Assembly (NCBI GenBank): GCA_019509985.1
Contig: JAEKLF010000037.1
Location: forward strand, 8,127 to 72,126
Length of the DNA: 64,000 nucleotides
DNA from: Burkholderiales bacterium
Lineage (GTDB): Bacteria > Pseudomonadota > Gammaproteobacteria > Burkholderiales > Burkholderiaceae_C
Reading direction: 5' to 3'
Below are positions 1-64,000 of the stretch, one piece after another. A model generated the notes under the pieces. That model was not told the origin of the DNA, ran no database searches, and saw only the letters and a program-made list of their open reading frames with translations. Positions within the stretch are counted from its first letter, which is position 1; each line of letters begins with the position of its first letter. The position numbers were made by a program, and so were the translations under genes.

Positions 1-1104
1 CTGTTCGACTTCGTCGACTACGTGACGCTGGACGCTGGCGAGCGGCCTTTACTGGCCCTGCTGGAGCACATCGCCGGAAAGCGCTCCAAGACCCGCCTCG
101 TGCGCACCTTCTGGCGCGATGCCGCGCAGGTCAGGTACACCAACTTCGTCGAGCCCGACATTCCCTTCGACGACGTCGGCACGCCGACCTGGGACGGCCT
201 GCCGCTGGACCGCTACCTGTCGCTGCTGGACATGCTCAACCCGATGAACCGGCTGTGGAGCGACGGCCGCTGGAACAAGCTGACCGTGGCGCATGGCTGC
301 TACTGGAAGAAGTGCAGTTTCTGCGACGTGAGCCTGGACTACATCTCGCGCTACGAGGCCGCCAGCGCCGAGGTGCTGGTGGACCGCATCGAGGCCATCG
401 TCAAGGAGACGGGCCAGACGGGTTTTCATTTCGTCGACGAGGCCGCACCGCCCAAGGCGCTGAAGGCGCTGGCCGAAGAGCTGCTCAAGCGCGGCGTGGC
501 CATCTCGTGGTGGGGCAATATCCGCTTCGAAAAAACCTTCACGCCCGAGCTGTGCCAGTTGCTGGCCGACAGCGGCTGCATCGCCATCTCGGGCGGGCTG
601 GAGGTAGCGTCGGACCGCCTGCTGCAGCTGATGAAGAAGGGCGTCTCCATCGAGCAGGTGGCGCGCGTGACCAAGGCCTTTGCCGACGCCGGCGTGCTGG
701 TGCATGCCTACCTGATGTACGGCTTCCCGACGCAGACAACGCAGGACACCGTGGACGCGCTGGAGTACGTGCGCCAGCTGTTCGAACACGGCTGCATCCA
801 CAGCGGCTTCTTCCACCGCTTCGCCTGCACGGTGCATTCACCGGTGGGGTTGAACCCGGCGGAGTACGGCGTCACGCTGCAGCCCTTGCCCGCGGACGGC
901 CGCTTCGCGAAGAACGACATCGCCTTCATCGACCCCACGCCGACCGACCACGACGGCCTCGGCCAAGGGCTGAAGAAGGGCCTCTACAACTTCATGCACG
1001 GCATCGGTGTGGAGCAAGACATCCGCAGCTGGTTCCCGGTGCGCGTGCCCAAGACGACAGTGCCCAAGCGCTTCGTCGAACGCGCCCTGACAATGGCGCG
1101 CTGA
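1..1104 (+). CDS. Radical SAM protein (probably with an upstream B12-binding domain), 5'-truncated by window edge
   Basis: CxxxCxxC motif HGCYWKKCSFCD; FHFVDE, GNIRFE and SGGLE segments typical of the radical SAM barrel; frame is open from base 1. Confidence 0.85.
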   Translation: MFDFVDYVTLDAGERPLLALLEHIAGKRSKTRLVRTFWRDAAQVRYTNFVEPDIPFDDVGTPTWDGLPLDRYLSLLDMLNPMNRLWSDGRWNKLTVAHGCYWKKCSFCDVSLDYISRYEAASAEVLVDRIEAIVKETGQTGFHFVDEAAPPKALKALAEELLKRGVAISWWGNIRFEKTFTPELCQLLADSGCIAISGGLEVASDRLLQLMKKGVSIEQVARVTKAFADAGVLVHAYLMYGFPTQTTQDTVDALEYVRQLFEHGCIHSGFFHRFACTVHSPVGLNPAEYGVTLQPLPADGRFAKNDIAFIDPTPTDHDGLGQGLKKGLYNFMHGIGVEQDIRSWFPVRVPKTTVPKRFVERALTMAR

Positions 1105-1436
1105 TGTACACCTCCACCTTCACCTTCGCCAAGGGCGACTACGACGACGAGTTCTTTGCGCTCGACGACAGCATCGCCCAGATCGCCCGCGCCATCCCCG
1201 GCTACCGCGGCGAGGAGACCTGGGAGAACAGCGCCACAGGGCTGATCTCCAACGTCTATTACTGGGACTCCATGGACGCGCTGCAGCAGCTGATGAGCCA
1301 TCCCTCGCATCGCGAGGCCAAGCAGGCCCAGGCCAGGTGGCTGCGGGGCTACCAGGTGGTCATCGCCGAGGTGGTGCGCACCTATGGCGACGGCGGCATC
1401 GCCCACCCGCTCGCCGAAAGCACGCCGGCGCATTGA
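1104..1436 (+). CDS. Antibiotic-biosynthesis-monooxygenase (ABM/dimeric alpha-beta barrel) family protein
   Basis: ATG overlaps the upstream TGA (TGATG); PGYRGEETW...NVYYWDSMDAL...HREAK pattern; 110 aa. Confidence 0.7.
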   Translation: MYTSTFTFAKGDYDDEFFALDDSIAQIARAIPGYRGEETWENSATGLISNVYYWDSMDALQQLMSHPSHREAKQAQARWLRGYQVVIAEVVRTYGDGGIAHPLAESTPAH

Positions 1437-1481
1437 CTTTTGTGCAGTGCACAATCGCCGCATCCAGCAACGGAGGCGGCG

Positions 1482-2249
1482 ATGCGGCGTGTGGTGTTCA
1501 ACCAGAAGGGTGGCGTGGGCAAGTCCACGATCACGAGCAATCTCGCGGCGATTGCCGCGGCCAGCGGCCAGCGCGTGCTGGTCATCGACCTGGACTGCCA
1601 GGGCAACACGACGCGCTACCTGCTGGGCGACGCGGCCGACGAAGAGCACGCCGGCTCGGCCGCCTTCTTCGCCGAGACGCTGAAGTTCAGCGTGCGCGAG
1701 GTGGACACCTCGGCCTTCATCGTCGAGAGCCCGTGGGAGAACCTGCATGTGATGCCGGCCTCGCCCGAGCTGGACGAGCTGCACGGCAAGCTGGAGAGCC
1801 GCTACAAGATCTACAAGCTGCGCAATGCCCTGCAGCTGCTCGACGACACCTACGACGAGATCTGGATCGACACGCCGCCGGCGTTGAACTTCTACACGCG
1901 CTCGGCGCTGATCGCGGCTCAGGGCTGCCTGATCCCGTTCGACTGCGACGACTTCTCGCGGCGCGCGCTGTACGGGCTGCTGGAGGCGGTGGACGAAATC
2001 CGCGCCGACCACGCGCCCGAGCTGAGCGTGGAGGGCATCGTCGTCAACCAGTTCCAGGCCCGCGCCTCACTGCCACAGCGCGCGGTGCAGGAGCTGGTCG
2101 ACGAGGGGCTGCCGGTGCTGGAGCCCTATCTGTCCAGCAGCGTGAAGATCAAGGAATCGCACGAGCTGTCGCGGCCCATGATCCATCTCGACGCGCGCCA
2201 CAAGCTCACGCAGGAGTTCACGGCGCTGTACGAGTCGCTGGGCCGCTGA
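1482..2249 (+). CDS. ParA/Soj-family ATPase
   Basis: Deviant Walker A NQKGGVGKST, VIDLDCQGN, IDTPP; GGAGG RBS at 1472-1476. Confidence 0.9.
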   Translation: MRRVVFNQKGGVGKSTITSNLAAIAAASGQRVLVIDLDCQGNTTRYLLGDAADEEHAGSAAFFAETLKFSVREVDTSAFIVESPWENLHVMPASPELDELHGKLESRYKIYKLRNALQLLDDTYDEIWIDTPPALNFYTRSALIAAQGCLIPFDCDDFSRRALYGLLEAVDEIRADHAPELSVEGIVVNQFQARASLPQRAVQELVDEGLPVLEPYLSSSVKIKESHELSRPMIHLDARHKLTQEFTALYESLGR

Positions 2250-5075
2250 TCAGGGCTTGGGCTGGCCGTCGGGGTCGCGCACCTCCACCTTGCGGCCAAT
2301 GGCTTCCAGCTGCGGCTGCACCTTGGCCTTGTCGCCCACAGCCACGACGATCAACTGCGCCGGGTCCAGGTGCTGCTGCGCCGCCTTCAGCGCGGTGGCC
2401 GACGTGACGGCGCCGTACTTCTTCGGCAGGTCGGTGATGGCCGACAGCGGCTGGCCCGAGGCCCAGTTGCCCGCGTAGCCGGCGACGACCGCGAGGTTGG
2501 TGTCGAACAGGCCCGGCAGTGACAGCAGCTGCGCATTGCGCACGCGGCCGAGTTCCGCAGCGCCCATGGGCTTGGCGCGCATGCCTTCGATCTCCTTCCA
2601 CATGTCGACGAGGGCTGCGCCGGTCACGTCCGTGCGCACGCTGCCGCGGATGCCGAACTGGCCGCGCTCGCGGCCCATCGTGTAGCCGGAGTAGATGCCG
2701 TAGGTGTAGCCCTTGACCTCGCGCAGCTGGGTGTTGATGCGCGACGTGAACAGGCCGCCCAGGGCCGCGTTCATGACCTTGATCGAGGCTGCATCCGGCG
2801 TGGACGCGAACGGGCCGGGCGCGACGACCGCCAGGGCCGTCTGCGGCGCGCCGGGCTTGTCGACCAGCACGGTGCGCGCGGCAATCGGCTTGGCCGCCGA
2901 CAGCGGCGCGGCGGGCGCGGCATCGCCGGCGGGCTTCCAGCTGCCGAACAGCGGTTCGACCAATGCCCGCAGCTCGGCTTCGCTGAGGTCACCCGCCACG
3001 ACCAGAGCCGCGCGCTCGGGGCGGTAGTGGCCCTGCCAGAAGGCACGCAGCGCGCTCGCGTCGACGGCCTTGATGCTGGCCTCGGTGCCTAGCGCGTTCT
3101 CGGCCAGCGGATGGCCCTCGCCGTAGGTCACGCGGTTGCCGACGGCATTGGCCAGCAGCGGCGCCTGCTCGCGCGCCTGCGCCAGGGCCGCGAGGCGCTG
3201 GGACTTCTGGCGCTCGATCTCGGGCGTGGCGAAGGCGGGGTTCAGCACCAGGTCGGCCAGCAGCGCGAAGCCGTCCTTGGCGCTGCGCTTGAGGCCGGAG
3301 AAATCGATGCGTGCTTCTTCGCTGCCGGCCTGAGCCGTCAGCGTCGCGCCCAGGGCCGACGTGGCCTCGGCGATCTGCTGCGCGCTGCGCGTCGTCGTGC
3401 CCTCGGGCAGCATGGCGGCAGTGAAGCCGGCGAGGCCCGGCTTGTCCGCCGGGTTGGCGCCCTGGCCGGCGCGCAGCACGAGGCTGGCGCTGACCAGCGG
3501 CAGGCCGGGCTTGGGCGAGTGGATGACGGTCAGCCCGTTGGCCAGCGTGAAGCTCTGCGCGGCCGGCAGCACCAGCGGCTTGGCCTTGGCAGCACCCGGC
3601 GCCTTGTTGCGCCAGGCTTCGGTCGCGTTCAGCGATTCACGCTCACCCTTGGCCGCCTTGGTGGGCGCCGGTGGCGTGGCCACCTCGGGCGCCAGCACCT
3701 GCTCGCCGGGCTTGGCCTGCACGACGACGCGACTGTCCTTCTTCAGCCATTGCGCCACGGTGGCGCTGACGGCGGCCGGCGTCGTTTGCCGATAGCGCGC
3801 CAGGTCCTTGCCGACGAAGCCCGGGTCGCCCGCCATCTGGTTGTAGTGGTTGATGAGGTCGGCCAGCGACGTGACCTTCTCCATGCGCTGCAGCACCTGG
3901 GTCTCGATGGTGGCGCGCGCCTGGGCCAGCTCGGCCTCAGTTGGCGGCTCGGCGGCGAGCCGGGCGACCTCGGCGTCGACCAGCTTCTCGATCTCGTCCA
4001 GCGAGGCGCCCGGGCGGGCGACGACCTCGATGTCGAACACCGAGCTCAGCGACTGCGAGTCCTGCCCCACCTGCACGCTCTGCGCGAGCTGCTTGTCGCG
4101 CACCAGCAGGCCGTAAAGCCGGCTGGCCTTGCCGCCGCCCAGCACGTGGGCAGCCACGTCCAGCTCGGCGTCGCCGGCCGCGAACATCGGCGGCGTGTGC
4201 CAGGCGATGTTGAGGCGGCTCAGCTCGATGCGGTCGGTCACGACGAGGCGGCGCTCCTTCGTGATCTCGGGCATGGCCACCTTCACCTCCGGCACCTTGG
4301 GGCCGGCCTTCAGCGAGCCGAAGTACTTCTGCACCAGCGCCTTGGCCTGCTTGGGATCGAAGTCGCCGGCCAGCACCAGCGTCGCGTTGTTGGGCCGGTA
4401 GTAGGTGCGGGCGAAGTCCTTCACGTCCGCGAGCTTGATGCTCTGGATGTCGGCATGCGAGCCGATGACCGCCGCGCGATAGGGGTGGCCTTCGGGGTAG
4501 AGGGCCTGGTACATCGCTTCCTCGACGATGCCGTAGGGTCGGTTCTCGAAGCTCTGGCGGCGCTCGTTGCGCACGACGTCCTGCTGGTTGGCCAGCGACA
4601 CCGAATCGACCTCGTCGATCATGTAGCCCAGCATGTCGGACTTCAGCCACAGGCCGAGTTCGAGCTGGTTGGACGGCAGCGTGAAGAAGTAGTTGGTGCG
4701 GTCGAAGTTGGTCGAGCCGTTGCTGTCGGTGCCGCCCGCGGCGTCGACGTACTGGTCGAACTTGCCACGCGGCACATGGCGGCTGCCGGCGAACATCAGG
4801 TGCTCGAACAAGTGAGCGAAACCCGTCTGGCCCTTGGCCTCGTTGCGCGGGCCGGCATGCACCCACAGGTTGAAGGCGACGAGCGGCAGGCGGTGATCCT
4901 CGACGAGGATGACCTCGAAGCCATTGGCCAGCGTGACCTTCTCCTGGCGGATGGCGATCTGGCCGGCCTCGGTGCTGACGGCGCCTTGCGGTGCCGCGGC
5001 GACGGGGAAGGTGGCCGAGAGCGCGCCGGCCAGGGCCAGCAGCGCGACGAGACGGCGGGGGGCGGGAGCTTTCAT
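2250..5075 (-). CDS. M16 family zinc peptidase (two fused halves), exported
   Basis: Inverted zinc motif HLFEH, NGSTNFDRTNYF, VVRNERR; second half with LREVKGYTY; N-terminal signal peptide. Confidence 0.9.
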   Translation of the reverse strand: MKAPAPRRLVALLALAGALSATFPVAAAPQGAVSTEAGQIAIRQEKVTLANGFEVILVEDHRLPLVAFNLWVHAGPRNEAKGQTGFAHLFEHLMFAGSRHVPRGKFDQYVDAAGGTDSNGSTNFDRTNYFFTLPSNQLELGLWLKSDMLGYMIDEVDSVSLANQQDVVRNERRQSFENRPYGIVEEAMYQALYPEGHPYRAAVIGSHADIQSIKLADVKDFARTYYRPNNATLVLAGDFDPKQAKALVQKYFGSLKAGPKVPEVKVAMPEITKERRLVVTDRIELSRLNIAWHTPPMFAAGDAELDVAAHVLGGGKASRLYGLLVRDKQLAQSVQVGQDSQSLSSVFDIEVVARPGASLDEIEKLVDAEVARLAAEPPTEAELAQARATIETQVLQRMEKVTSLADLINHYNQMAGDPGFVGKDLARYRQTTPAAVSATVAQWLKKDSRVVVQAKPGEQVLAPEVATPPAPTKAAKGERESLNATEAWRNKAPGAAKAKPLVLPAAQSFTLANGLTVIHSPKPGLPLVSASLVLRAGQGANPADKPGLAGFTAAMLPEGTTTRSAQQIAEATSALGATLTAQAGSEEARIDFSGLKRSAKDGFALLADLVLNPAFATPEIERQKSQRLAALAQAREQAPLLANAVGNRVTYGEGHPLAENALGTEASIKAVDASALRAFWQGHYRPERAALVVAGDLSEAELRALVEPLFGSWKPAGDAAPAAPLSAAKPIAARTVLVDKPGAPQTALAVVAPGPFASTPDAASIKVMNAALGGLFTSRINTQLREVKGYTYGIYSGYTMGRERGQFGIRGSVRTDVTGAALVDMWKEIEGMRAKPMGAAELGRVRNAQLLSLPGLFDTNLAVVAGYAGNWASGQPLSAITDLPKKYGAVTSATALKAAQQHLDPAQLIVVAVGDKAKVQPQLEAIGRKVEVRDPDGQPKP

Positions 5076-5145
5076 TCGGATTGGTCCTTCAAGGGCAATG
5101 CAGGGATTGGGCGACGCCGGCAGCGTCGCATAGAAGTGCCGGGAG

Positions 5146-6138
5146 TCAGGGCGCTGACCACGGAGAAACCCAGGCCAGCAGTGCCAGCCACAGTGGCGCG
5201 GTGGCGACGTAGAGCACCGTGGACAGCACGGTGGCGGCCGTGACCTCCGGTTCCATGGTGCGGTAGCGCTGCGCGAAGATCAGCGCATTGGAGCCGGTGG
5301 GCAGCGCGGCCAGCATGACGATGACGGCCAGCGGCAGGCCCTTGAGGCCCAGGCCCCAGTGCGCGATGCCGAAGACGACGGCCGGGATCAGCACCAGCTT
5401 GGCCGACACCAGCCCGGACAGGCCGCGCCAGGACTTGGGCCAGCCGTAATAGGCCAGCGACATGCCGATCAACGTCAAGCACAGCGGCACGACGGCCGTG
5501 CCGAGGTTCTGCAGCACCTCGTCGAACACGGCCGGCAGGACCCAGCCGGTGGCGTTCCAGCCCAGGCCGGCCAGCACCGGCAGCACGACCGGGTGGATGA
5601 CCGTGTTGCGCACCGTCTGCGCCAGCGTCGCGGCCAGGCTGGTGCCGGGGCGCTCGCGGGCGACGTCCAGCTCCACGAGGCTGGTCAGCAGGGTCAGGAT
5701 GGTCAGCGAATGCAGGCTGACGACGGCGATGTGGATGGCCAGGCCCTGCTCGCCGAACACGCCCGCCGCCACCGGCACGCCCACCTGCAGCGTGTTGCCG
5801 AAGCCGGCGGTGATGGCTTTGACGCTGGGCGCCGTCACCGGCTCGTCCGGCTTGCGCCGCCAGCGCTCGAACCCGTAGATCAGCGTGACGACGGCCAGCA
5901 CCGGCACGAAGAAGGCGCCGAGGAAGGCCCAGGGCAGCGTCGCCGTATCCAGCCGCGCCGTGGTGCGGAACAGCAGGGCCGGCACGAAGATGTAGAAGGC
6001 CGCATTGGCCAGCACGCGGGCGGGGTCACTGTCGCTGCCGGCCTCGCCGCCGCCCAGCCAGCGCATGCGGCCGACGGCCCAGCCGATCGCGACGGCCACC
6101 AGGATCGCCAGCAGCTTGGCGGCAATGCCCCAGGTCAT
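5146..6138 (-). CDS. AEC (auxin efflux carrier)-family transporter
   Basis: About 10 hydrophobic segments; FGNTLQVGVP, HPVVLP and AALPTGSNALIFA motifs. Confidence 0.85.
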   Translation of the reverse strand: MTWGIAAKLLAILVAVAIGWAVGRMRWLGGGEAGSDSDPARVLANAAFYIFVPALLFRTTARLDTATLPWAFLGAFFVPVLAVVTLIYGFERWRRKPDEPVTAPSVKAITAGFGNTLQVGVPVAAGVFGEQGLAIHIAVVSLHSLTILTLLTSLVELDVARERPGTSLAATLAQTVRNTVIHPVVLPVLAGLGWNATGWVLPAVFDEVLQNLGTAVVPLCLTLIGMSLAYYGWPKSWRGLSGLVSAKLVLIPAVVFGIAHWGLGLKGLPLAVIVMLAALPTGSNALIFAQRYRTMEPEVTAATVLSTVLYVATAPLWLALLAWVSPWSAP

Positions 6139-6144
6139 GCTTCG

Positions 6145-8010
<1,866 letters not shown>

Positions 8011-8114
8011 CAACCGCCCTCCCGCTTTGGCTTCACTGCCGCGTCTTGCACCGAGCATAAGTCCAGTCCAACACGCCACCGCGGTGTACGACGAGGCCCG
8101 AACCGGCCTCGTCC

Positions 8115-10712
8115 TCAACTCTTGGCCGTCGCCTTCTTGGCGGCGGTCTTGCCCGCTGCCTTCGCCGGCACCTTGGCGGCGCGCGGCTCGAACTCGAAGA
8201 TGACCTTGCCTTCCTTCTTGTCGTAGGCCAGGAAGGCCTTGAACTTGCGCCGCGTCTTGTTGGAGACGAAGTTCTCCAGCAGGTCGGTCTTGCCGTTGGC
8301 CAGCAGCTTGTGCACCTGGGCCGGCTCGATGGGCTGGGTCAGGATGACCTTGCCGGTCTTGAAGTCGCAGGTCACGTTGGCGCCCACCGAATGCTCGCAG
8401 ACGTAGTTGGCGCCGTGCTCGTAGACATGGCCCGCGCACTTGGGGCAGGGGCCGAGCGAGTTCTGGCCGGAGAAGTCCACCGGCTCGCCGTCGCCCTCGG
8501 CCTTCTTGGCGTCCTCGCCGAAGTCGAACTCCAGCTTCCAGTTCTGGATCTCCTCGTCGTAGACCAGCGCCAGCTCGGCCGTGAACGGCCAGCCCGCCTT
8601 GGAGCGGAAGCCTTCCAATGGGCCGATCTTCTTGTCGCGCAGGAAGGTCTCGACTTCGTTCAGCTCGAAGCTGCGGCCGCCCGGAATCTTGCCGATGGAG
8701 AAGCCGCAGGCATCGCTGCCGTCGCCGTGCTTGCCGGTGCAGGTGAAGCGGCGGTAGTTCTCCTTGACGATGCCGCCGCACTTGGGGCACGGCGTCTTCA
8801 GCGTCGCGTAGTCGCCGGGAATGGTGTCGCGGTCGTAGCCCTTGGCCTTGGCGACCATCTTCTCGGTCATGGCCGCGATCTCGGCCATGAAGACCTCGCG
8901 CTTGAGCTTGCCTTTTTCCATCTGGGCCAGCTTGCTTTCCCAGTCGCCCGTCAGCTCGGGCTTGGTCAGGTCTTCCACCTCCAGGCCGCGCAGCAGCGTC
9001 ATCAGCTGGAAGGCCTTGGCCGTGGGAATCAGCTCGCGGCCTTCGCGCAGCATGTACTTCTCGCTGATCAGGCCTTCGATGGTGGCCGCGCGCGTGGCTG
9101 GCGTGCCCAGGCCCTTCTCGGCCATGGCCTCGCGCAACTCGTCGTCGTCGATCAGCTTGCCGGCGCCTTCCATCGCGCTCAGCAGCGTCGCTTCGGTGTA
9201 GCGCGCCGGCGGCTTGGTCTGCAGGGCCTTCACGTCAACGCTCTCAGTGCGCACGACCTCGTTCGGCTGCACCGGCACGAGATTGGCATCCTCGTCGTCC
9301 ACATCCTTGCCGTAGACGGCCAGCCAGCCCGGCTTGACGAGCACCTTGCCGTTGGTCTGGAAGTGATGCTTGTCCAGCACCTTGGAGATGCGCGTCGTGA
9401 CCAGGAACTCGGCCGGCGGGAAGAACACGGCCAGGAAGCGCTTGACGACCATGTCGTAAAGCTTGGCCTCGATCTCGGTCAGGCTCTTGGGCGCCTGCAA
9501 CGTCGGGATGATGGCGAAGTGATCCGACACCTTGGCGTTGTCGAAGACCTTCTTCGTCGGCTTGATGTAGCCCTCCTTCAGCGCCGTCGCGGCATGCTGG
9601 GACAGCGCGCCCAGCGGGCCGGGCAGGTCCTCGGTGGCCAGCATCTTGGCCGTGTCCTTGGCCACCGCGAGGTAGTCCTCCGGCAGGAAGCGCGAGTCCG
9701 TCCGCGGGTAGGTCAGCACCTTGTGCTTCTCGTACAGCGCCTGGGCAATGGACAGCGTCGTCTTGGCCGAGAAGCCGAAGCGCGAGTTGGCCTCGCGCTG
9801 CAGCGTCGTCAGGTCGTAGAGGCCGCCGCAGCTCGTCGTGCTGGGCTTGCTTTCCTCGGTGACGGTGGCGGGCTGGCCCAGCACCGCCTTGGCGATGGCC
9901 TCGGCGTCGGCCGCGTTCCACATCCGGTCGGCACGGCGCTCCAGGTCGTCGTTCTTCTTCCACGCCGGGTCGAACCACTTGCCTTCGTACTGGCCGGCCT
10001 GGGCGTCGAAGTTGGCGCGCAGCTCCCAATAGTCGCGGGCGACGTGCTTGCGGATCTTCTCCTCGCGCTCGACGACGACCGACAGCGTCGGCGTCTGCAC
10101 GCGGCCCACGGTGGTGAGGAAGAAACCCCCGTCGCGCGAGTTGAAGGCCGTCATCGCCCGCGTGCCGTTGATGCCCACCAGCCAGTCGGCCTCGGAGCGG
10201 CAGCGTGCGGCATCGGCCAGCGGCAGCATCTGCGCGTCGCTGCGCAGTTTCTCGAAGCCGTCGCGGATGGCGGCCGGCGTCATGGACTGCAGCCATAGCC
10301 GCTTGATGGGCTTGTTCAGCGGGCCCTTGGCCGGCGTGGCGTACTGCTCGATGAGCCGGAAGATCAGCTCACCCTCGCGGCCCGCGTCGCAGGCGTTGAT
10401 CAGCGCGGTCACGTCCTTGCGGCGGATCAGCTTGGTCAGCGCGTTCAGCCGGCCCTTGTTCTTGTCGATGGGGTTCAGGTCGAAGTGCGGCGGGATGACG
10501 GGCAAGTTGTTGAAGCTCCACTTGCCGCGCTTGACGTCGAACTCCTCGGGCGCCGCGATCTCCACCAGGTGGCCCACCGCCGAGCTGACGACGTACTGCT
10601 CGTTCTCGAAGTGGTCGTCGTGCTTGTCGAACTTGCCAGCCACCGGCGTCAGCGCGCGGACGATGTCCTGCGCGACGGAGGGCTTCTCGGCAATGATCAG
10701 AGTCTTGCTCAT
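8115..10712 (-). CDS. topB: DNA topoisomerase III
   Basis: IIAEKPSVA TOPRIM start, ACDAGREGELIF, VGRVQTPTL, LTYPRTDS (catalytic Tyr), GLGTPATRA. Confidence 0.95.
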   Translation of the reverse strand: MSKTLIIAEKPSVAQDIVRALTPVAGKFDKHDDHFENEQYVVSSAVGHLVEIAAPEEFDVKRGKWSFNNLPVIPPHFDLNPIDKNKGRLNALTKLIRRKDVTALINACDAGREGELIFRLIEQYATPAKGPLNKPIKRLWLQSMTPAAIRDGFEKLRSDAQMLPLADAARCRSEADWLVGINGTRAMTAFNSRDGGFFLTTVGRVQTPTLSVVVEREEKIRKHVARDYWELRANFDAQAGQYEGKWFDPAWKKNDDLERRADRMWNAADAEAIAKAVLGQPATVTEESKPSTTSCGGLYDLTTLQREANSRFGFSAKTTLSIAQALYEKHKVLTYPRTDSRFLPEDYLAVAKDTAKMLATEDLPGPLGALSQHAATALKEGYIKPTKKVFDNAKVSDHFAIIPTLQAPKSLTEIEAKLYDMVVKRFLAVFFPPAEFLVTTRISKVLDKHHFQTNGKVLVKPGWLAVYGKDVDDEDANLVPVQPNEVVRTESVDVKALQTKPPARYTEATLLSAMEGAGKLIDDDELREAMAEKGLGTPATRAATIEGLISEKYMLREGRELIPTAKAFQLMTLLRGLEVEDLTKPELTGDWESKLAQMEKGKLKREVFMAEIAAMTEKMVAKAKGYDRDTIPGDYATLKTPCPKCGGIVKENYRRFTCTGKHGDGSDACGFSIGKIPGGRSFELNEVETFLRDKKIGPLEGFRSKAGWPFTAELALVYDEEIQNWKLEFDFGEDAKKAEGDGEPVDFSGQNSLGPCPKCAGHVYEHGANYVCEHSVGANVTCDFKTGKVILTQPIEPAQVHKLLANGKTDLLENFVSNKTRRKFKAFLAYDKKEGKVIFEFEPRAAKVPAKAAGKTAAKKATAKS

Positions 10713-10831
10713 CGGTCTTTCTCAAGGTCTTGCGTCGGGGCGGGGGACTCAAAATCCCCTGCCTACAATCCGGGCCTCGCGCGCACGCCTACGCACACGC
10801 GCACCCATGAAATCACCGTACCACAGCGCCG

Positions 10832-11308
10832 ATGACGCCAAAAACCCCACGTCTCGCCCCACGCCGCAAGATCGAAGTCCGTGAGTCCGGCGTGCATGGC
10901 CGGGGCGTCTACGCCGCAGCACCCATCAAGGCCGGCGCGCGCATCATCGAGTACACCGGCGAGCGCATCACCTGGGACGTGGCCTTGGACCGCCACCCGC
11001 ACGACCCGGCCCAGCCCAACCACACCTTCTACTTCCACCTGGACGGCGGCCTGGTCATCGACGCGCTGTACGGTGGCAACGACGCACGCTGGATCAACCA
11101 CGCCTGCGAACCCAACTGCGAGGCCGACGAGGTCGACGGCCGCGTCTTCATCCAGGCGCTGCGCGACCTGGCGCCTGGCGAGGAACTGTTCTACGACTAC
11201 GGCCTGGTGCTGGACGAGCGCCACACGGCCAAGGTCAAGAAGCAGTTCGCCTGCTGGTGCGGCGCCGCCACCTGCCGCGGCACCATGCTCGCGCCGAAGA
11301 AGCGTTGA
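10832..11308 (+). CDS. SET-domain protein-lysine N-methyltransferase
   Basis: SGVHGRGVYA, ARWINHACEPN, GEELFYDY, post-SET CWCGAATCRG. Confidence 0.92.
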   Translation: MTPKTPRLAPRRKIEVRESGVHGRGVYAAAPIKAGARIIEYTGERITWDVALDRHPHDPAQPNHTFYFHLDGGLVIDALYGGNDARWINHACEPNCEADEVDGRVFIQALRDLAPGEELFYDYGLVLDERHTAKVKKQFACWCGAATCRGTMLAPKKR

Positions 11309-11312
11309 CACG

Positions 11313-12044
11313 ATGGAGCGGCGCCATCTCGCCGAATGCGGCTCGACCAACACCGAGGCGCTCCAGCACCTGCGTGATGGCGGCGGGCCGCTGCTGGTCT
11401 CGGCCAGCCGCCAGACCGCCGGCCGTGGCCGACTCGGGCGCGCCTGGCTGACCGATCAGGCCGGGAACGACGCAGCGCTGACCTTCTCCGTCGCCGTGAC
11501 GCTGCCGGCCGAGCTGGACCTGTCCGGCCTGTCGCTGGCCGTCGGCTGCACGGTGGCCGACGCGCTGGACCCCGATGGCGAGCGCATCCGGCTGAAATGG
11601 CCGAATGACCTTTTCCTGGACGGCGCCAAGCTCGGCGGCATCCTCATCGAGACCGTGCCGCTGCCCGATCAGCGCCGCGGCGTCGTCATCGGCATCGGCC
11701 TGAACCTGCAGCCGCTGCCACCCGAAGCCGACCGCGGCGCCTTCGCCAGCGGCCACGCGGCACTGCAGAGCCTGGACCCGTCCGCCACGGCGGGCGCCAC
11801 GCTGGACCGCCTCGCCCCCGCGCTGCGGGCGATGCTGGCCGACTTCGAGACACTGGGCTTCGCGCCCTGGCAGGCCGCGTTCGGGCGCCGCGACCTGGCC
11901 GCCGGCCGGCGCGTGCGCGTGGGCGACCAACCCGGCGTCGCGCGCGGCGTCAGCCCGCGCGGCGAACTGCTGCTGGAAACCGCCGCGGGTGTACTGCCCA
12001 TGAGCGGCGGTGAACTGAGCCTCAGATTGGAGACTTCCCCGTGA
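11313..12044 (+). CDS. birA: Biotin--[acetyl-CoA carboxylase] ligase (no HTH domain)
   Basis: STN, RQTAGRGRLGRAW, LKWPND, KLGGIL, IGIGLNL. Confidence 0.92.
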   Translation: MERRHLAECGSTNTEALQHLRDGGGPLLVSASRQTAGRGRLGRAWLTDQAGNDAALTFSVAVTLPAELDLSGLSLAVGCTVADALDPDGERIRLKWPNDLFLDGAKLGGILIETVPLPDQRRGVVIGIGLNLQPLPPEADRGAFASGHAALQSLDPSATAGATLDRLAPALRAMLADFETLGFAPWQAAFGRRDLAAGRRVRVGDQPGVARGVSPRGELLLETAAGVLPMSGGELSLRLETSP

Positions 12045-12715
12045 TGCGCGTGCTCGTGCTGGTGCTGCTGGTGGTGAACGTCCTCTTCTTCACCTGGTCG
12101 CGCGGCTGGCTGGATTTCGTCACCGGCGTGCCCGCCGAGGGTGGCCGCGAGCCGCAACGCGTCGGGGCCCAGCAGCGCCCGGAGCGCATCCAGCCGCTGG
12201 CCGCCAGCGCCGTCGCGGCCCTGGCCCAGCACAGCTGCCTGGAGCTGGGCCCGCTGGAGGGCGACGCGGCGCTGGCCGCCGCGCAGGCCGCGCTGAAGTC
12301 CGCGGGCGCCGAGGCGCAAGTGCGCAGCAGCGAGCAGCCGGGTCTGTGGGTCATCGCGACCATCAAGCTCGCCGACCCGGAGTTCCGCGCCCGCAAGGAA
12401 GAAACCTATCGCAGGATGCGCCTGAACTTCGAGCCGCTGGAAGGCCTGCCCGCCGAGCAGCCCGCCTTCGTGCTGGGCAAGTACCCGACGCAAGCCGAGG
12501 CGACGGCCGAAGCCGCGTCGCTGGACAGGCGCGGCCTCAAGGGCCTGCGCGTGCTGACGCTGAAGGCGCCGCAAAGCCGTCACAGCCTGGTCATCCCCCA
12601 GGCCGACGGCCTGCTCGCCGCCAGGCTCAAGGCCGCCAAAGATCCGGCACTGGCCGCCGGCTTCAAGGCCTGCAGCGCGGCGCCGGCCGCCTCGGCCGCT
12701 TCAGCCGCGGGCTGA
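12041..12715 (+). CDS. SPOR-domain membrane protein
   Basis: N-terminal TM (LLVVNVLFF), CLELGP segment; follows birA as in other Burkholderiales. Confidence 0.7.
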   Translation: MMRVLVLVLLVVNVLFFTWSRGWLDFVTGVPAEGGREPQRVGAQQRPERIQPLAASAVAALAQHSCLELGPLEGDAALAAAQAALKSAGAEAQVRSSEQPGLWVIATIKLADPEFRARKEETYRRMRLNFEPLEGLPAEQPAFVLGKYPTQAEATAEAASLDRRGLKGLRVLTLKAPQSRHSLVIPQADGLLAARLKAAKDPALAAGFKACSAAPAASAASAAG

Positions 12716-14746
12716 CCGCCGCAGCGCCAGCGCCGCCACCAGCAGCGCCGCCAGCCAGGCCGCGCTGGCCGCACCACCGCCACCGCCTCCGCCACCACCG
12801 CCCGGGGGCGGCGTGACGACCGCGGCCGTCACGGTGACCGTGGCCGGCTGGCTGTAGACCAGGCCGAGGTTGTCGGTGACGTCGGCGCGCACCGTGAAGC
12901 TGCCGGCGGCCGTCGGCGTGATGGTGGCCGTGGCCGTGTTCGCGCCGGATGCGAAGGCCGTGGCAATGCCGCCGCCGTCGACCAGCACCCAGGCCGTCGA
13001 AGCAACCGTGCGCCCACTGGCCAGGCCGGTGGCGGCTGCGGTCAGCGTCAGCGTCTGGCCGGCGATGAGGCCGCTGGCGGGAGACTGCGTGATGGCAACC
13101 GTCGCGGCATTCAGCGCCTGCGCCGCCTTCACCGCCGCGAACGCGTCCACCATGCCGGCACCGCAGGTGCTGGTCGTGCAATAGCACTCGTCCTGCGTGG
13201 CGGTGCTGGGCGCCGCGCAGATCGGCGGGTTGCCGTCGGCCGCGCTGCCGCCGCCGGTGGTGGGGAAGGGTCGCGCCGTCAGCTTGAGGATCTGCGTCGC
13301 CTCGACCGAGGTCAGCGTCGGCCGCACCGAGGCCATCAGGCCGACGATGCCGCTGACGATGGGCGCCGAGAAGCTGGTGCCCACCGAGGCCGCGCTGCCC
13401 GTGGTGGCCGCGTCGTTGGCGACCGGCGACGTGGTGCCGCTGTTGGTCGTGCTGACCATGGGATAGAGGCAGGGCTGCGAGCTCAGCGTGTTGATGCAGT
13501 TGCCGCCCGGCGCAGCGATGGTCACCTCGGTGCCGATGCTGGAGAAGCCGACCTTGGTGCCGACATGGCGCAGCGCCGCCACCGTGACGACGCCGGGACA
13601 GTTGCCCGGCAGGCCGACGGCCTGGCCTTCGGAGTTGCCGGCCGCAACGACGACGGTGGCGCCTGCCGCGTTGATTTGCGTGATGGTGTCGCGGTACAGG
13701 CCGCCGGTTCCCGTCGTGCCGCAGCTGCCGCTGCCGCCGAGGCTCAGGTTGAGCACCTTGGCCTTGTTGAGATTGGTCGGCAGGCCGGGCACGGCGATGC
13801 CGGCGGCCCACTTCATGCCGGCCATGATGTCGCTGTCATAGCCGCCGCATTTGCCGAGCACGCGCACCGGCAGGATCTTCAGTCCCCAGCCGACGCCGGC
13901 CATGCCCTGGCTGTTGTCGGTGTTGGCGGCGATCAGGCCGGACACGCGCGTGCCGTGCCAGGAGCTGTTGCCGATGTCGCCGGCGTCGCAGCCACTGCCC
14001 AGCGTGCCGCCGTTGATGTCGCTCTGGCTGACCCAGTCGCCAGGGTCGGAGGGGTCGGCATCGGCGCCGTTGCCATCGTTGGCGATGGCCGTGGACTGGT
14101 TGCCCGGGCTGCCGAAGCCGATCATGTCGTAGCCGGTGACGAACTTGCCGGCCAGGTCGGGGTGGTCCATGCGCACGCCGGTGTCGATGACGGCGACGAC
14201 GACGCTGGCTGAGCCGGTCGTCAGGTCCCACGCAGCCGGCGCGTTGATGCTGGAGACGACCTGGCCCGGTGTGCTGCTCGGGGCTTTCAGATACCACTGA
14301 TCGATGACGCGGGCGGGGATGCCGCCGGAGGTGGTCTCCGGGTTCACGGCCGCGCCGCCGAACAGCGGGTCATTGGGTAGAGCCAAGCGCTTGCGGCGCT
14401 GGTCCACGGCGACGAATTCGACCTCCGGGTCCGCCGCCAGCCGCTGCGCCAGCTGGGCGCCCGTCAGGCCGCGTGCCGTCACGACGTGGGTGCGCTCGTC
14501 CAGGCTGAGGCCGGCCGACAGCGGCTGGCCGGTGCGCAGGCCCAGGGCGGTGGCGCGCGTCTGCCCGATCAGCCGCGCCTCGGAACGCGTCGAGCGCAGT
14601 GCCAGGGCCTTGGCGCGCACGCTGTCGGCCTGCGGTTTGAAGCGCACGATGACCCGGCCTTCGGGTTCCGCCTGGGCCTGAGCCAGCGCGGGCGCTGCCA
14701 GCACGGTGGCGACGAGGGCAATCAGCAGCGGGCGCAGAGGCTTCAT
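12701..14746 (-). CDS. S8 subtilisin-like serine peptidase with C-terminal GlyGly-CTERM sorting signal
   Basis: Triad motifs VAVIDTG, HGTRVSG, GTSFSAP; signal peptide and prodomain; ends PPPGGGGGGGGGGAASAAWLAALLVAALALRRSARG. Confidence 0.92.
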   Translation of the reverse strand: MKPLRPLLIALVATVLAAPALAQAQAEPEGRVIVRFKPQADSVRAKALALRSTRSEARLIGQTRATALGLRTGQPLSAGLSLDERTHVVTARGLTGAQLAQRLAADPEVEFVAVDQRRKRLALPNDPLFGGAAVNPETTSGGIPARVIDQWYLKAPSSTPGQVVSSINAPAAWDLTTGSASVVVAVIDTGVRMDHPDLAGKFVTGYDMIGFGSPGNQSTAIANDGNGADADPSDPGDWVSQSDINGGTLGSGCDAGDIGNSSWHGTRVSGLIAANTDNSQGMAGVGWGLKILPVRVLGKCGGYDSDIMAGMKWAAGIAVPGLPTNLNKAKVLNLSLGGSGSCGTTGTGGLYRDTITQINAAGATVVVAAGNSEGQAVGLPGNCPGVVTVAALRHVGTKVGFSSIGTEVTIAAPGGNCINTLSSQPCLYPMVSTTNSGTTSPVANDAATTGSAASVGTSFSAPIVSGIVGLMASVRPTLTSVEATQILKLTARPFPTTGGGSAADGNPPICAAPSTATQDECYCTTSTCGAGMVDAFAAVKAAQALNAATVAITQSPASGLIAGQTLTLTAAATGLASGRTVASTAWVLVDGGGIATAFASGANTATATITPTAAGSFTVRADVTDNLGLVYSQPATVTVTAAVVTPPPGGGGGGGGGGAASAAWLAALLVAALALRRSARG

Positions 14747-14843
14747 GGCGGGGATTCGTGCGGTGCAGGGCTGGCCAGTTTAGGCGTCAGGCCGGCACAA
14801 ATTCGCTGCCAGATGTGAGTCGCAAGTGCCGCGCAAGCCTGGC

Positions 14844-16340
14844 TCAGCGGCCCAGCGGAGCCAGGGCCGCCAGCCGGCCGAGTTCGGCGCTCACCTGGTT
14901 GCGGGCCTCGGCCAGCCGGGCCGTCAGCCAGCCGACGGCGAACCAGGCGGCCGGGTCGCTGGCCACGAGCTGCTGATAGCGCTGGCGGGCGACGACCAGG
15001 TCGTTGATTTCGCCCAGGCCCTGCTGGGCCGCGGCCAGCGCCTGCAGGTGGCGGGCGGCGCGTTTGCGCGGCAGCAGCGGCGCGAAGAATTCGAGGGCGT
15101 AGCGCTGGCGCTTCACGTGCTTGCGCAGCGCGTGCACGGCGGCCTCATCGAGCTCGTCGAAACGCCGGCAGCTCTGCGCGATGTCGCGCTGCCAGCGGCG
15201 CAGGCGGCGGCGGGCCAGCCGCTTCAGGTCGTCCTGCGCCCCGGGCCGGGCCTGGAGGCCGGCACGCCAGGTGATCCAGGCCAGCAGCAGGCGCTGCGTC
15301 TCGGGGGCCCGGATCAGCACGCCGGGATCTGGCGCTTCGGCGGCGGGCGGCAGGGACAGTGGTGGCGCTCCGGCGCGCGCAAGTTCGGTGGCGACACCGC
15401 CGCCCAGCACATCGCGGTCGCGCACTTGGCCAAGGGCGGCGAACAGGCTGCGCAGCCCGTCGACCAGCTCGGCGGGCGGCTCGGCCACCCAGTCGCGAAA
15501 GGCGCGCAGCGCGCTGCGCAGCCGCCGGATGCCGACGCGCAGCTGGTGCACATGCTCGGACTGCCGCGCCGGGGCAGCTTGCGCCGATTCAGCCAGGCCG
15601 ATGGCGTTGCGGCTGATGTGGGCCAGGCACTCGTCGACGACGGCACCCAAGGCCTGCAGCGCGCTCGCGTCGGCCTCGTAGCGGGGCTGGGCCGCCTTGC
15701 GCAGCGGCGGATCGGGCTCGCCGGATGCCAGCCGGTGGCCGCGCTCAGCCTTGTTGCGCGGGTCGTAGACGAGGCCGAAGCGCTGGCGCCAGCGCTCGAC
15801 CAGGGCCAGCATGGCCACCGGCGAGCCGGACACCAGCTCGAACTCGACCTCGCGCAGGCGCAGCACGGTCGGGCCCGCCTGCAGCCGGCCTTCGTCGAGC
15901 GCAATCTCGACGACGGCGCCGCGCGTGCGCACGCGGCGCACCAGCCGGCGCACCTGCGTCTGGAAGCGCACGCCGGCCTCCTGGCCGTCCTCGCGCGCCG
16001 CGTGCAGCAAGGCCTGCAGCTCGCGGCCGGGTGCCGTGTCGGCATGGGCGCTCGGGTCGGGGCTGGCGTCGGGCCGCACGACCTCGTGCTCGAAGCGCTC
16101 CAGCGCGCCGGCGCGCGCGGCCTTCAGCGCCTGCACCCAGCGCCCGCCTTCGCGACGCATGCGCCAGGCGAGGCCGGCGCGGGCGAGGCGCAGGTCCGGC
16201 GTATCGAGGTAGGCGGCGGTCAGCCAGACGCGCCGCGGGCTGCCACGCCCCGCCAGCTCGGCCGCCAGCGCGGCACGGCTGGCCGCCGGCACGAGGAACT
16301 TCACCTCGATCTCGGCGTGGGCGGCGGTCAAGGGATTCAA
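14844..16340 (-). CDS. CYTH and CHAD domain protein
   Basis: EIEVKF CYTH motif, EVEFEL; HQLRVGIRRLRS and RKHVKRQRYALEFF CHAD motifs; TTG start uncertain (16340 or 16331). Confidence 0.85.
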   Translation of the reverse strand: MNPLTAAHAEIEVKFLVPAASRAALAAELAGRGSPRRVWLTAAYLDTPDLRLARAGLAWRMRREGGRWVQALKAARAGALERFEHEVVRPDASPDPSAHADTAPGRELQALLHAAREDGQEAGVRFQTQVRRLVRRVRTRGAVVEIALDEGRLQAGPTVLRLREVEFELVSGSPVAMLALVERWRQRFGLVYDPRNKAERGHRLASGEPDPPLRKAAQPRYEADASALQALGAVVDECLAHISRNAIGLAESAQAAPARQSEHVHQLRVGIRRLRSALRAFRDWVAEPPAELVDGLRSLFAALGQVRDRDVLGGGVATELARAGAPPLSLPPAAEAPDPGVLIRAPETQRLLLAWITWRAGLQARPGAQDDLKRLARRRLRRWQRDIAQSCRRFDELDEAAVHALRKHVKRQRYALEFFAPLLPRKRAARHLQALAAAQQGLGEINDLVVARQRYQQLVASDPAAWFAVGWLTARLAEARNQVSAELGRLAALAPLGR

Positions 16341-17005
16341 TTCTCGGCGCGGTTGGCTGCCAGCGACCGTTCCTGGTCGGCCTTGCGGTCGGCCACCACG
16401 CGGGCGGCGGTCGGGCGCTCGCCGACCAGCTTGGCATAGGGCTTCCAATCCACGCCGGCGGCCACGAGGAAGTCCTCGCCGTAGATGGCCTTGGTGGCCA
16501 TCGCGACCAGCGGCAGGCTGACCCAGCCGGCGCAGTCGGCCATCGTGAACGTATCGCCCGCCAGGTAGGGACTGAACTTGGCCAGGCGCTTGAAGGCCTG
16601 GATGTTCTCGGGCAGCACGCGGGCGACGCGCTTCTTCGTGCCGTCGCTGACCTGGCCGCCGAAGAAAGCCTCGGCATACAGCTCGCGCGCGACCAGCTCC
16701 AGGTGCAGATCCACGTAGGTGATCAGTTCGCGCACCTTGGCGGCCTGGTAGGGATCGGCGGGGATGAGCCGCGGCGTGTCGGGATAGGCGGCCTCGAGGT
16801 AGTCGACGATGACCTGGCTCTCGCACAGCGCGCCGTGCGGCGTCTTGATGAAGGGCACCTTGCCCAGCGGCGAGCAGCTCAGCACGGCCTCATCGTGGCA
16901 ATGCGTCTCGACGCGTTCCTCGGTGAAGGGGATGCCTTTTTCCAGCAGGGCCAGCTTGGCCTTGTTGTAGTAGTTCGAGAGCGGGATGCCGCAGAGGGTG
17001 ATCAT
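16337..17005 (-). CDS. Glutathione S-transferase
   Basis: MITLCGIPLSNYYNK, SPLGKVPFI, LCESQVIVDYL, FTMADC. Confidence 0.9.
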   Translation of the reverse strand: MITLCGIPLSNYYNKAKLALLEKGIPFTEERVETHCHDEAVLSCSPLGKVPFIKTPHGALCESQVIVDYLEAAYPDTPRLIPADPYQAAKVRELITYVDLHLELVARELYAEAFFGGQVSDGTKKRVARVLPENIQAFKRLAKFSPYLAGDTFTMADCAGWVSLPLVAMATKAIYGEDFLVAAGVDWKPYAKLVGERPTAARVVADRKADQERSLAANRAEN

Positions 17006-17216
17006 GGATGTCTCCTGGGTGAAGGCCGCCAGTCTATGTAGGGTCACCTGCCCCGGCCTAGCGCAACCGCGACATCGCGGCCTCATCACATGACCACAAA
17101 GCTGTGGATGCCACCGCGCCTGGCTGCCGCTAAGGTGTATCGCAAGACAAGCGCGAAGCCTCGGAAGACGGTTCAACCCGCAGCCGGACGCATTGGGAGC
17201 CTAAGGAGGAGGAGCC

Positions 17217-19265
17217 ATGAACAGGCGGAATCGTTGGACCCAGGGTGGGCGCTGGCCGCGCCGGCTGGCGATAGCGGCGGCAGCCGGCATCGTCGCCGGT
17301 TGTGCTTTCTTCGACCCCTATGTCGGCATGCCGGCGGCACCGCCCGAGGGCTGGGACAAGGTGGGGGTGCGCTTCGCCGGCGATGCGGACCGGGAGATTG
17401 CACGCGTCGAAGCCGTGCGGCAGGACTACCTGTCGCGCATGCAGCAGATGGGCCGCACCAAGGCGACCATCGCGACCGGCGCGACGCTGCTGTCGGGCTG
17501 GGCGCTATACAACGCACTCAAACCCAATGAGCCTGCCGTCACCGAGACACCCATCGGCGACAAGCGCCGCACCGTGCGCCTGGGCGCGACGATCGCCACG
17601 GCCTACGGCCTGAGCGAGTACGCGCTCAACAAGGAGCAGGAGTCAGCCTACAACGTCGGCTACCAGTACCTGACCTGCCTGCTGCGGCAGTCGGCACCGC
17701 TGCTGATGCCGGCCGATCCCATCAGGGGCTCGAACGAGACCCGGCCCGACAGCGTCGTGGACCTGAGAAAGGCCCTCGACACACTGTCGCTGGGCATCCT
17801 CGATCTGAACCAGTTCGTCGCGTCCGCCAAGATCGGCCAGGCCGAAGGCAGCGCGGCGATGGTGCAGAGCGTTGCCGAAGAGGCGTCGACCCTGATCGCG
17901 GCCAACTCGGCCTTGCCCGACAAGGCCGCCAAGGGCCAAGTGGTCAAGAAGCTCAGCCCCGAGGAGCTGTCGGCCGCCATCGGCAAGCTCAAGGTCAAGC
18001 CGCCGCCGGGCGTCGTGAACCGCGCCGGCCTGGACCAGACCCTCAAGGACGCCGAGAAGGCGCTGGCCTATGCACGCAACGCACTGGCCGACGGCGAGGC
18101 CCTGCTGAAGGCAGTCGGAGGGTCGGGCCGCGAGATCGGCGAGCGCGCCCACGCCATCGTCGCCACCGTCAACGACCTCGTCCGCAAGGCCCAGCCCGAC
18201 CTGAAGGCCGCCGACGCGTCCCTGAGCAAGGCCCAGGACATCGCGTCGGGCTTCCTGAAGATCGGCGTCGAGACCGCGAAGGATCAGGCCGAGTCGAACG
18301 GCGGCGCCAGCACGAATACCAGTGCGCTGCCGCCGGATCTGCGCGGCACGACGGTCGCCGCAGCTCCGCCGATGCTGCGCTTCCCGGCGCTGGGCGGGGC
18401 GGGTGTGTCCCTCTTCGGCGGGTCGCTGGCGGCGGTCATGCTGGCCGAAGCCGCGGCCGGCGCAGCCGTCAAATCCCCCGAGCCCGCCGTATCCGGCGTG
18501 CAGAAACCCGCCGACGACCTGAAGAAGAAGGAAGCCCCCCAGCCGGTCAGGCCGGCCAAGCCCAAGGCCGCGCCGGCCACGTTGACCGTCGACGAACTAC
18601 AAAAACTCAGCGACGCAATGGAGGCGACGCTGAAACAAGCCAGGCAGCGACAGGCCGATGAGGCACAGGCCAAGCTCGTCGGCGGCTATGTCAGCAAGCT
18701 CGACGAGCTGACCAAGCTCAAGGACGCCTGTGTCGGCCGCCAGCATGCACTGCGCGACCGCCGGATGACGATGGTGGACCGCTGTGATGCCGATGAACTC
18801 GCGCGGATGGTCGAGGACGTCTACGCGGCACGCCGGCCGGTGGTCGCGACGGTGCTGCATTTCCGCAGCCAGGCCAAGGCCGTGCGCCGCGTCACGGGCT
18901 GCCCGTCCGAGCAAGGCGTGCAGGTCACGCCCAACGAGACCGTCATCGCTCACGCGGGCGACAGTGTGAGCTTTGTCGTGACCCAGCCCGGCGCCGGTGT
19001 GCCGGTGGCGATGCTGCAAGGCGCGCAGAGCGACGACCTGGCGACGCTGAAGACCGATTCCCTCGGCACCGCGGGCCTGAAGGCCGGCATCAAGTTCGGC
19101 GACAAGGCCAAGGGGCGCTACACGCTGCTGGCCACGAACTCGACCGGCGAGTTCAGCGAAAGCGTGCTCATCGTCGTCAAGGCCGCGCCGGCTGACGATA
19201 AGAAGAAGAATGACGACACGGCCGACAAGCCCAAGCCGGCTGCATCGGCCGCGGGGAATCCGTGA
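17217..19265 (+). CDS. Hypothetical 682-aa lipoprotein
   Basis: Strong RBS (AAGGAGGAGG); lipobox IVAGC; in-frame codon usage resembles real genes; no recognisable family motif. Confidence 0.7.
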   Translation: MNRRNRWTQGGRWPRRLAIAAAAGIVAGCAFFDPYVGMPAAPPEGWDKVGVRFAGDADREIARVEAVRQDYLSRMQQMGRTKATIATGATLLSGWALYNALKPNEPAVTETPIGDKRRTVRLGATIATAYGLSEYALNKEQESAYNVGYQYLTCLLRQSAPLLMPADPIRGSNETRPDSVVDLRKALDTLSLGILDLNQFVASAKIGQAEGSAAMVQSVAEEASTLIAANSALPDKAAKGQVVKKLSPEELSAAIGKLKVKPPPGVVNRAGLDQTLKDAEKALAYARNALADGEALLKAVGGSGREIGERAHAIVATVNDLVRKAQPDLKAADASLSKAQDIASGFLKIGVETAKDQAESNGGASTNTSALPPDLRGTTVAAAPPMLRFPALGGAGVSLFGGSLAAVMLAEAAAGAAVKSPEPAVSGVQKPADDLKKKEAPQPVRPAKPKAAPATLTVDELQKLSDAMEATLKQARQRQADEAQAKLVGGYVSKLDELTKLKDACVGRQHALRDRRMTMVDRCDADELARMVEDVYAARRPVVATVLHFRSQAKAVRRVTGCPSEQGVQVTPNETVIAHAGDSVSFVVTQPGAGVPVAMLQGAQSDDLATLKTDSLGTAGLKAGIKFGDKAKGRYTLLATNSTGEFSESVLIVVKAAPADDKKKNDDTADKPKPAASAAGNP

Positions 19266-19280
19266 GGGAGGCTGGCGGCG

Positions 19281-20171
19281 TCAACGGTTCACGAGCACGA
19301 TGCCGGCCGCCAGCGCCGCCAGTGCCGCGACCAGCCGCGGGCTGATGCCCTCGCCGAGCAGCAGCGCGCCAGCCAGCAGGCCGAACAGCGGCGTGCTCAG
19401 CGTGAAGACGGCGAGCTTGGTGGCCGCGTAGTGGCGGATCAGCCAGAACCAGGCCAGGTAGCTGGCGAAGGACACGATGACGGCCTGGAAGCCGAACAGC
19501 CCCAGGAGCCGCGGCGACCAGTGCAGCGGCAGCGGCTCGCCTGCGAACATGGCCGCGGCGCACAGCGCGATGGCCGACACACCGAGCTGGTAAAGCAGCG
19601 TCTTCTCGGCCGGCGCCGAGCTGAGCTTGGTGCCGCGGATGGCCAGCGTCGTGCCGCCCCACAGCATGGCCGCGGCCACACCGAGCGCGTCGCCCCACCA
19701 CTGCGTCGGACTGCTGGCGGAGAAGCCCTCGGCGAATGCGAAGGCCACGGCGCCGAAGGCCAGCACGAGGCCGGCCCATTGCCCGGCCGACAGCTTCTCG
19801 CCGTGCGCGATCCACGGCATGCCCAGGGCGACGACGAAGGGCGACAGGTAGATGAACACCACCATGCGTGAGGCGCTGGTGTACTGCAGGCCGACGAAGA
19901 TGCAGGCGAACTCGGCCGCGAACAGCGCGCCGGCCAGCAGGCCGCCCCACAGGCTGGCGTCGCGCTCAAACAGCCGCACGCCGCGCGACACCGACCACAG
20001 CCACACCAGCACACCGGCCACCGCCGAGCGCAGCCCCGCCTGCCACAGCGGCGAGATCTCCGTCAGCGCGGCCTTGGCGGCCACCTGGTTGATGCCCCAC
20101 AGGAAGCAGCAGAGCAGCAGCAGCGTGATAGCGAGAGGGTCGAGATGGGTCTGTCGAGTCTGGGCGTTCAT
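19281..20171 (-). CDS. DMT/EamA family transporter
   Basis: LWGINQVAAK, GLQYTSASR, YLSPFVVAL, LLLGEGI; two EamA repeats. Confidence 0.88.
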   Translation of the reverse strand: MNAQTRQTHLDPLAITLLLLCCFLWGINQVAAKAALTEISPLWQAGLRSAVAGVLVWLWSVSRGVRLFERDASLWGGLLAGALFAAEFACIFVGLQYTSASRMVVFIYLSPFVVALGMPWIAHGEKLSAGQWAGLVLAFGAVAFAFAEGFSASSPTQWWGDALGVAAAMLWGGTTLAIRGTKLSSAPAEKTLLYQLGVSAIALCAAAMFAGEPLPLHWSPRLLGLFGFQAVIVSFASYLAWFWLIRHYAATKLAVFTLSTPLFGLLAGALLLGEGISPRLVAALAALAAGIVLVNR

Positions 20172-20189
20172 GGCCTCTATGCTGCCAGC

Positions 20190-21347
20190 ATGTTTCAAGT
20201 GACCATGATCGGCGGCGGCGTGATGGGCGCCGCGACGGCCTGCTTCCTGGCCCGGGACCATGGCGCCGCGGTGACCATCATCGAGCGCGATCCGTCGTAT
20301 GCGCGAGCGTCGAGCTCGCTGTCGCTGAGTTCCATCCGCCAGCAGTTTTCGCAGCCGGTCAACATGGCCTTGTCGAGATGGAGCATCGACTTCCTGCGCC
20401 GCGCCGCGGACGAGCTGGCCGTGCCCGACGATCGGCCCGCCATCGGCCTGGTCGAGCCGGGCTATCTCTATCTCGCCACCGAGGCCGGCGCGGCGACGCT
20501 GCGTGAAGTGCATGCGCTGCAGCGAGCCGAGGGCGTGGACGTCGCGCTGCTGAGCCCGGCCGAACTGGCCGCGCGCTTCCCCTGGCTGGCCGTGGACGAC
20601 CTGGCGCTGGGTTCGCTGGGCCTGAGCGGCGAGGGCTGGTTCGACGGCCCGGCGCTGCATCGCGCCTTCCGGCGCAAGGCCATGGCCTGCGGCGCGCGCT
20701 TCGTCACGGCGGATGCGCTGGGCTTCGAAACCTCCGGCGACCGCGTGACCGGCGTGCGCTGCGCGGACGGCACGCGCGTGGCCGGCGACGCCTTCGTCAT
20801 CGCCGCCGGCGCCTGGAGCGCGCCGCTCGGCGCGGCCCTCGGCTTCACGCTGCCCGTCAGCGCCAAGAAGCGCGATGTCTTCGTGCTGGAGACGCCGGCC
20901 GCTCTGCCCGGCTGCCCGCTGGTCATCGACCCGAGCGGCTTCTGGTTTCGCACCGAGGGCTCATTGATCCTGGCCGGCGGACCGCCGCGTGGCGACGACG
21001 TCGACGACGCACCGCTGGACCGGATCGATCACGGCCTCTTCGACGACCAGCTCTGGCCGACGCTGGCCGCGCGCGTGCCGGCACTGGAGGCGCTGCGCCT
21101 GCGCTCGGCCTGGGCCGGCTATTACGAGATGAACGCCTTCGACCACAACGGTCTGGCCGGCCGCCTGCCGGGCTGGGCCAACGCCTTCACGGCCTGCGGC
21201 TTCTCGGGCCATGGCATGCAGCAGGCGCCGGCGGTGGGCCATTCGATGGCGCGGCTGATCGCGGGTCTGGACGCGCCGCTGATCGACGCGCTGACACCGC
21301 AGCGGCTGCTGCACGGCCGGCCCCTCATCGAGGCCAACGTCATCTAG
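20190..21347 (+). CDS. FAD-dependent oxidoreductase (DAO/sarcosine oxidase-like)
   Basis: IGGGVMG Rossmann motif, IAAGAWS, WAGYYEMN...DHNG, GFSGHGMQQAPAVG. Confidence 0.88.
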   Translation: MFQVTMIGGGVMGAATACFLARDHGAAVTIIERDPSYARASSSLSLSSIRQQFSQPVNMALSRWSIDFLRRAADELAVPDDRPAIGLVEPGYLYLATEAGAATLREVHALQRAEGVDVALLSPAELAARFPWLAVDDLALGSLGLSGEGWFDGPALHRAFRRKAMACGARFVTADALGFETSGDRVTGVRCADGTRVAGDAFVIAAGAWSAPLGAALGFTLPVSAKKRDVFVLETPAALPGCPLVIDPSGFWFRTEGSLILAGGPPRGDDVDDAPLDRIDHGLFDDQLWPTLAARVPALEALRLRSAWAGYYEMNAFDHNGLAGRLPGWANAFTACGFSGHGMQQAPAVGHSMARLIAGLDAPLIDALTPQRLLHGRPLIEANVI

Positions 21348-21979
21348 CGATTGCGCACGCGCTTCTTGGCCGGCGGCTGGGTCAGCACATAGCGCGTCGC
21401 CGTCAACCGGTCCGACACCGCGCTGCTCTTGTTGTCCACATAGCCCCAGCCGCGCATCGCCGTGCGCACTTCGGCGTCCGACGGGCTGGCGTCGGGACCC
21501 TTGGGATGCACGACCCAGACGGTCTTGCAGATCATGTCCGCATGGAACTCGGCCATGCGAGGCAGCTCGGACGCCTTGCTCAACACGGCCACCAGCATGC
21601 GCGCCTCGCGCACATTGGTTGTGATGCCGCCGGCCAGCGCCTCGGCCAGCGCCGGGTCCAGCGGGCCGACGGTGGGACCGATCAGCAGCGCCGGGTTCTC
21701 CGCGCTGACGCCCAGCTTGGCGGCCAGCGTGGGCGGCGGTGTCTGCAGCTTCTTCAACCACTTCGGAGCTTCCTTCTCGCCCAGCACCAGCGCAACGGCC
21801 TCGTCGGCCACGTCGAACTTCAGCGCCTCGCCATCGACGCGCAGGTTCTGCAGCGCGGCGATGTCCCACTTGCGCTTGATCTCGCCGCGCAACACGACGG
21901 TGGTCGACTCGAGCAGGGCCGTCGCGTCCTCGGCGGTCTCGGTGCCCACGCGGGCGGTGCAACTGGCTTCACGTCCCAT
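21344..21979 (-). CDS. Hypothetical protein
   Basis: Fills the gap between convergent genes; start overlaps the rhombosortase stop; WVVHPKG...GYVDNKSSAVS segment. Confidence 0.65.
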   Translation of the reverse strand: MGREASCTARVGTETAEDATALLESTTVVLRGEIKRKWDIAALQNLRVDGEALKFDVADEAVALVLGEKEAPKWLKKLQTPPPTLAAKLGVSAENPALLIGPTVGPLDPALAEALAGGITTNVREARMLVAVLSKASELPRMAEFHADMICKTVWVVHPKGPDASPSDAEVRTAMRGWGYVDNKSSAVSDRLTATRYVLTQPPAKKRVRNR

Positions 21980-22553
21980 GAGGGCTCCTCGATTTCTGCG
22001 TTGGGCGCATTGTCAGCCGCCAGGCGACGACGCCCGCAAGCGCGCCGCACAGGTGAGCGAACGGCGCGACGGGGAAGTCGAAGCCGGGGGTGGGGCGCAG
22101 CGCGGGGCCGAGCGGCGCCTCCAGCGCAAGCTTGATGGCAAGGCCTGCAAGGATGCCGGCGCCGACCAGCCGCTCACGGCCGCCACGCATCAGCAGCGTC
22201 AGTGCGGCGATGGCGACCAGCGCATTCAGCACGCCGGACAGGCCGGCATAGCGCAGCAGGTCGGGGCGCAGCAGCAGGCCGAGCTGGGTGAGCGGCAGTG
22301 CGATCAGGCCGGCGAGGGCTTCACGCGGCCCCAGACCGGCGCGCCAGCCCAACAGGGCGAGCACGATGCTGCCGGCGAGGTTGGCGGCGAGGTGGATGGG
22401 CGTCCAGTGCACGAAGGCAGACGTGACCGCGCGCCAGGGTTGGGCCGCGATCAACGCCGGCTGCCAGTCCAGTGCCTCACGCGGCAGCGGCCAGGCCAGC
22501 AGGGACAGCACCGCGAACGCGGCGCACAGCGTCAGCCAAACACGGCTTGCCAT
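21969..22553 (-). CDS. rrtA: Rhombosortase (rhomboid-family intramembrane protease)
   Basis: QPWRAVTSAFVH...HLAANL, YAGLSGVL (catalytic Ser), AHLCGALAG (catalytic His); about 195 aa. Confidence 0.82.
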   Translation of the reverse strand: MASRVWLTLCAAFAVLSLLAWPLPREALDWQPALIAAQPWRAVTSAFVHWTPIHLAANLAGSIVLALLGWRAGLGPREALAGLIALPLTQLGLLLRPDLLRYAGLSGVLNALVAIAALTLLMRGGRERLVGAGILAGLAIKLALEAPLGPALRPTPGFDFPVAPFAHLCGALAGVVAWRLTMRPTQKSRSPHGT

Positions 22554-25264
22554 AGCGCGCGCACGGCGTCTCGGTGCGCGGCCAGCGGCGCGGCGGCCTC
22601 GGCGGGCAGTGCGGTCGACTGCTCATCCAACCTCGCCTTGTGCTGCACGCGGCGCAGCTCGCGATACGCGTTGGCCGCACCCACGCCAACGCCCGCGGGC
22701 AGCAGCCCAGCCACCTCGGCCCGCTGCAGCAGCGCGATGTTGCCGGCGTTGTCCAGCAGCTCCGGATGCGCGGCGCCATGTGCCAGCACCAGCGTCTGCA
22801 ACGCGAACTCGGCGTCCATCATGCCGCCCTCGCTGTGCTTCACGTCGAAGAGCCCATCACGCACCGGCCTTGCCGAACGCACCTTCTCGCGCATGGCCTT
22901 CACTTCGGTCTTCAACGCGCTGGCATCGCGCGGCGCCGTCAGCACCTGGCGGCGCACGGCCTCGCAGTGTTCGGCCAGGTCGGTGTCACCGGCGCAGAAG
23001 CGCGCCCGCGTGATGGCCTGGTGTTCCCAGGTCCAGGCCGTGTTGCTGCCGCGGCCGGTCTGGTAGGCCTCGAAGTGGGCCAGCGACGTGACCAGCAGCC
23101 CCGAGTTGCCGTTGGGCCGCAGCGCCGTGTCGATGTCGAACAGCTCGCCGGCCGCGGTGCGCAAGGTCAGCCAGGTGATGAGGCGGCGCACGAAGGCGCC
23201 GTAGATCTCGCTGGCGCTGGTGTTCTCGTCCGGGTCCTCGTCGTCGAAGACGAACACCACGTCCAGGTCGCCGCCGTAGCCCAGCTCCTTGCCGCCGAGC
23301 TTGCCGTAGGCGATGACGGCCAGGCGCGGCTGCTCGCGGTGGCGCGGCTTGAAGCGGGCCCAGGCCCATTGGATGGCGATCTGCAGCACGGCGTCGGCCA
23401 GCAGCGACAAGTCGTCGGCCACCTGCTCGACCGTGATGCGGCCCTCGACGTCGCGCACCAGCGTGCGGAAGACCTCGGCGTGGTGGGCGCGGCGCAGCGT
23501 GTCCAGCAGCGCCTCCTCGTCGGCCTCGCCGCTGCGATGCCAGCCCTGCTCGCGGTCCATCAGGTCGGCGATGAAGGCCTCGCGCTCGAAGCGGGCGGTC
23601 AGCAGCAGCGGGTCGGCCAGTTCGTCGATGACGCCCGGGTGCTGCATCAGGTAGCGCATCGGCCAACGCGCCAGGCCCAGCAGGCGCAGCAGGCGCTGCT
23701 GCACGGCCGGGCGCTCGACGAGCAGGGCCAGATAACTCTCGCGGCGCAGCAGCGGGCCGACCCAGTCGACGAAGCGCAGCGCCGCGTCCAGCGAGCATTC
23801 ATCCGCCGCGACGGCCTGGGCCGCGCGCTGGAAGAGCTTGGCCAGGCGCTGGCGCGACTCCTCGCGCAGGCCTTGCACGCGCGGGTTGTCGGCCAGCGCG
23901 CGCACGGCCGCGGCCAGCGGCGCGGGCAGGCCGGCCAGGAATTCCTCGCCATCGACGGCCGGCTTGGGGCCGCCGCATTGGCCACCACGGCAGGTGCCGG
24001 GTGGCTTGCCGCCTTCGTGCAGCAGCGCGTCGAACTCGGTGGCGACCAGCTCGCGCACCTCGCCGAGCTGCTCGAACAGCTCGCAGGCCTCGCGCGAGCA
24101 TTTCAGGCCCAGCGATGCGGCGATCCAGGCCAGGTCGGCATCGGCCTGCGGCAGGCAGTGCGTCTGCTGGTCGTCCAGGAACTGGATGCGGTGCTCGACG
24201 CGGCGCAGGAAGACATAGGCGTCGCTGAGCTTGCGTGCCGTCTCGGCCTTCATCAGCCCGCCGGCGGCCAGCTGCGCCAGCGCCTTGACGGTGGAGCGCG
24301 TGCGGATCTCGGGGAACTGGCCGCCGCGCACCACCTGCAGCAGCTGCACGATGAACTCGATCTCACGGATGCCGCCGCGCGACAGCTTGACGTCGTTGGC
24401 GCGTTCGGGCCGGCCGGCGGCGCGGGCCTTGGCCTCGCTGCGGATCTTGCCGTGCAGCTGCCGCAGGCCCTCGAAGACGCCGTAGTCCAGGTAGCGGCGG
24501 TAGACGAAGGGCGTGACGAGCTGGCGCAGCGCCTGCGTGCGCGGGTCGCCCGGCGCACCCATGCCGGACAGCGGCGCGACGACGCGGCTCTTCAGCCAGG
24601 CAAAGCGCTCCCACTCGCGGCCCTGCACGAGGAAGTACTCCTCCAGCATGGCCAGGCTGACGACCGGCGGGCCGCTCTTGCCGTTGGGGCGCAGCGCCAG
24701 GTCGACGCGGAAGACCTGGCCGTCGTCGGTCACATCACCGATCAACGCGTAGAGCCGCCGTGCCACCGAAGAGAAATATTCGTGAGCGGTCACGGGCTTG
24801 GGCCCGTGCGTGGCGCCGTCGTCCTCGTAGACGTAGATCAGGTCGATGTCCGACGACACGTTCAGCTCGCGCGCGCCCAGCTTGCCCATGCCCAGCACCC
24901 AGAAGGCGATGTCGGCGCCATCGGCGGTGCGCGGCTCGCCGTGTATGGCGTCCAGTTCGGTTCTGGCGGCGGCCAGGGCCAGGTCCAGCGTGACCTCGGC
25001 GAGGTGCGTCATCGCCAGCGTGACATCTGCCACGCTCGCGCCCTGTTCGATGTCCAGCACCGCCAGGCGCTCCAGCACCAGGTGACGGGCCACGCGCAGC
25101 GCGCTGGCCAGCGGCCTGTCCGTGGACAAAGTCGCGATCAGCGCCGCAATGACGCCCCGGTCGGGCAGGCCCGGTTGAAGCAGCGCCAGCTCGGCCGCAT
25201 AACGGCGGCGCACGCGCTGCACATAGCGGCTGTGTTCAGCAACGACGGGAAACGTTTGGCTCAT
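22532..25264 (-). CDS. glnE: Bifunctional glutamine synthetase adenylyltransferase/adenylyl-removing enzyme
   Basis: Two NTase domains: GMGKLGARELNVSSDIDL and AYGKLGGKELGYGGDLD; VKLSRGGIREIEF. Confidence 0.95.
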   Translation of the reverse strand: MSQTFPVVAEHSRYVQRVRRRYAAELALLQPGLPDRGVIAALIATLSTDRPLASALRVARHLVLERLAVLDIEQGASVADVTLAMTHLAEVTLDLALAAARTELDAIHGEPRTADGADIAFWVLGMGKLGARELNVSSDIDLIYVYEDDGATHGPKPVTAHEYFSSVARRLYALIGDVTDDGQVFRVDLALRPNGKSGPPVVSLAMLEEYFLVQGREWERFAWLKSRVVAPLSGMGAPGDPRTQALRQLVTPFVYRRYLDYGVFEGLRQLHGKIRSEAKARAAGRPERANDVKLSRGGIREIEFIVQLLQVVRGGQFPEIRTRSTVKALAQLAAGGLMKAETARKLSDAYVFLRRVEHRIQFLDDQQTHCLPQADADLAWIAASLGLKCSREACELFEQLGEVRELVATEFDALLHEGGKPPGTCRGGQCGGPKPAVDGEEFLAGLPAPLAAAVRALADNPRVQGLREESRQRLAKLFQRAAQAVAADECSLDAALRFVDWVGPLLRRESYLALLVERPAVQQRLLRLLGLARWPMRYLMQHPGVIDELADPLLLTARFEREAFIADLMDREQGWHRSGEADEEALLDTLRRAHHAEVFRTLVRDVEGRITVEQVADDLSLLADAVLQIAIQWAWARFKPRHREQPRLAVIAYGKLGGKELGYGGDLDVVFVFDDEDPDENTSASEIYGAFVRRLITWLTLRTAAGELFDIDTALRPNGNSGLLVTSLAHFEAYQTGRGSNTAWTWEHQAITRARFCAGDTDLAEHCEAVRRQVLTAPRDASALKTEVKAMREKVRSARPVRDGLFDVKHSEGGMMDAEFALQTLVLAHGAAHPELLDNAGNIALLQRAEVAGLLPAGVGVGAANAYRELRRVQHKARLDEQSTALPAEAAAPLAAHRDAVRALWQAVFG

Positions 25265-25301
25265 GACCCTGTGCTAGATTGCCCGCTGGCCGGTTATCCA
25301 C

Positions 25302-28300
25302 GTGCCCCACGACAACGTGTCTGACTTCTTCTCGGCCGCCCTCCACCACTGCACCCGCGCCTCGCGCTGGCCGTTGCGCCTGTGCTGGCACAGCCTGCGT
25401 TGGCTGGTTCTGATCCTGGCCTTGCTGTGGGGCCTGGCCGTGGTGGCTTGGTCGGTTTTGCACTGGGCCATTCTCCCGCACGCCAATGACTGGCGCCCCT
25501 GGCTGGAAAAGGAAGCCTCAAAGGCTTTGGGGGTAGAACTGCGCATTGGTGCACTGAATGTCGAATCCGCGGGCTGGATGCCGCGCCTGGAGCTGACCGA
25601 CGTGCGCGTGCTCGATGGCACCGGCCGCCAGGCCCTTCGCCTGCCGCGCGTGGCCGCCGTGCTGTCGGCCCAGTCCCTGCTGACGCTGGAGCCGCGCTTC
25701 GCCCAGCTGCTGGTGGACACCCCCGAGCTGGAGATCCGCCGCGACGCCCAGGGCCGCATCTTCATCGCCGGCCTGGACGTGGACGCGGCGGACCGCGCCG
25801 AGGCAGGCGGCGCCGCGGACGCCTGGCTGGACTGGGTGTTCAGCCAGTCGGAGCTGGCCGTCGTGCGCGGCCGCATCCGCTGGCTGGACGAGAAGCGCGC
25901 CGACGCCAAGGCGCTTGAGCTGTCCGATGTCAACCTCGTCATCCGCAACGGCCTGCGCGGCCATGCGCTGCGCCTGGACGCGACGCCGCCCGCCGACTGG
26001 GGCCGGCGCTTCACGCTGCGCGGCCGCTTCACGCAGTCGCTGCTGAAGAAGCCCGGCGAGTACCAGCATTGGAGTGGCCAGGCCTATGCCGAGCTGCCGC
26101 TAGCCGACCTCAGCCAGCTGCGCCGTCACGTCGATCTGCCCTTCCAGCTCAGCGAGGGCGATGGTGCCGTGCGCGCCTGGGGCCAGATCAAGGACGGCCA
26201 GCCGGAGTCGGCGACGCTGGACCTGGCGCTGCGCTCCGTGCGCCTGAGGCTGCTGGACAGCGCCCCCGAGCTGGACCTGGACCACATCGAAGGCCGGCTG
26301 GACCTGGCTCGCGCCAAGGACAGGCTCAGCGTGCAGGCCCACCAGCTCGGCTTCGTCAGCGGCGACGGCGTCACCTGGCCACGCTCGGACTGGGGCGTGA
26401 GCCTGCAGCTCGGCAAGGGTGCCAACGGTGCGGAAACGGTGCTCGGCGGCGAGGTCAATGCCCAGCGCCTGGATTTCGCGCTGATGGCCCAGATCGCGCA
26501 GCGCCTGCCGCTGGGCGAGCGTGCCCACGAGCTGCTGGCCGAGCTGGAGCCGCGCGGCGTGCTGACGGCGCTGAGCGGCCAATGGCAGGGCGCGCTGGAC
26601 GCGCCGCGCAGCTACCGCGTCAAGGCCCAGATCGACGGCCTGGCGTTGGCCTCCAAGCCGGCCGAGCAGGAAGGCCACATCGGCCGCCCGGGCCTGCGCG
26701 GCGCCAGCCTGGAGCTGGACGCGAGCGAGCGCGGCGGCGAGGCGCGGCTGGCCGTGCACGAGGGCGAGGTCGAGCTGCCGGGCCTCTTCGACGACCCGGT
26801 CGTGCCCATCACCAAGCTGGGCACGCTGGTCAGCTGGCGCCTGCCCCAGCCTGGCAGCAAGACGCCCGGCGACGTCGAGCTCAAGCTGCGCGACCTGCAG
26901 CTGCAGACGCCCGACCTGACGGGCGACTTCGAGGTCATGTGGAAGCGCCCGGCGGGCGCCACGACGGCGGGCTTCCTGGACCTCAGCGGCCGCGCCCAGC
27001 GCGCCGACGCGACCCGCGTGGCGCGCTACATCCCGTTGAACCTGCCGGCCACGCGCAGCTACCTGCAACGCGCGCTGCTCGGCGGCGAGGCGCGCAACAT
27101 CAGCCTGCGCCTCAAGGGCGAGCTGCATGACTTTCCCTTCGACGCGCCGCGCTCGCCCGGCATCTTCCGCGTCGCGATGCAGGCCCAGGACGTCACGCTG
27201 GCCTATGTACCGCCGAGCGACGTCGGCACCAATTGGCCGGCTTTCGAGGGCGTGGCCGCCGAAGTCATCTTCGAGCGCGGCGGCATGCAGATCAAGGATG
27301 GCCACGCCCAGGTGCTGGGCTACGAGCTCAGCGGCGTCAACGGCGGCATCAAGGACCTGCACCACGGCCGCGTGCTGACGCTGGACGGCGCGGGCCGCGG
27401 CGCCGGCACCGACCTGCTGCGCTTCGTGCGCGCCTCGCCGCTGGACGAATGGCTGGGCCATTCCCTCAGCGCGACGACGGCCCAGGGCCCGGTCGCGCTG
27501 AAGCTGGGCATCGCCATCCCGCTGGACGACACCAACCAGACGACGCTCAAGGGCCAGCTCCAGCTCGGCGGCGTGGACCTGAAGCTGCGCCCCGAGCTGC
27601 CCGCGCTGGCCGGCGTGCGCGGCCGCGTCGACTTCGACCGCAAGGGCCTGCAGCTTGCCGGCATGACGGCGCGCCTGCTCGGTGGCGACGCCGGCATCGA
27701 AGGCGGCAGCCAGCCGGGCGGCGGCCTGCGCTTCGCCGTGCAGGGCCAAGCCACGGCCGACGGCCTGCGCCGGGCCACCGAGCTGGGCGCCGTCACCCGC
27801 CTGGCCCAGGCCGCCAGCGGCCAGGCGGCCTACCGTTTCCAGCTCGCCGTCAGCAGGGATGGCCAGAGCGAGCTCAGCGTGTCCAGCTCTTTGCAGGGCC
27901 TGGCGCTGGACCTGCCGGCGCCGGCCCACAAGGACGCCGAGGCCACCCTGCCGCTACGCCTCTTGATGACGCCGACGGGCACCAGCCGCGACGAGATCCG
28001 CCTCGAGGTCGGCGCGGCCGCATCGCCGCTGCTGCAGGCCCAGCTGCAGCGCGACATCGCCGGCAATGCCTCGCATGTGCTGCGTGGCGCGCTGGCCGTG
28101 CAGGACAAGCTGCCCGCGCTGCCGGCCAGCGGCGTGCTGCTGCAGGTCAATGTCGCCGCGCTGGACCTGGACGCCTGGCAGCAGCGCCTGGGCGCGCTGG
28201 CAGGCGGCGGCGGGGGCGACGAGGCGGGTGATGCCGGCCTGCTGCCCAGCCAGATCGCGCTGCGCAGCCAGGCCCTCAAGGTCGGAGGCCGCCAGCTCGG

Positions 28301-29372
28301 CCGCGTCGCCGCCCAGGTCTCGCGCGAGGGCACGACCTGGCACCTCAATGTCGACGCCGAGCAGCTGGCGGGCCGCATCGAGCTGCGCGGCATCCACGGC
28401 AGCACGGTGGACGCCGTGCAGGCGCGGCTCACGCGGCTGTCGCTGCCACGCTCCGAGGCCGAGTCGGTCAGCGAACTCATCGACCCGGGCAAGGCCGCGG
28501 CCAGCAGCAGCCCGCTGCCGTCGCTGGACATCGAGGTCGACGACTTCGAGCTGCGCGGCAAGCACCTGGGCCGGCTCGAAGTGCAGGCCCAGGCACCGGC
28601 CGCCGCGCGCGACTGGAAGCTGGACAAGCTGATGCTGAAATCGCCCGACGCGACACTGAGCGCGACCGGCCGCTGGGGCGGCGATCCGGCCGGCAGGCGC
28701 CGCACGCAGCTGGACTGGAAGCTCGATATCAGCGATGCGGGCAAGCTGCTGGAGCACCTCGGCCAGGGCCAGGTGCTGCGCGGCGGCAAGGGCGTGCTGG
28801 CCGGCCAGGTCGGCTGGGACGGCTCGCCGCTGGCGCCCCACTACCCCAGCATGGCCGGCGCGCTGAACGTGCAGCTGGACACCGGCACCTTCCTGAAGGC
28901 CGAGCCCGGCGTCGGCCGGTTGCTGGGCGTGCTCAGCCTGCAGTCGCTGCCGCGCCGGCTGCTGCTGGACTTCCGCGACGTCTTCGCCGAGGGCTTCACC
29001 TTCGACGGCGTGACCGGCGACGTCAAGATCGCCGCCGGCGTCGCGCGCAGCGACAACATCCGCATTCGCGGCCTGCAGGCGGCCGTGCTGGTGGACGGTA
29101 GCACCGACCTGGCCGCCGAGACGCAGAACCTGCGCGTCGTCGTCGTGCCCGAGGTCTCGGCCGGCGGCGCGTCGCTGGCCTACGCGGCCATCAACCCGGC
29201 CATCGCGCTGGGTGCCTTCCTGGCGCAGATGATCCTGAGCCGGCCGGTGGCCGCGGCCAATACGCGCGAGTTCCACATCACCGGGACCTGGAACGATCCC
29301 AAGGTCGAGAAGATCGAAGGGCCGGCCGCCAAGGCCGCCGCCGCGGCGAGCGCGGCCAGCGCTGCTCAGTAA
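25302..29372 (+). CDS. yhdP: YhdP-family (AsmA2) envelope protein
   Basis: 1356 aa, N-terminal TM, C-terminal LPRRLLLDFRDVFAEGFTFD and YHITG-like FHITGTWNDP; divergent from glnE; exact start uncertain. Confidence 0.88.
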   Translation: MPHDNVSDFFSAALHHCTRASRWPLRLCWHSLRWLVLILALLWGLAVVAWSVLHWAILPHANDWRPWLEKEASKALGVELRIGALNVESAGWMPRLELTDVRVLDGTGRQALRLPRVAAVLSAQSLLTLEPRFAQLLVDTPELEIRRDAQGRIFIAGLDVDAADRAEAGGAADAWLDWVFSQSELAVVRGRIRWLDEKRADAKALELSDVNLVIRNGLRGHALRLDATPPADWGRRFTLRGRFTQSLLKKPGEYQHWSGQAYAELPLADLSQLRRHVDLPFQLSEGDGAVRAWGQIKDGQPESATLDLALRSVRLRLLDSAPELDLDHIEGRLDLARAKDRLSVQAHQLGFVSGDGVTWPRSDWGVSLQLGKGANGAETVLGGEVNAQRLDFALMAQIAQRLPLGERAHELLAELEPRGVLTALSGQWQGALDAPRSYRVKAQIDGLALASKPAEQEGHIGRPGLRGASLELDASERGGEARLAVHEGEVELPGLFDDPVVPITKLGTLVSWRLPQPGSKTPGDVELKLRDLQLQTPDLTGDFEVMWKRPAGATTAGFLDLSGRAQRADATRVARYIPLNLPATRSYLQRALLGGEARNISLRLKGELHDFPFDAPRSPGIFRVAMQAQDVTLAYVPPSDVGTNWPAFEGVAAEVIFERGGMQIKDGHAQVLGYELSGVNGGIKDLHHGRVLTLDGAGRGAGTDLLRFVRASPLDEWLGHSLSATTAQGPVALKLGIAIPLDDTNQTTLKGQLQLGGVDLKLRPELPALAGVRGRVDFDRKGLQLAGMTARLLGGDAGIEGGSQPGGGLRFAVQGQATADGLRRATELGAVTRLAQAASGQAAYRFQLAVSRDGQSELSVSSSLQGLALDLPAPAHKDAEATLPLRLLMTPTGTSRDEIRLEVGAAASPLLQAQLQRDIAGNASHVLRGALAVQDKLPALPASGVLLQVNVAALDLDAWQQRLGALAGGGGGDEAGDAGLLPSQIALRSQALKVGGRQLGRVAAQVSREGTTWHLNVDAEQLAGRIELRGIHGSTVDAVQARLTRLSLPRSEAESVSELIDPGKAAASSSPLPSLDIEVDDFELRGKHLGRLEVQAQAPAAARDWKLDKLMLKSPDATLSATGRWGGDPAGRRRTQLDWKLDISDAGKLLEHLGQGQVLRGGKGVLAGQVGWDGSPLAPHYPSMAGALNVQLDTGTFLKAEPGVGRLLGVLSLQSLPRRLLLDFRDVFAEGFTFDGVTGDVKIAAGVARSDNIRIRGLQAAVLVDGSTDLAAETQNLRVVVVPEVSAGGASLAYAAINPAIALGAFLAQMILSRPVAAANTREFHITGTWNDPKVEKIEGPAAKAAAAASAASAAQ

Positions 29373-29540
29373 GCGTCAATCTCGACCCGGATCGGCGCGG
29401 TCTCGCGCAGCCAGGCAAGGGCCGCACACCGGCCGACGTGCGGCGCTTCGAGACCGCGGCGTTCGCGCGTCGGTGTCATGGTTGAACGACGCGGCGGACA
29501 TCGAGGGTCGCGTTGCAGCGCTAGCATGAGGACATGAATA

Positions 29541-29609
29541 CCCCCACGCTCACTTCGTTCACTGCCCCCCGAGAGGGCGCTCAGCGCTTTCGGGCGGCCG
29601 GGCGGCGCT
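29541..29609 (-). repeat. Shorter copy of a GC-rich intergenic palindromic repeat
   Basis: Reverse complement reads CGCCGCCCGGCCGCCCGAAAG...CCCTCTCGGGGGGC, similar to the arms of the copies at 35189 and 38091. Confidence 0.5.
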
Positions 29610-29612
29610 GAC

Positions 29613-30413
29613 ATGATGAAGATCGCCGCCGTCCAGATGGTTTCCGGCCCCGACGTGGCCGCCAACCTCGCCACCGCCCGCCGCCTGCTCGAAGACGCCG
29701 CCCGCCAGGGCGCCCGGCTCGCCGCCCTGCCCGAGTACTTCTGCCTGATGGGCATGCAGGACAGCGACAAGCTGGCCCTGGCCGAGGACGACGGCACCGG
29801 CCCCATCCAGGCCATGCTGGCCGCGGCAGCGCGCGAGCTGGGGCTGTGGCTGATCGGCGGCACGCTGCCGGTCAAGTCCACCACCAGCGAGCGCGTGCGC
29901 AACTCGACGCTGGTGTTCTCGCCCGCCGGCGAGCGCGTCGCACGCTACGACAAGATCCACCTGTTCGCCTTCGACAACGGCCGCGAAAGCTACGACGAGG
30001 GCCGCGTGCTGGAGGCCGGCAGCGAGCCGACCCGCTTCGACGCCGACGGCCTCAGCGTCGGCCTGTCGGTCTGCTACGACCTGCGCTTCCCCGAGCTCTA
30101 CCGCGGTTACGCCGGCAGCGACCTGCTGGCCGTGCCGGCCGCCTTCACCTACACGACCGGCCAGGCCCACTGGGAGCTGCTGCTGCGCGCCCGCGCGGTC
30201 GAGAACCAGTGCTACGTCATCGCGCCGGCCCAGGGCGGCAAGCACGAGAACGGCCGGCGCACCTGGGGTCACAGCATGGTCGTCGACCCCTGGGGCCAGG
30301 TGCTGGCCGTGCTGCCCGAGGGCGAGGGCGTCGTGGTAGCCGATGTGGACCCGGCGCGGCTCGCGCAGGTGCGCCAGCAGCTGCCGGCGCTGGGACACAG
30401 ACGCCTGGGTTGA
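29613..30413 (+). CDS. Carbon-nitrogen hydrolase (Nit1/YbeM-like)
   Basis: Catalytic E-K-C: LPEYF, YDKIHLF, VCYDLRFPE; TWGHSMVVDPWG. Confidence 0.92.
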   Translation: MMKIAAVQMVSGPDVAANLATARRLLEDAARQGARLAALPEYFCLMGMQDSDKLALAEDDGTGPIQAMLAAAARELGLWLIGGTLPVKSTTSERVRNSTLVFSPAGERVARYDKIHLFAFDNGRESYDEGRVLEAGSEPTRFDADGLSVGLSVCYDLRFPELYRGYAGSDLLAVPAAFTYTTGQAHWELLLRARAVENQCYVIAPAQGGKHENGRRTWGHSMVVDPWGQVLAVLPEGEGVVVADVDPARLAQVRQQLPALGHRRLG

Positions 30414-30489
30414 CCCTAGGTCGATGACTTCCAGCGCCGCGGGGGGCTGGCTTCTAGACTCGCCCGCTTCAGTCATTCCCAGCACTGCC

Positions 30490-33400
30490 ATGAGATTCAA
30501 ACTCGCAGGCGCCGCATTGGCGCTGGCCCTGGCCTTCCCCGCGTTCCAGGCCCAGGCCGCCACGGCGCCGCTCGGCCCAGTGACCCAGCCGCTGTGGCTG
30601 CGCCAGTCCAGCATCTCCCCCGACGGCCGGCAGGTCGCCTTCACCTTCCAGGGCAATCTTTATCTGGTGCCCACCACTGGCGGCACGGCGCGGCTACTGG
30701 TCGCCAGCGGCCATCACAACTCGGCACCCGTCTGGTCGCCCGACGGCAAGCTGCTGGCCTATGCGGCCAATGTCTACGGCAATGACGATGTCTTCGTGGT
30801 CTCGGCCGACGGCGGCCCGTCGCGGCGGCTGACGGCCCACTCGGCCGGCGAGACGCCCATCGCGTTCACGCCGGACGGCAAGTCGGTGCTGTTCTACGCG
30901 CAGCGGCAGGACACGCGCACCAGCATGGCCTTCCCTTCGCCGGCGCTGGGCGAGCTCTACAAGGTCGGCATCGATGGCGGCCAACGGCCCGAGCAGGTCT
31001 TCAGCGAGCCGGCTCTGGCCGGCCGCTACAACAAGGCTGGCACTCAGCTCGTCTACGAGGACTGGAAGGGCTACGAGAACGCCTCGCGCAAGCATCACAT
31101 TTCGCCGGTGGCGCGCGACATCTGGCTGTGGGACGCCAAGACCGGCCAGCACCGCAAGCTGACGAGCAGCGGCGGCGAGAACCGCAACCCGGTCTGGTCG
31201 GCCGACGAAAAGTCCATCTACTTCCTCAGCGAGAAGAGCGGCTCCTTCAACGTCTGGAAGATGCCGGTGGCCCAGCCCGAGGCGGCACGGCAGATCACGC
31301 AGTTCACGAAGAACCCGGTGCGTTTCCTGTCCACGGCGGCCGACGGCACGCTGTCCTTCGGCTACGAGGGCGAGATCTACACGCTGGCCGGCGACGGCGC
31401 GCAGCCGCGCAAGCTCGCCGTCAGCATCGCGGCCGATGCCCTCGTGCCGGCAGTCGAGAACCTGAAGCTGTCCGAAGGCGCGACCGACATGGCGGTCAGC
31501 CCCGACGGCAGCGAGGTGGCCGTGGTCGTGCGCGGCCAGGTCTTCGTCGCGTCGGCCGAATTCGGCAACACGCGCCGCATCACCGAAGGCCCGGGCCAGA
31601 AGCGCTCGGTCAGCTTCAGCTCCGACGGCCGCAAGCTGCTCTACAGCTGCGAGCAGGACGGCCAGTGGAGCCTGTGCGAGGCCGCCATCCAGGGCGACAA
31701 GAAGGCCGTGCCCAGCTTCTTCAACGCGCCACGCGTGACGACCAGGCTGCTGCTGAAGAACCAGCACCAGAACTCGCAGCCGCGCTACTCGCCGGATGGC
31801 AAGCAGGTCGCCTACCTGAGCGACCGCGCGGCGCTCCATGTGCTGGACATTGCCTCGGGCAAGACCCGCGAGGTGCTGTCGGCCGACTTCAACTACTCCT
31901 ACGAGGACGGCGACCAGTGGTTCGACTGGGCACCCGACGGCAAGAGCCTGATGGTGCAGTTTCTCGACGGCAACCGCTGGGGCCAGGAAGTCGGCGTGGT
32001 ACCGGCCGACGGCAGCGGCAAGCTCGTCAACCTGACCCAGAGCGGCTACGACGACGTCCATCCGCTGTTCGCGCGCCAAGGCCAGATGATGCTCTGGCTC
32101 AGCGACCGCCATGGCCTGCACGGCAACGGCGGCGGCGCACGCAACGATGCGGACGTCTACGGCATGTTCCTGACCCGCGCCGCCTTCGACCGCTTCCACC
32201 TCGACAAGGCCGAGTACGCGCAGCTGAAGCAGCGCGAGGACGACGAGAAGAAGGACCAGGACAAGAAGGACGGGAAAAAAGACGGCGACAAGAAGGACGC
32301 CGACAAGAAGGAGGACAAGAAAGACGACAAGAAGGAAGACGCCAAGAAGGTCGAGGAGCCGGCCAAGCCCGTCGTCATCGAGATGCCCGGCATCGAGAAC
32401 CGCGTCGCGCGCCTGACGCAGGCCTCGGGCGACATCCGCGACTTCGTGCTGACGCCCGATGGCGAGCAGCTCTTCTACGTCGTCAAGGCCGGCGAGGGCT
32501 ACGAGCTCTGGCAGGCGCGCCCGCGCGACAAGGAAGGTCGCCGCGTGGCCGCGCTGCCCGGTGGCCGCGGCGAAGACGTCAGCCTGGTGCTGGACGCCAA
32601 GGGCGCCAATGGCTTCGTCATGGCCGCGGGCCGCGTGCACAAGTTCAAGGTGCCCGGCGACGACGGCAAGGGCGACGTGAAGACGGAGGGCCTGAAGTTC
32701 AGCGCCGAGCTGCGCATCGACCACGCGGCCGAGCGCGCACAGATGTTCGACCACGCCTGGCGCCAGACGCAGGAGAAGCTCTACGTGGCCGACATGGGCG
32801 GCGTGGACTGGGCCTACTACCGCAAGGTCTACGAGCGCCAGCTGCCCTTCGTGGCCGATGGCGTGGACTTCGCCGAGCTGCTCAGCGAGATGCTGGGCGA
32901 GTTGAACGTGTCGCACACCGGCAGCGGCTATCGCCCGGGTCCGCGCGGCGACGCGACGGCCGCGCTCGGCGCCTTCTACGACCCGGCCCACTCGGGCGCC
33001 GGCGTCAAGGTCGGCGAGGTCATCGAGGGCGGCCCGCTGGACACTGCACTCAGCAAACTGAAGGCCGGCATGGTCATCGAGTCCATCGACGGCGAGGCCA
33101 TCGCGGCCGGCGCCGAGTTCGACTCCCTGCTCAACCTCAAGGCCGGCAAGCAGGTCGTGCTGGAGGTGCTGGACCCGGCCACGGGCAAGCGCTTCGAGCA
33201 GACGGCGAAGGCCATCAGCCTCGGCGCCGAGCGCGAGCTGCTCTACAAGCGCTGGGTGCGGCAGGAGCGCGCGCTGGTGGAGAAGCTCTCCGGCGGGCGC
33301 CTGGGCTATGTGCATGTTCGGGGCATGGACGACGCGAGCTTCCGCCAGATCTATGCCGACGCGCTCGGCAGTGCCAGCGGCAAGGAGGCCCTCATCGTCG

Positions 33401-33843
33401 ACACCCGCTTCAACGGCGGCGGCAACCTGCACGACGAACTGGCCACCTTCCTGTCCGGCAAGCCCTACCTGGAGTTCCTGCCGCGCGGCCAGGGCCTGGG
33501 CTGGGAGCCGCGTGGCAAATGGGTCAAGCCCTCGGCCGTGCTGATCAGCGAGAGCAACTACTCCGACGCCCACCTGTTCCCGTGGACCTACAAGCACCTC
33601 GGCATCGGCAAGCTCATCGGCATGCCCGTGGCCGGCACCGGCACCGCCGTCTGGTGGGAGACCATGCAGGATGGCGCCACCGTATTCGGCATCCCGCAGG
33701 TGGGCTTCCGCGCCAAGAACGGCGAGTTCATGGAGCGCACGCTGATCACGCCGGACATCGTCGTGCCCAACGACAAGGCCAGGCTCGATGCGGGTGACGA
33801 CCAGCAGCTCGAGGCAGCAGTGAAGTCCCTGCTGTCGAAGTGA
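30490..33843 (+). CDS. S41 family tricorn-like protease
   Basis: Signal peptide, SPDG beta-propeller repeats, GELNVSHTG, PDZ segment, DTRFNGGG, SNYSDAH catalytic Ser. Confidence 0.92.
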   Translation: MRFKLAGAALALALAFPAFQAQAATAPLGPVTQPLWLRQSSISPDGRQVAFTFQGNLYLVPTTGGTARLLVASGHHNSAPVWSPDGKLLAYAANVYGNDDVFVVSADGGPSRRLTAHSAGETPIAFTPDGKSVLFYAQRQDTRTSMAFPSPALGELYKVGIDGGQRPEQVFSEPALAGRYNKAGTQLVYEDWKGYENASRKHHISPVARDIWLWDAKTGQHRKLTSSGGENRNPVWSADEKSIYFLSEKSGSFNVWKMPVAQPEAARQITQFTKNPVRFLSTAADGTLSFGYEGEIYTLAGDGAQPRKLAVSIAADALVPAVENLKLSEGATDMAVSPDGSEVAVVVRGQVFVASAEFGNTRRITEGPGQKRSVSFSSDGRKLLYSCEQDGQWSLCEAAIQGDKKAVPSFFNAPRVTTRLLLKNQHQNSQPRYSPDGKQVAYLSDRAALHVLDIASGKTREVLSADFNYSYEDGDQWFDWAPDGKSLMVQFLDGNRWGQEVGVVPADGSGKLVNLTQSGYDDVHPLFARQGQMMLWLSDRHGLHGNGGGARNDADVYGMFLTRAAFDRFHLDKAEYAQLKQREDDEKKDQDKKDGKKDGDKKDADKKEDKKDDKKEDAKKVEEPAKPVVIEMPGIENRVARLTQASGDIRDFVLTPDGEQLFYVVKAGEGYELWQARPRDKEGRRVAALPGGRGEDVSLVLDAKGANGFVMAAGRVHKFKVPGDDGKGDVKTEGLKFSAELRIDHAAERAQMFDHAWRQTQEKLYVADMGGVDWAYYRKVYERQLPFVADGVDFAELLSEMLGELNVSHTGSGYRPGPRGDATAALGAFYDPAHSGAGVKVGEVIEGGPLDTALSKLKAGMVIESIDGEAIAAGAEFDSLLNLKAGKQVVLEVLDPATGKRFEQTAKAISLGAERELLYKRWVRQERALVEKLSGGRLGYVHVRGMDDASFRQIYADALGSASGKEALIVDTRFNGGGNLHDELATFLSGKPYLEFLPRGQGLGWEPRGKWVKPSAVLISESNYSDAHLFPWTYKHLGIGKLIGMPVAGTGTAVWWETMQDGATVFGIPQVGFRAKNGEFMERTLITPDIVVPNDKARLDAGDDQQLEAAVKSLLSK

Positions 33844-33905
33844 GGCACCCAGCCCGATGATGCGCGGGGCCGGCCGCAGCGGTCGGCCCCTGCAAAGGAC
33901 CTCGA

Positions 33906-35171
33906 ATGAATGACCAGGCACCCAGCCGCTCGACGGCCTGGGTTGTGGGCGTGCTGGTGGCCATCGCGCTGTTCGGCAACTTCTACGTCTACGACTCCAT
34001 CGGCCCGGTGGCCGACCTGCTGCAGCAGCAGCGCGGCTTCAGCGACACGCAGATCGGCGCGCTGAACGCCATCTACAACCTGCCCAACGTCGTGCTCATC
34101 CTCGTCGGCGGCGTGCTGGTGGACCGCTTCGGCGCGGCGCGCATGACGCTGGTCACCGCCGGCCTGTGTGCGCTCGGCGCGGCGCTGACGGCCTTCAGCC
34201 CCAACTTCGCCGGCATGGCCGCGGGCCGGCTGCTGTTCGGCATCGGCGCCGAGACCTTCAACATCGCGACGCTGGCCGCCGTGGCCGACTACTTCGGCGG
34301 CCGCGGCCTGGCGCTGGCGATGGGCCTGGAGCTGGCCATCGGGCGCCTGGGCTCCTACGGCGCGGACATGTCGCCCAGCTGGTTTGCCGGCGCCTACGCG
34401 CAGGGCTGGCAGCCGCCGCTGCTGATCGCGGCCGCCACGGCCGGCGTCGCCTTCCTCGCGTCGCTGGCCTACTGGTGGGTGGACCGCGGCCCGCGCCTGG
34501 CCGGCCTGCTGCCCACGGGCCATGCGACCGCCGAGAAGTTCGCCTGGCGCGACCTGCTGCACTTCGGCAAGGCCTACTGGTATCTGCTGACCCTGTGCGT
34601 GCTCTGGTACTCGGTCATCCTGGCATTTCGCAGCACCTTCTCGATCAAGTACTTCCAGCACACGCACGGCCTGGACCTGGCCACGGCCGGCGAGATGAAC
34701 AGCTACGTCTTCCTGGCCGCCGTGTTCGCCACGCCGGCCTTCGGCTGGATGTGCGACCGCATCGGCCGCTACGCGCCCTTCCTGGCCTTCGGCGCCTTCC
34801 TGCTGCCGGTGGCGCTGGCCGTCATGGCGCTGACGCCCTGGAGCCTGTGGGTGCCGACAGCGCTGATCGGCGTCAGCTTCTCGCTGGTGCCGGCCGTCAT
34901 GTGGCCGCTGACCAGCCGCCTCGTCGCCCCCAACCGCTTCGGCACGGCCATCGGCCTGATGTGGGTGGTTCAGAACGCCGGCATCGGCGGCGCCAACATG
35001 GTGGCCGGCTGGCTGAACGACCAGGCCGGCGCCAGCGCGGCCAACCCGGGCGGCTACGCACCGATGATGTGGTTCTTCGGCCTGACCAGCGTGGCCGGCT
35101 GCGTCTTCGCGCTGCTGCTGTGGCTGACCGCCGGCCGGCGTGACCAGGAAGCGATCACGCACGCAGCCTGA
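33906..35171 (+). CDS. MFS transporter
   Basis: GVLVDRFGAAR motif A, GRLLFGIGAE, 12-TM pattern. Confidence 0.88.
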   Translation: MNDQAPSRSTAWVVGVLVAIALFGNFYVYDSIGPVADLLQQQRGFSDTQIGALNAIYNLPNVVLILVGGVLVDRFGAARMTLVTAGLCALGAALTAFSPNFAGMAAGRLLFGIGAETFNIATLAAVADYFGGRGLALAMGLELAIGRLGSYGADMSPSWFAGAYAQGWQPPLLIAAATAGVAFLASLAYWWVDRGPRLAGLLPTGHATAEKFAWRDLLHFGKAYWYLLTLCVLWYSVILAFRSTFSIKYFQHTHGLDLATAGEMNSYVFLAAVFATPAFGWMCDRIGRYAPFLAFGAFLLPVALAVMALTPWSLWVPTALIGVSFSLVPAVMWPLTSRLVAPNRFGTAIGLMWVVQNAGIGGANMVAGWLNDQAGASAANPGGYAPMMWFFGLTSVAGCVFALLLWLTAGRRDQEAITHAA

Positions 35172-35188
35172 AGGGGTGGTGCATTTGC

Positions 35189-35307
35189 GGGCCGAGCGCC
35201 GGGCCGCTCCCAAGCCGGCCCGCACTGGCGATGCTTGCCGGTCGCTCCGGCAAGCATCGCCGTCCCCTCGGGGGACCGGCCAAGGTACGCCTTGGCCGAG
35301 GGGTTCC
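35189..35307 (+). repeat. Intergenic palindromic repeat (REP/MITE-like) between convergent genes
   Basis: GGGCCGAGCGCCGGGCCGCTCCCAAGCCGGCCCGC, then a perfect 15-bp hairpin (35227-35261), GTCCCCTCGGGGGACCG and a second 9-bp hairpin; arms shared with 38091-38178. Confidence 0.75.
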
Positions 35308-35310
35308 CTC

Positions 35311-35865
35311 TCACGGCCGCAGCGTCACCAGGTCGCGCAGCAGCAGGTTGATGTTGGCGCGCAGCGCACGCTCGTTGGCGATGCGCAGCCGCTCGTTGGG
35401 CGACACGATGGCCTCGCTGAAGCGGGCCTCGTTGTTGTTGGCGATGAGGCGCTGGTAGACGACGCGGCCGTCCGCCTTCTCGAGCAGCGTGTAGCGCACG
35501 GCCACGCCCACCGTCACGCCGACGGCCGGCACCAGCGGCTGTTCCAGCTGCACGAGCTCGGCCGTGAGCTCGAAGCGCGGCACCGGCAGCGGCGCGGCCG
35601 GCTTCATGCCGACGGCGTAGAGCGACTCGTCCAGCGCCTGCTGCAGGGCCGCGGCGCTGACCTTGGAGCCCCACCAGCGGCCCGTCTCCTCGCCACCCTG
35701 CACCTCGGCAAGGGCGATCTGGCGCTGCAGCGCGTCGGGCACCCAACCGCGGATCTGCAGCGCGTCGGCCGTCGTGATGGCCATCGGCAGCGGCTGGCTG
35801 GGCGTGCCGCAGCCGGCCAGCGTGAGCGTCAGCAAGGCGGCGGGAATCAGGGCGAGGCGCGACAT
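35311..35865 (-). CDS. Hypothetical lipoprotein
   Basis: Lipobox LAGC after a hydrophobic signal; 184 aa. Confidence 0.7.
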   Translation of the reverse strand: MSRLALIPAALLTLTLAGCGTPSQPLPMAITTADALQIRGWVPDALQRQIALAEVQGGEETGRWWGSKVSAAALQQALDESLYAVGMKPAAPLPVPRFELTAELVQLEQPLVPAVGVTVGVAVRYTLLEKADGRVVYQRLIANNNEARFSEAIVSPNERLRIANERALRANINLLLRDLVTLRP

Positions 35866-36082
35866 GGGTGGCCCATGCTAGGCCGAAGCGAGCGCGGCGG
35901 ACGCCATAAAAGCGGCGCCGGGACGGGGCTTTTCGGCCCACAGGCACAGGCTCCGGCGCCCCATGTCGTCGGACCGGCCAGCGCGAGGCCGCATCCCCGT
36001 GACGCCACAGCCCGGGAAACAGGGGCGGCTTCGCCGCTGACATCGGCACGAGGCAGGCGGCGTCGGGCGCCAAAATGGCCGC

Positions 36083-36679
36083 ATGAGCGATTCCAGTTCC
36101 GTGCGCATCGTCGGCGCCAGCGTCCAGACCGAGCTGCCGGTCATCATTGCCGAGCTCGGGCCCATCGCCGACCGGCTGCAGCTCGCCCGCGAGGCCATCG
36201 AGGAACTGCGCGTCAGCCACCCGCAGTCGCCCGAGTCCAACGTGAAGGCGGCGTACATGAGCCCGTGGAAGAGCCACATGCTCAATGCCAAGCTGATGCC
36301 GCTGTGCGCCAGCGTCGTCGAGATCGCCAAGGCCGCGGCGCCCAAGGCCTGGTCGGGCGACCTCGACAAGCTCGGCCTGGACCTGTTGGTCACGCACTGT
36401 TGGGGCGCGGTCTACGAACAGGCCGACTACACGGCGCCGCACAACCACTTCCCGGCCGACCTGAGCTGCGTCGTCTACCTGGAGGCCGAGCCGGGCTGCG
36501 CGCCGCTGGTGTTCTCCAGGACCAGCGCCTACCACCCGCGGCCGGCGACGCTGGTCATGTTCCCCGGCATCACGATGCACGAGGTGCCGGCAACGCCGGG
36601 GCGGCGCGTCGTCGTGGCGATGAACCTGTTCAAGCAGCTGGGGGGCTGGCCAACACAGGATCCGGCGGCGGCAGGCTGA
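36083..36679 (+). CDS. Putative 2OG-Fe(II) oxygenase
   Basis: PHNH..ADLSCVVYL, VMFPG...HEVP, RVVVAMN; resembles the double-stranded beta-helix oxygenase pattern. Confidence 0.65.
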   Translation: MSDSSSVRIVGASVQTELPVIIAELGPIADRLQLAREAIEELRVSHPQSPESNVKAAYMSPWKSHMLNAKLMPLCASVVEIAKAAAPKAWSGDLDKLGLDLLVTHCWGAVYEQADYTAPHNHFPADLSCVVYLEAEPGCAPLVFSRTSAYHPRPATLVMFPGITMHEVPATPGRRVVVAMNLFKQLGGWPTQDPAAAG

Positions 36680-38030
36680 GCCGCGCGCGCAGGCCCGGGC
36701 CGGCGTGGGCGTCCAGCAGCGCCAGCCGGCCGCCGTGGCGGGCGGCGATGTCGGCCGCGATGGCCAGGCCCAGGCCGCTGCCCGTGCCGGTGGCGCTGCC
36801 ACCGCGCCGGAAGCGCTGCAGCGCCGCCGCGCGCTCGGCCGGCGGGATGCCGGGGCCGTTGTCCTCGACCTCCAGCCACGGCCCTTCGGCGCCGCTGCCG
36901 CATCGCACTGTGATGCGCGCGCCGGCGCCGGCGTAGCTGACGGCGTTGTGGATCAGGTTCTCCAGCAGCTCGCGCAGCAGGAAGGCGTGGCCCAGGGCCG
37001 GTGCGTCCTCCAGCTCGAAACCCAGGTCCACGCCGCTGGGCAGGTCGCGGTGGGCCCAGTCCTGGCCGCTTTCGGTGGCGATGTCGCGCAGGTCGATGCG
37101 CTGGCCGACGTCGACGCTGCGGTCCTCCGCGCGCGCCAGGGACAGCAGCTGCTGGGCCAGCCGTGCGCTGCGCACGACGCGCTGGCGCAGCCGCTCCAGC
37201 AGCGGGTCCACGCGCTGGTCGTGCGGCTCCAGCATGGCCAGCTCGATCTCGGTCTGCAGCGACGTGAGCGGCGTGCGCAGCTGGTGGGCGGCATCGGCGA
37301 GGAATTCCCGCTGCGCCTCGGCCGCGCGCCCCAGGCGCTCGAACAGGCGGTTGAAGGCCGCCTGCAGCGGCACCAGCTCGCGCGGCAGGCTGGCGGTGAG
37401 CGGCGTCAGGCGGTGCAGGTCGCGGCGCTCCAGCTCGGCGCTCAGGCCGGTCAGCGGCGTCAACCCCTGGCGGATGGCCCACCAGCCGGCCAGGGCCAGC
37501 AGCAGGGCCAGGCCGGCGCCGTTCAGCGCGACCAGGCCGCCGATCTCGCGCTGCAGCGCGTCGCGCTTGTGCAGGGTCTCGGCGACGAGGACCTGGCAGG
37601 TGCCGGCGCCGCAGTCATGCCCCAGCTGCACGAGGCGCAGCTCGCGGCCGCGCAGCCTGACGTCGCCGTAGTGCGAGTCGCCCGCCGGCTGGGGGGACGG
37701 GCGGGGCTGCAGCTCGGCCAGGCCGGCGTCGCCCTGCAGCACCTCGCCGCGCGGCGCGAGCACGAGATAGAAGACGTCGTCCTGGCGGTCGAAGCGCAGC
37801 GCCCGGTCCATGGTCGCGCTGATGTCGATGCGCGGCTCGCCGCTGCGCAGGTCGATCTGGCCGGCCAGCGTCAGCGCGGTGTCTTCCAGGCCTTCATCGA
37901 GCCAGCTCTGCGCGCTGTGCTGGACCTGCTTGTAAAGCGCCGTGCCCAGCAGCGGCAGCGCCACGACCAGCGGCAGCATCAGCCAGCCGAAAAGCCGGCG
38001 CTGCAGGCTGGAGCGCGGGCGCTCGGCCAA
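36630..38030 (-). CDS. Sensor histidine kinase (QseC/TctE-like)
   Basis: SLQRRLFGWL N-terminus, ADAAHQLRTPL, ENLIHNAVSY, GSGLGLAI; start uncertain (TTG 38030). Confidence 0.85.
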   Translation of the reverse strand: MAERPRSSLQRRLFGWLMLPLVVALPLLGTALYKQVQHSAQSWLDEGLEDTALTLAGQIDLRSGEPRIDISATMDRALRFDRQDDVFYLVLAPRGEVLQGDAGLAELQPRPSPQPAGDSHYGDVRLRGRELRLVQLGHDCGAGTCQVLVAETLHKRDALQREIGGLVALNGAGLALLLALAGWWAIRQGLTPLTGLSAELERRDLHRLTPLTASLPRELVPLQAAFNRLFERLGRAAEAQREFLADAAHQLRTPLTSLQTEIELAMLEPHDQRVDPLLERLRQRVVRSARLAQQLLSLARAEDRSVDVGQRIDLRDIATESGQDWAHRDLPSGVDLGFELEDAPALGHAFLLRELLENLIHNAVSYAGAGARITVRCGSGAEGPWLEVEDNGPGIPPAERAAALQRFRRGGSATGTGSGLGLAIAADIAARHGGRLALLDAHAGPGLRARLSLPPPDPVLASPPAA

Positions 38031-38069
38031 AGTCAGTTGCCCTGCCAGCGGTCGCAGCACCCGCAACGT

Positions 38070-38227
38070 ATGGAGCCCGTGGCGTATTCCGGGCCGCGCG
38101 CCGGGCCGCCCCAAGCCGGCCCGCCTGGGGCTGTTGGCGGCTCGATGCCGCAAACAGCCTCGTCCCCCCGGGGGACCGACTGGGCTTGCCCGCGTTCAGC
38201 GGCGCGAGACCAGGCGAGGGGCTCCAT
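38070..38227 (+). repeat. Second copy of the intergenic palindromic repeat, with 9-bp terminal inverted repeats
   Basis: ATGGAGCCC (38070-38078) and GGGCTCCAT (38219-38227); core GGGCCGCGCGCCGGGCCGCCCCAAGCCGGCCCGC-hairpin-GTCCCCCCGGGGGACCG. Confidence 0.72.
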
Positions 38228-38896
38228 TCAGCCAATCTCTTCCAGAAGATAGCCCAGGCCGCGCACGGTGCGCAGCTGCACGCCGCCCGGCTCGATCTTG
38301 GCGCGCAGCCGCGACAGGCAGACCTCGATGGCGTTGTCGCTGACGCCCTGGTCCCAGGCGTTGCTGGCCAGCGCGATGTGTTCCTTGGGCACGACCTTGC
38401 CGGCACGCGCCATCAGGAAACCGAGCACGTCCCATTCGCGGGCCGACAGCGCCAGCGGCTCCTCGTCGATGTAGGCGCGGCGCGCCTCCTGGTCGATGCG
38501 CAGGCGCGCCAGCTGCAGCTGGTTGCTGGTGCGCGCCTGGCTGCGCCGCACCAGCGCACGGGCGCGGGCGACGAGCTCGGTCAGCGCGAAGGGCTTGACG
38601 AGATAGTCGTCGGCGCCGCCCTCCAGGCCGCGCACGCGGTCCTCGACGGCATCGCGCGCGGTCAGGATCAGCACCGGCACGGCCAGGCCGTCGCCGCGCA
38701 CGCGGCGCAGCGTCTCGAAGCCGTCGATGCCGGCCAGGCCGATGTCCAGGATGAGCAGGTCGTAGGCGTCTTCGCGCAGCGAACGCGGTACCGGCTCGCC
38801 GCGGGCCGTGCAGTCGACGACCCAACCCTGGGAACGCAGGGCGCGAGCGGTGGTTTCGACGAGTTGTTCGTCGTCTTCGACGAGCAGGATGCGCAT
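38228..38896 (-). CDS. OmpR-family response regulator
   Basis: MRILLVEDD, LILDIGL, LILTARD, DYLVKPF, LRTVRGLGY. Confidence 0.93.
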   Translation of the reverse strand: MRILLVEDDEQLVETTARALRSQGWVVDCTARGEPVPRSLREDAYDLLILDIGLAGIDGFETLRRVRGDGLAVPVLILTARDAVEDRVRGLEGGADDYLVKPFALTELVARARALVRRSQARTSNQLQLARLRIDQEARRAYIDEEPLALSAREWDVLGFLMARAGKVVPKEHIALASNAWDQGVSDNAIEVCLSRLRAKIEPGGVQLRTVRGLGYLLEEIG

Positions 38897-38977
38897 GCTC
38901 GTCAGTATGGCGCGACAGCGCCCGATGCGCTGACGTTTGCCTGTCACAGAGCGTCAGCTCGCGGCAAGGCTTGAGTC

Positions 38978-39853
38978 ATGCGCATGACGGCGCCGGATTG
39001 GACACTGCCGGCCATGGACGCGTTAGATGAACGCCGCCCCGCGGTGTTGCTGTTTCATGGCCTGTGCGCCAACCCCCTCGAGCTCGCACCGGTCGCCAAG
39101 TCGCTGCGTGAAGTCGGCTACGTCGTCGAGACTCCGGCCATGGCCGGCTATGGCGTCAGCAGCACCACCGGCGAGCAACTGCCCGTGCCGCCCTTCGAGC
39201 ATTGGCTGGCCGAGGCCGAGGCGGCTTTCGACCGCCTCGCCGCGGAGCACGGCCGCGTCGCCGTCGGCGGCCTGTGCATGGGCGCCGTGCTGGCCCTCGC
39301 CCTGGCCGCGCGCCGGCCGGCCGCCGCCCTGGTGCTGATCTCCACCACTCTGCATTTCGACGGCTGGAACGTGTCGCCCTGGCGCCGCCTGCTGCCGCTG
39401 GCCTACCTGCCGTGGCTGCGCCGGCGCATGAGCTTCAAGGAGACGGCGCCCTTCGGCCTGAAGAACGAGCGCCTGCGCGCCTGGGTCGAGCAGGCCATGG
39501 CGTCGGACAAGGTTTCGGCCGTCGGCGCCGCGCGGCTGTCGGCCGCCTCGCTCTACCAGGCGACCCGACTGATCCGCCACGTGCGCGGCCGACTGGCCGC
39601 CCTGAACGCACCGTCGGTCGTTCTGCACGCGACCGAAGACGACGTCTCCGGCCCGCGCAGCGTGCGCGAGCTGCAATGCCGCCTCGGCCACGAGCCCGAG
39701 GTGCACTGGTTCCACGACAGCTACCACATGCTGACGCTGGACAACGAGCGCATCGCCGTCGCCCGCACGGTGCGCGACTTCCTGCTGCGCCGGCACCCGC
39801 TGGCCCGCCTTTCCCCCGCGACTCCCGGAGCCCTTCATGAGCAACACGCTTGA
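38978..39853 (+). CDS. Alpha/beta-hydrolase (esterase-like) with Cys nucleophile elbow
   Basis: LFHG oxyanion segment, G-L-C-M-G elbow (TGC at 39275-39277), HATEDD, DSYHMLT; start could be 38984 or 39014. Confidence 0.8.
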   Translation: MRMTAPDWTLPAMDALDERRPAVLLFHGLCANPLELAPVAKSLREVGYVVETPAMAGYGVSSTTGEQLPVPPFEHWLAEAEAAFDRLAAEHGRVAVGGLCMGAVLALALAARRPAAALVLISTTLHFDGWNVSPWRRLLPLAYLPWLRRRMSFKETAPFGLKNERLRAWVEQAMASDKVSAVGAARLSAASLYQATRLIRHVRGRLAALNAPSVVLHATEDDVSGPRSVRELQCRLGHEPEVHWFHDSYHMLTLDNERIAVARTVRDFLLRRHPLARLSPATPGALHEQHA

Positions 39854-40100
39854 ACAACTCTGCAGCATCGCCCAGCGCGAGCTCGGCGCCGAAGCGCTGA
39901 GCGACAAGGTCGACACGCCGTTCGCCGAACTCGGCCTCGACTCCCTCGGCCTCGTGGATTTCATGTTCACCGTCGAAGACCACTTCCACGTCAACATCGA
40001 GCACGACCGCGCGCTGCAGACGCCGACGCTGGCCGGCCTGGCCAGACTGGTGGATGAACTGCTGACCGCCAAGGCCGAACCCGTCGCCGCCGCGGCCTGA
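39837..40100 (+). CDS. Acyl carrier protein
   Basis: LGLDSLG phosphopantetheine motif; 87 aa, acidic. Confidence 0.88.
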   Translation: MSNTLEQLCSIAQRELGAEALSDKVDTPFAELGLDSLGLVDFMFTVEDHFHVNIEHDRALQTPTLAGLARLVDELLTAKAEPVAAAA

Positions 40101-41320
40101 TGAGCCGGGTCTGGATCACCGGCCTGGGCGCCATCAGCGCGCTGGGCGCCGGTGCCGACACGCTCGCCGACGGCTGCCAAGCCGGCCGTTCCGGCGTCAC
40201 GGCACAGCCGGGCAGCGACGAGCATGGGCTCAAGCCCTTCGCCGCGGCCGCGGTGCCCGTGCCGCTCGCCACCGGCATGCCGCCGGCCCAGCGCAACCTC
40301 TATGACCGCCACAGCCTGATGGCGCTGGAAGCCGCCGCCGAGGCCTGGGCGCAGGCCGGCCTGCCGGCCACCGCGGCGGACCCCGACCGCGCGGCCGTCG
40401 CCTGGGGCACGGGCCTGGGCGGCTCGGCGTCCATGGAGGCGTCCTACGCGCAGATGTTCACGGCCCGCCCGCCGCGGGTCCACCCCTACACGGTCGTGCG
40501 AGTGATGGCCAACTCGGCGGCCTCCCACCTGGCGATGCGCCACCAGTTGCGCGCGGCCCAGCTCGCCGTGTCCAACGCCTGCGCCTCCTCGGCGCAGGCC
40601 ATCGGCGAGGCGCTGTGGCTGCTGCGCAATGGCCGCGCCGACCTCGCGCTGGTGGGCGGCTCCGAAGCCATGCTGCATGTCGGCAGCGCTTTGGGCTGGC
40701 AGGCCATGGGCGTCATGGCGCCGCTGGACGCTGAAGCTCCCGAGCAGGGCTGCCGCCCCTTCGACGATGCCCGCAAGGGCCTGGTGCTGGGCGAAGGCGC
40801 CGCGGCCCTGGTCATCGAGACCGAGGCCCATGCCCGCGCCCGCGGCGCGACGCCGCTGGCCGTGCTGGCCGGCTACGGCCACAGTGTCGACGCCGTGCAC
40901 CTGTCCCGCCCCGACGCCGCCGGCCAGGCGCGTGCGATGAGCGCCGCGCTGCGCGACGCCGGCCTGTCGCCGGCCGACATCGGCTACGTCAACGCCCACG
41001 GCACGGCCACCGAGGTCGGCGACGCGGTCGAGGCCGAGTCCATCACGACCGTCTTCGGCCGCCGCGCCGTGCCGGTGTCCGCGACCAAGGCCGTGCACGG
41101 CCACCTGATCGGCGCCGGCGGCGCGCTCGAGTTGGTCTCCACCGTGCAGGCCCTGCGCCGGCAACTGCTGCCGCCCAGCGCCCATCTGCGCAGCAGCGCA
41201 TTGAGCGAGCGCTTGGACCTGATCACCGGCGAGGCGCGTGCGGCCAGGCTTCGCGCCGCGATGTCCAACTCGTTTGCCTTCGGCGGCAGCAACGTCGCGC
41301 TGGTGGTAACACAGGCCTGA
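40100..41320 (+). CDS. Beta-ketoacyl-ACP synthase (FabF/NodE-like)
   Basis: NACASS catalytic Cys, YVNAHGTAT, ATKAVHGHLIGA, SNSFAFGGSN. Confidence 0.92.
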   Translation: MSRVWITGLGAISALGAGADTLADGCQAGRSGVTAQPGSDEHGLKPFAAAAVPVPLATGMPPAQRNLYDRHSLMALEAAAEAWAQAGLPATAADPDRAAVAWGTGLGGSASMEASYAQMFTARPPRVHPYTVVRVMANSAASHLAMRHQLRAAQLAVSNACASSAQAIGEALWLLRNGRADLALVGGSEAMLHVGSALGWQAMGVMAPLDAEAPEQGCRPFDDARKGLVLGEGAAALVIETEAHARARGATPLAVLAGYGHSVDAVHLSRPDAAGQARAMSAALRDAGLSPADIGYVNAHGTATEVGDAVEAESITTVFGRRAVPVSATKAVHGHLIGAGGALELVSTVQALRRQLLPPSAHLRSSALSERLDLITGEARAARLRAAMSNSFAFGGSNVALVVTQA

Positions 41321-41357
41321 TTTACGATGCCCTGAACTTCAGCAGAGCAGGTAACGC

Positions 41358-42041
41358 ATGAGCCAGATCCACTTCATCGGCGGCGAAAAGGGCGGCGTCG
41401 GCAAGTCGCTAGTGGCCCGCGTGCTGGCCCAGCATTTCATCGATCGCGGCCTACCCTTCATCGGCTTCGACACCGACCGCTCGCACGGTGCGCTGACGCG
41501 CTACTACGCCGCCTTCGCCGCGCCGATGCTGCTCGACGCCCACGACAGCCTGGACCCCGTCATCGAGGCCGTCGCCGAGCGGCCCGAACGCCGCGTGCTG
41601 GTGGACCTGGCCGCGCAGACGCAAGCCGCACTGACCCGCTGGCTGGACGAAGCCGGCGCCGCCGACGTGGCCGCCGAACTGGGCGTGCAGCTCAACTACT
41701 GGCACGTGATGGACGCCGGCCGCGACTCGGTGGACCTGCTGCGCGCCTGGCTGGACGGCCCGGCCGCGGCGCTACCGCTGGTCATCGTGCTCAATGAGGT
41801 GCGCGGCGAGCGCTTCGAGCTGCTGGCCGCCAGCGGCCTGCTGGAGCGAGCCCAGGCCCAGGGTGCACGCGTGCTGCATCTGCGCAAGCTACCCGACACG
41901 CTGCTGCAGAAGGTAGACGGCGCCGGCGCAAGCTTCTGGGCCGCATCCCAGGGCCCCGGCGGCCTGGGGCTGCTGGACCGACAGCGGGTGCGGGTCTGGC
42001 TGCAACGCATCGGCGCCGAACTGGACGCCGCGGGCGTCTGA
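41358..42041 (+). CDS. P-loop NTPase-like protein (ParA/TraL-like deviant Walker A)
   Basis: IGGEKGGVGKS, FDTDRSH, VLVDLAAQ. Confidence 0.7.
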   Translation: MSQIHFIGGEKGGVGKSLVARVLAQHFIDRGLPFIGFDTDRSHGALTRYYAAFAAPMLLDAHDSLDPVIEAVAERPERRVLVDLAAQTQAALTRWLDEAGAADVAAELGVQLNYWHVMDAGRDSVDLLRAWLDGPAAALPLVIVLNEVRGERFELLAASGLLERAQAQGARVLHLRKLPDTLLQKVDGAGASFWAASQGPGGLGLLDRQRVRVWLQRIGAELDAAGV

Positions 42042-42151
42042 ACGCGACGATCGGGGCGGCCGCTGCGACTGGGCAATAGTCACCCTGCCAGCTCGGGGCG
42101 GGCTCGGGAACGCGTGGCTATGCTGGCCCTCCCTCGACTCCTGCCTGCGCC

Positions 42152-44887
42152 ATGCGATTGCCGTCCCGCTCCGTCGCCCTCTTCCTCGCCCTGCCGCTGA
42201 TCGCCGCAGCCGCGCCGACGGCGCCCCTCGCGCCGGTGCGCGAGGCCGAAGGTGTCAGCGAGTACCGCCTGGCCAACGGCCTACAGGTGCTGCTGATCCC
42301 GGACGCGACCAAGCCCACGGTCACCGTCAACGTGACCTACCGCGTCGGCAGCCGCCACGAGGGCAATGGCGAGACCGGCATGGCCCATTTGCTGGAGCAC
42401 CTGGTCTTCAAGACGACGAGCAAGTACGCCAACGTCGGCGCCGAGCTGTCCAAGCGCGGCATGCAGTTCAACGGCTCGACGACGCCGGACCGCACCAACT
42501 ACTTCGAGACCTTCCCCGCCGACCCCGCGCAGCTCTCCTGGGCGCTGGCGATGGAGGCCGACCGCATGACCGGCGCCAAGGTGCTGAGGAGCGACCTCGA
42601 CACCGAGATGAGCGTCGTGCGCAACGAGATGGAGGCCGGCGAGAACAACGCGCTGGGCATCCTCGTGCAGCGCACACAGGCGGCCGCCTACCAGTGGCAT
42701 GCCTACGGCCGCAGCACGATCGGCGCGCGCTCCGACGTCGAGCATGTCGACATCCCGCGCCTGCAGGCCTTCTACAGGCAGCACTACCAGCCCGACAACG
42801 CGACGCTGATCGTCGCCGGCGCCTTCGACGCGAAGCGCACGCTGGCCGAGATCGCGCGCGTGTTCGGCGCGCTGCCCAAGCCCACACGCCTGCTGCCGCC
42901 GACCTACACCGTCGAGCCCGTGCAGGAGGGCGAGCGCCTCGTCACGGTGCGCCGCGTCAGCGCCATGCAGGGCGTGTTCGCGAGCTATCACATTCCGGCC
43001 ATGGCCAGCCCCGACTTCGCCGCCTTCGAGGTTGCCGTCACCGCGTTGGCCGACACGCCCAGCGGCCGCCTGCACAAGCGCGCCGTCGAGCCCGGCCTCG
43101 CCGCCCAGACCTTTGGCTGGTCCGGCCGCAACGCCGAACCCGGCCTGCTCAACCTCGGCCTGGTGCTGAAGTCCGACAACGACGTGGACCGCGCCCAGCA
43201 GCTGCTCATCGACAGCGTCGAGAGCCTCGCCAAGGAACCCATCACCGCCGAGGAGCTGCAGCGCGCGCAGGCCCAGTGGGCGAAGAACTTCGACGAGCTG
43301 CTGTCCAACCCGCAGCAGCTGTGCGTGATGCTGTCCGAGACCATCGCGGCAGGCGACTGGCGGCTGCTGTTCCAGCTGCGCAACCGCATCGAGGCCGCCA
43401 CGGTGGACGGCGTCAACGCGACGCTGCGCCAATGGCTGCTGCCCAGCAACCGCACGCTGGGCCGGCTGTACGCGACGGCCGCGCCTGAGCGCACGCCGCT
43501 GGCCCTGCCGATCGCCGCGGCCGACGCGCTGAAGGACTACCTGCCCAAGGCGGCCGTCGCGGCCGGCGAGGCCTTCGACACCAGCCCCGCCAACATCGAC
43601 CGCCGCACCGAGCGCTTTCAGCTGGCCAACGGCCTGCGCGTGGCCTTGCTGCCCAAGCGCTCGCGCGGCGCGACCGTGGAGCTGGCGCTGAACCTGCACT
43701 ACGGCAGTGTCGACAGCCTGCGCGGCCGGCGCGCGGAGGCCAATCTCGTTGGCGACGCGCTGATGCTGGGCACCCGGCAGCGCACGCGGGCACAGATCAA
43801 CGACAGCCTGGACCGCCTCAAGACCCGGCTGTCCACCAACAGCGGCCCCGTGGATGGAACCCGGGTGACGATGAGCAGCCACCGTCCGCAACTCGGCGAA
43901 GCGCTGACGCTGCTGGCCGAGGTGCTGCGCGAGCCGAGCTTCCCCGCCACGGAGGTGGAACAGCTCGTGCGCCAGCAGCTCGCCGGGCTGGAGGAGGCCG
44001 CGCAGCAGCCGCAAGGCGTCGCCTCACAGGCCATGCAGGAGGCACTGACCGCGGCCTATCCAGCCGACGACCCGCGGCACTGGCTCAGCTTCCAGGACTA
44101 CATGGCCCTGATCAAGACAGTCTCGCCCGAGAAGCTGCAGGCCTTTCACCAGCAGTTCCTGGGCGCCGCCCACGGCGAGCTGGTGCTGGTGGGCGACTTC
44201 GACCCTGCCGAGGTCAAGCCGCTGCTGGAGCGCCTGTTCGGCGGCTGGACCGCGCCCCAGGCCTATGCCCGCCTGCCGCAGCCGATGCCGGCCGCGCAGG
44301 GGCTCAAGCTCACCCAGACGCTGAAGGACAAGGCCAACGCCATGGTCTTCGGCAACCTGCTGCTGCCCGTCAACGACGACCACCCCGACCACGCCGCGCT
44401 GCGCATCGCCGCCCATGTGCTGGGCGCCAGCGGCTTCGACTCGCGGCTGCTGACGCGGTTGCGCCAGAAAGAAGGCGCGTCCTACGGCGCCGGTGCCTGG
44501 CTGAGCGTGTCCAGCTTCGAGCCCAACGCCACGCTCGGCACCTACGCCATCTTCGCGCCCGAGAACCGCGCCCGCGTCGAGGCGGCGCTGAACGACGAGC
44601 TGGCCCGCTTCGTGCGCGACGGCATCACGCAGGCCGAGCTGGACACCGCCAAGCGCGCGATGAAGGCGCAGAGCGACACCTGGCGCAGCGAGGACGGCGC
44701 CGTGGCCGGTGCCATTGCCGGCCACCTGGAACGCGGCCGCCAGTTCAAGTGGAATGCCGAGCTGGACGCCCGCGGCGAGGCACTGACGCTGGCTGAGGTG
44801 AATGCGGCCATCAAGCGGTGGATCAACCCGGCCAGGGCGAACTGGTCGTGGGCAGGGGATCTTGACAAGAAACCCGCGGGCAAATGA
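42152..44887 (+). CDS. M16 family zinc peptidase (PqqL-like), exported
   Basis: GETGMAHLLEH, NGSTTPDRTNYF, VVRNEME, LRQKEGASYG; signal peptide. Confidence 0.9.
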   Translation: MRLPSRSVALFLALPLIAAAAPTAPLAPVREAEGVSEYRLANGLQVLLIPDATKPTVTVNVTYRVGSRHEGNGETGMAHLLEHLVFKTTSKYANVGAELSKRGMQFNGSTTPDRTNYFETFPADPAQLSWALAMEADRMTGAKVLRSDLDTEMSVVRNEMEAGENNALGILVQRTQAAAYQWHAYGRSTIGARSDVEHVDIPRLQAFYRQHYQPDNATLIVAGAFDAKRTLAEIARVFGALPKPTRLLPPTYTVEPVQEGERLVTVRRVSAMQGVFASYHIPAMASPDFAAFEVAVTALADTPSGRLHKRAVEPGLAAQTFGWSGRNAEPGLLNLGLVLKSDNDVDRAQQLLIDSVESLAKEPITAEELQRAQAQWAKNFDELLSNPQQLCVMLSETIAAGDWRLLFQLRNRIEAATVDGVNATLRQWLLPSNRTLGRLYATAAPERTPLALPIAAADALKDYLPKAAVAAGEAFDTSPANIDRRTERFQLANGLRVALLPKRSRGATVELALNLHYGSVDSLRGRRAEANLVGDALMLGTRQRTRAQINDSLDRLKTRLSTNSGPVDGTRVTMSSHRPQLGEALTLLAEVLREPSFPATEVEQLVRQQLAGLEEAAQQPQGVASQAMQEALTAAYPADDPRHWLSFQDYMALIKTVSPEKLQAFHQQFLGAAHGELVLVGDFDPAEVKPLLERLFGGWTAPQAYARLPQPMPAAQGLKLTQTLKDKANAMVFGNLLLPVNDDHPDHAALRIAAHVLGASGFDSRLLTRLRQKEGASYGAGAWLSVSSFEPNATLGTYAIFAPENRARVEAALNDELARFVRDGITQAELDTAKRAMKAQSDTWRSEDGAVAGAIAGHLERGRQFKWNAELDARGEALTLAEVNAAIKRWINPARANWSWAGDLDKKPAGK

Positions 44888-44891
44888 GGAG

Positions 44892-46328
44892 TCACCCGGC
44901 CAGCTCGGCTAGCGCAGCCGGCAACTCGGCGAAGCGGAACCGGTAGCCGGCCGTCAGCGCTGCGGCCGGCACAACGTGCTGGCCATCCAGCAGCAGCGTG
45001 CTCATCTCGCCGGCCAGCCGGCGCAGCGGCCAGGCCGGCGCGCGCAGCCAGGCGCGGCGGCCGAATGACGCCGCCAGGGCCTGCGCGAACCCGGCCTGGC
45101 GCACGGCATCCGGCGCCACGGCGTTGACGGCGCCGGCCAGGTGGTCGTTGTCCAGCGCGAAGCGGATCAGGCCCACCGCGTCGTCGCGGTGCAGCCACGG
45201 CATCGGTTGCTGGCCGCTGCCCAGGATCGCGCCCAGGCCGAAGCGGCTGGCAAGCGCCTGCATCGGATACGCGCCGTCCTCGCGCCCCAGCACCACGCCA
45301 AAGCGCAGCCGCACGACGCGCACGCCCAGCGCCTCGGCGCGGCGGGCCTCGTGCTCGATGGCGGCACACAGGTCCGACTGGAACTCGCCGGGCTTCGACG
45401 CCGTGTCTTCCGTGCAGGGCTCGCCGCCGTTGACCGCGCCGTAGAAACCGACGGCCGACGCGCTGACCAGCACGCGCGGGCGCTGCTCCAACCGGCGCAT
45501 CAGCGCCACCACCTGCTGCGTGACGCCTGCACGGCTGCCCAACAGCACCCTGCGGCGCGCGGCCGTCCACGGCCGGCCCAGCACCCGGGCACCGGCCAGA
45601 TTGACGACGGCGTCGATACATGTCTCCGACGGGATCGCGTCCAGCGTGTCCACCACCCACACGCCGGAACCGAACTGCGCGCGGGCTTGGCGCAGGTCAC
45701 GCGACAACGCGATGACGCGCTTGCCGTCGCGGCACAGGTCCGCCACCACCGCCTGGCCCACGAAGCCGGTGGCGCCGATGACCAGCACGGCCTGCCGGCG
45801 GCGCTGCGATGCGGGCTGCACGGGCGTCTCGCTCAGGGCGTACAGCTTACGCACCGCGATCACGTTGCGCACGCTCCACGCCGCCACGCCCACGCCGTAG
45901 GCCGTCAGCGCCCACGACTGCCAGCCATGGCTCACCGGCTGCATGGCCGTCGGCAGGTGCACCCATGCCCACAGCGTGGGGCCGAACACGCCCAGGAATA
46001 GGCCGTAGCTGATAGTCAGCAGCGTGTGCAGCAGGCGCTCGAACGGCGGCAGCTGCCGGCTACGGTCTTCTTCCAGGAAGTCGGTCAGCGTGATGAGCAC
46101 CTCAACACCCAGCAGCGTGGCCAGCAGCACGGCGAACGCGCCCTGCCACTGCCACCACGCCAGGCCGATGAAGACCACGCCGTAGATGGCCTCGCGGGCG
46201 GCGTGCAGCGCCAGCTCGAAGCGGCCCGACGGTCGCTGCGGCAGCTTGGCCTGGAGCTCGTGGTGCCAGAGGTTGTCGAAGGCGCCCATCAGCGCCTGTA
46301 CGGTCAGCAGTGTGAAAACGGTGTTCAT
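44892..46328 (-). CDS. TIGR01777-like NAD-dependent epimerase fused to an N-terminal membrane domain
   Basis: About 140-aa hydrophobic N-terminus, then IGATGFVG, VVNLAGA, SASAVGFYG, GSGQQPMPWLHRDD, GAVNAVAP. Confidence 0.85.
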   Translation of the reverse strand: MNTVFTLLTVQALMGAFDNLWHHELQAKLPQRPSGRFELALHAAREAIYGVVFIGLAWWQWQGAFAVLLATLLGVEVLITLTDFLEEDRSRQLPPFERLLHTLLTISYGLFLGVFGPTLWAWVHLPTAMQPVSHGWQSWALTAYGVGVAAWSVRNVIAVRKLYALSETPVQPASQRRRQAVLVIGATGFVGQAVVADLCRDGKRVIALSRDLRQARAQFGSGVWVVDTLDAIPSETCIDAVVNLAGARVLGRPWTAARRRVLLGSRAGVTQQVVALMRRLEQRPRVLVSASAVGFYGAVNGGEPCTEDTASKPGEFQSDLCAAIEHEARRAEALGVRVVRLRFGVVLGREDGAYPMQALASRFGLGAILGSGQQPMPWLHRDDAVGLIRFALDNDHLAGAVNAVAPDAVRQAGFAQALAASFGRRAWLRAPAWPLRRLAGEMSTLLLDGQHVVPAAALTAGYRFRFAELPAALAELAG

Positions 46329-46915
46329 ACGGGGTCGGCAAACACGCCGGTTTGGTGGAAGGTCTCACCAAGGACGGGATGCGTCATGGAGAGGGTGAAA
46401 CGGAACCGGCCGTGGCCCAGGTCGCGGTGCTCGACGCGGCATGTGCCGGGGCTGAGCAGGCGCGGCATTGCGATGCGCAGGCGGCCGACGTCGAGGAAGT
46501 AACGCTGGCTCTGGAACACCAGCGCGCCGTCCTGTTCGAACACGTGCAACGCCATGCCCAGGCCGCCACGAGTGCGCTCCTGCAGGCCGCCGTCGGAGGC
46601 CAGTTCCTTGGTGGAGCACACGTAGCCCACGCCGTCGTCGAAGTGGCGCTCCCACACGACGCCGGTGCCCACGGCGCTGACGCGCACCGTGGTCGGGATG
46701 TCTTGCGCATTGGCCGCGGCCAGCGGGCTCTTCAGCGGCTTCACCAGCCAGGCCAGCATGCGGCCCAGGCGGGAGCAGCGCATGTCCATCAGGCCGCGGT
46801 AGGTGGCTGGGGCGTGGCCGGCGGCAAAGCGGCGCTGCACGGCGGCCGGCAGGCGGGCCCAGGCTTGGTGGCCGATGAGGGCGGACAGATCGAGGGGAGC
46901 GGCGGCGGGGTTCAT
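46325..46915 (-). CDS. DUF4166-like protein
   Basis: WARLPAAVQRRF, VVWERHF, FRFTLSMTHPVLGETFHQTGVF; stop overlaps the next start (ATGA-type). Confidence 0.72.
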   Translation of the reverse strand: MNPAAAPLDLSALIGHQAWARLPAAVQRRFAAGHAPATYRGLMDMRCSRLGRMLAWLVKPLKSPLAAANAQDIPTTVRVSAVGTGVVWERHFDDGVGYVCSTKELASDGGLQERTRGGLGMALHVFEQDGALVFQSQRYFLDVGRLRIAMPRLLSPGTCRVEHRDLGHGRFRFTLSMTHPVLGETFHQTGVFADPV

Positions 46916-46927
46916 GACCCGGTATTC

Positions 46928-46942
46928 GCGAGAACCGGGCCA
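46928..46942 (-). promoter_or_regulatory. Candidate sigma54 (-24/-12) promoter
   Basis: Minus strand TGGCCCGGTTCTCGC fits TGGCAC-N5-TTGC with exact GG/GC spacing. Confidence 0.55.
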
Positions 46943-46958
46943 GGTCTGGAAATAAGCC

Positions 46959-46971
46959 TAAGTGATTGATT
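46959..46971 (-). promoter_or_regulatory. IHF binding site
   Basis: Minus strand AATCAATCACTTA matches WATCAANNNNTTR exactly. Confidence 0.6.
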
Positions 46972-47028
46972 TCATTGAAACCAACGCCGCCAATCGCATA
47001 CCTCGGATACAGTGCCGCCACACTCACC

Positions 47029-47045
47029 TGTCAACGTCGTTGACA
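47029..47045. promoter_or_regulatory. Perfect 8-bp inverted repeat, candidate upstream activator site
   Basis: TGTCAACG-T-CGTTGACA. Confidence 0.5.
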
Positions 47046-47055
47046 CCCTGCCGCC

Positions 47056-48840
47056 ATGCTGCTGATCCGTTTCGCCCTGGGCTTCTCGCTGTTCGAGACC
47101 CTGGTGCTGGCCGGCGTGCTGCTGGCCTGGGCCGACCGTGTGGCGGGCGGCCGGCTGCTGGCCGCGTTCCTGATCGGCATCGCGGTGTGGATCACCGGCA
47201 ACGAGCTGCCCAACTGGTTCGGCCTGGGCGCTGCACCCGTGGCGCTGCGGCTGATGGCCATGGCGCCGTTCGTGTCGGCGTTCTTCTTCCACTTCTGCGT
47301 GGTGTTCTGCCGCGTGCCGTTGGGCCGCGGCTGGGTGGTGGCGGGATACGCGCTGGGCGGCACGGCGTCGCTGTTGGCGCAGGTGTGGCGCGCCGCCGAG
47401 ATCGTCTGGTTCGAACCCATCGGCTGGATCGCCATCGCCGACCCGGTGGGGTGGGCCGCCAGCGTCGCCTGGATCGTGCTGGGCGTTGCCGGCGTGGCCG
47501 TGCTGCTGCGTGGCTTTGCGCAGGCGCAGCCGCCCGTACGGCAGCAGATCGCCGCGGTCACCGCGTCTTGCCTGTGGGGCCTGGTGTGCCTGAGCGGCTA
47601 CGGCCTGGTGCTGCTGCACCTGCCGGTCTACCCGGCGCCGCTGCTGCTGCTGCCGCTGTACCCGGTGATCCTGGTCTACGGCATCCTGCGCTGGGGCGTG
47701 TTCGTGGCCAACGCATGGGCCGGCCGCGCGCTGGTTTGGGCGCTGCTGCTGGCGGTGGGCGTGGCCATCGTGGCGCTGATGCCGCTGCTGCTGCCGTTCG
47801 AATCGCGCTGGCTCAACGGCCTGGCCGTGGCCGTCGGCTGCCTGGCGTTGAGCGGGCCGGTGCGGCGCTTCGTGCAGCGGCTGGTGTACCCCGGCGGCGA
47901 GGCCTCGGCCGCCGACCTGCAGGCCTGGCGCGAGGCGCTGCTGCCGGCTGAGACGCTGGATGAACTCGGCACGCGAGCCAACCAGCTGCTGAGCGCGCGT
48001 CTCGGCACGGCGGTCGAAGTCGTGTTCGATGCCGAAACGGCTCCCATACTGCCGCGCCTGAACTGCCACCGCGCGCCGTGGCGGCTGTCGTTGGAAGGCT
48101 GGTCCGCCGCGCCGCCGGGCCAGCGCCACCTGGCCGAGCTGTTCGGCAGCCTGGTGCTGGAGGCAGCCGTACGCGTGGAGCAAGCCCAGCAGCTGGCCGC
48201 CCGCGAGCGCGAGCGCCAGCTACAGGCGCGCTTGGCCGAACTGGGCGCGCTGGCCGCCACGGTGGCGCATGACATCCGCAACCCGCTGAACATCATCTCG
48301 ATGGCCGTGGCCACCGCCGATACCGACACCCGCCGCGAAGTGGCCGATCAGGTCGACCGCATCGCCCACCTGACGCGCGACCTGCTGGACTACGCCAAGC
48401 CGTGGAAGCTCAGCACCGCCGAGGTGGACGTGGCAGAGCTGGTGCGCCGTGTGGCGCGCCGCGCACCGGAGGTCGAGCTGGGCGCCGGCCTGCAGCAGCC
48501 GCTGCCGGCCACGCAGGACGCGCGCCGCGTGGAGCAGGCGCTGACCAACCTCGTCGAGAACGCGCGCACCGCCAGCTCCGGCGCCATCCACATCGACGCC
48601 GAGCGCGATGGCAGTCAGTTGAAACTGCACGTCTGCGACAACGGCCCCGGCGTGCCCGACGCCATCCGCGAGCGGCTGTTCGAACCCTTCGCGTCACGCA
48701 GCCCCGGCGGCACCGGGCTGGGCCTGGCCATCGTCGCGCGCGTGATGGCCGCGCACGGCGGCACGGCAGCCCTCACCGAGCGCCCGGGCTGGCGCACCTG
48801 CTTCACGCTGAGCTTCCCCGATGACACCCAACATCCCTGA
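47056..48840 (+). CDS. Membrane sensor histidine kinase (multi-TM N-terminus)
   Basis: About 8 TM segments, [28 protein letters not shown]. Confidence 0.88.
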
Positions 48841-50188
48841 AACCGGCCGCGTGATGCTGGTCGACGACGAGCCGGCGTTCCAGCGCCTGGGCGGCAACTT
48901 CCTTCGCAGCCTGGGCCACGAGGTGGACATCGCCGGCGACGGCGACGCGGCGCTGGCCCGCTTCGCCGAGCAGCGGCCCGAGCTGGTGCTGCTGGACCTG
49001 GCCATGCCGCCGCACATGGACCCCGAGCGCGGGCTGGAGCTGATCCCGCGGTTGGCCGGCGTGCCGGTCGTCGTGCTGACCGGGCACGGCGAGCACGAGC
49101 TGGCACTGCGCGCGGCGGAGCTGGGCGCGTGGGACTTCATCACAAAGCCCGTCGACCCCGACCTGTTGCGCTTCGTCGTCGCCCGCGCGCTGCGCAAGTC
49201 ACGGCTGGACGGCGAGCTGGTGCGCCTGCGCGCCGAACAAAGCACCGACGACCTGGGCCTGGTGGGGCAGACGCCGCCCATGCAGCAACTGCGCGCGATG
49301 GTGCGCCGCGTGGCGCCCACGCGCGTCAGCGTGCTGGTGCTGGGGCCTACGGGCACCGGCAAGGAGCTGGTGGCCCGCGCGCTGCACGACGGCAGCCCGC
49401 GCCGCGACGGGCCGTTCGTGGCCGTGCACTGCGGCGCGCTGTCGGCCGAGCTGCTGGAGAGCGAACTCTTCGGCCACCTGAAGGGCAGCTTCACCGGCGC
49501 CTACCGCGACCAGCCGGGTCTGGTGGAGGCCGCACACGGCGGCACGTTGTTCCTGGACGAGGTGGGCGAGATGCCCGCGGCCATGCAGGTCAAGCTGCTG
49601 CGCTTCTTGCAGGAGGGCAGCTTCGTGCCGGTGGGCGGTCGGGTGCAGAAGACCGCCGAAACGCGCGTGGTGGCCGCCACGCACCGCGACCTGGAGGCGA
49701 TGGTGCGCGACGGGGCATTCCGCGAGGACCTGTACTACCGCTTGAAGGGCGTGGTGCTACGCACGCCGCCGCTGGCCGAGCGCATGGCCGACGTGCCGGT
49801 GCTGGCCGCGCGCTTCCTGCAGCGCGTGGCGCCGCAGGCGCGCTTCTCGGCCGGGGCGCTGGCCTGGGTCACCGCGCGCGACTGGCCCGGCAATGTGCGC
49901 GAGCTGAAGGCCATCGTCGAGTCGGCCGGCGCGCTGCTACTGCCCGAGCAGAACGAGGTCGACACCGAACTGCTGCGCCTGGCCGCCGGCGACCACAGCG
50001 AGCCAACGCGCGCCGTCGAGCCGACCGCCAGCACCGGCGTGCTGGACGCGGCGCTGAACGAACTGGAGCGGCGGTTGATCCAGGACGCGATGAGCGCGGC
50101 CGGCGGCAACCAGTCCGAGGCCGCGCGGCAGCTTGGCGTGTCGCGCGTGGGGCTCATCAAGAAGCTCACGCGGCTGGGGCTACGCTGA
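48821..50188 (+). CDS. Sigma54-dependent NtrC-family response regulator
   Basis: REC domain (LVDDE, LLDLAMP), [23 protein letters not shown] (GAFTGA-like loop), [16 protein letters not shown], Fis-type HTH. Confidence 0.93.
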
Positions 50189-50548
50189 GCCGAACTCCTT
50201 CAACCACTGCCTGAGCTTTTTGCGCCCGTCGCTGTTGGTGCCGCGAAAGGCCTTGAGCGCCTGAGCGAGGAACTGCTGCTCGGCGGGCGTGAGGCCCGTC
50301 GGCTCGCGCTCCTCGTCGATCCAGCCGGCGGGCTTGGCGCAGTGGTGCTCGATCTGGCGCGCCAGCTTATCGCCGATGGGCCGGGCACCGCTCTTGGCCA
50401 TGGACCAGGTCGCGCCGCTGACGCCGATGCGCGCAGCCCAGGTGGCCTCCAGACCCTTGGGCGGGTCGCCCGCGGTGATGCGCTCCTCGGCGAAGCTCTG
50501 GAAGAGCGCGAGGGCGTTGAGCCGGCGGATGGCGGTGGGGCTGGACAC
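50180..50548 (-). CDS. Small HTH (XRE-like) protein, divergent from the tRNA/rtcB operon
   Basis: WAARIGVSGATWSMAKSGARPIGDKLARQIE...GWID resembles phage-repressor-type HTH domains; GTG start. Confidence 0.6.
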   Translation of the reverse strand: MSSPTAIRRLNALALFQSFAEERITAGDPPKGLEATWAARIGVSGATWSMAKSGARPIGDKLARQIEHHCAKPAGWIDEEREPTGLTPAEQQFLAQALKAFRGTNSDGRKKLRQWLKEFGSA

Positions 50549-50569
50549 GTGATGAGAGCGATCGACCGA

Positions 50570-50584
50570 GTGTTGTTAAAACAC
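50570..50584. promoter_or_regulatory. Palindromic operator candidate 1
   Basis: GTGTT-N5-AACAC. Confidence 0.45.
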
Positions 50585-50614
50585 TTCACAAGCATTCTAG
50601 GTGGTGCGCCGCGC

Positions 50615-50643
50615 TTGACCGCGACGTGAACAGTTTTCACAAT
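50615..50643 (+). promoter_or_regulatory. Sigma70-type promoter with overlapping palindromic operator
   Basis: TTGACC-N17-CACAAT; GTGAA-N5-TTCAC (50626-50640) overlaps the -10 box. Confidence 0.62.
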
Positions 50644-50714
50644 GCATGGATTCGCTCAACGCCGTTTGGCACTCGAACAACCCCCACCCGACCGAACCAC
50701 TTCCGCCCCCCGCC

Positions 50715-50894
50715 ATGAACCGCCACCTCTTCAACGTCATCGCACACCTCGGCTCTTCGAGCCGGCGCGATGGCGCCTGGATGGCGCCGGTCGAGGGACC
50801 GAAAGCGGAGGGCATGCAGCCCCAGGTCGCCTATGCCCACGACTGCGGTCGTGATCGTCATGACACCCACACATCGGGAGAAGGTCCCGGCTGA
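50715..50894 (+). CDS. Candidate leader peptide (59 aa; in-frame ATG also at 50646)
   Basis: Short ORF between the promoter and a terminator; stop is 23 nt before the terminator stem. Confidence 0.4.
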   Translation: MNRHLFNVIAHLGSSSRRDGAWMAPVEGPKAEGMQPQVAYAHDCGRDRHDTHTSGEGPG

Positions 50895-50917
50895 CGCCGC
50901 CCTTCCACGCTCTTCTG

Positions 50918-50958
50918 AGGCCCGGTATCCGCAAGGAACCGGGCCTTTTGTTTTGTTT
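50918..50958 (+). terminator. Intrinsic terminator / attenuator
   Basis: AGGCCCGGT-a-TCC-GCAA-GGA-ACCGGGCCT followed by TTTGTTTTGTTT. Confidence 0.85.
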
Positions 50959-51085
50959 CCGCCGCCGGGGCTGCCTCGGTGCCGCTGCGCAAGCGCAGCG
51001 CCTGCTCTTTCACAACTTGCATCGAGTGCCCGCCGACCACATCGGCGCGGCGCTCAAACTGGCAGGCGCCGAGGTTCGTCCTCGG

Positions 51086-51232
51086 CGGCCCTGCCCCATC
51101 TCGGGTGTGCCCACGCACAAGCATCGGCCGGCCCGGTGTGCATGTGCGCTCGGGCGGCCGCCTGTCGCGTGCAGCGACGCATCACTGGCTCGCGCAGGCC
51201 GGTCGCGTCGCGTGTGGACACAGCCGAGATGG
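51086..51232 (+). ncRNA. Candidate structured ncRNA with paired ends
   Basis: CCATCTCGG(g)TGTG pairs with CACA(g)CCGAGATGG; several internal hairpins; no convincing ORF. Confidence 0.4.
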
Positions 51233-51243
51233 ATTTGCCTTTT

Positions 51244-51318
51244 GCCCCGTTGGACTTCCGGTGAGGTCCTCGGCCCTTCAAGCCGAAGAGGCGGGTTCAA
51301 CTCCCGCACGGGGCACCA
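51244..51318 (+). tRNA. tRNA-Glu(TTC)-like, atypical C33
   Basis: GCCCCGT/ACGGGGC acceptor, GAC/GTC D stem, TCGGC-CCTTCAA-GCCGA anticodon arm, 4-nt variable loop, GCGGG-TTCAACT-CCCGC, encoded CCA. Confidence 0.8.
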
Positions 51319-51422
51319 GACCCTTCAACCCGAAGTCCCTCGTTGAGCTCACGCCCCGAGGGACGCAAACCGGCCGCAACGATTGGGCGGCGTCGGAACC
51401 CGTCACCGACAACCTTTCCCGT

Positions 51423-51499
51423 CCGGGCGTAGCTCAGCCAGGTAGAGCATCTGCTTTGGGAGCAGAGGGTCGCACGTTCAACTCGTGTCACCCGGACCA
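51423..51499 (+). tRNA. tRNA-Pro(TGG)
   Basis: TAGCTCAGCCAGGTAGAGC D arm, TCTGC-TTTGGGA-GCAGA, GCACG-TTCAACT-CGTGT, ACCA end; one C:A mismatch in the acceptor stem. Confidence 0.88.
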
Positions 51500-51509
51500 A
51501 CCATTTCAT

Positions 51510-51585
51510 GTCGCCATAGCTCAGCTGGGAGAGCGCCGGTCTGTCGAACCGGAGGTCGCGGGATCGAGGCCCGCTGGCGGCGCCA
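51510..51585 (+). tRNA. tRNA-Asp(GTC), atypical T loop
   Basis: GTCGCCA/TGGCGGC acceptor, CCGGT-CTGTCGA-ACCGG, T loop ATCGAGG instead of TTCRANY, GCCA end. Confidence 0.82.
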
Positions 51586-51692
51586 CATTTTTCTCCTGCG
51601 TGTTGTGCCACGTAGCCGTCCGGCTGCGCACCCGCATGCAACAGTCGGAGCACCGCTCCATCCACCGTGCCAGCCCAGGAAAGGAGGTCACC

Positions 51693-52253
51693 ATGCACGA
51701 CGTTTTGCAGTTGGACATCACCGGCCTTCCGCAGGCCTGGATCTCGGTGGAGGACGCCGCCGGCCTCGTGGCCACCGACTCGGTGGTCTGGTCAGCCGGC
51801 GAGCGGCCACTGGCCGTGCTGCGGGGCGGCTTCAACACCGTTACCGGCCGCCAGTCGATGCTGGAGGTGCCGCCCATCGTGGCCCTGCGCGGCGTGTCGA
51901 GGATAAACCTCTTCGACCTGACGCCGACCTTCAGCAAGCTCAAGGTCATCAAGCGTGACCGTTGCACCTGCGCCTATTGCGGCGACGTGTTCGACCTGCG
52001 TTCACTGACCGTGGACCACATCCAGCCCGACAGCCGCGGTGGGTCCTTAAGCTGGATGAACACGGTCGCGGCCTGCCGCAGCTGCAACATGCTGAAGGCC
52101 GACCGCACGCCGGACGAGGCCCGCATGCCGCTGCTGTTCGCGCCGTTCGTGCCCAGCCGCTTCGAGGACTTCATCCTCAAGGGCCGGCACATCCGCGCGG
52201 ACGTGCACGACTGGCTGGCTGCGCGCCTGCCGAAAGGATCTCGCCTCAGCTGA
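51693..52253 (+). CDS. HNH endonuclease
   Basis: AGGAGG RBS; RDRCTCAYCG...TVDHIQPDSRGG...WMNTVAACRSCNMLKADR. Confidence 0.92.
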   Translation: MHDVLQLDITGLPQAWISVEDAAGLVATDSVVWSAGERPLAVLRGGFNTVTGRQSMLEVPPIVALRGVSRINLFDLTPTFSKLKVIKRDRCTCAYCGDVFDLRSLTVDHIQPDSRGGSLSWMNTVAACRSCNMLKADRTPDEARMPLLFAPFVPSRFEDFILKGRHIRADVHDWLAARLPKGSRLS

Positions 52254-52383
52254 GGCGACAACGAATCTGCCGAGGAAAGCAGAGCGCTCACAGGTCGGGG
52301 TTTCGAAGCCCCACCGGTGCGCCAGGACCGGGTCCGCCCGTCGTCTCGGCGTATGCCGCCCCTGCCGGAATCGACGGATAGCC

Positions 52384-52438
52384 CGTGAGGCAAGGTTGAG
52401 CCGCAAGGCATTGGGTTCGATTCCCAACTTCACGACCA
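52384..52438 (+). ncRNA. tRNA-like mini-RNA (acceptor stem + T arm + CCA, no anticodon arm)
   Basis: CGTGAGG/CTTCACG 7-bp stem, A-CCA, TTGGG-TTCGATT-CCCAA, GCC-GCAA-GGC hairpin in place of the D and anticodon arms. Confidence 0.6.
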
Positions 52439-52439
52439 C

Positions 52440-52506
52440 TGGATAGCTCAGTCGGGTAGAGCAACGAACTAGTAGTTCGTCTGTCGCGGGTTCGACTCCC
52501 GCTCCA
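52440..52506 (+). pseudogene. Pseudo-tRNA (anticodon AGT) with broken acceptor stem and no CCA
   Basis: GCTC-AGTCGGGTA-GAGC, ACGAA-CTAGTAG-TTCGT, GCGGG-TTCGACT-CCCGC; only 4 acceptor pairs (TGGA/TCCA). Confidence 0.65.
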
Positions 52507-52772
52507 AAGCTTGGCCTTGAACGCCAATCCAAAACCGGTCGCAAGACCACCCGCCGAACGTGCGCCCCGGCCTTGGCCGGACCCGCGCATCAGCGGCCCG
52601 CGCTCGCGCGCCGGGCAAGCGGGGCTCTGCAACCACGGCCAGCCGAGAGCGTCTTCAGGGAGGAGGCGCTCGACGCGCACCGTGGCGCCAGGCCCTGGCA
52701 TCCGACGTCCGCACGGGTTGCTGTAACGGCACCCTCATCCCCATCACCACGCGTCACCACAAGGAGAACACC

Positions 52773-53909
52773 ATGACGATCAAGCGTGTGGCTGTGAAGA
52801 AGAACGAGCGCGGCATCCTGCTGCGCAATGGCGATTTCGAGCGCGTGCTGCAACCCGGCACGCACTGGCTGTTCGCCGGGCTGGACGAGCTGAAGGTGGA
52901 GCTGTTTGCCATCAGCCAGCCGGCCTTCGTGCACCTGCTGACCGACTACCTGCTGGCCAAGGAGCCCGCAGTCGTCGAGGCGGAGTTCCTGCGCGTCGAG
53001 CTGAACGAACACCAGGCGGGCCTGCGCACCGAGAACGGCGTGCTGGTCGAAGTGCTGCCGCCCGCCACGCGGCGCCTGTACTGGCGCGGCCTGGTGGACG
53101 TGCAGGTCGAGGTGATCGACCTGCGTGCGTCCGTCGAACTGCCCGCGGCCGTGGCCGCACGTCTGGCCCAGCCGCAACTGCGCCCGCGCGCGGTGACCGG
53201 CCTGGCCGGCGTGCTGCAGGTCGAGGTGCCGGAAACCGGCGCCGGCCTTCTGCGCGTGGACGGCAAGGTGGAGCGACTGCTGACCGCGGGTGCTTACGCC
53301 TTCTGGCGGTTCAACCGCAACGTGACGGTGGAGCTGGTGGACCTGCGGCTGCAGGCGCTGGAAGTGACGGGCCAGGAAATCCTGACCCGTGACAAGGTGG
53401 CGCTGCGGCTCAACCTGTCGGCCAACTGGCGCTACACGGACGTGCTGCGCGCGTTCGAGCAGTTGGCCAAGCCGGCCGACCACCTCTACCGCGAGCTGCA
53501 GTTCGGCCTGCGCGCAGCGGTGGGCACGCGCACGCTGGACGAGCTGCTGGAGAACAAGTCGGTCATCGACGAGGTCGTGACCGCCCAAGTGACGTCCAAG
53601 CTGGCCGGCTACGGCCTGCAGTTGGACGGCGTGGGCGTGAAGGACATCGTGCTGCCAGGCGAGATGAAGACCATCCTCGCCCAGGTGGTGGAGGCCGGCA
53701 AGGCTGCCGAAGCCAACGTGATCCGCCGCCGCGAGGAAACCGCGGCGACGCGTTCCCTGCTCAACACGGCCAAGGTGATGGAGGACAACCCCGTCGCCCT
53801 GCGCCTGAAGGAGCTGGAAACGCTGGAACGCGTGGCCGAGCGCATCGACAAGATCTCCGTGTTCGGAGGTCTGGACCAGGTGCTCAACGGGCTGGTGAAG
53901 CTCCGTTGA
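52773..53909 (+). CDS. Slipin (SPFH/band-7) family protein
   Basis: AAGGAG RBS; GQEILTRDKVALRLN, RAAVGTRTLDELL, RRREETAATRSLLNTAKVMEDNP..LRLKELE. Confidence 0.9.
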   Translation: MTIKRVAVKKNERGILLRNGDFERVLQPGTHWLFAGLDELKVELFAISQPAFVHLLTDYLLAKEPAVVEAEFLRVELNEHQAGLRTENGVLVEVLPPATRRLYWRGLVDVQVEVIDLRASVELPAAVAARLAQPQLRPRAVTGLAGVLQVEVPETGAGLLRVDGKVERLLTAGAYAFWRFNRNVTVELVDLRLQALEVTGQEILTRDKVALRLNLSANWRYTDVLRAFEQLAKPADHLYRELQFGLRAAVGTRTLDELLENKSVIDEVVTAQVTSKLAGYGLQLDGVGVKDIVLPGEMKTILAQVVEAGKAAEANVIRRREETAATRSLLNTAKVMEDNPVALRLKELETLERVAERIDKISVFGGLDQVLNGLVKLR

Positions 53910-53959
53910 GTGCCGCCCTGCCGGCTCGGCCGGCAGGGCTCCAACTCAAAGGAGAACCC

Positions 53960-54736
53960 ATGACTACGCCGTCATTGCAATCGGCCGTGCGGCGCGCCTA
54001 CGAAGTGTTCGGCGCCTACGCGGCACCCACCCAGCCGCTGGACGTCTGCACGTTCTGCTGCATGGACGAAGAACTGGAGCGCGAGATGCGCGCCGTGCCG
54101 TTGCGCAAGCTGAAGCGCCTGCACTTCTACGAGTACAGCACCGGCGCCAAGTCCGTCGATGGCCAGCCGGCCGACGAGGTGAAGTACCTGCTGCCACGCC
54201 TGCTCGAACTGCTGGCGGCCGGCGAGGAAACCCACCACTCGATCGAGCTGGCGCTGGATCGCGTGGGGCGCTGCCACGCCGGTGCCTTCAGCAACGAAGA
54301 GCGGGCCGTGCTCGACGCCTTCATGCTGGCCTGCTTTGACGCCTGCCTGCGCGGCGAGTGGGTGGCCGAGGACTTCTGGTACGACCTCGAAGACCCGCTC
54401 GCGCTGCTGGTGATGGCCGACTACGCCGGCCTCTCGCTGGCACCGTTGCTGCAGCACTGGACTGAACACCCGAGCCCGCAATCCACGATCCGCTTCGTCG
54501 AAAGCACCTACTGGGGTTTCTGGTCCAAGCACAAGATCACCAACGCCTTCGCGACCAACCGGCCGCGGCTGCAGGCAGTCTTCAAGGACTGGACGCTGTC
54601 GCTCGACACCAAGGCGGCCTTCACCATGAAGCTGCTGCTCCCTCATTTCCTGGATCAGGTCGAACAGACACCGTCCAACACCTGCGCGCCCTTCCCCGTG
54701 ATGGTGGACGCTGTGTTCGACCACCTGACCTACTGA
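53960..54736 (+). CDS. Hypothetical protein
   Basis: AAAGGAG RBS; CTFCC cluster, KYLLPRLLEL; co-oriented between slipin and rtcB. Confidence 0.7.
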   Translation: MTTPSLQSAVRRAYEVFGAYAAPTQPLDVCTFCCMDEELEREMRAVPLRKLKRLHFYEYSTGAKSVDGQPADEVKYLLPRLLELLAAGEETHHSIELALDRVGRCHAGAFSNEERAVLDAFMLACFDACLRGEWVAEDFWYDLEDPLALLVMADYAGLSLAPLLQHWTEHPSPQSTIRFVESTYWGFWSKHKITNAFATNRPRLQAVFKDWTLSLDTKAAFTMKLLLPHFLDQVEQTPSNTCAPFPVMVDAVFDHLTY

Positions 54737-54750
54737 TAGAAAGAACAATC

Positions 54751-55014
54751 ATGGAACCCCAACACATCCACGAAGACGTCCCCGGCGGCGTGCCACTGAA
54801 GATGTGGACGCAAGGCGTGCCAGTCGAAGACTCGGCCAAGCGCCAGCTGCAGAACGCGGCCCGCCTGCCCATCGTCTTCAAGCACATCGCCGCGATGCCC
54901 GACGTGCACTTCGGCATCGGCGCCACCGTCGGCTCGGTCATCCCCACCGTCAAGGCCATCATCCCGGCTGCGGTCGGTGTGGACATCGGCTGTTCTTCCG
55001 ACATCCACTTGTAA
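54751..55014 (+). pseudogene. rtcB: RtcB RNA ligase, 5' fragment interrupted at the DIGC motif
   Basis: LPIVFKHIAAMPDVHFGIGATVGSVIP...IIPAAVGVDIGC, then unrelated SSDIHL*; no rtcB remainder found in the window. Confidence 0.9.
54979..55008. other. Candidate recombinase core/attachment site (left junction)
   Basis: GTGGACATCGG-CTGTTCTT-CCGACATCCAC: 11-bp imperfect inverted arms (9/11) around an 8-bp spacer, exactly at the rtcB breakpoint. Confidence 0.6.
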
Positions 55015-55118
55015 CCCCATCCCGAAGCATGTAGGCTCCGCCCCCGAACAACGGGAACGAGTAGCCCCAGCCTCTTTTAGAGGCGAGTAGCCCTCCGCCC
55101 CACCGAGCAGGAGGAAGG

Positions 55119-55430
55119 GTGGCCATTCAGCGCAGATCGTTCGGAGTTGCCGTATTGGAGCGGCTGCGGGCCACCGCATGCACCACGGCCTTCGGGCGGT
55201 TGGATGGCCACTTCAAGCGCGATTCAACGTTCATCCCAACAAAGGACCCCAACACTGAGCGGTGGCACTGTTCCACCTCAAAGGGTGAGTGCGAGCTGCT
55301 GGTCAATGGCCCAAAGTGGTACGACACCAGAACCCGGGAGGGTGGAGGTGGCTCGATTGATCTAGCGATGCAGTTGTACCGACTCGACTTCGTCGATGCG
55401 GTGAACCTCTTGGTGGGCAGGGGCCTATGA
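55119..55430 (+). CDS. Small conserved-looking protein, first gene of the recombinase module
   Basis: AGGAGG RBS before GTG; KWYDTR..GGGGSIDLAMQL...DFVDAVNLL recalls the primase zinc-binding-domain tail; ATGA overlap with the next gene. Confidence 0.6.
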   Translation: MAIQRRSFGVAVLERLRATACTTAFGRLDGHFKRDSTFIPTKDPNTERWHCSTSKGECELLVNGPKWYDTRTREGGGGSIDLAMQLYRLDFVDAVNLLVGRGL

Positions 55431-56611
55431 ACCTCTACTTCAGCACCAAGGACTTTGCAGTCGACGGTCAGCACTACGAAGGCTTCCCGATTCTCGTGGA
55501 CGCCTCGGGTGCAGTTGTTGAGGTCGCCCTGCTCTTCTTCGTGGACGACCTCCTCAACCGCGGTGGCGCGCGAGACCTGAAAACGTGGGCTGCCTATGGC
55601 CGGCACATGTACGACTACTTCGGCTACCTGGAGCAGCGTCTGGCCTGGGATCACATCCCAGCTGAGGGTAGTGGACAGCTCTCACCACTAGCTGCCTACG
55701 TGCGATGGTGCGACACCGACGTCCGCAATGCTCCTGGCTACGTCAACGACAAGCGCGCGACCATCGAGCGCTTCTACGAATGGGCAAAGCGGGTCGGGCG
55801 CATTGATGAGCTGCCCTTCACCCGAAGTGAAGTCATTTCATCTAGCGCTGATGGGGTGCTTGCGCACGCCTCGGCAACTCGAGGCCGACGGTCGGCGTCC
55901 AACCTGCATCTGCCTGAGAACGACGACGACGTGCCAGACATGGTGCTGTCGCGTGGCCAGATCGACGCAGCGTTTGAACACGCGACGAATCCAACGCACC
56001 GTGCCGTCCTGCACCTGAGCCTGAATGCCGGGCTGAGAGCGGAGGAGCTCGCGACGTTCCCGATGAAGTACGTCGTCGACACCAGCAGGCTATCGCCCAA
56101 GGTGAAGACGGTGCCCGTGACCCTTGATCCGAAGGACATGCACACCAAGAACGACAAGAAGCGAACAGTGCGACTGTCGGTGCGGTGCATGAACCTGCTC
56201 TGGCAGTATCGAGAGGCCGTTAGGCCACGACTGAGGGCTCGGGCGAAGGGAGGCCCCGCCGACAGCGGAGTGCTGCTCCTGACCCGGTTTGGCGTGCCAT
56301 TCGTCGCCGACGGCTTCGTGTCACCCATGGCGCGCCTAGGGAAGCGTGCTGGATTCCACATCCACCCGCACATGCTCAGGCATACGTTTGCCACCCATAC
56401 GCTAGCCTCCCTCGAGGACTTGAAGCGTGCCGGCAGGCTCAGGAGCTCGCCGCTCGTGGTTCTCAAGCGTCTTCTGGGCCATTCGAAGACAACCAACACA
56501 GAACGCTACCTGCATCTGCTGGATTCAATCGAGGACGTCTACGGCACCCGCTACCAAGCGGAGATTGACGAGTTGGCGCTGGGGTATCTGAACGAGGCAG
56601 AGAAGAAGTAG
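55427..56611 (+). CDS. Tyrosine recombinase 1
   Basis: NAGLRAEEL (R), HPHMLRHTFA (HxxR), LLGHSK (H), TERYLH (Y). Confidence 0.92.
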   Translation: MNLYFSTKDFAVDGQHYEGFPILVDASGAVVEVALLFFVDDLLNRGGARDLKTWAAYGRHMYDYFGYLEQRLAWDHIPAEGSGQLSPLAAYVRWCDTDVRNAPGYVNDKRATIERFYEWAKRVGRIDELPFTRSEVISSSADGVLAHASATRGRRSASNLHLPENDDDVPDMVLSRGQIDAAFEHATNPTHRAVLHLSLNAGLRAEELATFPMKYVVDTSRLSPKVKTVPVTLDPKDMHTKNDKKRTVRLSVRCMNLLWQYREAVRPRLRARAKGGPADSGVLLLTRFGVPFVADGFVSPMARLGKRAGFHIHPHMLRHTFATHTLASLEDLKRAGRLRSSPLVVLKRLLGHSKTTNTERYLHLLDSIEDVYGTRYQAEIDELALGYLNEAEKK

Positions 56612-58219
56612 ATGGCGAAGAAGAAGGACTTCGGGGTCGGAGGGCCGCCACCGAAGCCGGTGATCCCCATTTTCCCGACGAGTAGGACGCTCGAACGTGC
56701 GGCCGTGAGCGCTCTCGTGATCCCGCTACCTCATGGCGTCGACGCGGAGTTCGATTGGTGGGAGTACCTCGGGCATGGGTTCGATGACACGGTGTCGGCT
56801 ATCACGTTGGAGATGCGCGCCATGGTTGCGCGCGGCAGACCGAAGCCCTTGGCCTTGAAAACCATCGCCAACGGCGGCGTGATTCACTGGTTCAGGTTCT
56901 GCGTTGAGCGCGCCTCTGCGGGCACACCACCGACGTTGGACAGCATCAACGCCGAGACGATTGAGGTCTTTGCCGGTTGGCTCGCGACCCGTTTGAAGCC
57001 CGACGGCGAGCTGTGGTCGTTGAACACTGCGCGGACGGTCTACCAGAAGGTCAAGACCGTGCTGGAGGCACTTGCAGATCGCAAACTGCTGCCAAGGGAT
57101 GGGCTGTTTCCTAAGAACCCTTTCCCGGGGGCCACTGACATCAACCGGCGCCGCAACCACATACTGCCTCTGTCTGATGGCGAACGAGAGCGCATCCTCC
57201 GCCCGCTGGCGATGCAGGTTGCCCAGGTGTACGACGGCACCCACCCCGGCACACCGTCGACGCAATTGGGGCTGTGCGTCTTTGCCATCTTCTTGAAGAC
57301 CGGCGTCAACCCCACCCCGTTCCTCGAAATCCCTCGGGACCTGCAGAAGTGCTTCATGAGTCATCCGCGCGTGAACACGAGGATTCTGGTGACCTTCAAG
57401 CGCCGGGCGAACAAGCGCACCAAGACGCCGCTGGAGCCTGAGTCTCGGGTGGTGTCGCTGGACGTCTATAAGCTCTGTGAGCGCGTTCTGGGCCTCACCG
57501 AGGGTGCGGCCAAGCTGGCGGTTGGCACGAAGCTGGAGGGCTTGCTGTGGGTCTACGAGCTCGATGGTGCACCCCGTGGCATGACGACCGAGACGCTGAG
57601 CGCCGTCGCCAACGCATTCACGTCGCGTCACGCCCTTGTGCGCGACGACGGCACCCGCCTGAAGATGAGCAGCCAGCTCTTCCGCAACACCAAGCTCAAT
57701 CGCGTCTGGCGAGCGTCCAAGGGCGACCTGCTCGCAACGGCGCGAAGCGGATCGAACACGCCGACTGCCGCTCAGCGATACCTCGCAGTCACTCCCGACA
57801 TGCTCGACGAACATCGCATGGCAGGCGAGGTGCTGGTGGACACCCTGTCGGCTGCCGGCCCGAGGGACAACACGCCGCACAGCGGCTGCAAGGATGCCTT
57901 CAACGGCGAGTTCGCGCCGAAGGACGGCTCGCCTTGTGTCGACTTCCTCTCGTGCTTCCGATGCAAGTCTCAGGTCATCATCCAGGACGACCTCTACAAG
58001 CTGTTCTCGTTCTATTGGGCGCTGTTTTCGCAGCGGAGCCACATTGGCCAAGACAACTGGCGCAAGCTCTTCGGCTGGGTCACGAGGGTGATTGACCGCG
58101 ACATCGCGCCGAAGTTCGATGCGACGGTCGTGGAACGAGAGAGGGCTCGCGCCCGCTCCGAACCACACCCGATGTGGCGGTCTCCGTCGGTCTTAGCTGC
58201 ACTGAGGTCCATCCAATGA
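56612..58219 (+). CDS. Tyrosine-recombinase-fold protein 2 with degenerate catalytic residues
   Basis: KTGVNPT (N at the usual R), QLFRNT, GSNTPTAAQRYL; C-terminal Cys cluster CKD..C..FLSCFRC; starts directly after the upstream stop. Confidence 0.7.
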   Translation: MAKKKDFGVGGPPPKPVIPIFPTSRTLERAAVSALVIPLPHGVDAEFDWWEYLGHGFDDTVSAITLEMRAMVARGRPKPLALKTIANGGVIHWFRFCVERASAGTPPTLDSINAETIEVFAGWLATRLKPDGELWSLNTARTVYQKVKTVLEALADRKLLPRDGLFPKNPFPGATDINRRRNHILPLSDGERERILRPLAMQVAQVYDGTHPGTPSTQLGLCVFAIFLKTGVNPTPFLEIPRDLQKCFMSHPRVNTRILVTFKRRANKRTKTPLEPESRVVSLDVYKLCERVLGLTEGAAKLAVGTKLEGLLWVYELDGAPRGMTTETLSAVANAFTSRHALVRDDGTRLKMSSQLFRNTKLNRVWRASKGDLLATARSGSNTPTAAQRYLAVTPDMLDEHRMAGEVLVDTLSAAGPRDNTPHSGCKDAFNGEFAPKDGSPCVDFLSCFRCKSQVIIQDDLYKLFSFYWALFSQRSHIGQDNWRKLFGWVTRVIDRDIAPKFDATVVERERARARSEPHPMWRSPSVLAALRSIQ

Positions 58220-60099
58220 GCGCTGCCCTGGCCTATGAGCTACATGCGGCTGCGTTGGAGCTGTCGCCGGCGGAGCGAGACGACCTCGTCATCTCGTACG
58301 TTCAGCTGGCGGGCGGCGAGCGCATTCCGCTCTCTCGCTACGGTGACCCCGTCTGGAACTACACGCCATTCTTCCCCGGCGCAGCCCGCGGCAAGCAGGA
58401 CAAGGAGATTGTCTGGGCCAAGACTCCTGACGAGTGGGTTCCGTCGATGCGAAGCGCAGCCGCTGCGCTCACATACCGCAAAGCTCCTGGCGGTGTCCGA
58501 CTGGACCCGTCGACGATCCCCAAACGGCACGTCATCCTGAATGCCTTCGCGAAGTGGGCCAGCTCAGAAGGCATCAGGCGCTTCGGCGACGTCCGCGCTG
58601 CCGACTTGACCAGGTACATCCAGAAGCTTCGCGACGACGGTCTCTACGACCGTAGCCTGGCCAGCCACATTGCCATCCTGCGCAAGGTACACGAGCTTCG
58701 GGGAGCAATGCTCGACAGCTTGACCGACGAAGCTGCGACCGCGCTGCGGTTTGACCAGCTCGGCGCGCTCTGGGAGCCTGACGCGGTCAACGACCGCCGT
58801 ACTGAGCTCATCCCGCTCGCTGAGGCGTCAGCATTGTTCGTGGCCGCCAGAGAGCACCTGACCAGGGCACCAACCCTACTGCGTCTGCGTGACGACCTGG
58901 CTGAACAGTGGGAGGCCGCAAAGGTCACCTGGGACCGGAGGGTATGGGGTGACGACGTCAAGAAGCCGGCGGTGCGAGCTGCTGGCTTCCGAGACGCCCT
59001 TGAGTTCGAGTCCGCCGTCAGTGACATCCGGACTGCGGCCTACATCGTCCTCGGCATCACCACGGGTTGCCGCGTCCATGAGCTTGGCGAGGCGGAGGTG
59101 GGCTGCGTCTATCCGGACACGGTCGACGGTGAGACGTATTGGTGGCTGAAGGCCGCGACGCGCAAGATCGGCGACGGACCGATGCGTTGGCTGGCACCTG
59201 AAGTGGCCAAAGAGGCCTCCGACGCCCTCGAATGGCACTCTGCCCCCTTGCGAGCCCGCATCGCCGCTGAGCTGCCTGTCATGCGAGAGCAGTTCACAAC
59301 CGCAACCACAGAAGCGGAAAGAGCCAGGCTGGCGGCGCATATTCTTGAGCTTGAGCGCAATGCCGACCGCTTGTTCCTGAGCGAGTCGACGCGGGGCGTT
59401 GTCTCAACCGACACCAAGTCGCACAACAAGCAACTAAAGGCCTTCGCTGCACGCAAGGGCATCAAGCTCGGCGTGCCGCTTGCCACCCACCGGTTCCGCC
59501 GCACCTACGCCGTTATCGTCGTGCATCTGAACAAGGGGCCGCGCATCGACATGGTGACGCTGCAGCGCCACTTCAAGCACGCGAGCGTGCTCATGACGGA
59601 GTGGTACGCCGAGCTGTCCGAGACCGACAGGGAGCTCTACGAGCTCATCGAGACGGAGACAGGCTTCTTCGACATGGCGCTGGTCGACCACTGGCTGGAT
59701 GGATCGACGCCGCTGGCCGGCGGCCTGGGTGCCCGAATCAAGGCGTACGCAGGCAAGCATCACCAGCCCATCTTCTTCAAGACCCGGCGCGAGTTCGTTG
59801 ACAGCATCCGGGAGGGCATCAACATCCGGAGCACAGGGCACAGCTGGTGCCTGGCAGAGGCGAAGGACTGTGGCGGGCAAGGGCTTTTCGATGCTCCCCA
59901 GTGCGGCAGTTGCGGCAACGGCGTCATCGACGACAACTTCCGAGAGGTGTGGCAGAACCTTCGTCAGGACCACGAGGACTTGTCCAAGCTCGACGACATT
60001 GGGCCTGGCGGCAGGGCAAAGGCGGCGAAGGGCCTCGCAGCGGCCGAAGCCGTCCTCGCACAGCTTGAACAACCTGACGACGAGACCGCCGATGTCTGA
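58216..60099 (+). CDS. Tyrosine recombinase 3
   Basis: TTGCRVHEL, THRFRRTYA, HFKHASVLMTEWYA; C-terminal Cys cluster; ATGA overlap with the previous gene. Confidence 0.88.
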   Translation: MSAALAYELHAAALELSPAERDDLVISYVQLAGGERIPLSRYGDPVWNYTPFFPGAARGKQDKEIVWAKTPDEWVPSMRSAAAALTYRKAPGGVRLDPSTIPKRHVILNAFAKWASSEGIRRFGDVRAADLTRYIQKLRDDGLYDRSLASHIAILRKVHELRGAMLDSLTDEAATALRFDQLGALWEPDAVNDRRTELIPLAEASALFVAAREHLTRAPTLLRLRDDLAEQWEAAKVTWDRRVWGDDVKKPAVRAAGFRDALEFESAVSDIRTAAYIVLGITTGCRVHELGEAEVGCVYPDTVDGETYWWLKAATRKIGDGPMRWLAPEVAKEASDALEWHSAPLRARIAAELPVMREQFTTATTEAERARLAAHILELERNADRLFLSESTRGVVSTDTKSHNKQLKAFAARKGIKLGVPLATHRFRRTYAVIVVHLNKGPRIDMVTLQRHFKHASVLMTEWYAELSETDRELYELIETETGFFDMALVDHWLDGSTPLAGGLGARIKAYAGKHHQPIFFKTRREFVDSIREGINIRSTGHSWCLAEAKDCGGQGLFDAPQCGSCGNGVIDDNFREVWQNLRQDHEDLSKLDDIGPGGRAKAAKGLAAAEAVLAQLEQPDDETADV

Positions 60100-60505
60100 A
60101 GAGCTCACCACCCGGAAGAAGCTGACCCTGGCGTTCGCCAGGCTAAAGCGAGATGCCGCCAAGGCCGGGAAGCCTGGCCCGTCTATCAGCGCCGTTGCTC
60201 GCGAAGCCGGCGTCAGTCACACCCTCGTTCACACCAAGTACCCGGACATCGCTGACCAAATTCGCGAGGTGAGCGGCCGTGGGCCCAAACAACAGCTAGA
60301 AAAGCAGCGCACCGCGGCGAAGCGGTCCGAGGACCGAGCTGCGGAACTGCGCGCGGAGCTTGCGGACCTGAAGGTCCAAAACCGAGGACTCGCAAGTGAG
60401 AACGCGCGCCTCCTTCTGCTCGTACAAAGCCTAGAACAAAAAGTCACTGCCCTTCAGTCTGGCTCCAAGGTTGTGCAGTTGAAGCCGATGCGCCGTCCAA
60501 ATTAG
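60092..60505 (+). CDS. HTH + coiled-coil accessory protein (TnpC/DUF6262-like)
   Basis: SISAVAREAGVSHTLVHTKYP HTH followed by a heptad coiled coil; 8-nt overlap with recombinase 3. Confidence 0.7.
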   Translation: MSEELTTRKKLTLAFARLKRDAAKAGKPGPSISAVAREAGVSHTLVHTKYPDIADQIREVSGRGPKQQLEKQRTAAKRSEDRAAELRAELADLKVQNRGLASENARLLLLVQSLEQKVTALQSGSKVVQLKPMRRPN

Positions 60506-60553
60506 GTGCAGATGTCGCGCCAATGACCAAGCCGTTCCAAGCAATGATCGACC

Positions 60554-62313
60554 GTGGTTTTGAGGTCCTATGCGTATCCCATGCCGCGCCCGACTAGCTC
60601 GCTCGGCTCAAGGCGAGCCGATTACCGGCTCAGCGCCTGCGACGGTGCTGGTCCTGCGATGGAAACCGGAGTGGGTGGCGCCGCAATCGCGATGTGGCTG
60701 GTGCTCGGCAACTTGACAGCAGTCTCCGGCTCAACTTCTTCGAAGCCGAACAGGCCCTGCGGGATGCTGCGTTTGCTGAGTGGGTTGATAACCGCATCGG
60801 GGAACGCCATCGGCGCCTGCAGGAAGTGCTGATCGACCACCTTCCGCAATGAAGGGTCCTTGACCAAGCCGACCAGGTGGTCGATGTCAGCGGCGTAAAG
60901 CACCTCGATGAAGTAGCCCTTCCCAGCCGCCCGCTCCTGGGCCACTGCAACCATGGCCCTGGCTTCCGTGCTCAACTCGCCGGTCACCCAGAGTTCGAAT
61001 CGAAGGTCGAGCTTGGACAGCTCGTTGTTCTTGCGTGTCTGTGAGAGGACGACCGGCAGGCGCTTGTTCAGCCATTTGTCGACCTCGTCGTCGCTGAGCA
61101 GGTTGCCAGGCACTAGGCCCTTGCACTCGATGAACCGGATGTAGCGGTTCTTGACGATGACCCGTACATCGACCTCCGCCACGTCCTTGCCGCCCTCACG
61201 ATAAATCTTATTGAGGGTGATGTCCGCCGGCGGCTCAAGTACGCGAACGACTTCCGCCACGACGAACTCGAAGAGGGCCCCTCGCAGGGTGCCCGCCGCA
61301 CCTTCCGCCTTGCCCAAGCGCTCGAACAGCTGGCTGAACAGGACCGGGTCGACAGCCTTTTCCGCCGCCTGACTCAGGGTCCTGAGCAACTCCAGCAGAG
61401 CCTTGGCCACGTCGGTCCCAAACAGAGATTCGGGCGTCGCTGGAACGATGCCCGCCCTACGGATGAGGTCCAGCGCACCTGGCGAATAGCGGTTGGCGAC
61501 GAAGAACTGCAAGCAACGGCCCATCCCACGGAACTGCCGCAGCGTGGCGCACTTGTAGAGAAACGGGCTGACGTCGTCGACACCCACCACCTCGGTCATG
61601 AGCACGTCGATGACAAGGAAGCCGGGCTTAGGCTTCGCCGAGCTTGACCAGTCAGCCAGCGGGCCGAGGAAGGATGGCGCGGACAAGTCCCAGCTGAACG
61701 CGCCGACCAACGGGGCCGTCCCCGTCCTGTCAGCCCTCAGCTTGAACGAGTTGAAGCTGCCGAGTCCGAGCTTGGCTGCCCACTCCTGGATCGACTGCAA
61801 GAGCACCCTCTCGGCGATGAGCCGAGCACGAACTGCGGGATAGCGGTCGTCAAGGTATGAATCGCCACGGGCGAATGCCACGCAGGGCCCGACGCCGGGC
61901 ATCTCAACCATTTGCAGCAACTCCGCATCCACGAGCCGCTTGACGACTTCATCGCTGGAAATCTGCCGCTGCCCATCTGATGTGCCTGCAGCCGCCGAGA
62001 AGTGCATGGCCGGAACGATCCCGCCCCGGGCAGTGAGCGCCTTGATGGCACGGGCATACGCACCGTTTCCATCCATCAGGGCCGCGGCCAGGCGATCCCA
62101 GAACTTCGGGCTGCCGTACTGGCTTTCGAGGTACAGGAACTGGGCGCCACGCGGAAGCACCAGATTCACTGCACGGACCGACAACGTGCGTCGCTCGATG
62201 CGCTTGCGAGCAGCCGCGGGCGTGATGTTCAGCTTGGCTGCCAACGCTGCGGCCAGAGAACCACTGGTCATCGGACCATTGGCGGCTAAGAGGGCTGCTA
62301 TCTCGACGCTCAC
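60554..62313 (-). CDS. Cargo protein: N-terminal HTH-like region plus PD-(D/E)xK nuclease-like domain
   Basis: NITPAAARKRIER; AEVDVRV...FIECKG near the C-terminus; GTG start. Confidence 0.6.
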
Positions 62314-62325
62314 ATGTCCACCTTG

Positions 62326-62519
62326 CCGGATGTCACACAGCGCTATTTATAACCGGTACTGATATATGCCTCGGCACGTTTTTTTCGCCAAGGCAGAGAA
62401 GCGCCTTAACAAAATCAACAACTTAGCAGATGGCAACGGACCTCGGATGACATGCCCGATGTCACACTCGTCGTCGGGAGACGTTCCGTATCGTACTGAT
62501 CTGTACTGAGCACGATACG
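62326..62519. promoter_or_regulatory. AT-richer control/recombination region with IHF site and repeats
   Basis: AATCAACAACTTA (62413-62425) matches the IHF consensus; CC(G/C)GATGTCACAC at 62326 and 62455; CGTATCGT-N17-ACGATACG at 62487-62519. Confidence 0.5.
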
Positions 62520-62799
62520 AATACAGTATCAAACGGGCTTGCTTGCGATGCCGGCCGGCCAGTCTGGACCGGCACCCTGTCGACGCTTTAGTTCAGGTTG
62601 AAAGCCGCATCATCAGTTGGCCCAGTCGGACCGCCGCCCTCAGGCTCACGGTCGATGCCGCACAGGAGAGCCGGACAAGCGTGTCGTCTCCGCACCGACC
62701 GAAGTCCTTCCCGGGCGTCAGCGCGACCCTGGCAGGGGCAGGCCGATGCGCTCAAGACCAGCGAGCACCAGCTCCCGGCGGGCCGCGAACTCCTCTCGT

Positions 62800-63531
62800 C
62801 TAACTGCCATTGCCCAATCGCAGCGGATGGTCGGCGGGTAGCGCTGCAACACACGTTGCGAGCTTGCCCTCTAGCTCGGCGACCAGCGGCTCCAGGTGCG
62901 CTACGACCAGTTGGGGAGAGTTCAGCACTTCTGGGAAGACCCACGATGACGCCGCCCGGGACATGTAGTCGGCTTCGAACGGGTAGACGCCCCTGAAAGC
63001 CTTCAGGATGGTGTTTTCCGCGAGCTTGATGACGGCATCGCCCGAGTATCCAAATTCCCCGACATCAGGCCGTAAGCCGTGCTCGATGCGGAGGGACTTC
63101 GGAAGCTCCCAGTAGGTGGCTCTGCATTTCTGCGCCCGGTCATTGAGCTCGGCGAGCCGCATGGCGATGACCTCGGCGCTCGCCGCGGCTTCAGACTCGG
63201 CCAGGGACTGCAGATGGACGTTGGTGAGCGCTGCGGCCTCCTTCGCACCGATCTGGAAGCCACTCTCGGACAGCAGCATGCCCCGGTCAGCGCCGGTGTC
63301 GGCGACTATCTCGCGCAGGGCGAGTACGTGTAGCTTGTTCACCGGGCTCTGCCAGCACTTGCACTCGACGATCCAGGTCACCTCGAAGCCCACATGGTGC
63401 GACTTCACGAGCACGTCGACGTCGTGCTTCGTTCTGGCGCCCTGCACCGTAACGTCAGTTTGTGCATCCATCCCCAGCGACCGAAAGAAGGCCGCAGCTT
63501 CCTCTTGATAGTCCTGCCACGCAGCAGCCAT
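62800..63531 (-). CDS. Mrr-like restriction endonuclease
   Basis: WQDYQEEAAAFFRSLG, HDVDVLV, WIVECKCW, GADRGMLLSESGFQIGA. Confidence 0.82.
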   Translation of the reverse strand: MAAAWQDYQEEAAAFFRSLGMDAQTDVTVQGARTKHDVDVLVKSHHVGFEVTWIVECKCWQSPVNKLHVLALREIVADTGADRGMLLSESGFQIGAKEAAALTNVHLQSLAESEAAASAEVIAMRLAELNDRAQKCRATYWELPKSLRIEHGLRPDVGEFGYSGDAVIKLAENTILKAFRGVYPFEADYMSRAASSWVFPEVLNSPQLVVAHLEPLVAELEGKLATCVAALPADHPLRLGNGS

Positions 63532-63775
63532 GTGTCGCCCTCAAGCTGTATAGAACCGGATGCTACGAGACCGCCTGCTAGAGTCAGCCTTGAAGCCGGC
63601 GTTGCCGGCTTTCCTGCTTTTCCTCCCTGAGCAGGAGCTTCGGCTCGATGACAGCGACGAGGCTTTGCCGCCCCGGCATGTCCGGGGCGTTCTTTTTGGC
63701 CGACGCGCGGCCCGAGAAGCTGGCCTCCGCATGCCGCTTAACAGCCGTGTTACATTTTTCCTAGGGGGGAGAAAA

Positions 63776-64000
63776 TTGGTATACGTCGACGATGCCGATG
63801 TGCCTAAATACGGTCGTGGCTGGTGCCATTTGACGGCGGACAGCCTTGGTGAGCTTCATGCCTTCGCAGCTCGCATTGGCCTACCTGCCCGCGCCTTCCA
63901 TCGCGGCGCGCGCCACCCCCACTACGACATCACAGCCGACCAGCGGCTGAACGCCCTGCGCAGCGGAGCGCATCCCGTCAGCCCTCGAGAGGTCGTGCGC
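63776..64000 (+). CDS. DUF4031-like protein, 3'-truncated by window edge (absent from ORF track)
   Basis: GGGGGAGA RBS then TTG; VYVDD...WCHLTADSLGELHAFAARIGL...HPHYDIT. Confidence 0.75.
   Translation, partial: MVYVDDADVPKYGRGWCHLTADSLGELHAFAARIGLPARAFHRGARHPHYDITADQRLNALRSGAHPVSPREVVR

What the first reader, a model, noticed from the sequence alone, without database searches (positions are those of the whole stretch)
38978..42041. Mini lipid-tailoring cluster: Cys-nucleophile hydrolase + ACP + ketosynthase + P-loop protein
Seen: overlapping hydrolase, ACP and KAS genes, then a deviant-Walker-A protein, divergent from an OmpR/QseC-like pair. The hydrolase elbow is G-L-C-M-G rather than G-x-S-x-G, with Asp and His retained. 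No reductase or dehydratase is in the cluster. Established: dedicated ACP/KAS pairs such as rhizobial NodF/NodE make specialised acyl chains, and Cys-elbow alpha/beta hydrolases form acyl-thioester intermediates. Inference: an uncharacterised pathway that makes and transfers or releases a special acyl chain under two-component control.
Basis: partly seen in the sequence, partly recalled or inferred. Interest (0 to 1): 0.62.

Follow-up and report, generated by a model that had tools for sequence, protein, structure and literature searches.

The report
Private acyl-chain cassette with cysteine off-loader
Three tightly coupled genes (a lipase-fold enzyme with an active-site cysteine, its own acyl carrier protein and its own chain-extending enzyme) form an unstudied lipid-making unit found in about a fifth of Burkholderiales genomes sampled, usually beside a PmrA/QseB-like sensor pair; the neighbouring P-loop gene is not part of it.

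Summary
An alpha/beta hydrolase (G-L-C-M-G elbow, Asp221, His250), an ACP and a FabF-type ketosynthase overlap one another and lie divergent from an OmpR-type regulator and its kinase.

The core of the reading is supported. The three genes keep the same order in 66 of 80 related loci, down to 39% hydrolase identity, and diverge together (rho 0.92). No reductase or dehydratase recurs beside them.

The cysteine is ancestral here, not strain-specific, but it is interchangeable with serine: 45 Cys against 24 Ser in the same operon context.

Relatives of the hydrolase end carrier-protein assembly lines (ligase-ACP-hydrolase; PKS ending in ACP-hydrolase). So it most likely takes the acyl chain off the ACP thioester and transfers or releases it.

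Two corrections:
- The P-loop gene is not a member. It is distributed independently, and in two genomes it sits directly beside the regulator with the cassette absent.
- The sensor pair is a near-universal genus gene, while the cassette is present in only half the species.

I found no characterised member. Product and acceptor remain unknown.

The parts
36630..38030 (-). Sensor histidine kinase (2CSK_N, HisKA, HATPase_c) of the PmrB/QseC/CopS kind. The ORF runs to 38153, but relatives align only from about residue 41, so the start is probably near 38030.
   Evidence: An orthologue is present in 34 of 37 genus genomes.
38228..38896 (-). OmpR-family response regulator. Best NCBIfam match is PmrA (210 bits, below the 330-bit cut-off), then TctD and QseB. 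The start is taken at MRILLVEDD.
   Evidence: Regulators adjacent to the cassette in four gene arrangements fall in one supported subclade.
38897..39013 (.). Divergent control region. It holds half-site-like repeats at 11-bp spacing: CTGACG (38930), CTGTCA (38941), CGTCAG (38952), GGCAAG (38963). The first pair (38930-38946) is also kept in genomes that lack the cassette. This is a candidate regulator-binding site, by inference only.
   Evidence: The pattern occurs once in the window, against 0.36 expected by chance, so the argument rests on conservation.
38978..39853 (+). Alpha/beta hydrolase with a monoacylglycerol-lipase-like fold. The triad is Cys100 (codon 39275-39277), Asp221 and His250. 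The enlarged cap carries the family motif [YF]DGW (here FDGWNVSPWRRLLP). The likely true start is 39014. Proposed role: off-loading enzyme for acyl-ACP.
39837..40100 (+). Dedicated acyl carrier protein of 87 aa. It is acidic (15 D+E against 5 K+R), and the phosphopantetheine serine is Ser36 in the motif LGLDSLG.
40100..41320 (+). FabF-type beta-ketoacyl-ACP synthase with Cys161, His300, Lys330, His335 and the FAFGGSN gating loop intact. It is about 35% identical to the genome's other KAS II genes.
41358..42041 (+). ParA/ArsA-type deviant-Walker-A protein. It is a neighbour only and NOT a member of the conserved unit.

Best explanation
The hydrolase (ABH), ACP and KAS are a self-contained, translationally coupled cassette that builds or extends an acyl chain on a private carrier protein and then off-loads it.

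Proposed steps:
1. The private ACP is phosphopantetheinylated and loaded with malonate by housekeeping enzymes. This is inferred; no transacylase or PPTase is in the cassette.
2. The private FabF-type KAS condenses an acyl primer with malonyl-ACP to give a 3-oxoacyl-ACP. Its catalytic residues are shown to be intact. Either the housekeeping FabG, FabZ and FabI process the product for further rounds, as with NodF/NodE, or the 3-oxo or 3-hydroxy product is taken directly. Which of these happens is unknown.
3. The lipase-fold enzyme attacks the ACP thioester with Cys100 (serine in other lineages) and forms an acyl-enzyme. It then passes the chain to an acceptor, which I favour, or to water. That it acts on carrier-protein thioesters is supported by domain fusions. 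The acceptor is unknown.

Expression is probably driven from the 117-bp divergent region by the adjacent PmrA/QseB-like regulator (inferred). Several neighbourhoods hint that the acceptor or destination is in the cell envelope.
For: Co-conservation:
- The order ABH-ACP-KAS is the same in all 20 genus loci and in two distant genomes. It holds in 66 of 80 loci across Betaproteobacteria and Halothiobacillus.
- The same trio occurs in a permuted order, ACP-KAS-ABH, in another lineage.
- Identities co-vary: Spearman 0.92 for ABH against KAS and 0.90 for ABH against ACP.
- The genes overlap by 17 nt and by 1 nt.

The hydrolase acts on acyl-S-carrier protein:
- Family members are fused as FAAL-ACP-ABH (Legionella, about 980 aa), as FAAL-ACP-KS-DH-ER-KR-ACP-ABH, and as KR-ACP-ABH.
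- The Legionella tri-domain gene stands alone. Hydrolysis there would be a futile cycle, which favours acyl transfer.

Long-acyl substrate:
- The AlphaFold model has pLDDT 89.
- Its nearest folds are monoacylglycerol lipases, with target-normalised TM-scores of about 0.8 for the Bacillus enzymes and about 0.75 for the human one (by sequence).

Catalytic competence:
- The hydrolase triad is invariant.
- The KAS keeps its Cys-His-His-Lys set.
- Free Cys/Ser exchange fits an activated thioester donor.

Regulation:
- Twenty immediately adjacent regulators, in four gene arrangements, fall in one clade (SH-aLRT 98) with only 3 of the genome's 19 paralogues.
- The control region holds conserved 11-bp-spaced repeats.

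Envelope hints:
- The cassette abuts a complete arn (L-Ara4N lipid A) operon in one lineage.
- An AcrB-type RND pump follows the KAS in 5 loci.
- A sister group pairs the hydrolase with a DUF4118 membrane protein and MipA/OmpV, or is fused to DUF4118.
Against: - No product, acceptor or primer is known, and no experiment or expression data were available.
- Nothing distinguishes transfer from hydrolysis for this stand-alone enzyme.
- In this genus the kinase is in 34 of 37 genomes but the cassette in only 19. The sensor pair is therefore not dedicated to the cassette, and control by it is inferred from adjacency alone.
- 33 of 43 distant loci have no adjacent sensor pair.
- The envelope hints each come from a few lineages and could be chance neighbours.
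- The repeat box is not statistically significant on its own and was not found in distant loci.
Confidence: 0.6

Rival explanations
1. Signal synthase. The cassette makes a diffusible lipid-derived signal, for example a beta-keto acid or methyl ketone released by hydrolysis of 3-oxoacyl-ACP. The adjacent kinase and regulator would sense it, as in the DSF (RpfF/RpfC/RpfG), Phc, Lqs and Cqs systems.
For: - A synthase-like unit sits next to a sensor pair of one subfamily in several gene arrangements.
- The cassette has no reductase, so a 3-oxo product is plausible.
- An RND exporter lies downstream of the KAS in 5 loci.
Against: - The sensor pair is kept in 15 genus genomes that lack the cassette.
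- Most distant cassettes have no adjacent sensor pair.
- The family's fusions point to transfer rather than hydrolysis.
Confidence: 0.12
2. Loading enzyme. The hydrolase is not the releasing step but a primer acyltransferase. It would self-acylate from an acyl-CoA or a lipid ester and load the private ACP or KAS with an unusual starter.
For: - The hydrolase is the first gene of the operon.
- The cassette has no other acyltransferase.
- A Cys or Ser acyl-enzyme can work in either direction.
Against: - In every fusion found, the domain lies C-terminal to the last ACP, which is the release position.
- In those same proteins a FAAL already does the loading.
Confidence: 0.1
3. Ordinary esterase beside spare fatty-acid genes. 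The hydrolase would be a general carboxylesterase or monoacylglycerol lipase, and the ACP and KAS redundant housekeeping paralogues, with no shared pathway. A variant of this rival is a BioH-like pimeloyl-ACP methyl ester esterase.
For: - Public annotations call the hydrolase 'carboxylesterase'.
- The nearest solved structures are lipases and esterases.
Against: - Synteny, co-divergence and gene overlap hold across families.
- The KAS scores 364 bits against the fabF equivalog cut-off of 494 and is only about 35% identical to the genome's other KAS II genes.
- A cysteine nucleophile is a poor fit for oxygen-ester hydrolysis (own knowledge).
- The family is fused to carrier proteins.
- No biotin genes are nearby.
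Confidence: 0.05

Closest known systems
NodF/NodE of rhizobia (dedicated ACP plus KAS II for Nod-factor acyl chains). Comparison from own knowledge.
   Same: A private ACP is paired with a FabF-type condensing enzyme. There are no reductases or dehydratases in the unit, so housekeeping FAS enzymes would be borrowed. The unit is accessory and patchily distributed.
   Different: - NodF/NodE hand the chain to NodA, an N-acyltransferase that is not an alpha/beta hydrolase, within a nod regulon controlled by NodD.
- Here the partner is a Cys/Ser lipase-fold enzyme, the neighbour is a PmrA/QseB-like sensor pair, and there are no nod genes.
- No NodE-specific model was available to test membership.
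Cysteine thioesterase domains of assembly lines, ObiF and SulM (PMC11298585)
   Same: These are alpha/beta-fold off-loading enzymes with a Cys-His-Asp triad. They take the chain from a carrier-protein thioester as an acyl-enzyme. That paper describes cysteine as the 'less common' alternative to serine.
   Different: - Those are classical type I TE domains that form strained beta-lactone or beta-lactam rings.
- This enzyme matches PF12146 Hydrolase_4, with no thioesterase family among its Pfam matches, and has a monoacylglycerol-lipase fold.
- It is free-standing.
- Its orthologues in the same operon use serine, so cysteine-specific chemistry is unlikely.
Bacillus monoacylglycerol lipase and Est30 carboxylesterase (PDB 3RLI, 3RM3, 5XKS, 1TQH)
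   Same: These are the best matches by sequence (E 5e-17) and by fold (target-normalised TM-score about 0.8 for the lipases). They share the GL(S/C)MG elbow, the ED acid and the SYH...TLDN histidine motif.
   Different: - Identity is only about 23%.
- The nucleophile is cysteine here.
- The cap stretch at about residues 117-186, which carries the invariant [YF]DGW motif and several conserved Arg/Lys, does not align with these lipases. The whole protein is about 30-45 residues longer.
- This enzyme is linked or fused to carrier proteins.
Pks13 thioesterase domain of mycobacteria (own knowledge)
   Same: It is a terminal alpha/beta-fold domain that uses its acyl-enzyme to transfer a lipid chain from ACP to an acceptor (trehalose) rather than to water. 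That is the behaviour proposed here.
   Different: - It belongs to a different TE family and uses a serine nucleophile.
- It is part of a megasynthase.
- The acceptor here is unknown.
AcpXL/FabF1XL/FabF2XL/LpxXL very-long-chain lipid A acylation (own knowledge)
   Same: A private ACP and private KAS enzymes make a special chain for an envelope lipid.
   Different: - That cluster carries its own dehydratase and dehydrogenase.
- It uses an LpxL-family transferase.
- None of these is present here.

Membership tests
Alpha/beta hydrolase, Hydrolase_4 (PF12146), monoacylglycerol-lipase-like | Profile match above the curated cut-off, and the alpha/beta fold. | tested here: met
   84.4 bits against a cut-off of 27. 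AlphaFold pLDDT 89.3. Foldseek top hits are monoacylglycerol lipases, probability 1.00.
Alpha/beta hydrolase, Hydrolase_4 (PF12146), monoacylglycerol-lipase-like | Serine nucleophile in G-x-S-x-G, with Asp and His. | tested here: not met
   The nucleophile is Cys100 (GLCMG). Asp221 and His250 are kept. Orthologues carry Cys or Ser.
Acyl carrier protein (PF00550) | PP-binding profile and the D-S-L phosphopantetheine serine. | tested here: met
   52.8 bits against a cut-off of 20.8. Ser36 lies in LGLDSLG. The protein is below every NCBIfam AcpP equivalog cut-off.
FabF, housekeeping KAS II (TIGR03150 equivalog) | Score above the equivalog cut-off. | tested here: not met
   364 bits against a cut-off of 493.75. 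It is 34-35% identical to the genome's other KAS II genes.
Elongating ketosynthase (KAS I/II type) | Cys-His-His catalytic triad, the active-site Lys and the gating Phe loop. | tested here: met
   Cys161, His300, His335, Lys330 and FAFGGSN, seen in the alignment to 1J3N.
NodF/NodE system | Location in a nod regulon with a NodA acyltransferase, and polyunsaturated acyl products. | tested here: not met
   There are no nod genes in the window around the cassette. The product was not testable.
Dienelactone hydrolase (PF01738, cysteine nucleophile) | Full-length profile match. | tested here: inconclusive
   25.5 bits against a cut-off of 21, but only residues 19-115 match, and the score is far weaker than for Hydrolase_4.
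PHA synthase, PhaC (Cys-Asp-His alpha/beta fold) | A PhaC family profile match, and an obligatory cysteine. | tested here: not met
   No PhaC family appears among the Pfam or NCBIfam hits. Cysteine is replaced by serine in many orthologues.
Exosortase-associated hydrolases TIGR03100/TIGR03101 (a lead from earlier scan notes) | NCBIfam profile match. | tested here: not met
   Neither is among the NCBIfam hits at E <= 0.01.
   The P-loop gene follows the KAS in 2 of 21 genus loci (the window and L025/G005) and in none of 80 wider loci. It is present in 9 genus genomes that lack the hydrolase. It lies beside the RR, with no cassette, in G020 and G033.
PmrA/PmrB, QseB/QseC or TctD/TctE two-component systems | Equivalog-level profile match. 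| tested here: not met
   RR: PmrA 210 bits (cut-off 330), TctD 195 (337), QseB 184 (345). HK: PmrB 144 (314), QseC 142 (475). The pair belongs to the same broad subfamily but to no named orthologue.

The most novel reading that the evidence does not exclude
The cassette and the adjacent kinase and regulator together form a previously unrecognised lipid-signal circuit. The private ACP and KAS would make a 3-oxoacyl chain. The Cys/Ser enzyme would release it as a beta-keto acid, methyl ketone or small acyl conjugate. The 2CSK_N kinase would sense it, and genomes that keep only the sensor pair would act as eavesdroppers.
Probability: 0.12. Interest if true: 0.8.

Novelty: new variant of a known kind. 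Interest (0 to 1): 0.5.

Why it matters
Dedicated ACP/ketosynthase pairs are the usual way bacteria make special-purpose lipids. This one is found in 83 of 401 sampled Burkholderiales genomes and 44 of 167 genera, yet it has no assigned product.

Its third component defines an undescribed group of lipase-fold enzymes that serve as carrier-protein off-loaders. They occur free-standing, at the end of PKS modules, and fused to a fatty-acid ligase and ACP in Legionella.

Finding the acceptor would add a new acyl-transfer route, possibly to an envelope lipid under a PmrA-like stress regulator.

The family is also a rare natural case in which the catalytic nucleophile is encoded as Cys (TGY), Ser (TCN) and Ser (AGY) in orthologues of one operon. 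That is the cysteine bridge long proposed to link the two serine codon sets.

Tried and rejected
- P-loop gene as a pathway member: rejected on distribution and on the cassette-less arrangement beside the RR. Its own identity stays vague: weak CbiA/ParA, TraL and ArsA matches only.
- Recent horizontal insertion of the cassette: not favoured. ABH, ACP, KAS, RR and HK identities fall together across the genus, which fits vertical descent with repeated loss. I did not test this formally.
- A regulator-binding box shared across distant loci: the Roseateles box CTGWCR-N5-CTGWCR was not found upstream of distant cassettes and is not significant alone in the window.
- Other recurrent partner genes: clustering all ORFs of 50 distant loci gave only ABH, KAS, ACP, RR and HK, plus an RND pump (5 loci) and an Acetyltransf_6 GNAT (6 loci).
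- Literature: five full-text searches found no study of this operon or enzyme family. Two earlier searches failed on syntax.
- Plasmid collection: the only hits are Paraburkholderia and Caballeronia secondary replicons, all annotated generically.
- A broad 36-sequence alignment could not seed the genome scan. A 10-sequence alignment worked.
Full report
**What is there**

The window is a high-GC (about 71%) stretch of a Roseateles genome (Burkholderiales), by the names of the closest homologues and related loci. On the + strand lie these genes:
- an alpha/beta hydrolase (ABH), 38978-39853;
- an acyl carrier protein (ACP), 39837-40100;
- a FabF-type ketosynthase (KAS), 40100-41320;
- a deviant-Walker-A protein, 41358-42041;
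- a secreted M16 peptidase.

Divergent from the hydrolase are an OmpR-type response regulator (RR, 38228-38896) and a 2CSK_N histidine kinase (HK, about 36630-38030).

The hydrolase and ACP overlap by 17 nt, and the ACP stop and KAS start share TGATG.

The hydrolase elbow is GGLCMGA, with Cys100 encoded by TGC at 39275-39277. The alignment to Bacillus monoacylglycerol lipase puts this cysteine on the catalytic serine, Asp221 on the acid and His250 on the base.

The KAS keeps Cys161, His300, Lys330, His335 and the gating loop. It scores 364 bits against the fabF equivalog cut-off of 494 and is only about 35% identical to the genome's other KAS II genes.

The hydrolase probably starts at Met13 (39014). 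The two upstream ATGs are not conserved in relatives, and many homologues are 279 aa long.

**Is it a unit?**

Yes, for three of the four genes.
- In 20 loci from the genus and in two distant genomes (46% and 39% hydrolase identity) the order ABH-ACP-KAS is kept.
- A scan of one genome per species gave 529 confirmed relatives. In the best 80 loci, 66 carry ABH-ACP-KAS in the same order and orientation. These span Sphaerotilaceae, Rhodocyclaceae, Gallionellaceae, Casimicrobiaceae, Oxalobacteraceae, Thiobacillaceae, Nitrosomonadales and Halothiobacillus.
- Identities to the window's proteins co-vary: Spearman 0.92 for ABH against KAS and 0.90 for ABH against ACP.
- One lineage has the permuted order ACP-KAS-ABH.
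- Clustering every ORF of the 50 distant loci found no other frequent partner and no reductase or dehydratase.
- The hydrolase family occurs in 83 of 401 genomes and 44 of 167 genera sampled across the order.

**The P-loop gene is not a member**

- It follows the KAS only in the window and in one other genus genome, and in none of the 80 wider loci.
- It is present in 14 of 37 genus genomes. Nine of these lack the hydrolase, and in three others it lies far from the cassette.
- In G020 and G033 it sits 97 bp from the RR with the cassette absent. This is a clean presence/absence of about 2.4 kb, and sequence homologous to the window continues on both sides.
- It gives only weak ParA, ArsA and TraL matches.

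**The two-component pair**

The kinase orthologue is in 34 of 37 genus genomes (33 at 80% identity or more, one at 64%). The cassette is in 19, and it is always beside the RR when present. So the sensor pair is a core gene of the genus and the cassette is an accessory neighbour. Identities of all five genes fall together across the genus, which fits inheritance with repeated loss.

Outside the genus an OmpR/2CSK_N pair again lies beside the cassette in 10 of 43 distant loci. It can be downstream or upstream on the same strand.

In a tree with the window genome's 19 OmpR-type paralogues, the 20 immediately adjacent regulators all fall in one clade (SH-aLRT 98) that holds only three paralogues.

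The regulator is closest to PmrA, TctD and QseB but reaches no equivalog cut-off.

The 117-bp divergent region carries half-site-like repeats every 11 bp. The regulator-proximal pair is also kept in cassette-less genomes. This is suggestive only.

**The cysteine**

Among 121 close homologues the nucleophile is Cys in 91, Ser in 29 and Gly in 1. Among the 150 best 50%-identity representatives it is Cys in 74, Ser in 71 and Gly in 4.

On a tree of 130 representatives at least 19 Cys/Ser switches are needed, against a shuffled mean of 47.6.

Among operon-linked loci the split is 45 Cys to 24 Ser. This count reads two regex misreads by eye as Cys.

The outgroups of the Roseateles/Ideonella clade are all Cys, so cysteine is ancestral here and not a strain oddity. 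It is, however, plainly interchangeable with serine within the same pathway.

The serine codons are of both kinds (17 TCN, 10 AGY). Within one supported clade, TCN-Ser and AGY-Ser lineages each branch among TGC-Cys relatives.

**What the hydrolase does**

The family has several hallmarks:
- a G-x-[CS]-x-G elbow;
- an E-D-D acid;
- an S-Y-H-M histidine motif;
- a cap that carries an invariant [YF]DGW motif and conserved basic residues. This part of the cap does not align with the lipases.

The model is confident (pLDDT 89.3). Its nearest folds are monoacylglycerol lipases, which suggests a long acyl chain as substrate.

The decisive clue is the fusions. The same domain ends proteins of three architectures: FAAL-ACP-ABH, FAAL-ACP-KS-DH-ER-KR-ACP-ABH and KR-ACP-ABH. 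The first kind is found in Legionella as a stand-alone gene. So the domain acts on acyl-S-carrier protein at the release position. In the ligase-ACP-ABH proteins simple hydrolysis would undo the ligase reaction, which argues for transfer to an acceptor.

Cysteine and serine are both established nucleophiles for carrier-protein off-loading domains (PMC11298585).

**Most likely mechanism, and its limits**

The private ACP is charged with malonate (inferred). The private KAS extends an acyl primer on it (its residues are shown intact). The Cys/Ser enzyme takes the chain as an acyl-enzyme and passes it on or releases it (supported by the fusions; the acceptor is unknown).

Hints that the destination is the envelope come from a few lineages only:
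- a complete arn lipid A operon abuts the cassette;
- an RND pump lies downstream of the KAS in five loci;
- a sister group pairs the hydrolase with a DUF4118 membrane protein and MipA/OmpV, or is fused to DUF4118.

The rivals are a lipid-signal synthase sensed by the adjacent kinase, a loading rather than releasing role, and an unrelated esterase. They are weighed in their own sections.

**Comparison and novelty**

The nearest known logic is NodF/NodE, or AcpXL-type private ACP/KAS pairs, joined to an assembly-line-style off-loader. But the off-loader belongs to the Hydrolase_4/lipase group, not the classical thioesterase family.

I found no characterised member in five literature searches, nor in the plasmid annotations.

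That is agreement, not independent evidence.

I rate this a new variant of a known kind, of moderate interest.

Noticed in passing
window 39275-39277, and loci L033-L112: The catalytic nucleophile codon is TGY (Cys) in 53, TCN (Ser) in 17 and AGY (Ser) in 10 of 80 orthologues. Within one supported Sphaerotilaceae clade, a TCN-Ser lineage and an AGY-Ser lineage each branch among TGC-Cys relatives. This is a natural example of cysteine bridging the two serine codon sets.
   Followed up: partly
window 38030-38228: About 200 bp separate the RR stop from the likely kinase start. In several relatives the two genes abut or overlap (for example L015, L036), while others show a gap of about 184 bp (L014). 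An earlier first-reader note places a hairpin repeat copy at about 38091, so a small repeat element may have inserted between the regulator and the kinase.
   Followed up: partly
L129-L131 (Legionella metagenome contigs), gene at 8001-10940: A stand-alone 979-aa protein with FAAL, ACP and a Cys-type hydrolase domain of this family. It sits next to eukaryote-like Ras/Roc GTPase and ankyrin-repeat genes. Its function is unknown.
   Followed up: no
L135 7001-14864 and L136: In one lineage the ABH-ACP-KAS cassette converges on, and overlaps by 4 nt, a complete arn (L-Ara4N lipid A modification) operon. This includes ArnD (234 bits to the deformylase model).
   Followed up: partly
L098, L101, L112, L133, L137, L138: In Paraburkholderia, Caballeronia and relatives, a family member (serine-type in the three loci whose elbow was read) lacks ACP and KAS. 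Instead it sits in a conserved trio: DUF4118 membrane protein, hydrolase, MipA/OmpV. One representative fuses three DUF4118 copies to the hydrolase.
   Followed up: partly
L140 5522-7912: The same three genes occur in the permuted order ACP-KAS-ABH, followed by a LysR regulator and a hybrid kinase instead of an OmpR pair.
   Followed up: no
L094 6010-7730: Two hydrolase genes of this family lie in tandem ahead of ACP, KAS and an AcrB-type RND pump in a Gallionella genome.
   Followed up: no
window 38978-39013: The annotated hydrolase start is probably 36 nt too far upstream. The conserved start is the ATG at 39014, giving a 279-aa product.
   Followed up: partly
genome contig C237 (outside the window): The genome carries a large multi-ketosynthase (PKS-like) region, with at least a dozen KS hits on one contig.
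   Followed up: no

Follow-up and report, generated by a model that had tools for sequence, protein, structure and literature searches.

A slipin-rtcB gene cluster of Burkholderiales with a putative HTH repressor and an attenuator-like leader apparently in place of RtcR

Introduction

Can a bacterial RNA-repair cluster do without its customary activator RtcR, and if so, what would switch it on? RtcB is a 3'-phosphate/5'-OH RNA ligase. The question is raised by positions 50180-55014 of a 64,000-nt stretch of Burkholderiales DNA (the window), where a preliminary description proposed an operon independent of RtcR, governed by its own repressor and attenuator, which upon translation stress would supply spare or decoy tRNAs and a ligase. 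Here, we compare this locus with its relatives. Coordinates are those of the window; genes, RNAs and signals lie on its forward strand except for the HTH gene, and palindromes are given without strand.

The locus and its relatives

Starting from slipin homologues (more than 7500), we kept 80 related genome loci, and judged against these, the locus truly belongs to a gene cluster that is widespread in Burkholderiales. It consists of three modules, a regulatory cassette, a short tRNA array with an HNH gene, and an RNA-slipin-accessory-rtcB unit, and the majority of its elements are kept in 30-45 related loci. All the parts listed in the preliminary description could be located. HTH gene, array and HNH gene occur together in 30 of the 80 loci. 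The HNH, slipin and 258-aa genes are present as described, but rtcB only as codons 1-81, such that an intact ligase gene is missing.

By the same comparison, this is a modular RNA-damage-response cluster, common to Sphaerotilaceae and Comamonadaceae. At its core, a ~450-nt RNA with two tRNA-like domains precedes slipin, an accessory gene that is optional, and rtcB. In this locus and in those of about 40 other species, the core is found under an HTH-type cassette, behind which a tRNA array and an array-type HNH gene usually lie. The slipin (SPFH/Band-7, 378 aa) is encoded at 52773-53909 (Pfam Band_7, 2.9e-30), and rtcB lies downstream of slipin in 67 of the 80 loci. The stretch between slipin and rtcB can hold any of several alternative cassettes, of which the accessory gene here (53960-54736, 258 aa) is one; it occurs in 10 loci, which belong to both regulatory classes discussed below. 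Its product has no Pfam match; the AF2 model (pLDDT 92.9) is all-alpha, and a structure search of the PDB gave no match.

The interrupted rtcB gene

The rtcB pseudogene fragment (54751-54993; PF01139, 1.6e-17) matches residues 1-81 of a 405-aa RtcB from a related locus (L009) at 99% identity, after which the reading frame enters an insert and ends at a stop at 55014 (break point ...ATCGGCTG, then TTCTTCC). The other 324 codons are absent from the window. The insertion spans at least 9 kb; its start at 54994-60099, which is outside the system, is that of a mobile element with three tandem recombinase-like ORFs, Phage_integrase domains in those at 55427-56611 and 58174-60099, and a drop in GC from 0.66 to 0.60-0.62. 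Because rtcB is interrupted, this copy cannot make RtcB, and the proposed supply of ligase must be given up for it; only upstream functions can therefore still operate.

Is the locus in this genome, then, a decaying remnant without any selected function left? This is possible, if doubtful. Besides the loss of rtcB, the array has shrunk to three tRNAs as compared to 5-20 in many relatives, and four of the closest relatives also have no intact rtcB nearby (L003, L004 and L010 none, L008 codons 1-63 only). However, every other ORF is intact, and the regulatory cassette and the RNAs agree with the family consensus. Furthermore, sequence identical to the locus is present in metatranscriptome assemblies, though such contigs may include DNA and reads from related strains and carry neither strand nor true depth.

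The tRNA-mimicking RNA and the tRNA array

Upstream of slipin lies the ~450-nt structured RNA (52286-52734), for which 89 pairs are predicted, 61 of them with compensatory changes. It begins with the M1 hairpins (52286-52375), which are followed by M2 (52384-52438), a tRNA-like minihelix with a 7-bp acceptor stem, a T-arm and an encoded ACCA, and by M3 (52439-52508), a tRNA-like cloverleaf domain that has no CCA and whose acceptor is a 4-bp stub. A GNRA hairpin (about 52537-52550) and a 3' domain up to 52734 complete it. The tRNA-like helices are 91% paired with 21 of 32 pairs covarying, which was matched in 0 of 500 shuffles, and an Rfam tRNA match (47.5 bits) covers model positions 4-67 only. 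What had been described as four tRNA-like fragments are thus modules of this one large RNA, and we rejected them as separate elements. Since RtcR-type loci also carry the RNA, it is a core part of the system and no special feature of the HTH variant. Its nominal contig depth exceeded that of the adjacent coding sequences in five metatranscriptomes. For a strain resembling Pelomonas Root1444, a single RNA contig runs from inside the HNH coding sequence into the ~450-nt RNA, and depth then declines along slipin, accessory gene and rtcB.

The array is preceded by a conserved multi-stem RNA between terminator and first tRNA (51094-51232), in which RNAalifold predicts 39 pairs, 16 with compensatory change, and for which Rfam gave no match at E values up to 10. 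ARAGORN and Rfam identify tRNA-Glu(UUC) at 51244-51318 (51 bits), with an encoded CCA and C instead of U at position 33, tRNA-Pro(UGG) at 51423-51499 (58.6 bits) and tRNA-Asp(GUC) at 51510-51585 (58.9 bits). A three-hairpin element after tRNA-Glu (51335-51412) is conserved in 27 loci with compensatory stem changes. In related loci, arrays range from 1 to 20 tRNAs (27 on the plasmid of Methylibium PM1). The HNH endonuclease (51693-52253, 186 aa; Pfam HNH, 2e-13) is of the tRNA-array-associated type, and its homologues adjoin arrays on the PM1 plasmid, on plasmids of Variovorax, Nostoc and Mycobacterium, and in jumbo phages.

These RNAs invite the thought that the system chiefly counters tRNA-cleaving toxins, such as contact-dependent or colicin-type anticodon nucleases or phage-defence nucleases, rather than general translation stress, with M3 being the bait or sensor and nuclease-resistant replacements coming from the array. 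In M3, the anticodon triplet varies even among close relatives while the rest is nearly invariant, and in RtcR-type loci a GNRA cap replaces the anticodon loop. Also, 13 of 26 array tRNA-Glu genes carry C33 or G33. According to earlier reports, RtcR is switched on by tRNA fragments that end in a cyclic phosphate, and phage tRNA arrays escape anticodon nucleases by means of altered anticodon loops. Still, we regard a primarily anti-toxin role as rather unlikely, because no gene for such a nuclease is linked to the locus, and the M3 loop may be unconstrained and vary by neutral drift.

The HTH cassette and RtcR

The HTH gene (50180-50548, reverse strand) is divergent from the operon and encodes a 122-aa protein without a match in Pfam or NCBIfam. 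Its roughly 1500 homologues are almost all unnamed or "hypothetical protein", and 35 related loci have a homologue that is likewise divergent. The top Foldseek matches of its AF2 model (pLDDT 85) in the PDB are only HTH repressors of the cI/Cro/XRE kind (best 5d50, Rep, E 3e-3, prob 1.0); the modelled fold is lambda-cI/Cro-like, and the protein a putative repressor. A promoter scan found TTGACC-17-CACAAT (50615-50643) as the sole sigma70-like match in 5.5 kb (expected 0.3), with TTGAC kept in 34 of 36 related loci, 235-332 nt upstream of the terminator. One operator-like palindrome, O1 (GTGAACAGTTTTCAC, 50626-50640), overlaps the -10 element, and in distant loci the spacer palindrome varies as a palindrome. 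A second, O2 (GTTAA-AACAC-TTCAC, 50575-50589), was seen by inspection 27-41 nt upstream of the HTH start codon, where relatives carry TGTGAA-N5-TTCACA. Together, the divergent HTH gene, the sigma70 promoter with its two GTGAA-N5-TTCAC palindromes, a leader ORF of translated type, a terminator and the covarying RNA make up the regulatory cassette.

Neither RtcR nor a sigma54 promoter was found at the locus, and no RtcR domain in the window. In Acidovorax-type relatives, RtcR and sigma54 drive the RNA-slipin-rtcB core: true RtcR is present in 23 loci (PF06956, 4.8e-80), with a promoter TGGCAC-N5-TGGCA about 35 nt upstream of the ~450-nt RNA. HTH and RtcR are mutually exclusive over the 80 loci, and no HTH-type locus among these has RtcR or a sigma54 promoter. 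That the two never occur together supports the proposed RtcR-independence. The comparison thus supports the view that the HTH cassette stands in place of RtcR.

HTH gene, operator, leader and terminator travel as a cassette before tRNA arrays, before slipin-rtcB, or before both. On the PM1 plasmid, the cassette precedes the 27-tRNA array with AlkB, an HD-domain gene and HNH, without slipin or rtcB, whereas in L024, L040 and L046 it directly precedes RNA-slipin-rtcB, without array or HNH gene. Slipin identity to the query is 78-97% for HTH-type and 75-77% for RtcR-type loci. A single fusion event may have given rise to the HTH-type loci, and synteny would therefore represent fewer independent observations than the locus count.

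It could be argued that such a fusion was mere juxtaposition, in that a tRNA L-array able to mobilise itself, which carried an HTH gene, leader and homing HNH of its own, inserted upstream of RNA-slipin-rtcB, displaced rtcR and was inherited, with readthrough being incidental. The HTH-leader-array-HNH unit does stand alone on the PM1 plasmid, which is conjugative, relatives of the HNH gene adjoin arrays on plasmids and in jumbo phages, and horizontal spread, with HNH acting as homing enzyme, has been proposed for L-arrays (PMC8421152). Also, the GC content of the locus is below that of the flank, and by slipin similarity the HTH-type loci make up a single group. However, the array-less cassettes of L024, L040 and L046 look more like a regulatory device than like a hitch-hiking array, none of the HTH-type loci has kept another recognisable promoter for slipin-rtcB, the Root1444-like contig links HNH with the ~450-nt RNA, and Anabaena co-regulates the four gene types despite their dispersal (PMC10272220). 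We thus hold juxtaposition without functional coupling to be clearly unlikely.

The leader

The leader ORF (50715-50894; 59 codons, MNRHL...SGEGPG before the stop) is kept open across loci, with 7 in-frame stops in 35 loci as compared to 70 and 72 in the other frames and 58 +/- 7 (minimum 38) in shuffles. Its C-terminal motif PGEG(S/P)(A/G)-stop is conserved; however, this end overlaps RNA helices, such that part of the conservation may come from the RNA. No Shine-Dalgarno sequence was seen for the ORF; its third-position bias is slight (172/162/238), and distant loci show none. The stop codon sits in the loop of a covarying hairpin, P1, at a fixed spacing of 25-33 nt upstream of the terminator in most loci. 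The intrinsic terminator (50917-50958; GAGGCCCGGT...ACCGGGCC, then a T-run) escaped a simple scan because its loop is longer than the scan permits. The motif is present in 35 of 36 loci; nine pairs of the stem core are invariant in 28 aligned loci, and one pair covaries (UA/AU).

The antiterminator elements (50873-50906) are ATCGGG (50873-50878), which is complementary to the 5' arm of the terminator, and hairpin P1 around the stop codon. The six-pair helix is 96% paired, with AU in 12 and UA in 10 cases at one pair, and was matched by 0 of 500 shuffles. The minimum free energy structure of the nascent transcript is a three-way junction that includes the antiterminator, for the window and L033 alike. 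Equilibrium energies strongly favour the terminator over the antiterminator (-39.7 vs -26.9 kcal/mol), and the switch must therefore be kinetic. The open frame, the stop-codon hairpin, the invariant terminator and the covarying alternative pairing support, at the level of sequence, the anatomy of a ribosome-dependent attenuator.

It is very unlikely that the leader is instead an independent small gene for a peptide or small RNA, with its own terminator, no attenuation and other promoters for the downstream genes: the terminator is strong with an invariant stem core, RNA contigs cover the leader (50674-50859, run X9) and essentially none the next 300 nt (none over 50935-51101, and up to 51268 a nominal depth of only 0.8 in one of five runs), and the 139-nt RNA past the terminator may signal a transcription unit of its own, but no promoter-like site was found beyond the terminator, the spacing of ORF end, hairpin and terminator is fixed while the alternative pairing covaries, and co-oriented cargo always lies downstream of the cassette.

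A model for regulation

We consider it probable that this is an RNA-repair cluster under HTH repression and leader attenuation that senses ribosome lag. An HTH dimer would bind both palindromes and repress the sigma70 promoter as well as its own gene. Transcripts that start nonetheless would be gated by the leader, where the terminator's 5' arm is sequestered in the nascent three-way junction. On translating the 59 codons up to the stop codon within the junction, a ribosome would melt it, such that the terminator forms and transcription ends. If ribosomes lag or stall, because tRNAs are damaged or scarce or because inhibitors are present, the junction would survive, and RNA polymerase would read through into tRNAs, HNH gene, structured RNA, slipin and rtcB. 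The tRNAs or the ~450-nt RNA may additionally have internal promoters. In such a scheme, array tRNAs would supplement or replace damaged tRNAs, while RtcB, where intact, would reseal cleaved RNA, for which slipin and the tRNA-like RNA would provide a cofactor or scaffold. We infer induction by translation stress and a role of the array as spare or decoy tRNAs from this arrangement.

Comparison with known systems

The core of the system is already known as a prediction, the Band-7/b7a-tRNA/RtcB system, as quoted in bioRxiv 10.1101/312249. Together with this, the closest known system is the TrcR regulon of Anabaena, and here the parallel goes further than the preliminary description had claimed, since the regulon holds not only the trn array but also HNH, rtcB and slipin (PMC10272220). 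TrcR represses all four together, and translation inhibitors induce them (PMC8421152, PMC10272220). Both systems share these four gene types, dispersed in the Anabaena genome and yet co-regulated there, but clustered here.

Gene content and the fate of the ligase gene

Every component that the preliminary description had listed is present at the locus. ARAGORN and Rfam place three tRNA genes on the forward strand, namely tRNA-Glu(UUC) at 51244-51318, tRNA-Pro(UGG) at 51423-51499 and tRNA-Asp(GUC) at 51510-51585. They are followed on the same strand by an HNH protein gene (51693-52253, Pfam), a Band-7/slipin gene (52773-53909, Pfam Band_7, 2.9e-30) and, 842 nt beyond the slipin gene with a single gene intervening, the start of rtcB (from 54751, forward strand; Pfam recognizes the first ~80 residues of RtcB). 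Neither the divergent 122-aa HTH ORF (50180-50548, reverse strand) nor the 258-aa ORF contains a domain found by Pfam or NCBIfam. The GC content changes from about 0.73 upstream to about 0.66 over the locus and about 0.61 beyond position 55000.

The preliminary description inferred that this operon supplies an RNA ligase, and this part of it did not hold, since the rtcB copy in the window stops after codon 81 of about 405. These residues 1-81 are 99% identical to the intact 405-aa RtcB of a related Burkholderiales locus (L009). The match breaks off at ...ATCGGCTG, immediately followed by TTCTTCC (54993/54994), and the remaining portion of RtcB is absent from the whole 64 kb window. We read this as the insertion of a mobile element of at least 9 kb into rtcB. 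The inserted, lower-GC DNA occupies 54994-60099 and continues to at least 63531; it carries three tandem, overlapping recombinase-like ORFs of 394, 535 and 641 aa, with integrase domains in the 394-aa and 641-aa ORFs, then a 563-aa ORF without a recognizable domain and a gene for an Mrr-type nuclease. A PLSDB search gave no match to the element, and none of the 80 related loci encodes a homologue of its recombinases. Further along, Rfam places a Burkholderia anti-hemB small RNA (RF02837) at 63611-63697 on the forward strand, with 56.1 bits against a gathering score of 49.5.

The ligase of the local copy is lost. Intact rtcB genes are found in relatives, for instance in L009 (Pelomonas candidula), L019 and L002, and likewise in Pelomonas sp. 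Root1444 (L006) and Roseateles asaccharophilus BE316 (L005). Among the closest relatives, several resemble the window in having no intact rtcB after the slipin gene: there is no rtcB within 6 kb in L003, L004 and L010, and that of L008 comprises codons 1-63 only (8996-9184 of that locus). This suggests that the ligase has repeatedly been lost or disrupted in the Roseateles group.

Two regulatory classes of a common core

The slipin protein of the window has thousands of homologues. We retrieved 80 Burkholderiales genome loci and mapped the proteins and tRNAs of the window onto them; an rtcB lies downstream of the slipin gene in 67 of the 80. Searching these loci for the gene order that had been noted in the window, HTH, tRNAs, HNH, slipin and rtcB, recovered it in 30 cases. 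In these HTH-type loci, a divergent HTH gene is accompanied by a co-oriented array of 1 to 20 tRNA genes, the HNH gene, a tRNA-like match some 300-400 nt upstream of slipin, slipin itself and rtcB, with zero to two genes between the latter two; a further 11 loci are truncated or partial versions of this type. In another 23 loci, from Acidovorax, Delftia, Hydrogenophaga and Simplicispira, the place of the HTH gene is taken by a divergent sigma54 activator, which is a true RtcR (PF06956, 4.8e-80). All 23 of these RtcR-type loci have a conserved promoter, TGGCAC-N5-TGGCA, about 35 nt upstream of the structured RNA that precedes slipin.

The two regulators are mutually exclusive, as none of the 80 loci carries both HTH and RtcR. 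No HTH-type locus has a sigma54 motif upstream of the RNA, and the sole such motif in the window sits within the slipin coding sequence. The RtcR domain was likewise not found in the window, where a tblastn search with an Acidovorax RtcR found nothing beyond the AAA+ portion (49256-49918) of an NtrC-type response regulator. This response regulator and its histidine kinase (47056-50188), which overlap the 3′ end of the HTH gene by 8 nt on the opposite strand, were considered as regulators and rejected: they have no RtcR domain, and because they adjoin the locus only in the window and in L008, the pair is probably unrelated to it. The proposal that the operon is independent of RtcR and has a repressor and an attenuator of its own is, as a prediction from comparative sequence data, well supported.

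In some RtcR-type loci (L050, L051, L053, L055, L059, L064, L069 and L072), a sequence that would make a good sigma54 -24/-12 element, CGGCACCCTGATTGCA, forms the 3′ tail of the structured RNA, 50-75 nt upstream of the slipin ATG, so that a second promoter may possibly lie inside the RNA of these loci.

A candidate repressor and its promoter

The interval between the HTH gene and the first tRNA, which measures 500-900 nt, was compared across 36 loci. The sigma70 promoter that had been noted upstream of the leader was found again at 50615-50643 (TTGACC-17-CACAAT); it is the only sigma70-like site in 5.5 kb, and its -35 TTGAC is kept in 34 of the 36 loci. Two palindromes accompany it as candidate operators, both of them inverted rather than direct repeats. 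One, GTGAA-N5-TTCAC, is close to the start of the HTH gene, and the second (50626-50640) lies between the -35 and -10 elements and overlaps the latter. In distant loci the second reads GTAAAG-ACT-CTTTAC, that is, the sequence is altered while the palindrome is retained.

Homologues of the HTH protein number about 1500, almost all of them unnamed or annotated as "hypothetical". Its AlphaFold2 model (pLDDT 85) shows a five-helix, cI-like HTH, and the only PDB matches are repressors of the cI, Cro, C-protein, ClgR and SinR type; the E-values of these matches are weak (3e-3 at best), but they are uniform in kind.

A leader ORF and its putative coupling to a terminator

Downstream of the promoter, the leader ORF (50715-50894) drifts in sequence between loci, with only its final residues being kept as SGEGPG* or HPGEGSA*. 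Since its third-position bias is modest and a codon-position test gave weak or null results, we relied on the depletion of stop codons. Counted over 35 loci within the predicted transcript, stops number 7 in the frame leading to the conserved stop, as compared to 70 and 72 in the other two frames, and leaders that were shuffled and put through the same selection procedure contain 58 ± 7 on average and 38 at the minimum. This ten-fold in-frame depletion points to translation of the ORF, though this reading is weakened by the poor codon-position bias and by the fact that no Shine-Dalgarno sequence was seen for it.

The ORF is followed by an intrinsic terminator, a GC-rich hairpin with a T-run on the forward strand (50917-50958), which a simple terminator scan missed because of its loop size. 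Its stem core is invariant in the 28 aligned loci; the motif was recovered in 35 of 36 loci, and it lies 235-332 nt downstream of the -35 element. The leader stop codon, which in most loci is 25-33 nt upstream of the terminator, occupies the loop of a covarying hairpin. A six-nucleotide segment of the ORF, (A/T)(T/C)CGGG, is complementary to the 5′ arm of the terminator, CCCGG(T/A). The resulting antiterminator helix is 96% paired and shows an AU/UA swap, the two forms occurring in 12 and 10 sequences; not one of 500 shuffles equals it. For both the window and the distant locus L033, the minimum free energy structure of the nascent leader, still lacking the terminator 3′ arm, is the ORF-terminator pairing, which encloses two hairpins, while that of the full-length leader is the terminator. 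In silico, the leader can fold either into the terminator or into the competing pairing, and a ribosome translating the ORF would influence the latter; we infer that the switch is kinetic. If translation promptly reaches the stop codon, the junction would melt such that the terminator forms, whereas lagging ribosomes would leave the junction intact and allow readthrough.

With respect to stop codons in hairpins, that of the HNH gene in the window lies within a perfect 16-nt palindrome, CGCCTCAGCTGAGGCG (52242-52257), and in relatives a hairpin spans the HNH stop codon at the equivalent place, echoing the layout of the leader ORF.

Structured RNAs

The roughly 500 nt between HNH and slipin are conserved far above ordinary spacer DNA. 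RNAalifold predicts for the ~450-nt RNA encoded there (52286-52734, forward strand) 89 pairs, and compensatory changes occur at 61. From its 5′ end, this RNA consists of a hairpin domain, a minihelix (52384-52438) with a 7-bp acceptor stem, a T-arm and an encoded ACCA, a cloverleaf (52439-52508) with invariant D-arm, an anticodon arm, a T-arm and a 4-6-bp acceptor stub lacking CCA, a GNRA hairpin, and a long bulged 3′ domain that ends in CTGTAACGGCACC. In the tRNA-like helices, pairing reaches 91% and 21 of the 32 pairs covary; none of 500 shuffles equals them. The cloverleaf corresponds to the fourth tRNA-like match of ARAGORN and Rfam (52437-52510), which covers only model positions 4-67 and scores 47.5 bits in Rfam at 52440-52506. 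The four tRNA-like fragments of the preliminary description are not separate but pieces of one RNA. As RtcR-type loci have these sequence blocks upstream of slipin too, this RNA belongs to the core and is, as judged from its position and conservation, the predicted transcribed leader of the slipin-rtcB operon.

The two classes differ in the cloverleaf. In HTH-type loci it has a 7-nt anticodon-like loop, whereas the arm of RtcR-type loci is capped by a GNRA tetraloop instead. The anticodon-like triplet (52466-52472 in the window, compared with the same position in L002-L081) varies even among close relatives (AGT, AGC, CTG, GAT, CAT, GAA and others), while the D- and T-arms remain invariant.

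Two further RNAs accompany the array. A multi-stem RNA after the terminator (51094-51232) has 39 predicted pairs, 16 of them with compensatory changes. A three-hairpin element of ~75 nt lies among the array tRNAs (51335-51412); it is found in 27 loci, for instance at about 4625-4720 in L004, with the motifs …GAGCTCACGC…GGCCGCAACGATTGGGCGGC…TCGGAACCCGTCACCGA and with stems that change in a compensatory manner. An Rfam search of 50400-55200 (E up to 10) gave only four meaningful matches, all of tRNA type, plus a sub-threshold one to YrlA; the leader, the post-terminator RNA, the three-hairpin element and the 3′ domain match no Rfam family. As to the tRNAs themselves, position 33 of tRNAs is almost always U, and in the array tRNA-Glu(UUC) it is C (or G) in 13 of 26 loci. 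The array tRNA-Asp has an unusual 37-38 pair.

One reading of these features, to which we assign a low probability, is that the cloverleaf would be a damage sensor, or bait, whose changing loop mimics the tRNA that is attacked by anticodon nucleases. Cleavage of the bait on a slipin scaffold would report the attack and RtcB would reverse it; the attenuator would separately read ribosome stalling, and the array would provide nuclease-resistant tRNAs such as the tRNA-Glu without U33. If this were true, the locus would be a self-contained tRNA immunity island, and the RtcR and HTH types would represent different sensing logic attached to the same core.

Expression in metatranscriptomes

Near-identical contigs of the structured RNA occur in five soil and plant metatranscriptome assemblies, at a depth above that of the flanking coding sequences, and the leader ORF is covered in one of the five. 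The HTH gene and the initial ~170 nt past the terminator are without any RNA contig in these assemblies, and between the terminator and the first tRNA, including 51094-51232, there is only trace coverage (0.8, in one run). For a locus of the Pelomonas Root1444 type, a single RNA contig runs from inside the HNH coding sequence into the structured RNA, and the depth declines from 22 over the RNA to 4-6 over slipin, 2-3 over the accessory gene and 1-2 over rtcB. These contigs fit termination in the leader and co-transcription downstream of it, but do not prove either, given that they are assembled, strandless and possibly affected by DNA carry-over.

Modularity

The cassette of HTH gene, palindromes, promoter, leader ORF and terminator also occurs in other contexts. 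On a conjugative plasmid of Methylibium petroleiphilum PM1 (NC_008826.1, 242157-254708), HTH, promoter, leader (...VHPGEGAA*) and terminator stand upstream of 27 tRNA genes, with AlkB dioxygenase and HD-domain genes embedded in the array and an HNH gene at its end, but with neither slipin nor rtcB. Conversely, in L024, L040 and L046 the cassette directly precedes structured RNA, slipin and rtcB, and array and HNH are missing. The three tRNAs of the window are fewer than in the usual "long array" (L-array with linked HNH; Santamaria-Gomez et al. 2021), the equivalent site holding up to 20 genes in a relative (L033) and 27 on the PM1 plasmid. Relatives of the HNH protein are found on plasmids of Variovorax, Polaromonas, Nostoc, Acaryochloris and Mycobacterium and in jumbo phages, all of them settings where tRNA arrays are known to reside.

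About half of the loci have nothing between slipin and rtcB. The others carry one of a few cassettes in this slot: a 258-aa family (10 loci, from both regulatory classes), a 246-aa family, a ClpP/SDH-protease-like family or, once (L054), a Ro60 (TROVE-vWA) protein. The 258-aa protein is modelled by AlphaFold2 as all-alpha (pLDDT 92.9), and nothing in the PDB matches it better than E 0.57, with a TM-score of about 0.2.

Comparison with known systems

YrlA (RF02553), the partner of Rsr, resembles the RNA described here in having a tRNA-like domain and being encoded beside rtcB, but the overall architecture differs, and identity with YrlA was rejected on a score of 21.7 bits against a gathering score of 69 and because there is no Rsr/TROVE protein in the window.

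Ribosome-dependent attenuators such as the trp and pyrBI leaders and the antibiotic-sensing ones of resistance genes combine a short translated ORF with alternative hairpins and an intrinsic terminator, and the leader ORF of the window likewise ends beside such elements. Unlike these, it is long (about 60 codons) and variable save for its last six residues, has neither a run of regulatory codons nor a Shine-Dalgarno sequence, and places its stop codon in a hairpin loop inside a three-way junction.

Rtc operons under RtcR and sigma54 include E. coli rtcBA and Salmonella rsr-yrlBA-rtcBA, and in P. aeruginosa the slipin PaFlo8 is part of an RtcR-controlled rtc locus (PMC13086221). The ligase is the same, and Pseudomonas and Acidovorax share slipin and a structured or tRNA-like leader RNA as well. 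However, the window has no RtcR gene, CARF domain or sigma54 promoter and instead carries sigma70, HTH, leader ORF and terminator.

A slipin-rtcB pair with a tRNA-like RNA was predicted as the Band-7/b7a-tRNA system by Burroughs and Aravind (NAR, 2016), as cited in bioRxiv 10.1101/312249. According to this second-hand account, slipin lies beside rtcB with the tRNA-like RNA just upstream, as in our loci, and the occasional Ro60/TROVE protein in the accessory slot is a further likeness. The window has the Band-7 gene near rtcB and the covarying tRNA-like RNA, but not an intact RtcB, its rtcB being truncated. The tRNA-like RNA alone is described in that account, whereas in Burkholderiales it is one domain of a ~450-nt RNA that also comprises the minihelix and the large 3′ domain; compared in this indirect way, the HTH type further adds the tRNA array, HNH and the HTH-plus-attenuator cassette. 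A literature search found no published description of the Burkholderiales arrangement, with Burroughs and Aravind (2016) entering through its citation.

The closest functional parallel is Anabaena PCC 7120, where inhibition of translation switches on the otherwise silent trn L-array with its linked HNH gene and, together with them, rtcB (PMC8421152). The ribbon-helix-helix protein TrcR controls the trn array, two HNH genes, rtcB and a slipin-containing operon, and was termed functionally equivalent to RtcR by its authors (PMC10272220). The HTH-type loci share with this regulon a presumably supernumerary tRNA array, the array-linked HNH, rtcB, a slipin operon and, as predicted, control by repression rather than by RtcR; homologues of the window HNH also occur on Nostoc plasmids. 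On the other hand, the Anabaena genes are dispersed and controlled through a ribbon-helix-helix repressor and direct repeats, whereas the HTH type forms one co-oriented cluster with a cI-like HTH, palindromes and a predicted leader-peptide attenuator. Induction by antibiotics is a demonstrated feature of Anabaena and would apply to the window locus by analogy only; the same analogy suggests that, as had been proposed at the outset, translation stress might be the trigger and the tRNAs might be spares or decoys.

The family can be regarded as a natural experiment, in which one RNA-slipin-RtcB core has come under two kinds of control: RtcR with sigma54, or a putative repressor with a leader-peptide attenuator and what may be spare tRNAs. 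It bears on the substrates of bacterial RtcB, on sensing by Rtc systems and on why slipin and tRNA-like RNAs are their partners, and it yields four conserved RNA elements without an Rfam family. Each version is found in soil and root bacteria that can be cultured (Pelomonas, Roseateles, Acidovorax), so that the regulatory logic, the part played by the large RNA and the use made of the array tRNAs are accessible to direct testing. The family also joins two hitherto separate lines of research, the predicted Band-7/b7a-tRNA repair system and the translational-stress regulon of cyanobacterial TrcR.

Follow-up and report, generated by a model that had tools for sequence, protein, structure and literature searches.

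How bacteria sense failing translation and then activate spare tRNAs and RNA repair is only partly understood. In other organisms, translational stress is known to induce tRNA arrays that lie next to HNH and RtcB genes (PMC8421152). The window examined here, a stretch of 64,000 nucleotides from a Burkholderiales bacterium, raises the question of how such a gene set is controlled when a short open reading frame (ORF) and a strong terminator stand between it and its promoter. A preliminary description of this DNA answered with a translation-sensing hairpin switch. Comparison of related loci leads us to a different answer: the leader and its operon-internal terminator are real, conserved and previously undescribed, and the locus provides a compact and conserved model for experiments in betaproteobacteria that can be cultivated (Roseateles, Pelomonas).

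Related loci (n = 42) were anchored by orthologues of the divergent regulator, and 40 of them were aligned (Table 1). One cassette is common to 40 Sphaerotilaceae loci, in the genera Roseateles, Pelomonas, Mitsuaria, Ideonella, Inhella, Piscinibacter, Rubrivivax and Rhizobacter. It consists of the promoter P1, a structured leader of ~300 nt with the ORF, the hairpin H1, the terminator T, in most clades a boxA-like element 3' of T, the structured RNA S, the tRNA array, and the HNH, SPFH and RtcB genes. In these 40 loci the leader cassette was never found apart from the tRNA array. P1 is conserved in all loci and is the sole consensus sigma-70 site in 49500-53000; its counterpart is the only consensus promoter directed at the array in L025, L043 and L022. 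At L037, a natural deletion fuses the ORF to the 3' half of S, leaving P1 as the sole promoter upstream of the array. As P1 is the sole recognisable promoter, T lies inside the operon, and since T separates this promoter from the tRNA, HNH, SPFH and rtcB genes, downstream expression needs read-through. A non-consensus promoter may lie between T and S; the TTTCACAAC block 3' of T was tried as a second promoter and set aside, boxA being the better explanation of the block. The regulator has no Shine-Dalgarno sequence before its GTG start and no Pfam match, and a profile of 17 orthologues matches the phage repressor CI (7nkv, E = 0.0025).

Table 1. Features of the leader, its promoter region and the downstream genes (positions in the window; strand as read).
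Feature	Position	Strand	Basis
Divergent regulator gene, 122 aa, CI/Cro-like HTH, GTG start	50180..50548	-	ORF
O1, putative operator-like palindrome, GTTAA-N5-TTCAC (relatives GTGAA-N5-TTCAC)	50575..50589	.	Kept in 40-locus alignment
P1, promoter, TTGACC, 17 nt, CACAAT	50615..50643	+	Consensus sigma-70
O2, putative operator-like palindrome, GTGAA-CAGTT-TTCAC, over P1 spacer and -10	50626..50640	.	Sequence, alignment
C-rich 5' UTR of leader transcript (start predicted from -10)	50649..50714	+	RNA contigs begin at 50667-50675
Leader ORF, 59 codons plus TGA	50715..50894	+	ATG 50715, TGA 50892-50894
ORF-internal hairpin, CGUCAUCG...CCGGCUC-N3-GAGCCGG...CGAUGGCG	50735..50775	+	RNAalifold, 16 group-A leaders
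ORF-internal hairpin, CACGAC-N4-GUCGUG	50838..50853	+	RNAalifold, group-A leaders
H1, hairpin, loop UGAC containing the stop codon	50878..50906	+	Folds, alignment, covariation
T, intrinsic terminator, 10+3 bp stem, GCAA loop, U-tract	50917..50958	+	Sequence, folds, covariation
GC hairpin immediately 5' of boxA, at the boxB position	50983..51000	+	Conserved in group A
boxA-like element, TGCTCTTTCACAA	51003..51015	+	12/13 bases as in E. coli rrn boxA
S, structured RNA, 135 nt, nearly invariant, directly 5' of first tRNA	51097..51231	+	Alignment
tRNA-Glu(UUC)	51244..51318	+	tRNA array 51244..51585
tRNA-Pro(UGG)	51423..51499	+	tRNA array 51244..51585
tRNA-Asp(GUC)	51510..51585	+	tRNA array 51244..51585
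HNH endonuclease gene	51693..52253	+	Pfam HNH, HNH_5, E about 2e-13
tRNA-Thr(AGU)-like gene	52437..52510	+	tRNA search
SPFH/Band-7 protein gene	52770..53909	+	Pfam PF01145, E = 2.9e-30
276-aa protein gene, family-less	53906..54736	+	ORF; no Pfam match
rtcB, first 81 codons only, interrupted by insertion	54751..54993	+	tblastn

The preliminary description had reported a 59-codon ORF 23 nt ahead of a strong GCAA-capped terminator. Reading the sequence bears this out (22-23 nt from the stop to T; 23 nt to A50918), and both ORF and T are kept in ~40 loci. T has the makings of an intrinsic (Rho-independent) terminator, namely a G+C-rich hairpin directly followed by a U-tract on the transcribed strand: its stem spans 50917-50947, with the 5' arm AGGCCCGG at 50918-50925, the GCAA loop at 50931-50934 and the 3' arm CCGGGCCT at 50939-50946; a U-tract, TTTTGTTTTGTTT, then extends to 50958. 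It is intact in the minimum-free-energy fold of 50860-50960 (-39.7 kcal/mol, z = -2.8). Across 19 aligned sequences, 98.8% of the cells of its 13 pairs are paired, with 2 compensatory pairs (U-A to A-U in 8/19 sequences, A-U to G-C in 5/19). The version at L022 has 13 pairs, 8 of them G-C; at L039 the hairpin lacks a good U-tract. H1 lies about 10 nt upstream, with a lower stem (50880-84:50901-05) and an upper stem (50888-91:50896-99); compensatory changes in the lower stem turn A-U into G-C in 7/19 sequences and G-C into A-U in 2/19. In group B, H1 has 10 bp, 98% paired, and 4 compensatory pairs. Taken together, H1 and T have 98.1% of cells paired and 4 compensatory pairs, against 29-69% of cells in slid controls. 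By folding and covariation, H1 and T are independent local hairpins.

For the ORF, dN/dS was uninformative as a coding test, being flat across frames, and an indel/frame test was used in its place. Indels within the ORF all have lengths divisible by three (-6, -15, +3, -3), compared with 1 of 12 outside it (Fisher P = 0.0027); the 5' UTR differs in length by 1-7 nt among species. The ORF ranges from 35 to 69 codons across ~40 loci, with start motif and stop always in frame, and the stop, kept as TGA, TAG or TAA, is always at the apex of H1 among the loci compared. In the window, an upstream ATG at 50646 extends the ORF in the same frame. The pN/pS ratio is 0.81 and equal in the other frames, indicating that the amino-acid sequence is unconstrained, and the peptide has no Pfam family match. 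GC1/2/3 is 0.71/0.56/0.73, with GC2 below GC1 and GC3 in the leader frame only; the GC3 of neighbouring genes is 0.87-0.94. In the Rubrivivax clade the GTG start has an AAGGA Shine-Dalgarno sequence ahead of it, and group A ORFs are without one. The conserved blocks of the peptide coincide with RNA hairpins, so much of the conservation is at the RNA level: conservation of the residues HD.GR is explained by the hairpin at 50838-50853, and several pairs of the hairpin at 50735-50775 take 2-4 pair types. As judged from these alignments, the reading frame and stop position are under selection, the peptide sequence hardly so, and the ORF is presumably translated.

Two further ideas about the ORF were considered. 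The C-terminal third of the peptide has many Tyr, His, Asp and Arg residues and rare A/T-ending codons, but as the codons sit in RNA stems and the arrays, whose tRNA content varies by species, cover ~13 amino acids, overlap between leader codons and array tRNAs is uninformative as a regulatory signal. Small ORFs ending in a hairpin are also known from ArfA-like rescue factors, in which RNase III is involved; such a factor was set aside here, since the peptides show no lysine or arginine richness and H1 falls short of the length that RNase III requires.

Downstream of T, the boxA-like match is unique in the window (0.02 expected) and is kept in group A, L033, L038 and L039. It agrees with the consensus UGCUCUUUAACAA of stable-RNA operon leaders at 12/13 bases, the E. 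coli rrn boxA used for comparison being taken from PMC2176067 and PMC2724277. Rfam was searched at the gathering threshold and at E up to 10, and returned tRNAs, anti-hemB and a chance-level match (15.7 bits) of a betaproteobacterial toxic sRNA over H1 and T, nothing else; S has no Rfam family and is an undescribed RNA of 135 nt. The HNH gene is present in nearly all related loci. The rtcB fragment is 98.8% identical to the L005 RtcB over residues 1-81, and tblastn found nothing more of it within the window. No copy of the module occurs among the IMG/VR viral contigs.

The RNA data are strandless assembled metatranscriptome contigs that possibly include DNA, several of them from related strains or runs of uncertain type. 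Leader contigs of 170-230 nt were recovered in 10 metatranscriptome runs, all within 50667-50967, and end at or before ~50967; a contig in run X57 starts at 50967, just 3' of T. Contigs cover S, and those of related strains span the spacer and S, and S and tRNA-Glu. We show from these strandless contigs that the leader and S are transcribed. The HNH, SPFH and 276-aa genes have RNA contigs in run X22, in which their depth is similar to that of the leader; therefore, T may be leaky or bypassed by an undetected promoter.

On balance, we lean towards a leader with a gate: a P1 transcript of ~300 nt, the operon-internal T as the gate, and repression of P1 as the main control. Positions 50715-50958 would be the body and 3' end of this transcript. 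The divergent CI-like regulator presumably binds the GTGAA-N5-TTCAC palindrome over the P1 -10 and would thereby exert the main on/off control, and T would act as a second layer, setting the amount of transcription that passes. Polymerases stopping at T would yield the short leader RNA seen in metatranscriptomes, and read-through polymerases alone would reach boxA, S, the tRNA array, HNH, SPFH and rtcB. This is the best-supported reading, given one cassette in 40 loci, a sole promoter, the frame constraint, covariation in H1 and T, and the finding of no alternative pairings. Should the gate be merely a fixed partial terminator, hairpin competition would still be wrong and the conserved "peptide" blocks would still be RNA stems.

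Several observations sit less comfortably with this reading: the lack of a Shine-Dalgarno sequence in group A, the low GC3, the flat pN/pS, the scarcity of stops in every frame, the overlap of peptide blocks with RNA hairpins, the possible non-consensus promoter 3' of T, the similar RNA depth of leader and downstream genes in X22, and the U-tract of L039.

A more ambitious reading, which we regard as possible but rather unlikely, is that translation of the ORF as such governs whether T is read through, such that translational stress or tRNA damage would open the way to back-up tRNAs and RtcB. Three routes could be envisaged. The HK022 put RNA renders RNA polymerase terminator-resistant, and ribosomes could unfold a leader fold that would otherwise do the same; ribosomes overrunning the stop could enter T and block the hairpin; or translation could keep Rho off the C-rich 5' UTR. 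A regulatory uORF would be expected to conserve its frame and leave the peptide free, as seen here, and this pattern is accompanied by conserved hairpins within the ORF, a start region partly sequestered in predicted RNA structure, and a stop invariably at the H1 apex. Arrays in Anabaena with HNH and RtcB neighbours are antibiotic-induced (PMC8421152, PMC10272220), and damaged tRNA triggers rtcBA in E. coli and Salmonella (PMC7790460), but the sensor known from Anabaena is repressor abundance and not attenuation (PMC10272220), and a repressor-type promoter could explain all regulation here. Moreover, we found positive evidence for none of the three routes, and no predicted pairing changes with translation state. 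The post-stop frame is open to or through the T 5' arm in 39/40 loci, as overrun would need, yet the other two frames are likewise open through T; the geometry is therefore unspecific and uninformative about a stop-codon read-through sensor, an idea that was set aside.

Somewhat more doubtful still is the specific proposal that the locus embodies a new design of translation-capacity sensor for a back-up tRNA and RNA-repair operon, working without a classical antiterminator hairpin. Ribosomes on an ORF of free sequence would keep the leader unfolded, or would finish at a stop held on a hairpin apex. When translation fails, owing to inhibitors or cleaved tRNAs, the leader would refold or ribosomes would overrun the stop, and T would be passed; the polymerase past T might then gain Nus factors at boxA and transcribe S, the tRNAs, HNH, SPFH and RtcB.

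The leader might instead be a stand-alone gene whose product is an ordinary mRNA for a small protein or else a small RNA acting in trans; the array would then be served by a separate, unrecognised promoter. It has its own promoter and terminator, a stop-to-terminator distance (22-37 nt) typical of normal gene ends, a partly conserved C-rich 5' region, and isolated short RNA contigs, to which the X57 contig just past T may be added. However, a second promoter was found in none of four loci (the window, L025, L043 and L022), and at L022, where only ~10 nt lie between the U-tract of T and S, there is no room for one. The constant association with the array in 40 loci also speaks against it, as does a peptide with neither a family match nor purifying selection. 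For a purely non-coding RNA the frame constraint is the obstacle: promoter and terminator are present, yet the indels respect the frame. We consider this reading improbable.

A similarly low probability attaches to the view that the ORF is a chance by-product of G+C richness and conserved hairpins in a structured non-coding leader. The region is G+C-rich and stops are scarce in each of its frames, so that openness by itself means little, and the equal pN/pS in all frames, the conserved residues falling in stems, the low GC3 and the missing Shine-Dalgarno sequence of group A fit such an origin. Chance would not, however, account for indels that are all multiples of three within the ORF and not in its flanks (P = 0.0027), for a start motif and stop that stay in frame while the length varies from 35 to 69 codons among clades, for a stop maintained in three spellings, for a Shine-Dalgarno sequence in one clade, or for the GC2 dip confined to the leader frame.

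Finally, the preliminary description had proposed that AGGTCCCGG, nearly a copy of the T 5' arm, competes for the 3' arm CCGGGCCT, with translation masking the strand to permit termination and stalling allowing read-through. The strand is indeed at 50882-50890, but its likeness to the 5' arm does not exceed chance (10% of shuffles equal it). Within group A, no other upstream segment pairs as well with the 3' arm (-16.5 to -17 kcal/mol, 9 bp, one bulge), and the variable base of AGGTCCCGG, in codon 58, is the bulged base. Yet the duplex of -17.0 kcal/mol compares with -13.9 ± 1.9 in dinucleotide shuffles, 10% of which do as well, and the share of shuffles with an equal or better duplex runs from 2 to 10%. 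Group B and L022 hold no comparable upstream partner (z = -0.4 to +1.6, mostly positive), and 3 of the 8 pairs of the proposed helix are broken in 8-9 of 19 sequences, that is, in every clade but group A. Instead of a free competitor, AGGTCCCGG is the covariation-supported 5' arm of H1. A ribosome stalled upstream would let H1 form and leave the strand bound, and one at the stop would hold the strand inside itself; unavailable in both states, the strand would let T form in both. Partition-function folding agrees with this. For transcripts ending short of the 3' arm, with a ribosome mask placed either at the stop or 8, 14 or 20 codons 5' of it, the partner of the T 5' arm was the same with and without masking, and none was state-dependent.

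Nor did a wider search disclose a classical antiterminator. Duplex energies of each T arm against the whole upstream leader, computed for 21-27 homologues and dinucleotide shuffles, gave nothing significant or position-consistent and no conserved alternative partner for either arm. A 6-bp (A/C)(U/C)CGGG:CCCGGU candidate was discarded, as its CGGG belongs to the extended H1 stem and it was the top partner in just 3/17 sequences. In known attenuators, a partner captures the terminator 5' arm first; a duplicate 5' arm that contends for the 3' arm would be kinetically weak. Because H1 and T fold independently, the gate is not run by strand competition, and comparison largely refutes this mechanism, which we now hold to be very improbable. 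What stands of the attenuator idea is a leader-like ORF and T ahead of tRNA and rtcB genes; the hairpin switch does not.

Among known systems, the gene content matches that of extra-tRNA clusters within one operon that have HNH and RtcB neighbours, although the arrays here are far shorter than described L-arrays, a type marked by silence during standard growth and induction on impaired translation (PMC8421152). In Anabaena, whose trn array responds to ribosome-targeting antibiotics (PMC8421152, PMC10272220), failing translation is relayed by a drop in repressor level (PMC10272220). The Anabaena operon and its regulator TrcR (PMC8421152, PMC10272220) share with our loci the extra tRNAs in one operon, the neighbours, repressor-type repeats over the -10, variable content and the look of a horizontally mobile module. 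They differ in array size (23-43 tRNAs versus 3-8 here), in lineage, ours being betaproteobacterial, and in regulator, TrcR being a ribbon-helix-helix protein and ours CI/Cro-like; a term search of the main Anabaena array paper found no mention of a leader ORF or terminator, and induction of the present loci is hypothetical. In enterobacterial RNA repair, RtcR senses nicked tRNAs (PMC7790460). The Salmonella rsr-yrlBA-rtcBA operon and RtcR-controlled rtcBA (PMC7790460) resemble the cassette in that one transcription unit combines RtcB with structured non-coding or tRNA-like RNAs and in a link to tRNA damage, whereas neighbouring genes here include no RtcR, RtcA or Ro, Rfam found no Y RNA, the promoter looks like a sigma-70 site with a putative repressor, and rtcB is broken in the window.

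The boxA-like element, a candidate Nus-factor site by its likeness to rrn boxA, resembles rrn-type (NusB/NusE) leaders in matching 12/13 bases, following a hairpin and preceding long untranslated RNA genes. In contrast, rrn boxA comes directly after the promoter, whereas the present one lies 3' of both a presumably translated ORF and an intrinsic terminator and is degenerate in group B.

The architecture of the leader itself invites comparison with the leader-peptide attenuators (trp, his, phe, pheST) and with the antibiotic-responsive uORF-terminator attenuators that Term-seq uncovered. Our loci differ from these in having no mutually exclusive antiterminator and terminator pairings governed by ribosome position and no evident run of regulatory codons, in a long ORF (35-69 codons) whose stop is enclosed by a separate hairpin at a clear distance from the terminator, and in controlling tRNAs and RNA repair by a conditional read-through that is hypothetical. 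They are alike in that promoter, short ORF, terminator and genes form one unit, here with the ORF in the P1 unit and an intrinsic terminator between it and the structural genes, in that the peptide sequence matters little, and in that the downstream genes serve translation.

Most likely, the segment forms the body of a conserved, structured and translated leader with an operon-internal terminator at its end. Reading the window directly bore out the elements listed in the preliminary description, namely a 59-codon ORF, the strand AGGTCCCGG and a GCAA-capped intrinsic terminator (T). From one-per-species genomes we gathered 42 loci with the 122-aa protein encoded upstream of the leader (Roseateles, Pelomonas, Mitsuaria, Ideonella, Inhella, Piscinibacter, Rubrivivax and Rhizobacter). 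The module is shared by almost all of them: a regulator gene divergent from the leader promoter (P1), GTGAA-N5-TTCAC palindromes, one overlapping the P1 -10, a 255-334 nt unit with the same terminator at its end, a spacer followed by a nearly invariant structured RNA of about 135 nt (S), a species-variable tRNA array (Arg, Tyr, Glu, Trp, Pro, Asp, His, Leu, Ala, Cys, Gly, Gln), HNH and, in many cases, SPFH and RtcB. Flanking genes vary between genomes, so that the module behaves like an island, and it was not found in a viral contig collection. The leader architecture is real, conserved and undescribed; our literature search returned no published description of the module.

Coordinates of the module and its surroundings in the window
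Feature	Position	Strand	Detail
Histidine kinase and sigma-54-dependent response regulator	47056-50188
Regulator gene	50180-50548	minus	122 aa, upstream of leader
Palindrome (15 bp)	50575-50589		GTTAA in window
P1	50615-50643		TTGACC-17-CACAAT, sole promoter-like site
Palindrome (15 bp)	50626-50640
Leader ORF	50715-50894		ATG at 50715, TGA 50892-50894, 59 codons
Hairpin H1	50878-50906		lower stem GAAGG:CCUUC, upper stem CGGC:GCCG, loop UGAC containing the stop codon
Strand AGGTCCCGG	50882-50890
T 5' arm	50918-50925		AGGCCCGG; inner pairs TCC/GGA
T loop	50931-50934		GCAA
T 3' arm	50939-50946		CCGGGCCT
T U-tract	to 50958		TTTTGTTTTGTTT
G+C hairpin	50983-51000
boxA	51003-51015		TGCTCTTTCACAA
S	51097-51231
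tRNA-Glu, tRNA-Pro, tRNA-Asp	51244-51585	plus	Glu(UUC) 51244-51318, Asp 51510-51585
HNH endonuclease gene	51693-52253	plus
tRNA-Thr(AGU)-like gene	52437-52510	plus
SPFH/Band-7 gene	52770-53909	plus
276-aa gene	53906-54736	plus	no known family
rtcB	54751-54993	plus	first 81 codons
Insert, phage-integrase domain	55427-56611
Insert, middle gene	56612-58219
Insert, phage-integrase domain	58174-60099
Anti-hemB small RNA	63611-63697		RF02837

The regulator profile matches phage CI (E = 0.0025), and the palindromes are probably operators of this CI/Cro-like protein. One is found upstream of the regulator gene itself and the other over the P1 -10, with a third copy in some clades. The regulator gene has a GTG or ATG start without a Shine-Dalgarno sequence, possibly on a leaderless mRNA. 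A histidine kinase and response regulator adjoin the module here and at L010 and L013; this adjacency is probably not functional, as it is missing from most other loci.

In a mechanical ORF list the leader frame reaches back to an ATG at 50646, only 3 nt past the promoter -10, which makes 50715 the plausible start. An ORF occupies the matching place in every locus having both promoter and terminator. It is 54-59 codons long in group A, the window's own clade, 47-56 in group B, 59-60 in the clades of Inhella, Piscinibacter and Rubrivivax, 69 at L039 and 35 at L041. A homologous (A/G)TGAA motif marks its start, and its stop is spelled TGA, TAG or TAA at one structural position. Since none of the three frames has many stops in this region, the open frame alone is weak evidence. 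In a nucleotide alignment built without regard to frame, all four group-A ORF indels were multiples of three (-6, -15, +3, -3), versus about 11 of 12 that were not in the 5' UTR and the stop-to-terminator stretch (Fisher p = 0.0027). Between clades, ORF length shifts many times while start motif and stop remain in frame, and in the Rubrivivax clade an AAGGA ribosome-binding site stands 7 nt ahead of a GTG start. The ORF is nevertheless not like a normal protein gene, given that nucleotide diversity is flat over codon positions (0.215, 0.227, 0.196), pN/pS is 0.81 in frame vs 0.84 and 0.83 in the other two, GC3 is 0.73 vs 0.87-0.94 in neighbouring genes, group A has no Shine-Dalgarno sequence at the start, the peptide had no family match in a domain search, and blocks of conserved residues overlap conserved RNA hairpins (50735-50775, 50838-50853 and H1). 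Our reading of these patterns is that the frame would be translated and that selection would not see the peptide sequence.

A hairpin equivalent to H1 occurs in every clade, with the stop codon at or beside its apex. Across four clades (19 sequences), 98.1% of cells in the H1 lower stem and T are paired and four pairs have changed on both sides, compared with 29-69% of cells paired in the slid-partner control; group-B H1 has 10 bp (98% paired, four compensatory pairs). The H1 5' arm is Shine-Dalgarno-like in all loci (GGGAGAGGG or GGGUGAAGG), the 3' arm reads CCCUCC or CCUUCC, and the stop always lies 5-7 nt past the purine run, within or next to the apical loop.

The kept frame with its free peptide, the hairpins within the ORF, the partly sequestered start region and the fixed position of the stop at the H1 apex all suggest a role for the act of translating as such. 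The broader idea that the leader senses translation is plausible; no mechanism linking translation to read-through was derivable from the sequence, and we consider a translation-sensing gate working by a route other than the proposed one rather unlikely.

The proposed route itself, in which AGGTCCCGG competes for the T 3' arm and stalled ribosomes allow read-through into the tRNA and rtcB genes, proved wrong: the strand is the 5' arm of H1, its helix with the 3' arm loses three of its eight pairs in 8-9 of the 19 sequences, representing every clade outside group A, and the duplex in the window (-17.0 kcal/mol) is equalled or bettered by 10% of dinucleotide shuffles. Folding of 50860-50960 placed the strand in a separate local hairpin with the terminator intact. 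In group B and L022 the best upstream partner of the 3' arm is weaker than most shuffles and inconsistent in position, and the T 5' arm has no upstream partner better than shuffles (z -1.3 to +1.5; best positions scattered). Pair probabilities computed on transcripts cut before the 3' arm emerges gave the 5' arm a sole recurrent partner, a contact of 4-5 bp with the 5' UTR, unchanged between folding without and with ribosome masking (at the stop and 8, 14 and 20 codons upstream). With no shuffle-beating partner and no mask-dependent pairing, H1 and T act as independent local hairpins. Two mutually exclusive hairpins, the hallmark of trp-type and antibiotic-type attenuators, were not found. We regard a gate based on the proposed hairpin competition as highly improbable.

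The evidence is most simply read as a single unit comprising P1, the leader ORF, H1, T, boxA, S, tRNAs, HNH, SPFH and rtcB. From the regulator gene to HNH, P1 is the sole consensus sigma-70 site in the window as well as at L025, L043 and L022, and the gap from the T U-tract to S is about 10 nt at L022. At L037 a deletion fuses mid-ORF to the S 3' half, so that H1, T and the spacer are gone and P1 is the sole remaining upstream signal for the array. In this Ideonella MAG the variant stretch lies in the locus-oriented upstream region, at a distance of about 150-350 nt to the start of the regulator, and tRNA-Arg comes immediately after it; the deletion could also be an assembly artefact. Just 3' of T, TGCTCTTTCACAA matches 12 of 13 bases of the E. 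coli rrn boxA TGCTCTTTAACAA (PMC2176067, PMC2724277), the sole such site in 64 kb (0.02 expected). Together with the preceding G+C hairpin it forms a stretch (50983-51015) between T and the S/tRNA part that is kept in several clades. A long untranslated RNA operon needs protection from Rho, as in rrn antitermination, and by analogy the boxA placement would fit the leader of such an operon. In the single-unit reading the CI/Cro-like regulator would probably be the main switch, at the palindromes overlapping P1; T would be the gate that polymerase must pass, and would then limit transcription reaching boxA, S and the tRNA part.

Ten RNA runs, mostly metatranscriptomes of different studies and a few of guessed type, contained isolated 170-230 nt contigs within 50667-50967, some identical to the window and none reaching into the regulator gene. 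Contigs of related strains cover the spacer and S (50967-51221, 50993-51232) and join S to tRNA-Glu (51063-51295). One run had contigs of similar depth for the HNH, SPFH and 276-aa genes, with none over most of the remaining 20 kb examined. Contigs from two runs of uncertain type begin in or just past the T 3' half and continue into S. Taken together, the contigs of all these runs establish transcription of the leader and of S; being strandless, possibly including DNA and tending to break at hairpins, they are unfit to measure read-through.

S is almost invariant across genera though the regulators are only 55-75% identical; it therefore shows little covariation. Its predicted fold has an 18-bp closing stem and three inner hairpins, and it matched no Rfam family. 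The tRNAs of the array depart from the norm. In tRNA-Glu(UUC), as in relatives, C replaces the near-universal U33 (anticodon loop CCUUCAA); tRNA-Asp has an odd T-loop (AUCGAGG), and the tRNA-Thr-like gene does not encode CCA and carries two mismatches in its acceptor stem. In the window, a stretch of G+C-rich betaproteobacterial DNA, rtcB is cut after codon 81 (GVDIGC), the remainder being absent from the window. The insert that cuts it off (54751-60099 together with the rtcB fragment) holds three tyrosine-recombinase genes in a row and looks like a mobile element of the recombinase-trio type; phage-integrase domains were found in two of the three. Further downstream, the Burkholderia anti-hemB small RNA family scored 56.1 bits, exceeding its gathering score.

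The module is similar in form to leader-peptide attenuators but lacks their central feature, mutually exclusive hairpins. Biologically, its nearest counterpart is the inducible tRNA array of Anabaena. Such arrays have HNH and RtcB as conserved neighbours, and in Anabaena ribosome-targeting antibiotics induce the array, the HNH gene and rtcB via repeats overlapping the -10 (PMC8421152); the Anabaena repressor, TrcR, declines in amount under antibiotic stress (PMC10272220). Our module has the same gene company and, if the regulator binds as we infer, the same repressor-at-promoter logic, whereas it differs in its short arrays, its other regulator fold, and its leader ORF with terminator, boxA and S RNA.

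Follow-up and report, generated by a model that had tools for sequence, protein, structure and literature searches.

A short tRNA array at the head of an HNH/Band-7/rtcB locus

The window analyzed here is a stretch of 64,000 nucleotides from the draft genome of a Burkholderiales bacterium (GCA_019509985.1 JAEKLF010000037.1:8127-72126; 358 contigs, 68.6% G+C), and positions are counted from its first letter. We called tRNA genes with ARAGORN and with Infernal against the Rfam tRNA model RF00005 (threshold, 29 bits). Three of the calls concern us here, all on the plus strand: a tRNA-Glu(UUC) gene at 51244..51318 (51.0 bits), a tRNA-Pro(UGG) gene at 51423..51499 (58.6 bits), and a tRNA-Asp(GUC) gene at 51510..51585 (58.9 bits), the last of a form that we refer to as type II. 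Each of the three folds into a cloverleaf that scores above the RF00005 threshold, and each encodes its own CCA end. The interval between tRNA-Glu and tRNA-Pro holds a three-hairpin RNA of ~76 nt on the same strand, element E (51335..51410), which was delimited with an alignment (A1) and a covariance model (R1).

A second structured domain, U, with a long terminal stem, was placed on the plus strand at approximately 51098..51232 on the basis of its conservation in related loci, where a leader ORF and a terminator are also seen upstream. U measures ~150 nt and lies upstream of tRNA-Glu (for example, at 5083-5250 of L041 and 5108-5266 of L034, both on the minus strand). In loci that have no tRNAs it adjoins E directly, just 5' of rtcB, and in large arrays it occupies the gap between tRNA-Gly and tRNA-Thr or tRNA-Glu. 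No Rfam family matched U, and a search with U and E together, taken from a tRNA-free locus, returned only chance-level Rfam matches.

The HNH endonuclease gene that serves as the marker of this array family lies at 51693..52253 on the plus strand (Pfam HNH/HNH_5, phrog_16726). It is followed on the same strand, at 52437..52510, by a tRNA-like RNA (47.5 bits with Infernal) that ARAGORN reported as Thr-like and defective, with anticodon AGT; it lacks CCA and has a short acceptor stem. A small T-arm-like RNA is also present downstream of the tRNAs. The tRNA-like RNA sits just 5' of a gene for an SPFH/Band-7 protein, identified by Pfam PF01145 and by synteny and annotated at 52560..53909 (+), although its true start is probably downstream of 52560. 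Beyond a gene for a 276-amino-acid protein that has no Pfam or PHROGs match, translation and a PF01139 search of the genome revealed the N-terminal fragment of rtcB at 54751..55014 (+). The same search found the gene in two pieces, the second of which is located ~19 kb further on, past the end of the window, at 82495-83382 of contig C58. This split gene, interrupted by a mobile element, is the only rtcB gene of the genome, and the repair ligase of the operon is probably inactive unless the inserted element excises.

A CCA-less tRNA-like gene occupies the same slot in L044, L045, L073 to L076, L079, L086, L098, L099, L101, L107, and L117. Its body is nearly constant, with an acceptor stem of 4 to 5 bp, and its “anticodon” varies by genome (AGT, CGT, CAG, GAT, CTG, TGT, CGC, CGG, TTT, and one 8-nt loop). 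Because a tRNA-like RNA that precedes a Band-7 gene and lies beside rtcB is the arrangement of the Band-7/RtcB repair system, the RNA at 52437-52510 fits the description of the “b7a-tRNA” of that system.

The array tRNAs are intact and distinct from their housekeeping isoacceptors

The initial annotation, made from the window alone, had proposed that the three tRNAs were not housekeeping copies. Comparison with the rest of the genome confirmed this. The housekeeping Glu and Asp genes are found on contig C161, in two copies each, and the housekeeping Pro(tgg) gene on contig C262; the array genes share only 59% (Glu), 83% (Pro), and 68% (Asp) identity with these isoacceptors and belong to an accessory tRNA-array/RNA-repair island. 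On the Rfam tRNA model the housekeeping Glu, Asp, and Pro tRNAs score 55.1, 68.0, and 64.6 bits, respectively, and the array genes score 4 to 9 bits lower. Thus, the three array tRNAs are intact and are distinct from the housekeeping genes.

Several individual bases had also been singled out as anomalous, and the ARAGORN bracket output and the Infernal alignments agreed on every one of them. The array tRNA-Glu carries C33 and an A discriminator (A73), along with A38 and U14; the array tRNA-Pro has a single acceptor mismatch, C6·A67; and the array tRNA-Asp has G37 and a T loop that opens with A54, in addition to A38 and G73. Judged by the loop rules of a canonical elongator (U33, purine 37, and T54/A58), the breaches are C33 of Glu and A54 of Asp. 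Position 37 is a purine in all three tRNAs, G37 being unusual for a bacterial tRNA-Asp. Against the housekeeping copies, the anticodon loop of the array tRNA-Glu differs at positions 33 and 38 and that of tRNA-Asp at positions 37 and 38, and the loop of tRNA-Pro is the same. Elsewhere in the genome, U33 and a purine at 37 are found together in all 51 nonarray ARAGORN calls, a few of which look spurious. Decoding or the tRNA elbow should be weakened by any one of these changes: C33, a base other than A at position 37, or the loss of T54 from the T loop.

The array tRNAs retain most of the determinants by which the Escherichia coli synthetases recognize their substrates: the anticodon, A37, G1-C72, U13·G22, and a four-base variable loop in Glu; G73, GUC, and G10 in Asp; and A73, G72, and G35-G36 in Pro. 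Since these are kept, it is plausible, as far as sequence can indicate, that all three are aminoacylated. In the C33 lineage described below, position 14 of tRNA-Glu is U, and the D arm (51252-51269) is predicted to fold into a hairpin of 7 bp capped by a 4-nt loop. If it folds as predicted, this extended hairpin would be a noncanonical D arm.

The window holds a short copy of a patchily distributed array family

We collected relatives of the HNH protein at ≥60% identity, which gave 53 loci, 52 of them with enough upstream sequence to assess. These close relatives come from Roseateles, Pelomonas, Ideonella, Rubrivivax, Aquabacterium, Rhizobacter, Piscinibacter, Variovorax, and other genera. 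A same-strand array of 1 to 27 tRNAs lies 5' of the HNH gene in 43 of the 52 loci, and Band-7 and rtcB genes lie downstream of HNH in most loci that have enough flanking sequence; among more distant HNH relatives (<56% identity), tRNAs were found nearby in 3 of 27. Because HNH relatives are usually preceded by arrays, the window, with three tRNAs and one tRNA-like gene where homologous loci have up to 27 tRNAs, holds a short copy of an L-array-type island. The genes kept most often in the 26 short arrays (1 to 6 tRNAs) are Glu(UUC) (18 arrays), Arg(ACG) (16), Asp(GUC) (14), His (9), and Pro(UGG) (8), counts that are descriptive and overstate independence, as the loci are related by descent, and that mark the set in the window as the usual residual core.

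The unusual bases are inherited traits of the array tRNA lineages

The bases that break the rules in the window recur across the family, as became apparent when we examined 435 unique tRNA sequences from array loci (again as descriptive counts from related loci). A base other than U at position 33 occurs in 31 of the 435 and is concentrated in Glu(UUC) (10 of 35; nine C and one G), Gly(GCC) (8 of 10), and His (5 of 30). In the array tRNA-Gly(GCC), the base in those 8 of 10 sequences is C33. A pyrimidine at position 37 was found in 33 of the 435 sequences, 28 of which are tRNA-Asp; among 35 unique array tRNA-Asp sequences, 22 have U37, 6 have C37, and 7 have G37, the last being the type present in the window, and A37 does not occur at all. 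T54 is missing from 47 of the 435, including all seven type II Asp sequences together with Met, Ile, and Phe tRNAs. The array Met (initiator-like or elongator), Ile, and Phe tRNAs often lack T54. These patterns in Asp, Gly(GCC), Met, Ile, and Phe were read from array loci L032 to L046 and L072 to L127.

The C33 tRNA-Glu sequences form one lineage of eight, to which the window belongs and in which the extended D-arm hairpin is predicted; the C33 type of the window was also found in eight other loci, and C33 has arisen once more, independently, on a normal Glu body (L086). Within the lineage of the window, the 2:71 pair has changed from C-G to U-A and the remaining differences fall in loops, with the exception of a divergent Glu copy in L073 that has three stem mismatches. 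Differences among the type II Asp sequences are confined to the D and T loops, the variable region, and stem positions compatible with G·U pairing; the anticodon arm and acceptor stem of these tRNAs are almost invariant, and T-loop positions 54 and 58 drift freely.

We then set the window against the related loci of two other genomes, L072, its closest relative, and L078, whose array runs Arg-Glu-E-Pro-Asp-His. tRNA-Glu is 97% and 92% identical, respectively, to its counterparts in these loci, E is 86% and 88% identical, and tRNA-Asp is 95% identical in both, whereas the spacer from tRNA-Asp to the HNH start shows only 49% identity to either. The conservation of Glu, Asp, and E against this background shows that all three are under purifying selection. 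Comparison across genera thus identifies the C33 of tRNA-Glu, and the G37 of tRNA-Asp together with its T loop lacking T54, as inherited traits of these array tRNA lineages that purifying selection maintains, and not as products of local decay. tRNA-Pro is the least constrained gene of the set: it is absent from L072 and 78% identical in L078, and this genome alone has the C·A mismatch.

Element E is a conserved three-hairpin RNA

The sequence between tRNA-Glu and tRNA-Pro had been described in the initial annotation as an acceptor-like stem followed by GCA, left behind by a tRNA whose body had been deleted. The hairpin is indeed present, with eight perfect pairs (51335-51342 with 51357-51364) and then GCA. 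Taken alone it is unremarkable, since 8-bp hairpins number 82 in the window against ~64 in Markov-shuffled sequence; it matters only for its conservation and covariation. When 200 genomes of the family were searched with blastn, the stretch 3' of tRNA-Glu proved to be conserved in its own right, at 85 to 90% identity, and alignment with RNAalifold folding resolved it into three hairpins. The unpublished genome G145 gave only a match to housekeeping tRNA-Pro in this search, and none of our conclusions depends on it. The hairpin first noticed is P1, which is variable in sequence. It is followed by P2 (51373-51377 with 51387-51391), a 5-bp stem with a 9-nt loop, and by P3 (51392/3-51396 with 51406-51409/10), a 4- to 5-bp stem that also has a 9-nt loop. 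The sequences of P2, P3, their loops, and the linkers are nearly invariant.

In an alignment of 60 E sequences, which was fitted to the model and so favors its structure, 95.9% of cells were paired, compared with 33 to 51% when the partners were slid, and double changes occurred in 13 of the 18 pairs; no shuffle reached the observed values. P1 was 98% paired, with four to six pair types per position, in an independent set of 81 metagenome sequences, likewise fitted to the model, in which P2 and P3 were fixed by the search pattern. G·U pairs are frequent, making the fold specific to the sense strand, and this points to structure in an RNA. Readings of E as a DNA palindrome or as a coding stretch are unlikely, given these strand-specific G·U pairs and the lack of a third-position pattern of conservation. 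A possible switch, in which the nucleotides 5' of P2 would pair instead with the 3' side of P3, was also considered; it found no support in covariation, and in three sequences it would require a C·A pair.

No Rfam family, tRNA included, matched E; a search of the hairpin region gave chance-level matches only, and RF00005 returned nothing at E ≤ 10 on positions 51300-51440. All 60 matches in genome loci and all 81 in metagenomes take the three-hairpin form, complete or truncated, and none is a tRNA. We concluded that the deleted-tRNA interpretation is not supported: by these comparisons the hairpin is one stem of a conserved, covarying RNA, and E is not a recently collapsed tRNA, the slot that it fills in the array being the size of a tRNA. 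E may still have an ancient origin in a tRNA. One tRNA-free locus (L034, genome G114) has, at ~5085-5130 on the minus strand, a short hairpin with a CACCA-like tail between U and E, the usual place of tRNA-Glu, and this may be a real remnant of a deleted tRNA. Comparison of E with rRNA and with the rest of the genome gave only short chance matches; an 8-mer that E has in common with the 16S decoding site is no more than chance would produce.

E is retained before rtcB or HNH in loci that have lost their tRNAs

Model R1 located E in 39 of the 53 loci with close HNH relatives, always upstream of the HNH gene and on the same strand. Of 151 genomes of the family, 19 contain E and the array, which amounts to roughly one genome per genus. 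A search of one additional genome from the window's genus, and of ~150 genomes of other families of the order, found neither. A metagenome scan with an exact pattern for the P2-P3 core found it in at least 120 contigs. The same core pattern had no match in viral contigs, which does not favor E and its arrays being carried as phage cargo.

The context of E was examined at 80 metagenome loci. E lies directly 3' of tRNA-Glu in 41 of them, and the gene directly 3' of E is tRNA-Asp in 33, Ala in 8, Cys in 5, and Arg in 4. At loci without any tRNAs, E is found 30 to 170 nt before rtcB or HNH and, in those that were read, right after U. Its role does not depend on whatever lies immediately downstream, and E would be either a self-contained cis element of the transcript or an RNA that is set free and has a protein partner in the system. 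E seems to be a structured RNA motif that has not been described before and one that stays with rtcB after the tRNAs are lost.

Relationship to known systems

The tRNA part of the locus is a reduced member of kinds already described, namely, the L-array and the Band-7/RtcB repair system. L-arrays have linked HNH and rtcB genes, and in Anabaena the array is induced by translational stress and 23 of its 26 tRNAs are charged (PMC8421152). The L-array of PCC 7120 (Santamaria-Gomez et al. 2021, PMC8421152; TrcR regulon, PMC10272220) resembles the present locus in having accessory tRNAs unlike the housekeeping set, a patchy distribution indicative of horizontal spread, a linked HNH gene, and a linked or coregulated rtcB. 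It differs in that only three tRNAs are present here (up to 27 in relatives), in a single operon with Band-7 and rtcB and in a betaproteobacterial host. The reduced copy in the window thus lacks the dense run of many tRNAs that typifies an L-array, and it shares the distinctness and patchiness of the tRNAs and the linkage to HNH and rtcB. The searched text of PMC8421152, as far as it extends, makes no mention of C33, of non-A37 bases, or of an embedded non-tRNA RNA like E.

In the b7a-tRNA/Band-7/RtcB system, RtcB is encoded beside a Band-7 gene that is preceded by a tRNA-like RNA (Burroughs and Aravind 2016, in the summary given in bioRxiv 10.1101/312249). To the extent of that summary, the two systems have in common RtcB (split here), a Band-7 protein (PF01145), and an adjoining tRNA-like RNA, and ours is unlike the summarized system in being joined to an array of true tRNAs, an HNH gene, and the structured RNAs U and E. 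In phage tRNAs, the anticodon loop can be altered at known cleavage sites, and these alterations are predicted to stop anticodon nucleases from cutting (van den Berg et al. 2023, PMC10264068). Of the array tRNAs, Glu and Asp, though not Pro, have loops that depart from the host isoacceptor beside the positions at which cleavage usually occurs. The array is chromosomal and linked to repair genes, and its changes fall at the nearly universal positions 33 and 37. E and U also recall the Y RNAs (YrlA/YrlB) of rsr-rtcB operons, as structured noncoding RNAs between promoter and rtcB, although E, unlike Y RNAs, has no tRNA-like domain. A Y-RNA identity was rejected, as the genome has no Ro/TROVE gene and neither E nor U matches an Rfam Y-RNA family. 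What is new is the clade-wide statistics (the lack of A37 in any array tRNA-Asp and the conserved Glu-E-Asp core) and the definition of E.

A proposed role for the array and the alternatives to it

On balance, we consider it fairly probable that the stretch is the conserved 5' core (tRNA-Glu, E, tRNA-Pro, and tRNA-Asp) of a shortened array of the horizontally spread L-array kind, heading an HNH/b7a-tRNA/Band-7/RtcB RNA-repair operon in Roseateles-like Burkholderiales and supplying stress-induced reserve tRNAs together with the E module. If Anabaena and the phage tRNAs are a guide, the operon would normally be repressed and would be induced by translational or RNA damage. Once induced, it would supply reserve tRNAs that tRNA-cutting toxins attack poorly, because their anticodon loops depart from the housekeeping loops at positions read by anticodon nucleases, and RtcB would meanwhile religate the RNAs that had been cleaved, again by analogy. 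E, whether released by tRNA processing or kept in the 5' untranslated region, would be the self-contained RNA module of the operon, for which a protein-binding cofactor, a processing element, and a read-through element are candidate roles.

A function as nuclease-resistant or stress-only reserve tRNAs, as the initial annotation had suggested, is plausible by the same analogies. [quoted passage not shown] C33 may therefore serve another purpose. In this genome the system as a whole may not be working, since rtcB is interrupted and the array is short.

The main rival to the reserve-tRNA reading is that the array tRNAs do not decode at all and act, like b7a-tRNA and Y RNAs, as decoys that soak up tRNA-targeting nucleases or as cofactors that partner RtcB or Band-7. 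We regard this as rather unlikely overall. It would account well for the near invariance of the anticodon arm and acceptor stem of type II Asp while T-loop positions 54 and 58 drift, and the same operon carries a clearly nondecoding tRNA-like RNA, with its hypervariable anticodon loop, as well as the structured RNAs E and U. C33 and non-A37 bases should, from what is established about tRNA, impair decoding, and these bases, together with the drifting Asp T loop, fit a decoy or cofactor as well as they fit a translating tRNA. The 7-bp acceptor stem, the encoded CCA, and most of the generally known GluRS, AspRS, and ProRS identity elements, present in all three tRNAs, are harder to reconcile with decoys, and although a sponge role has been proposed for the Anabaena array tRNAs, 23 of those 26 are aminoacylated in vivo (PMC8421152). 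A different possibility, raised in the initial annotation, is that of a decaying array, in which the odd bases, the mismatch, and the hairpin would be the mutational debris of a dying island. Some erosion is evident: the window has 3 tRNAs where some relatives have 18 to 27, the Pro mismatch is private and Pro itself is absent or only 78% identical in close relatives, and a mobile element interrupts rtcB. Decay is nevertheless an improbable source of the odd bases, since C33, G37, and A54 are common to orthologues in other genera, the changes lie in loops or, in stems, are compensatory, and Glu, E, and Asp are 86 to 97% conserved against 49% for the flanking spacers. It is least likely of all, to the point of being very hard to credit, that the tRNAs merely add gene dosage or a codon supplement for the host or a mobile element. 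tRNA genes on mobile DNA are often explained in this way, and the anticodon loop of Pro is the housekeeping loop, but the genome has housekeeping genes for all three isoacceptors, Glu(UUC), Asp(GUC), and Pro(UGG), those for Glu and Asp in two copies each, and dosage leaves unexplained both the conserved rule-breaking positions and the linkage to RNA repair.

For E, the competing accounts turn on whether it acts in trans. It might be a cis element alone, serving read-through, antitermination, or processing so that the polymerase can cross a long, structured, untranslated array to reach HNH, Band-7, and rtcB. We view this as possible, though on the doubtful side. Its constant placement toward the 5' end and ahead of the protein genes, with the orientation never changing, its retention directly before rtcB or HNH after loss of the tRNAs, and the near-invariant P2, P3, and loops, which suggest binding by a protein or by polymerase, all speak for such a role. 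Against it, E has no similarity to known antitermination RNAs and no Rfam match, and it lies downstream of the leader terminator and so cannot control that terminator. A bolder suggestion, which we put forward as a tentative and somewhat doubtful one, is that E, probably with U, represents a new class of functional noncoding RNA, the RNA core of a Ro-independent RtcB repair operon (as cofactor, sensor, or read-through element) that is kept after the loss of every tRNA, and that the surrounding tRNAs, with their altered positions 33, 37, and 54, are immune to clade-specific tRNA toxins.

The practical consequence for this genome is modest, as its copy is reduced and its rtcB is interrupted. The purpose of RtcB-linked accessory tRNA arrays is still debated, and breaches of the rules for U33, for a purine or A at position 37, and for T54 that are isoacceptor specific and selected bear on the idea of toxin-proof reserve tRNAs. 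E shows a closer link to rtcB than do the tRNAs and could open a way to the control or the working of the repair operons. One metagenome locus (L161, contig Ga0209674_100024) carries two copies of E, 174 nt apart, at 3263-3521.
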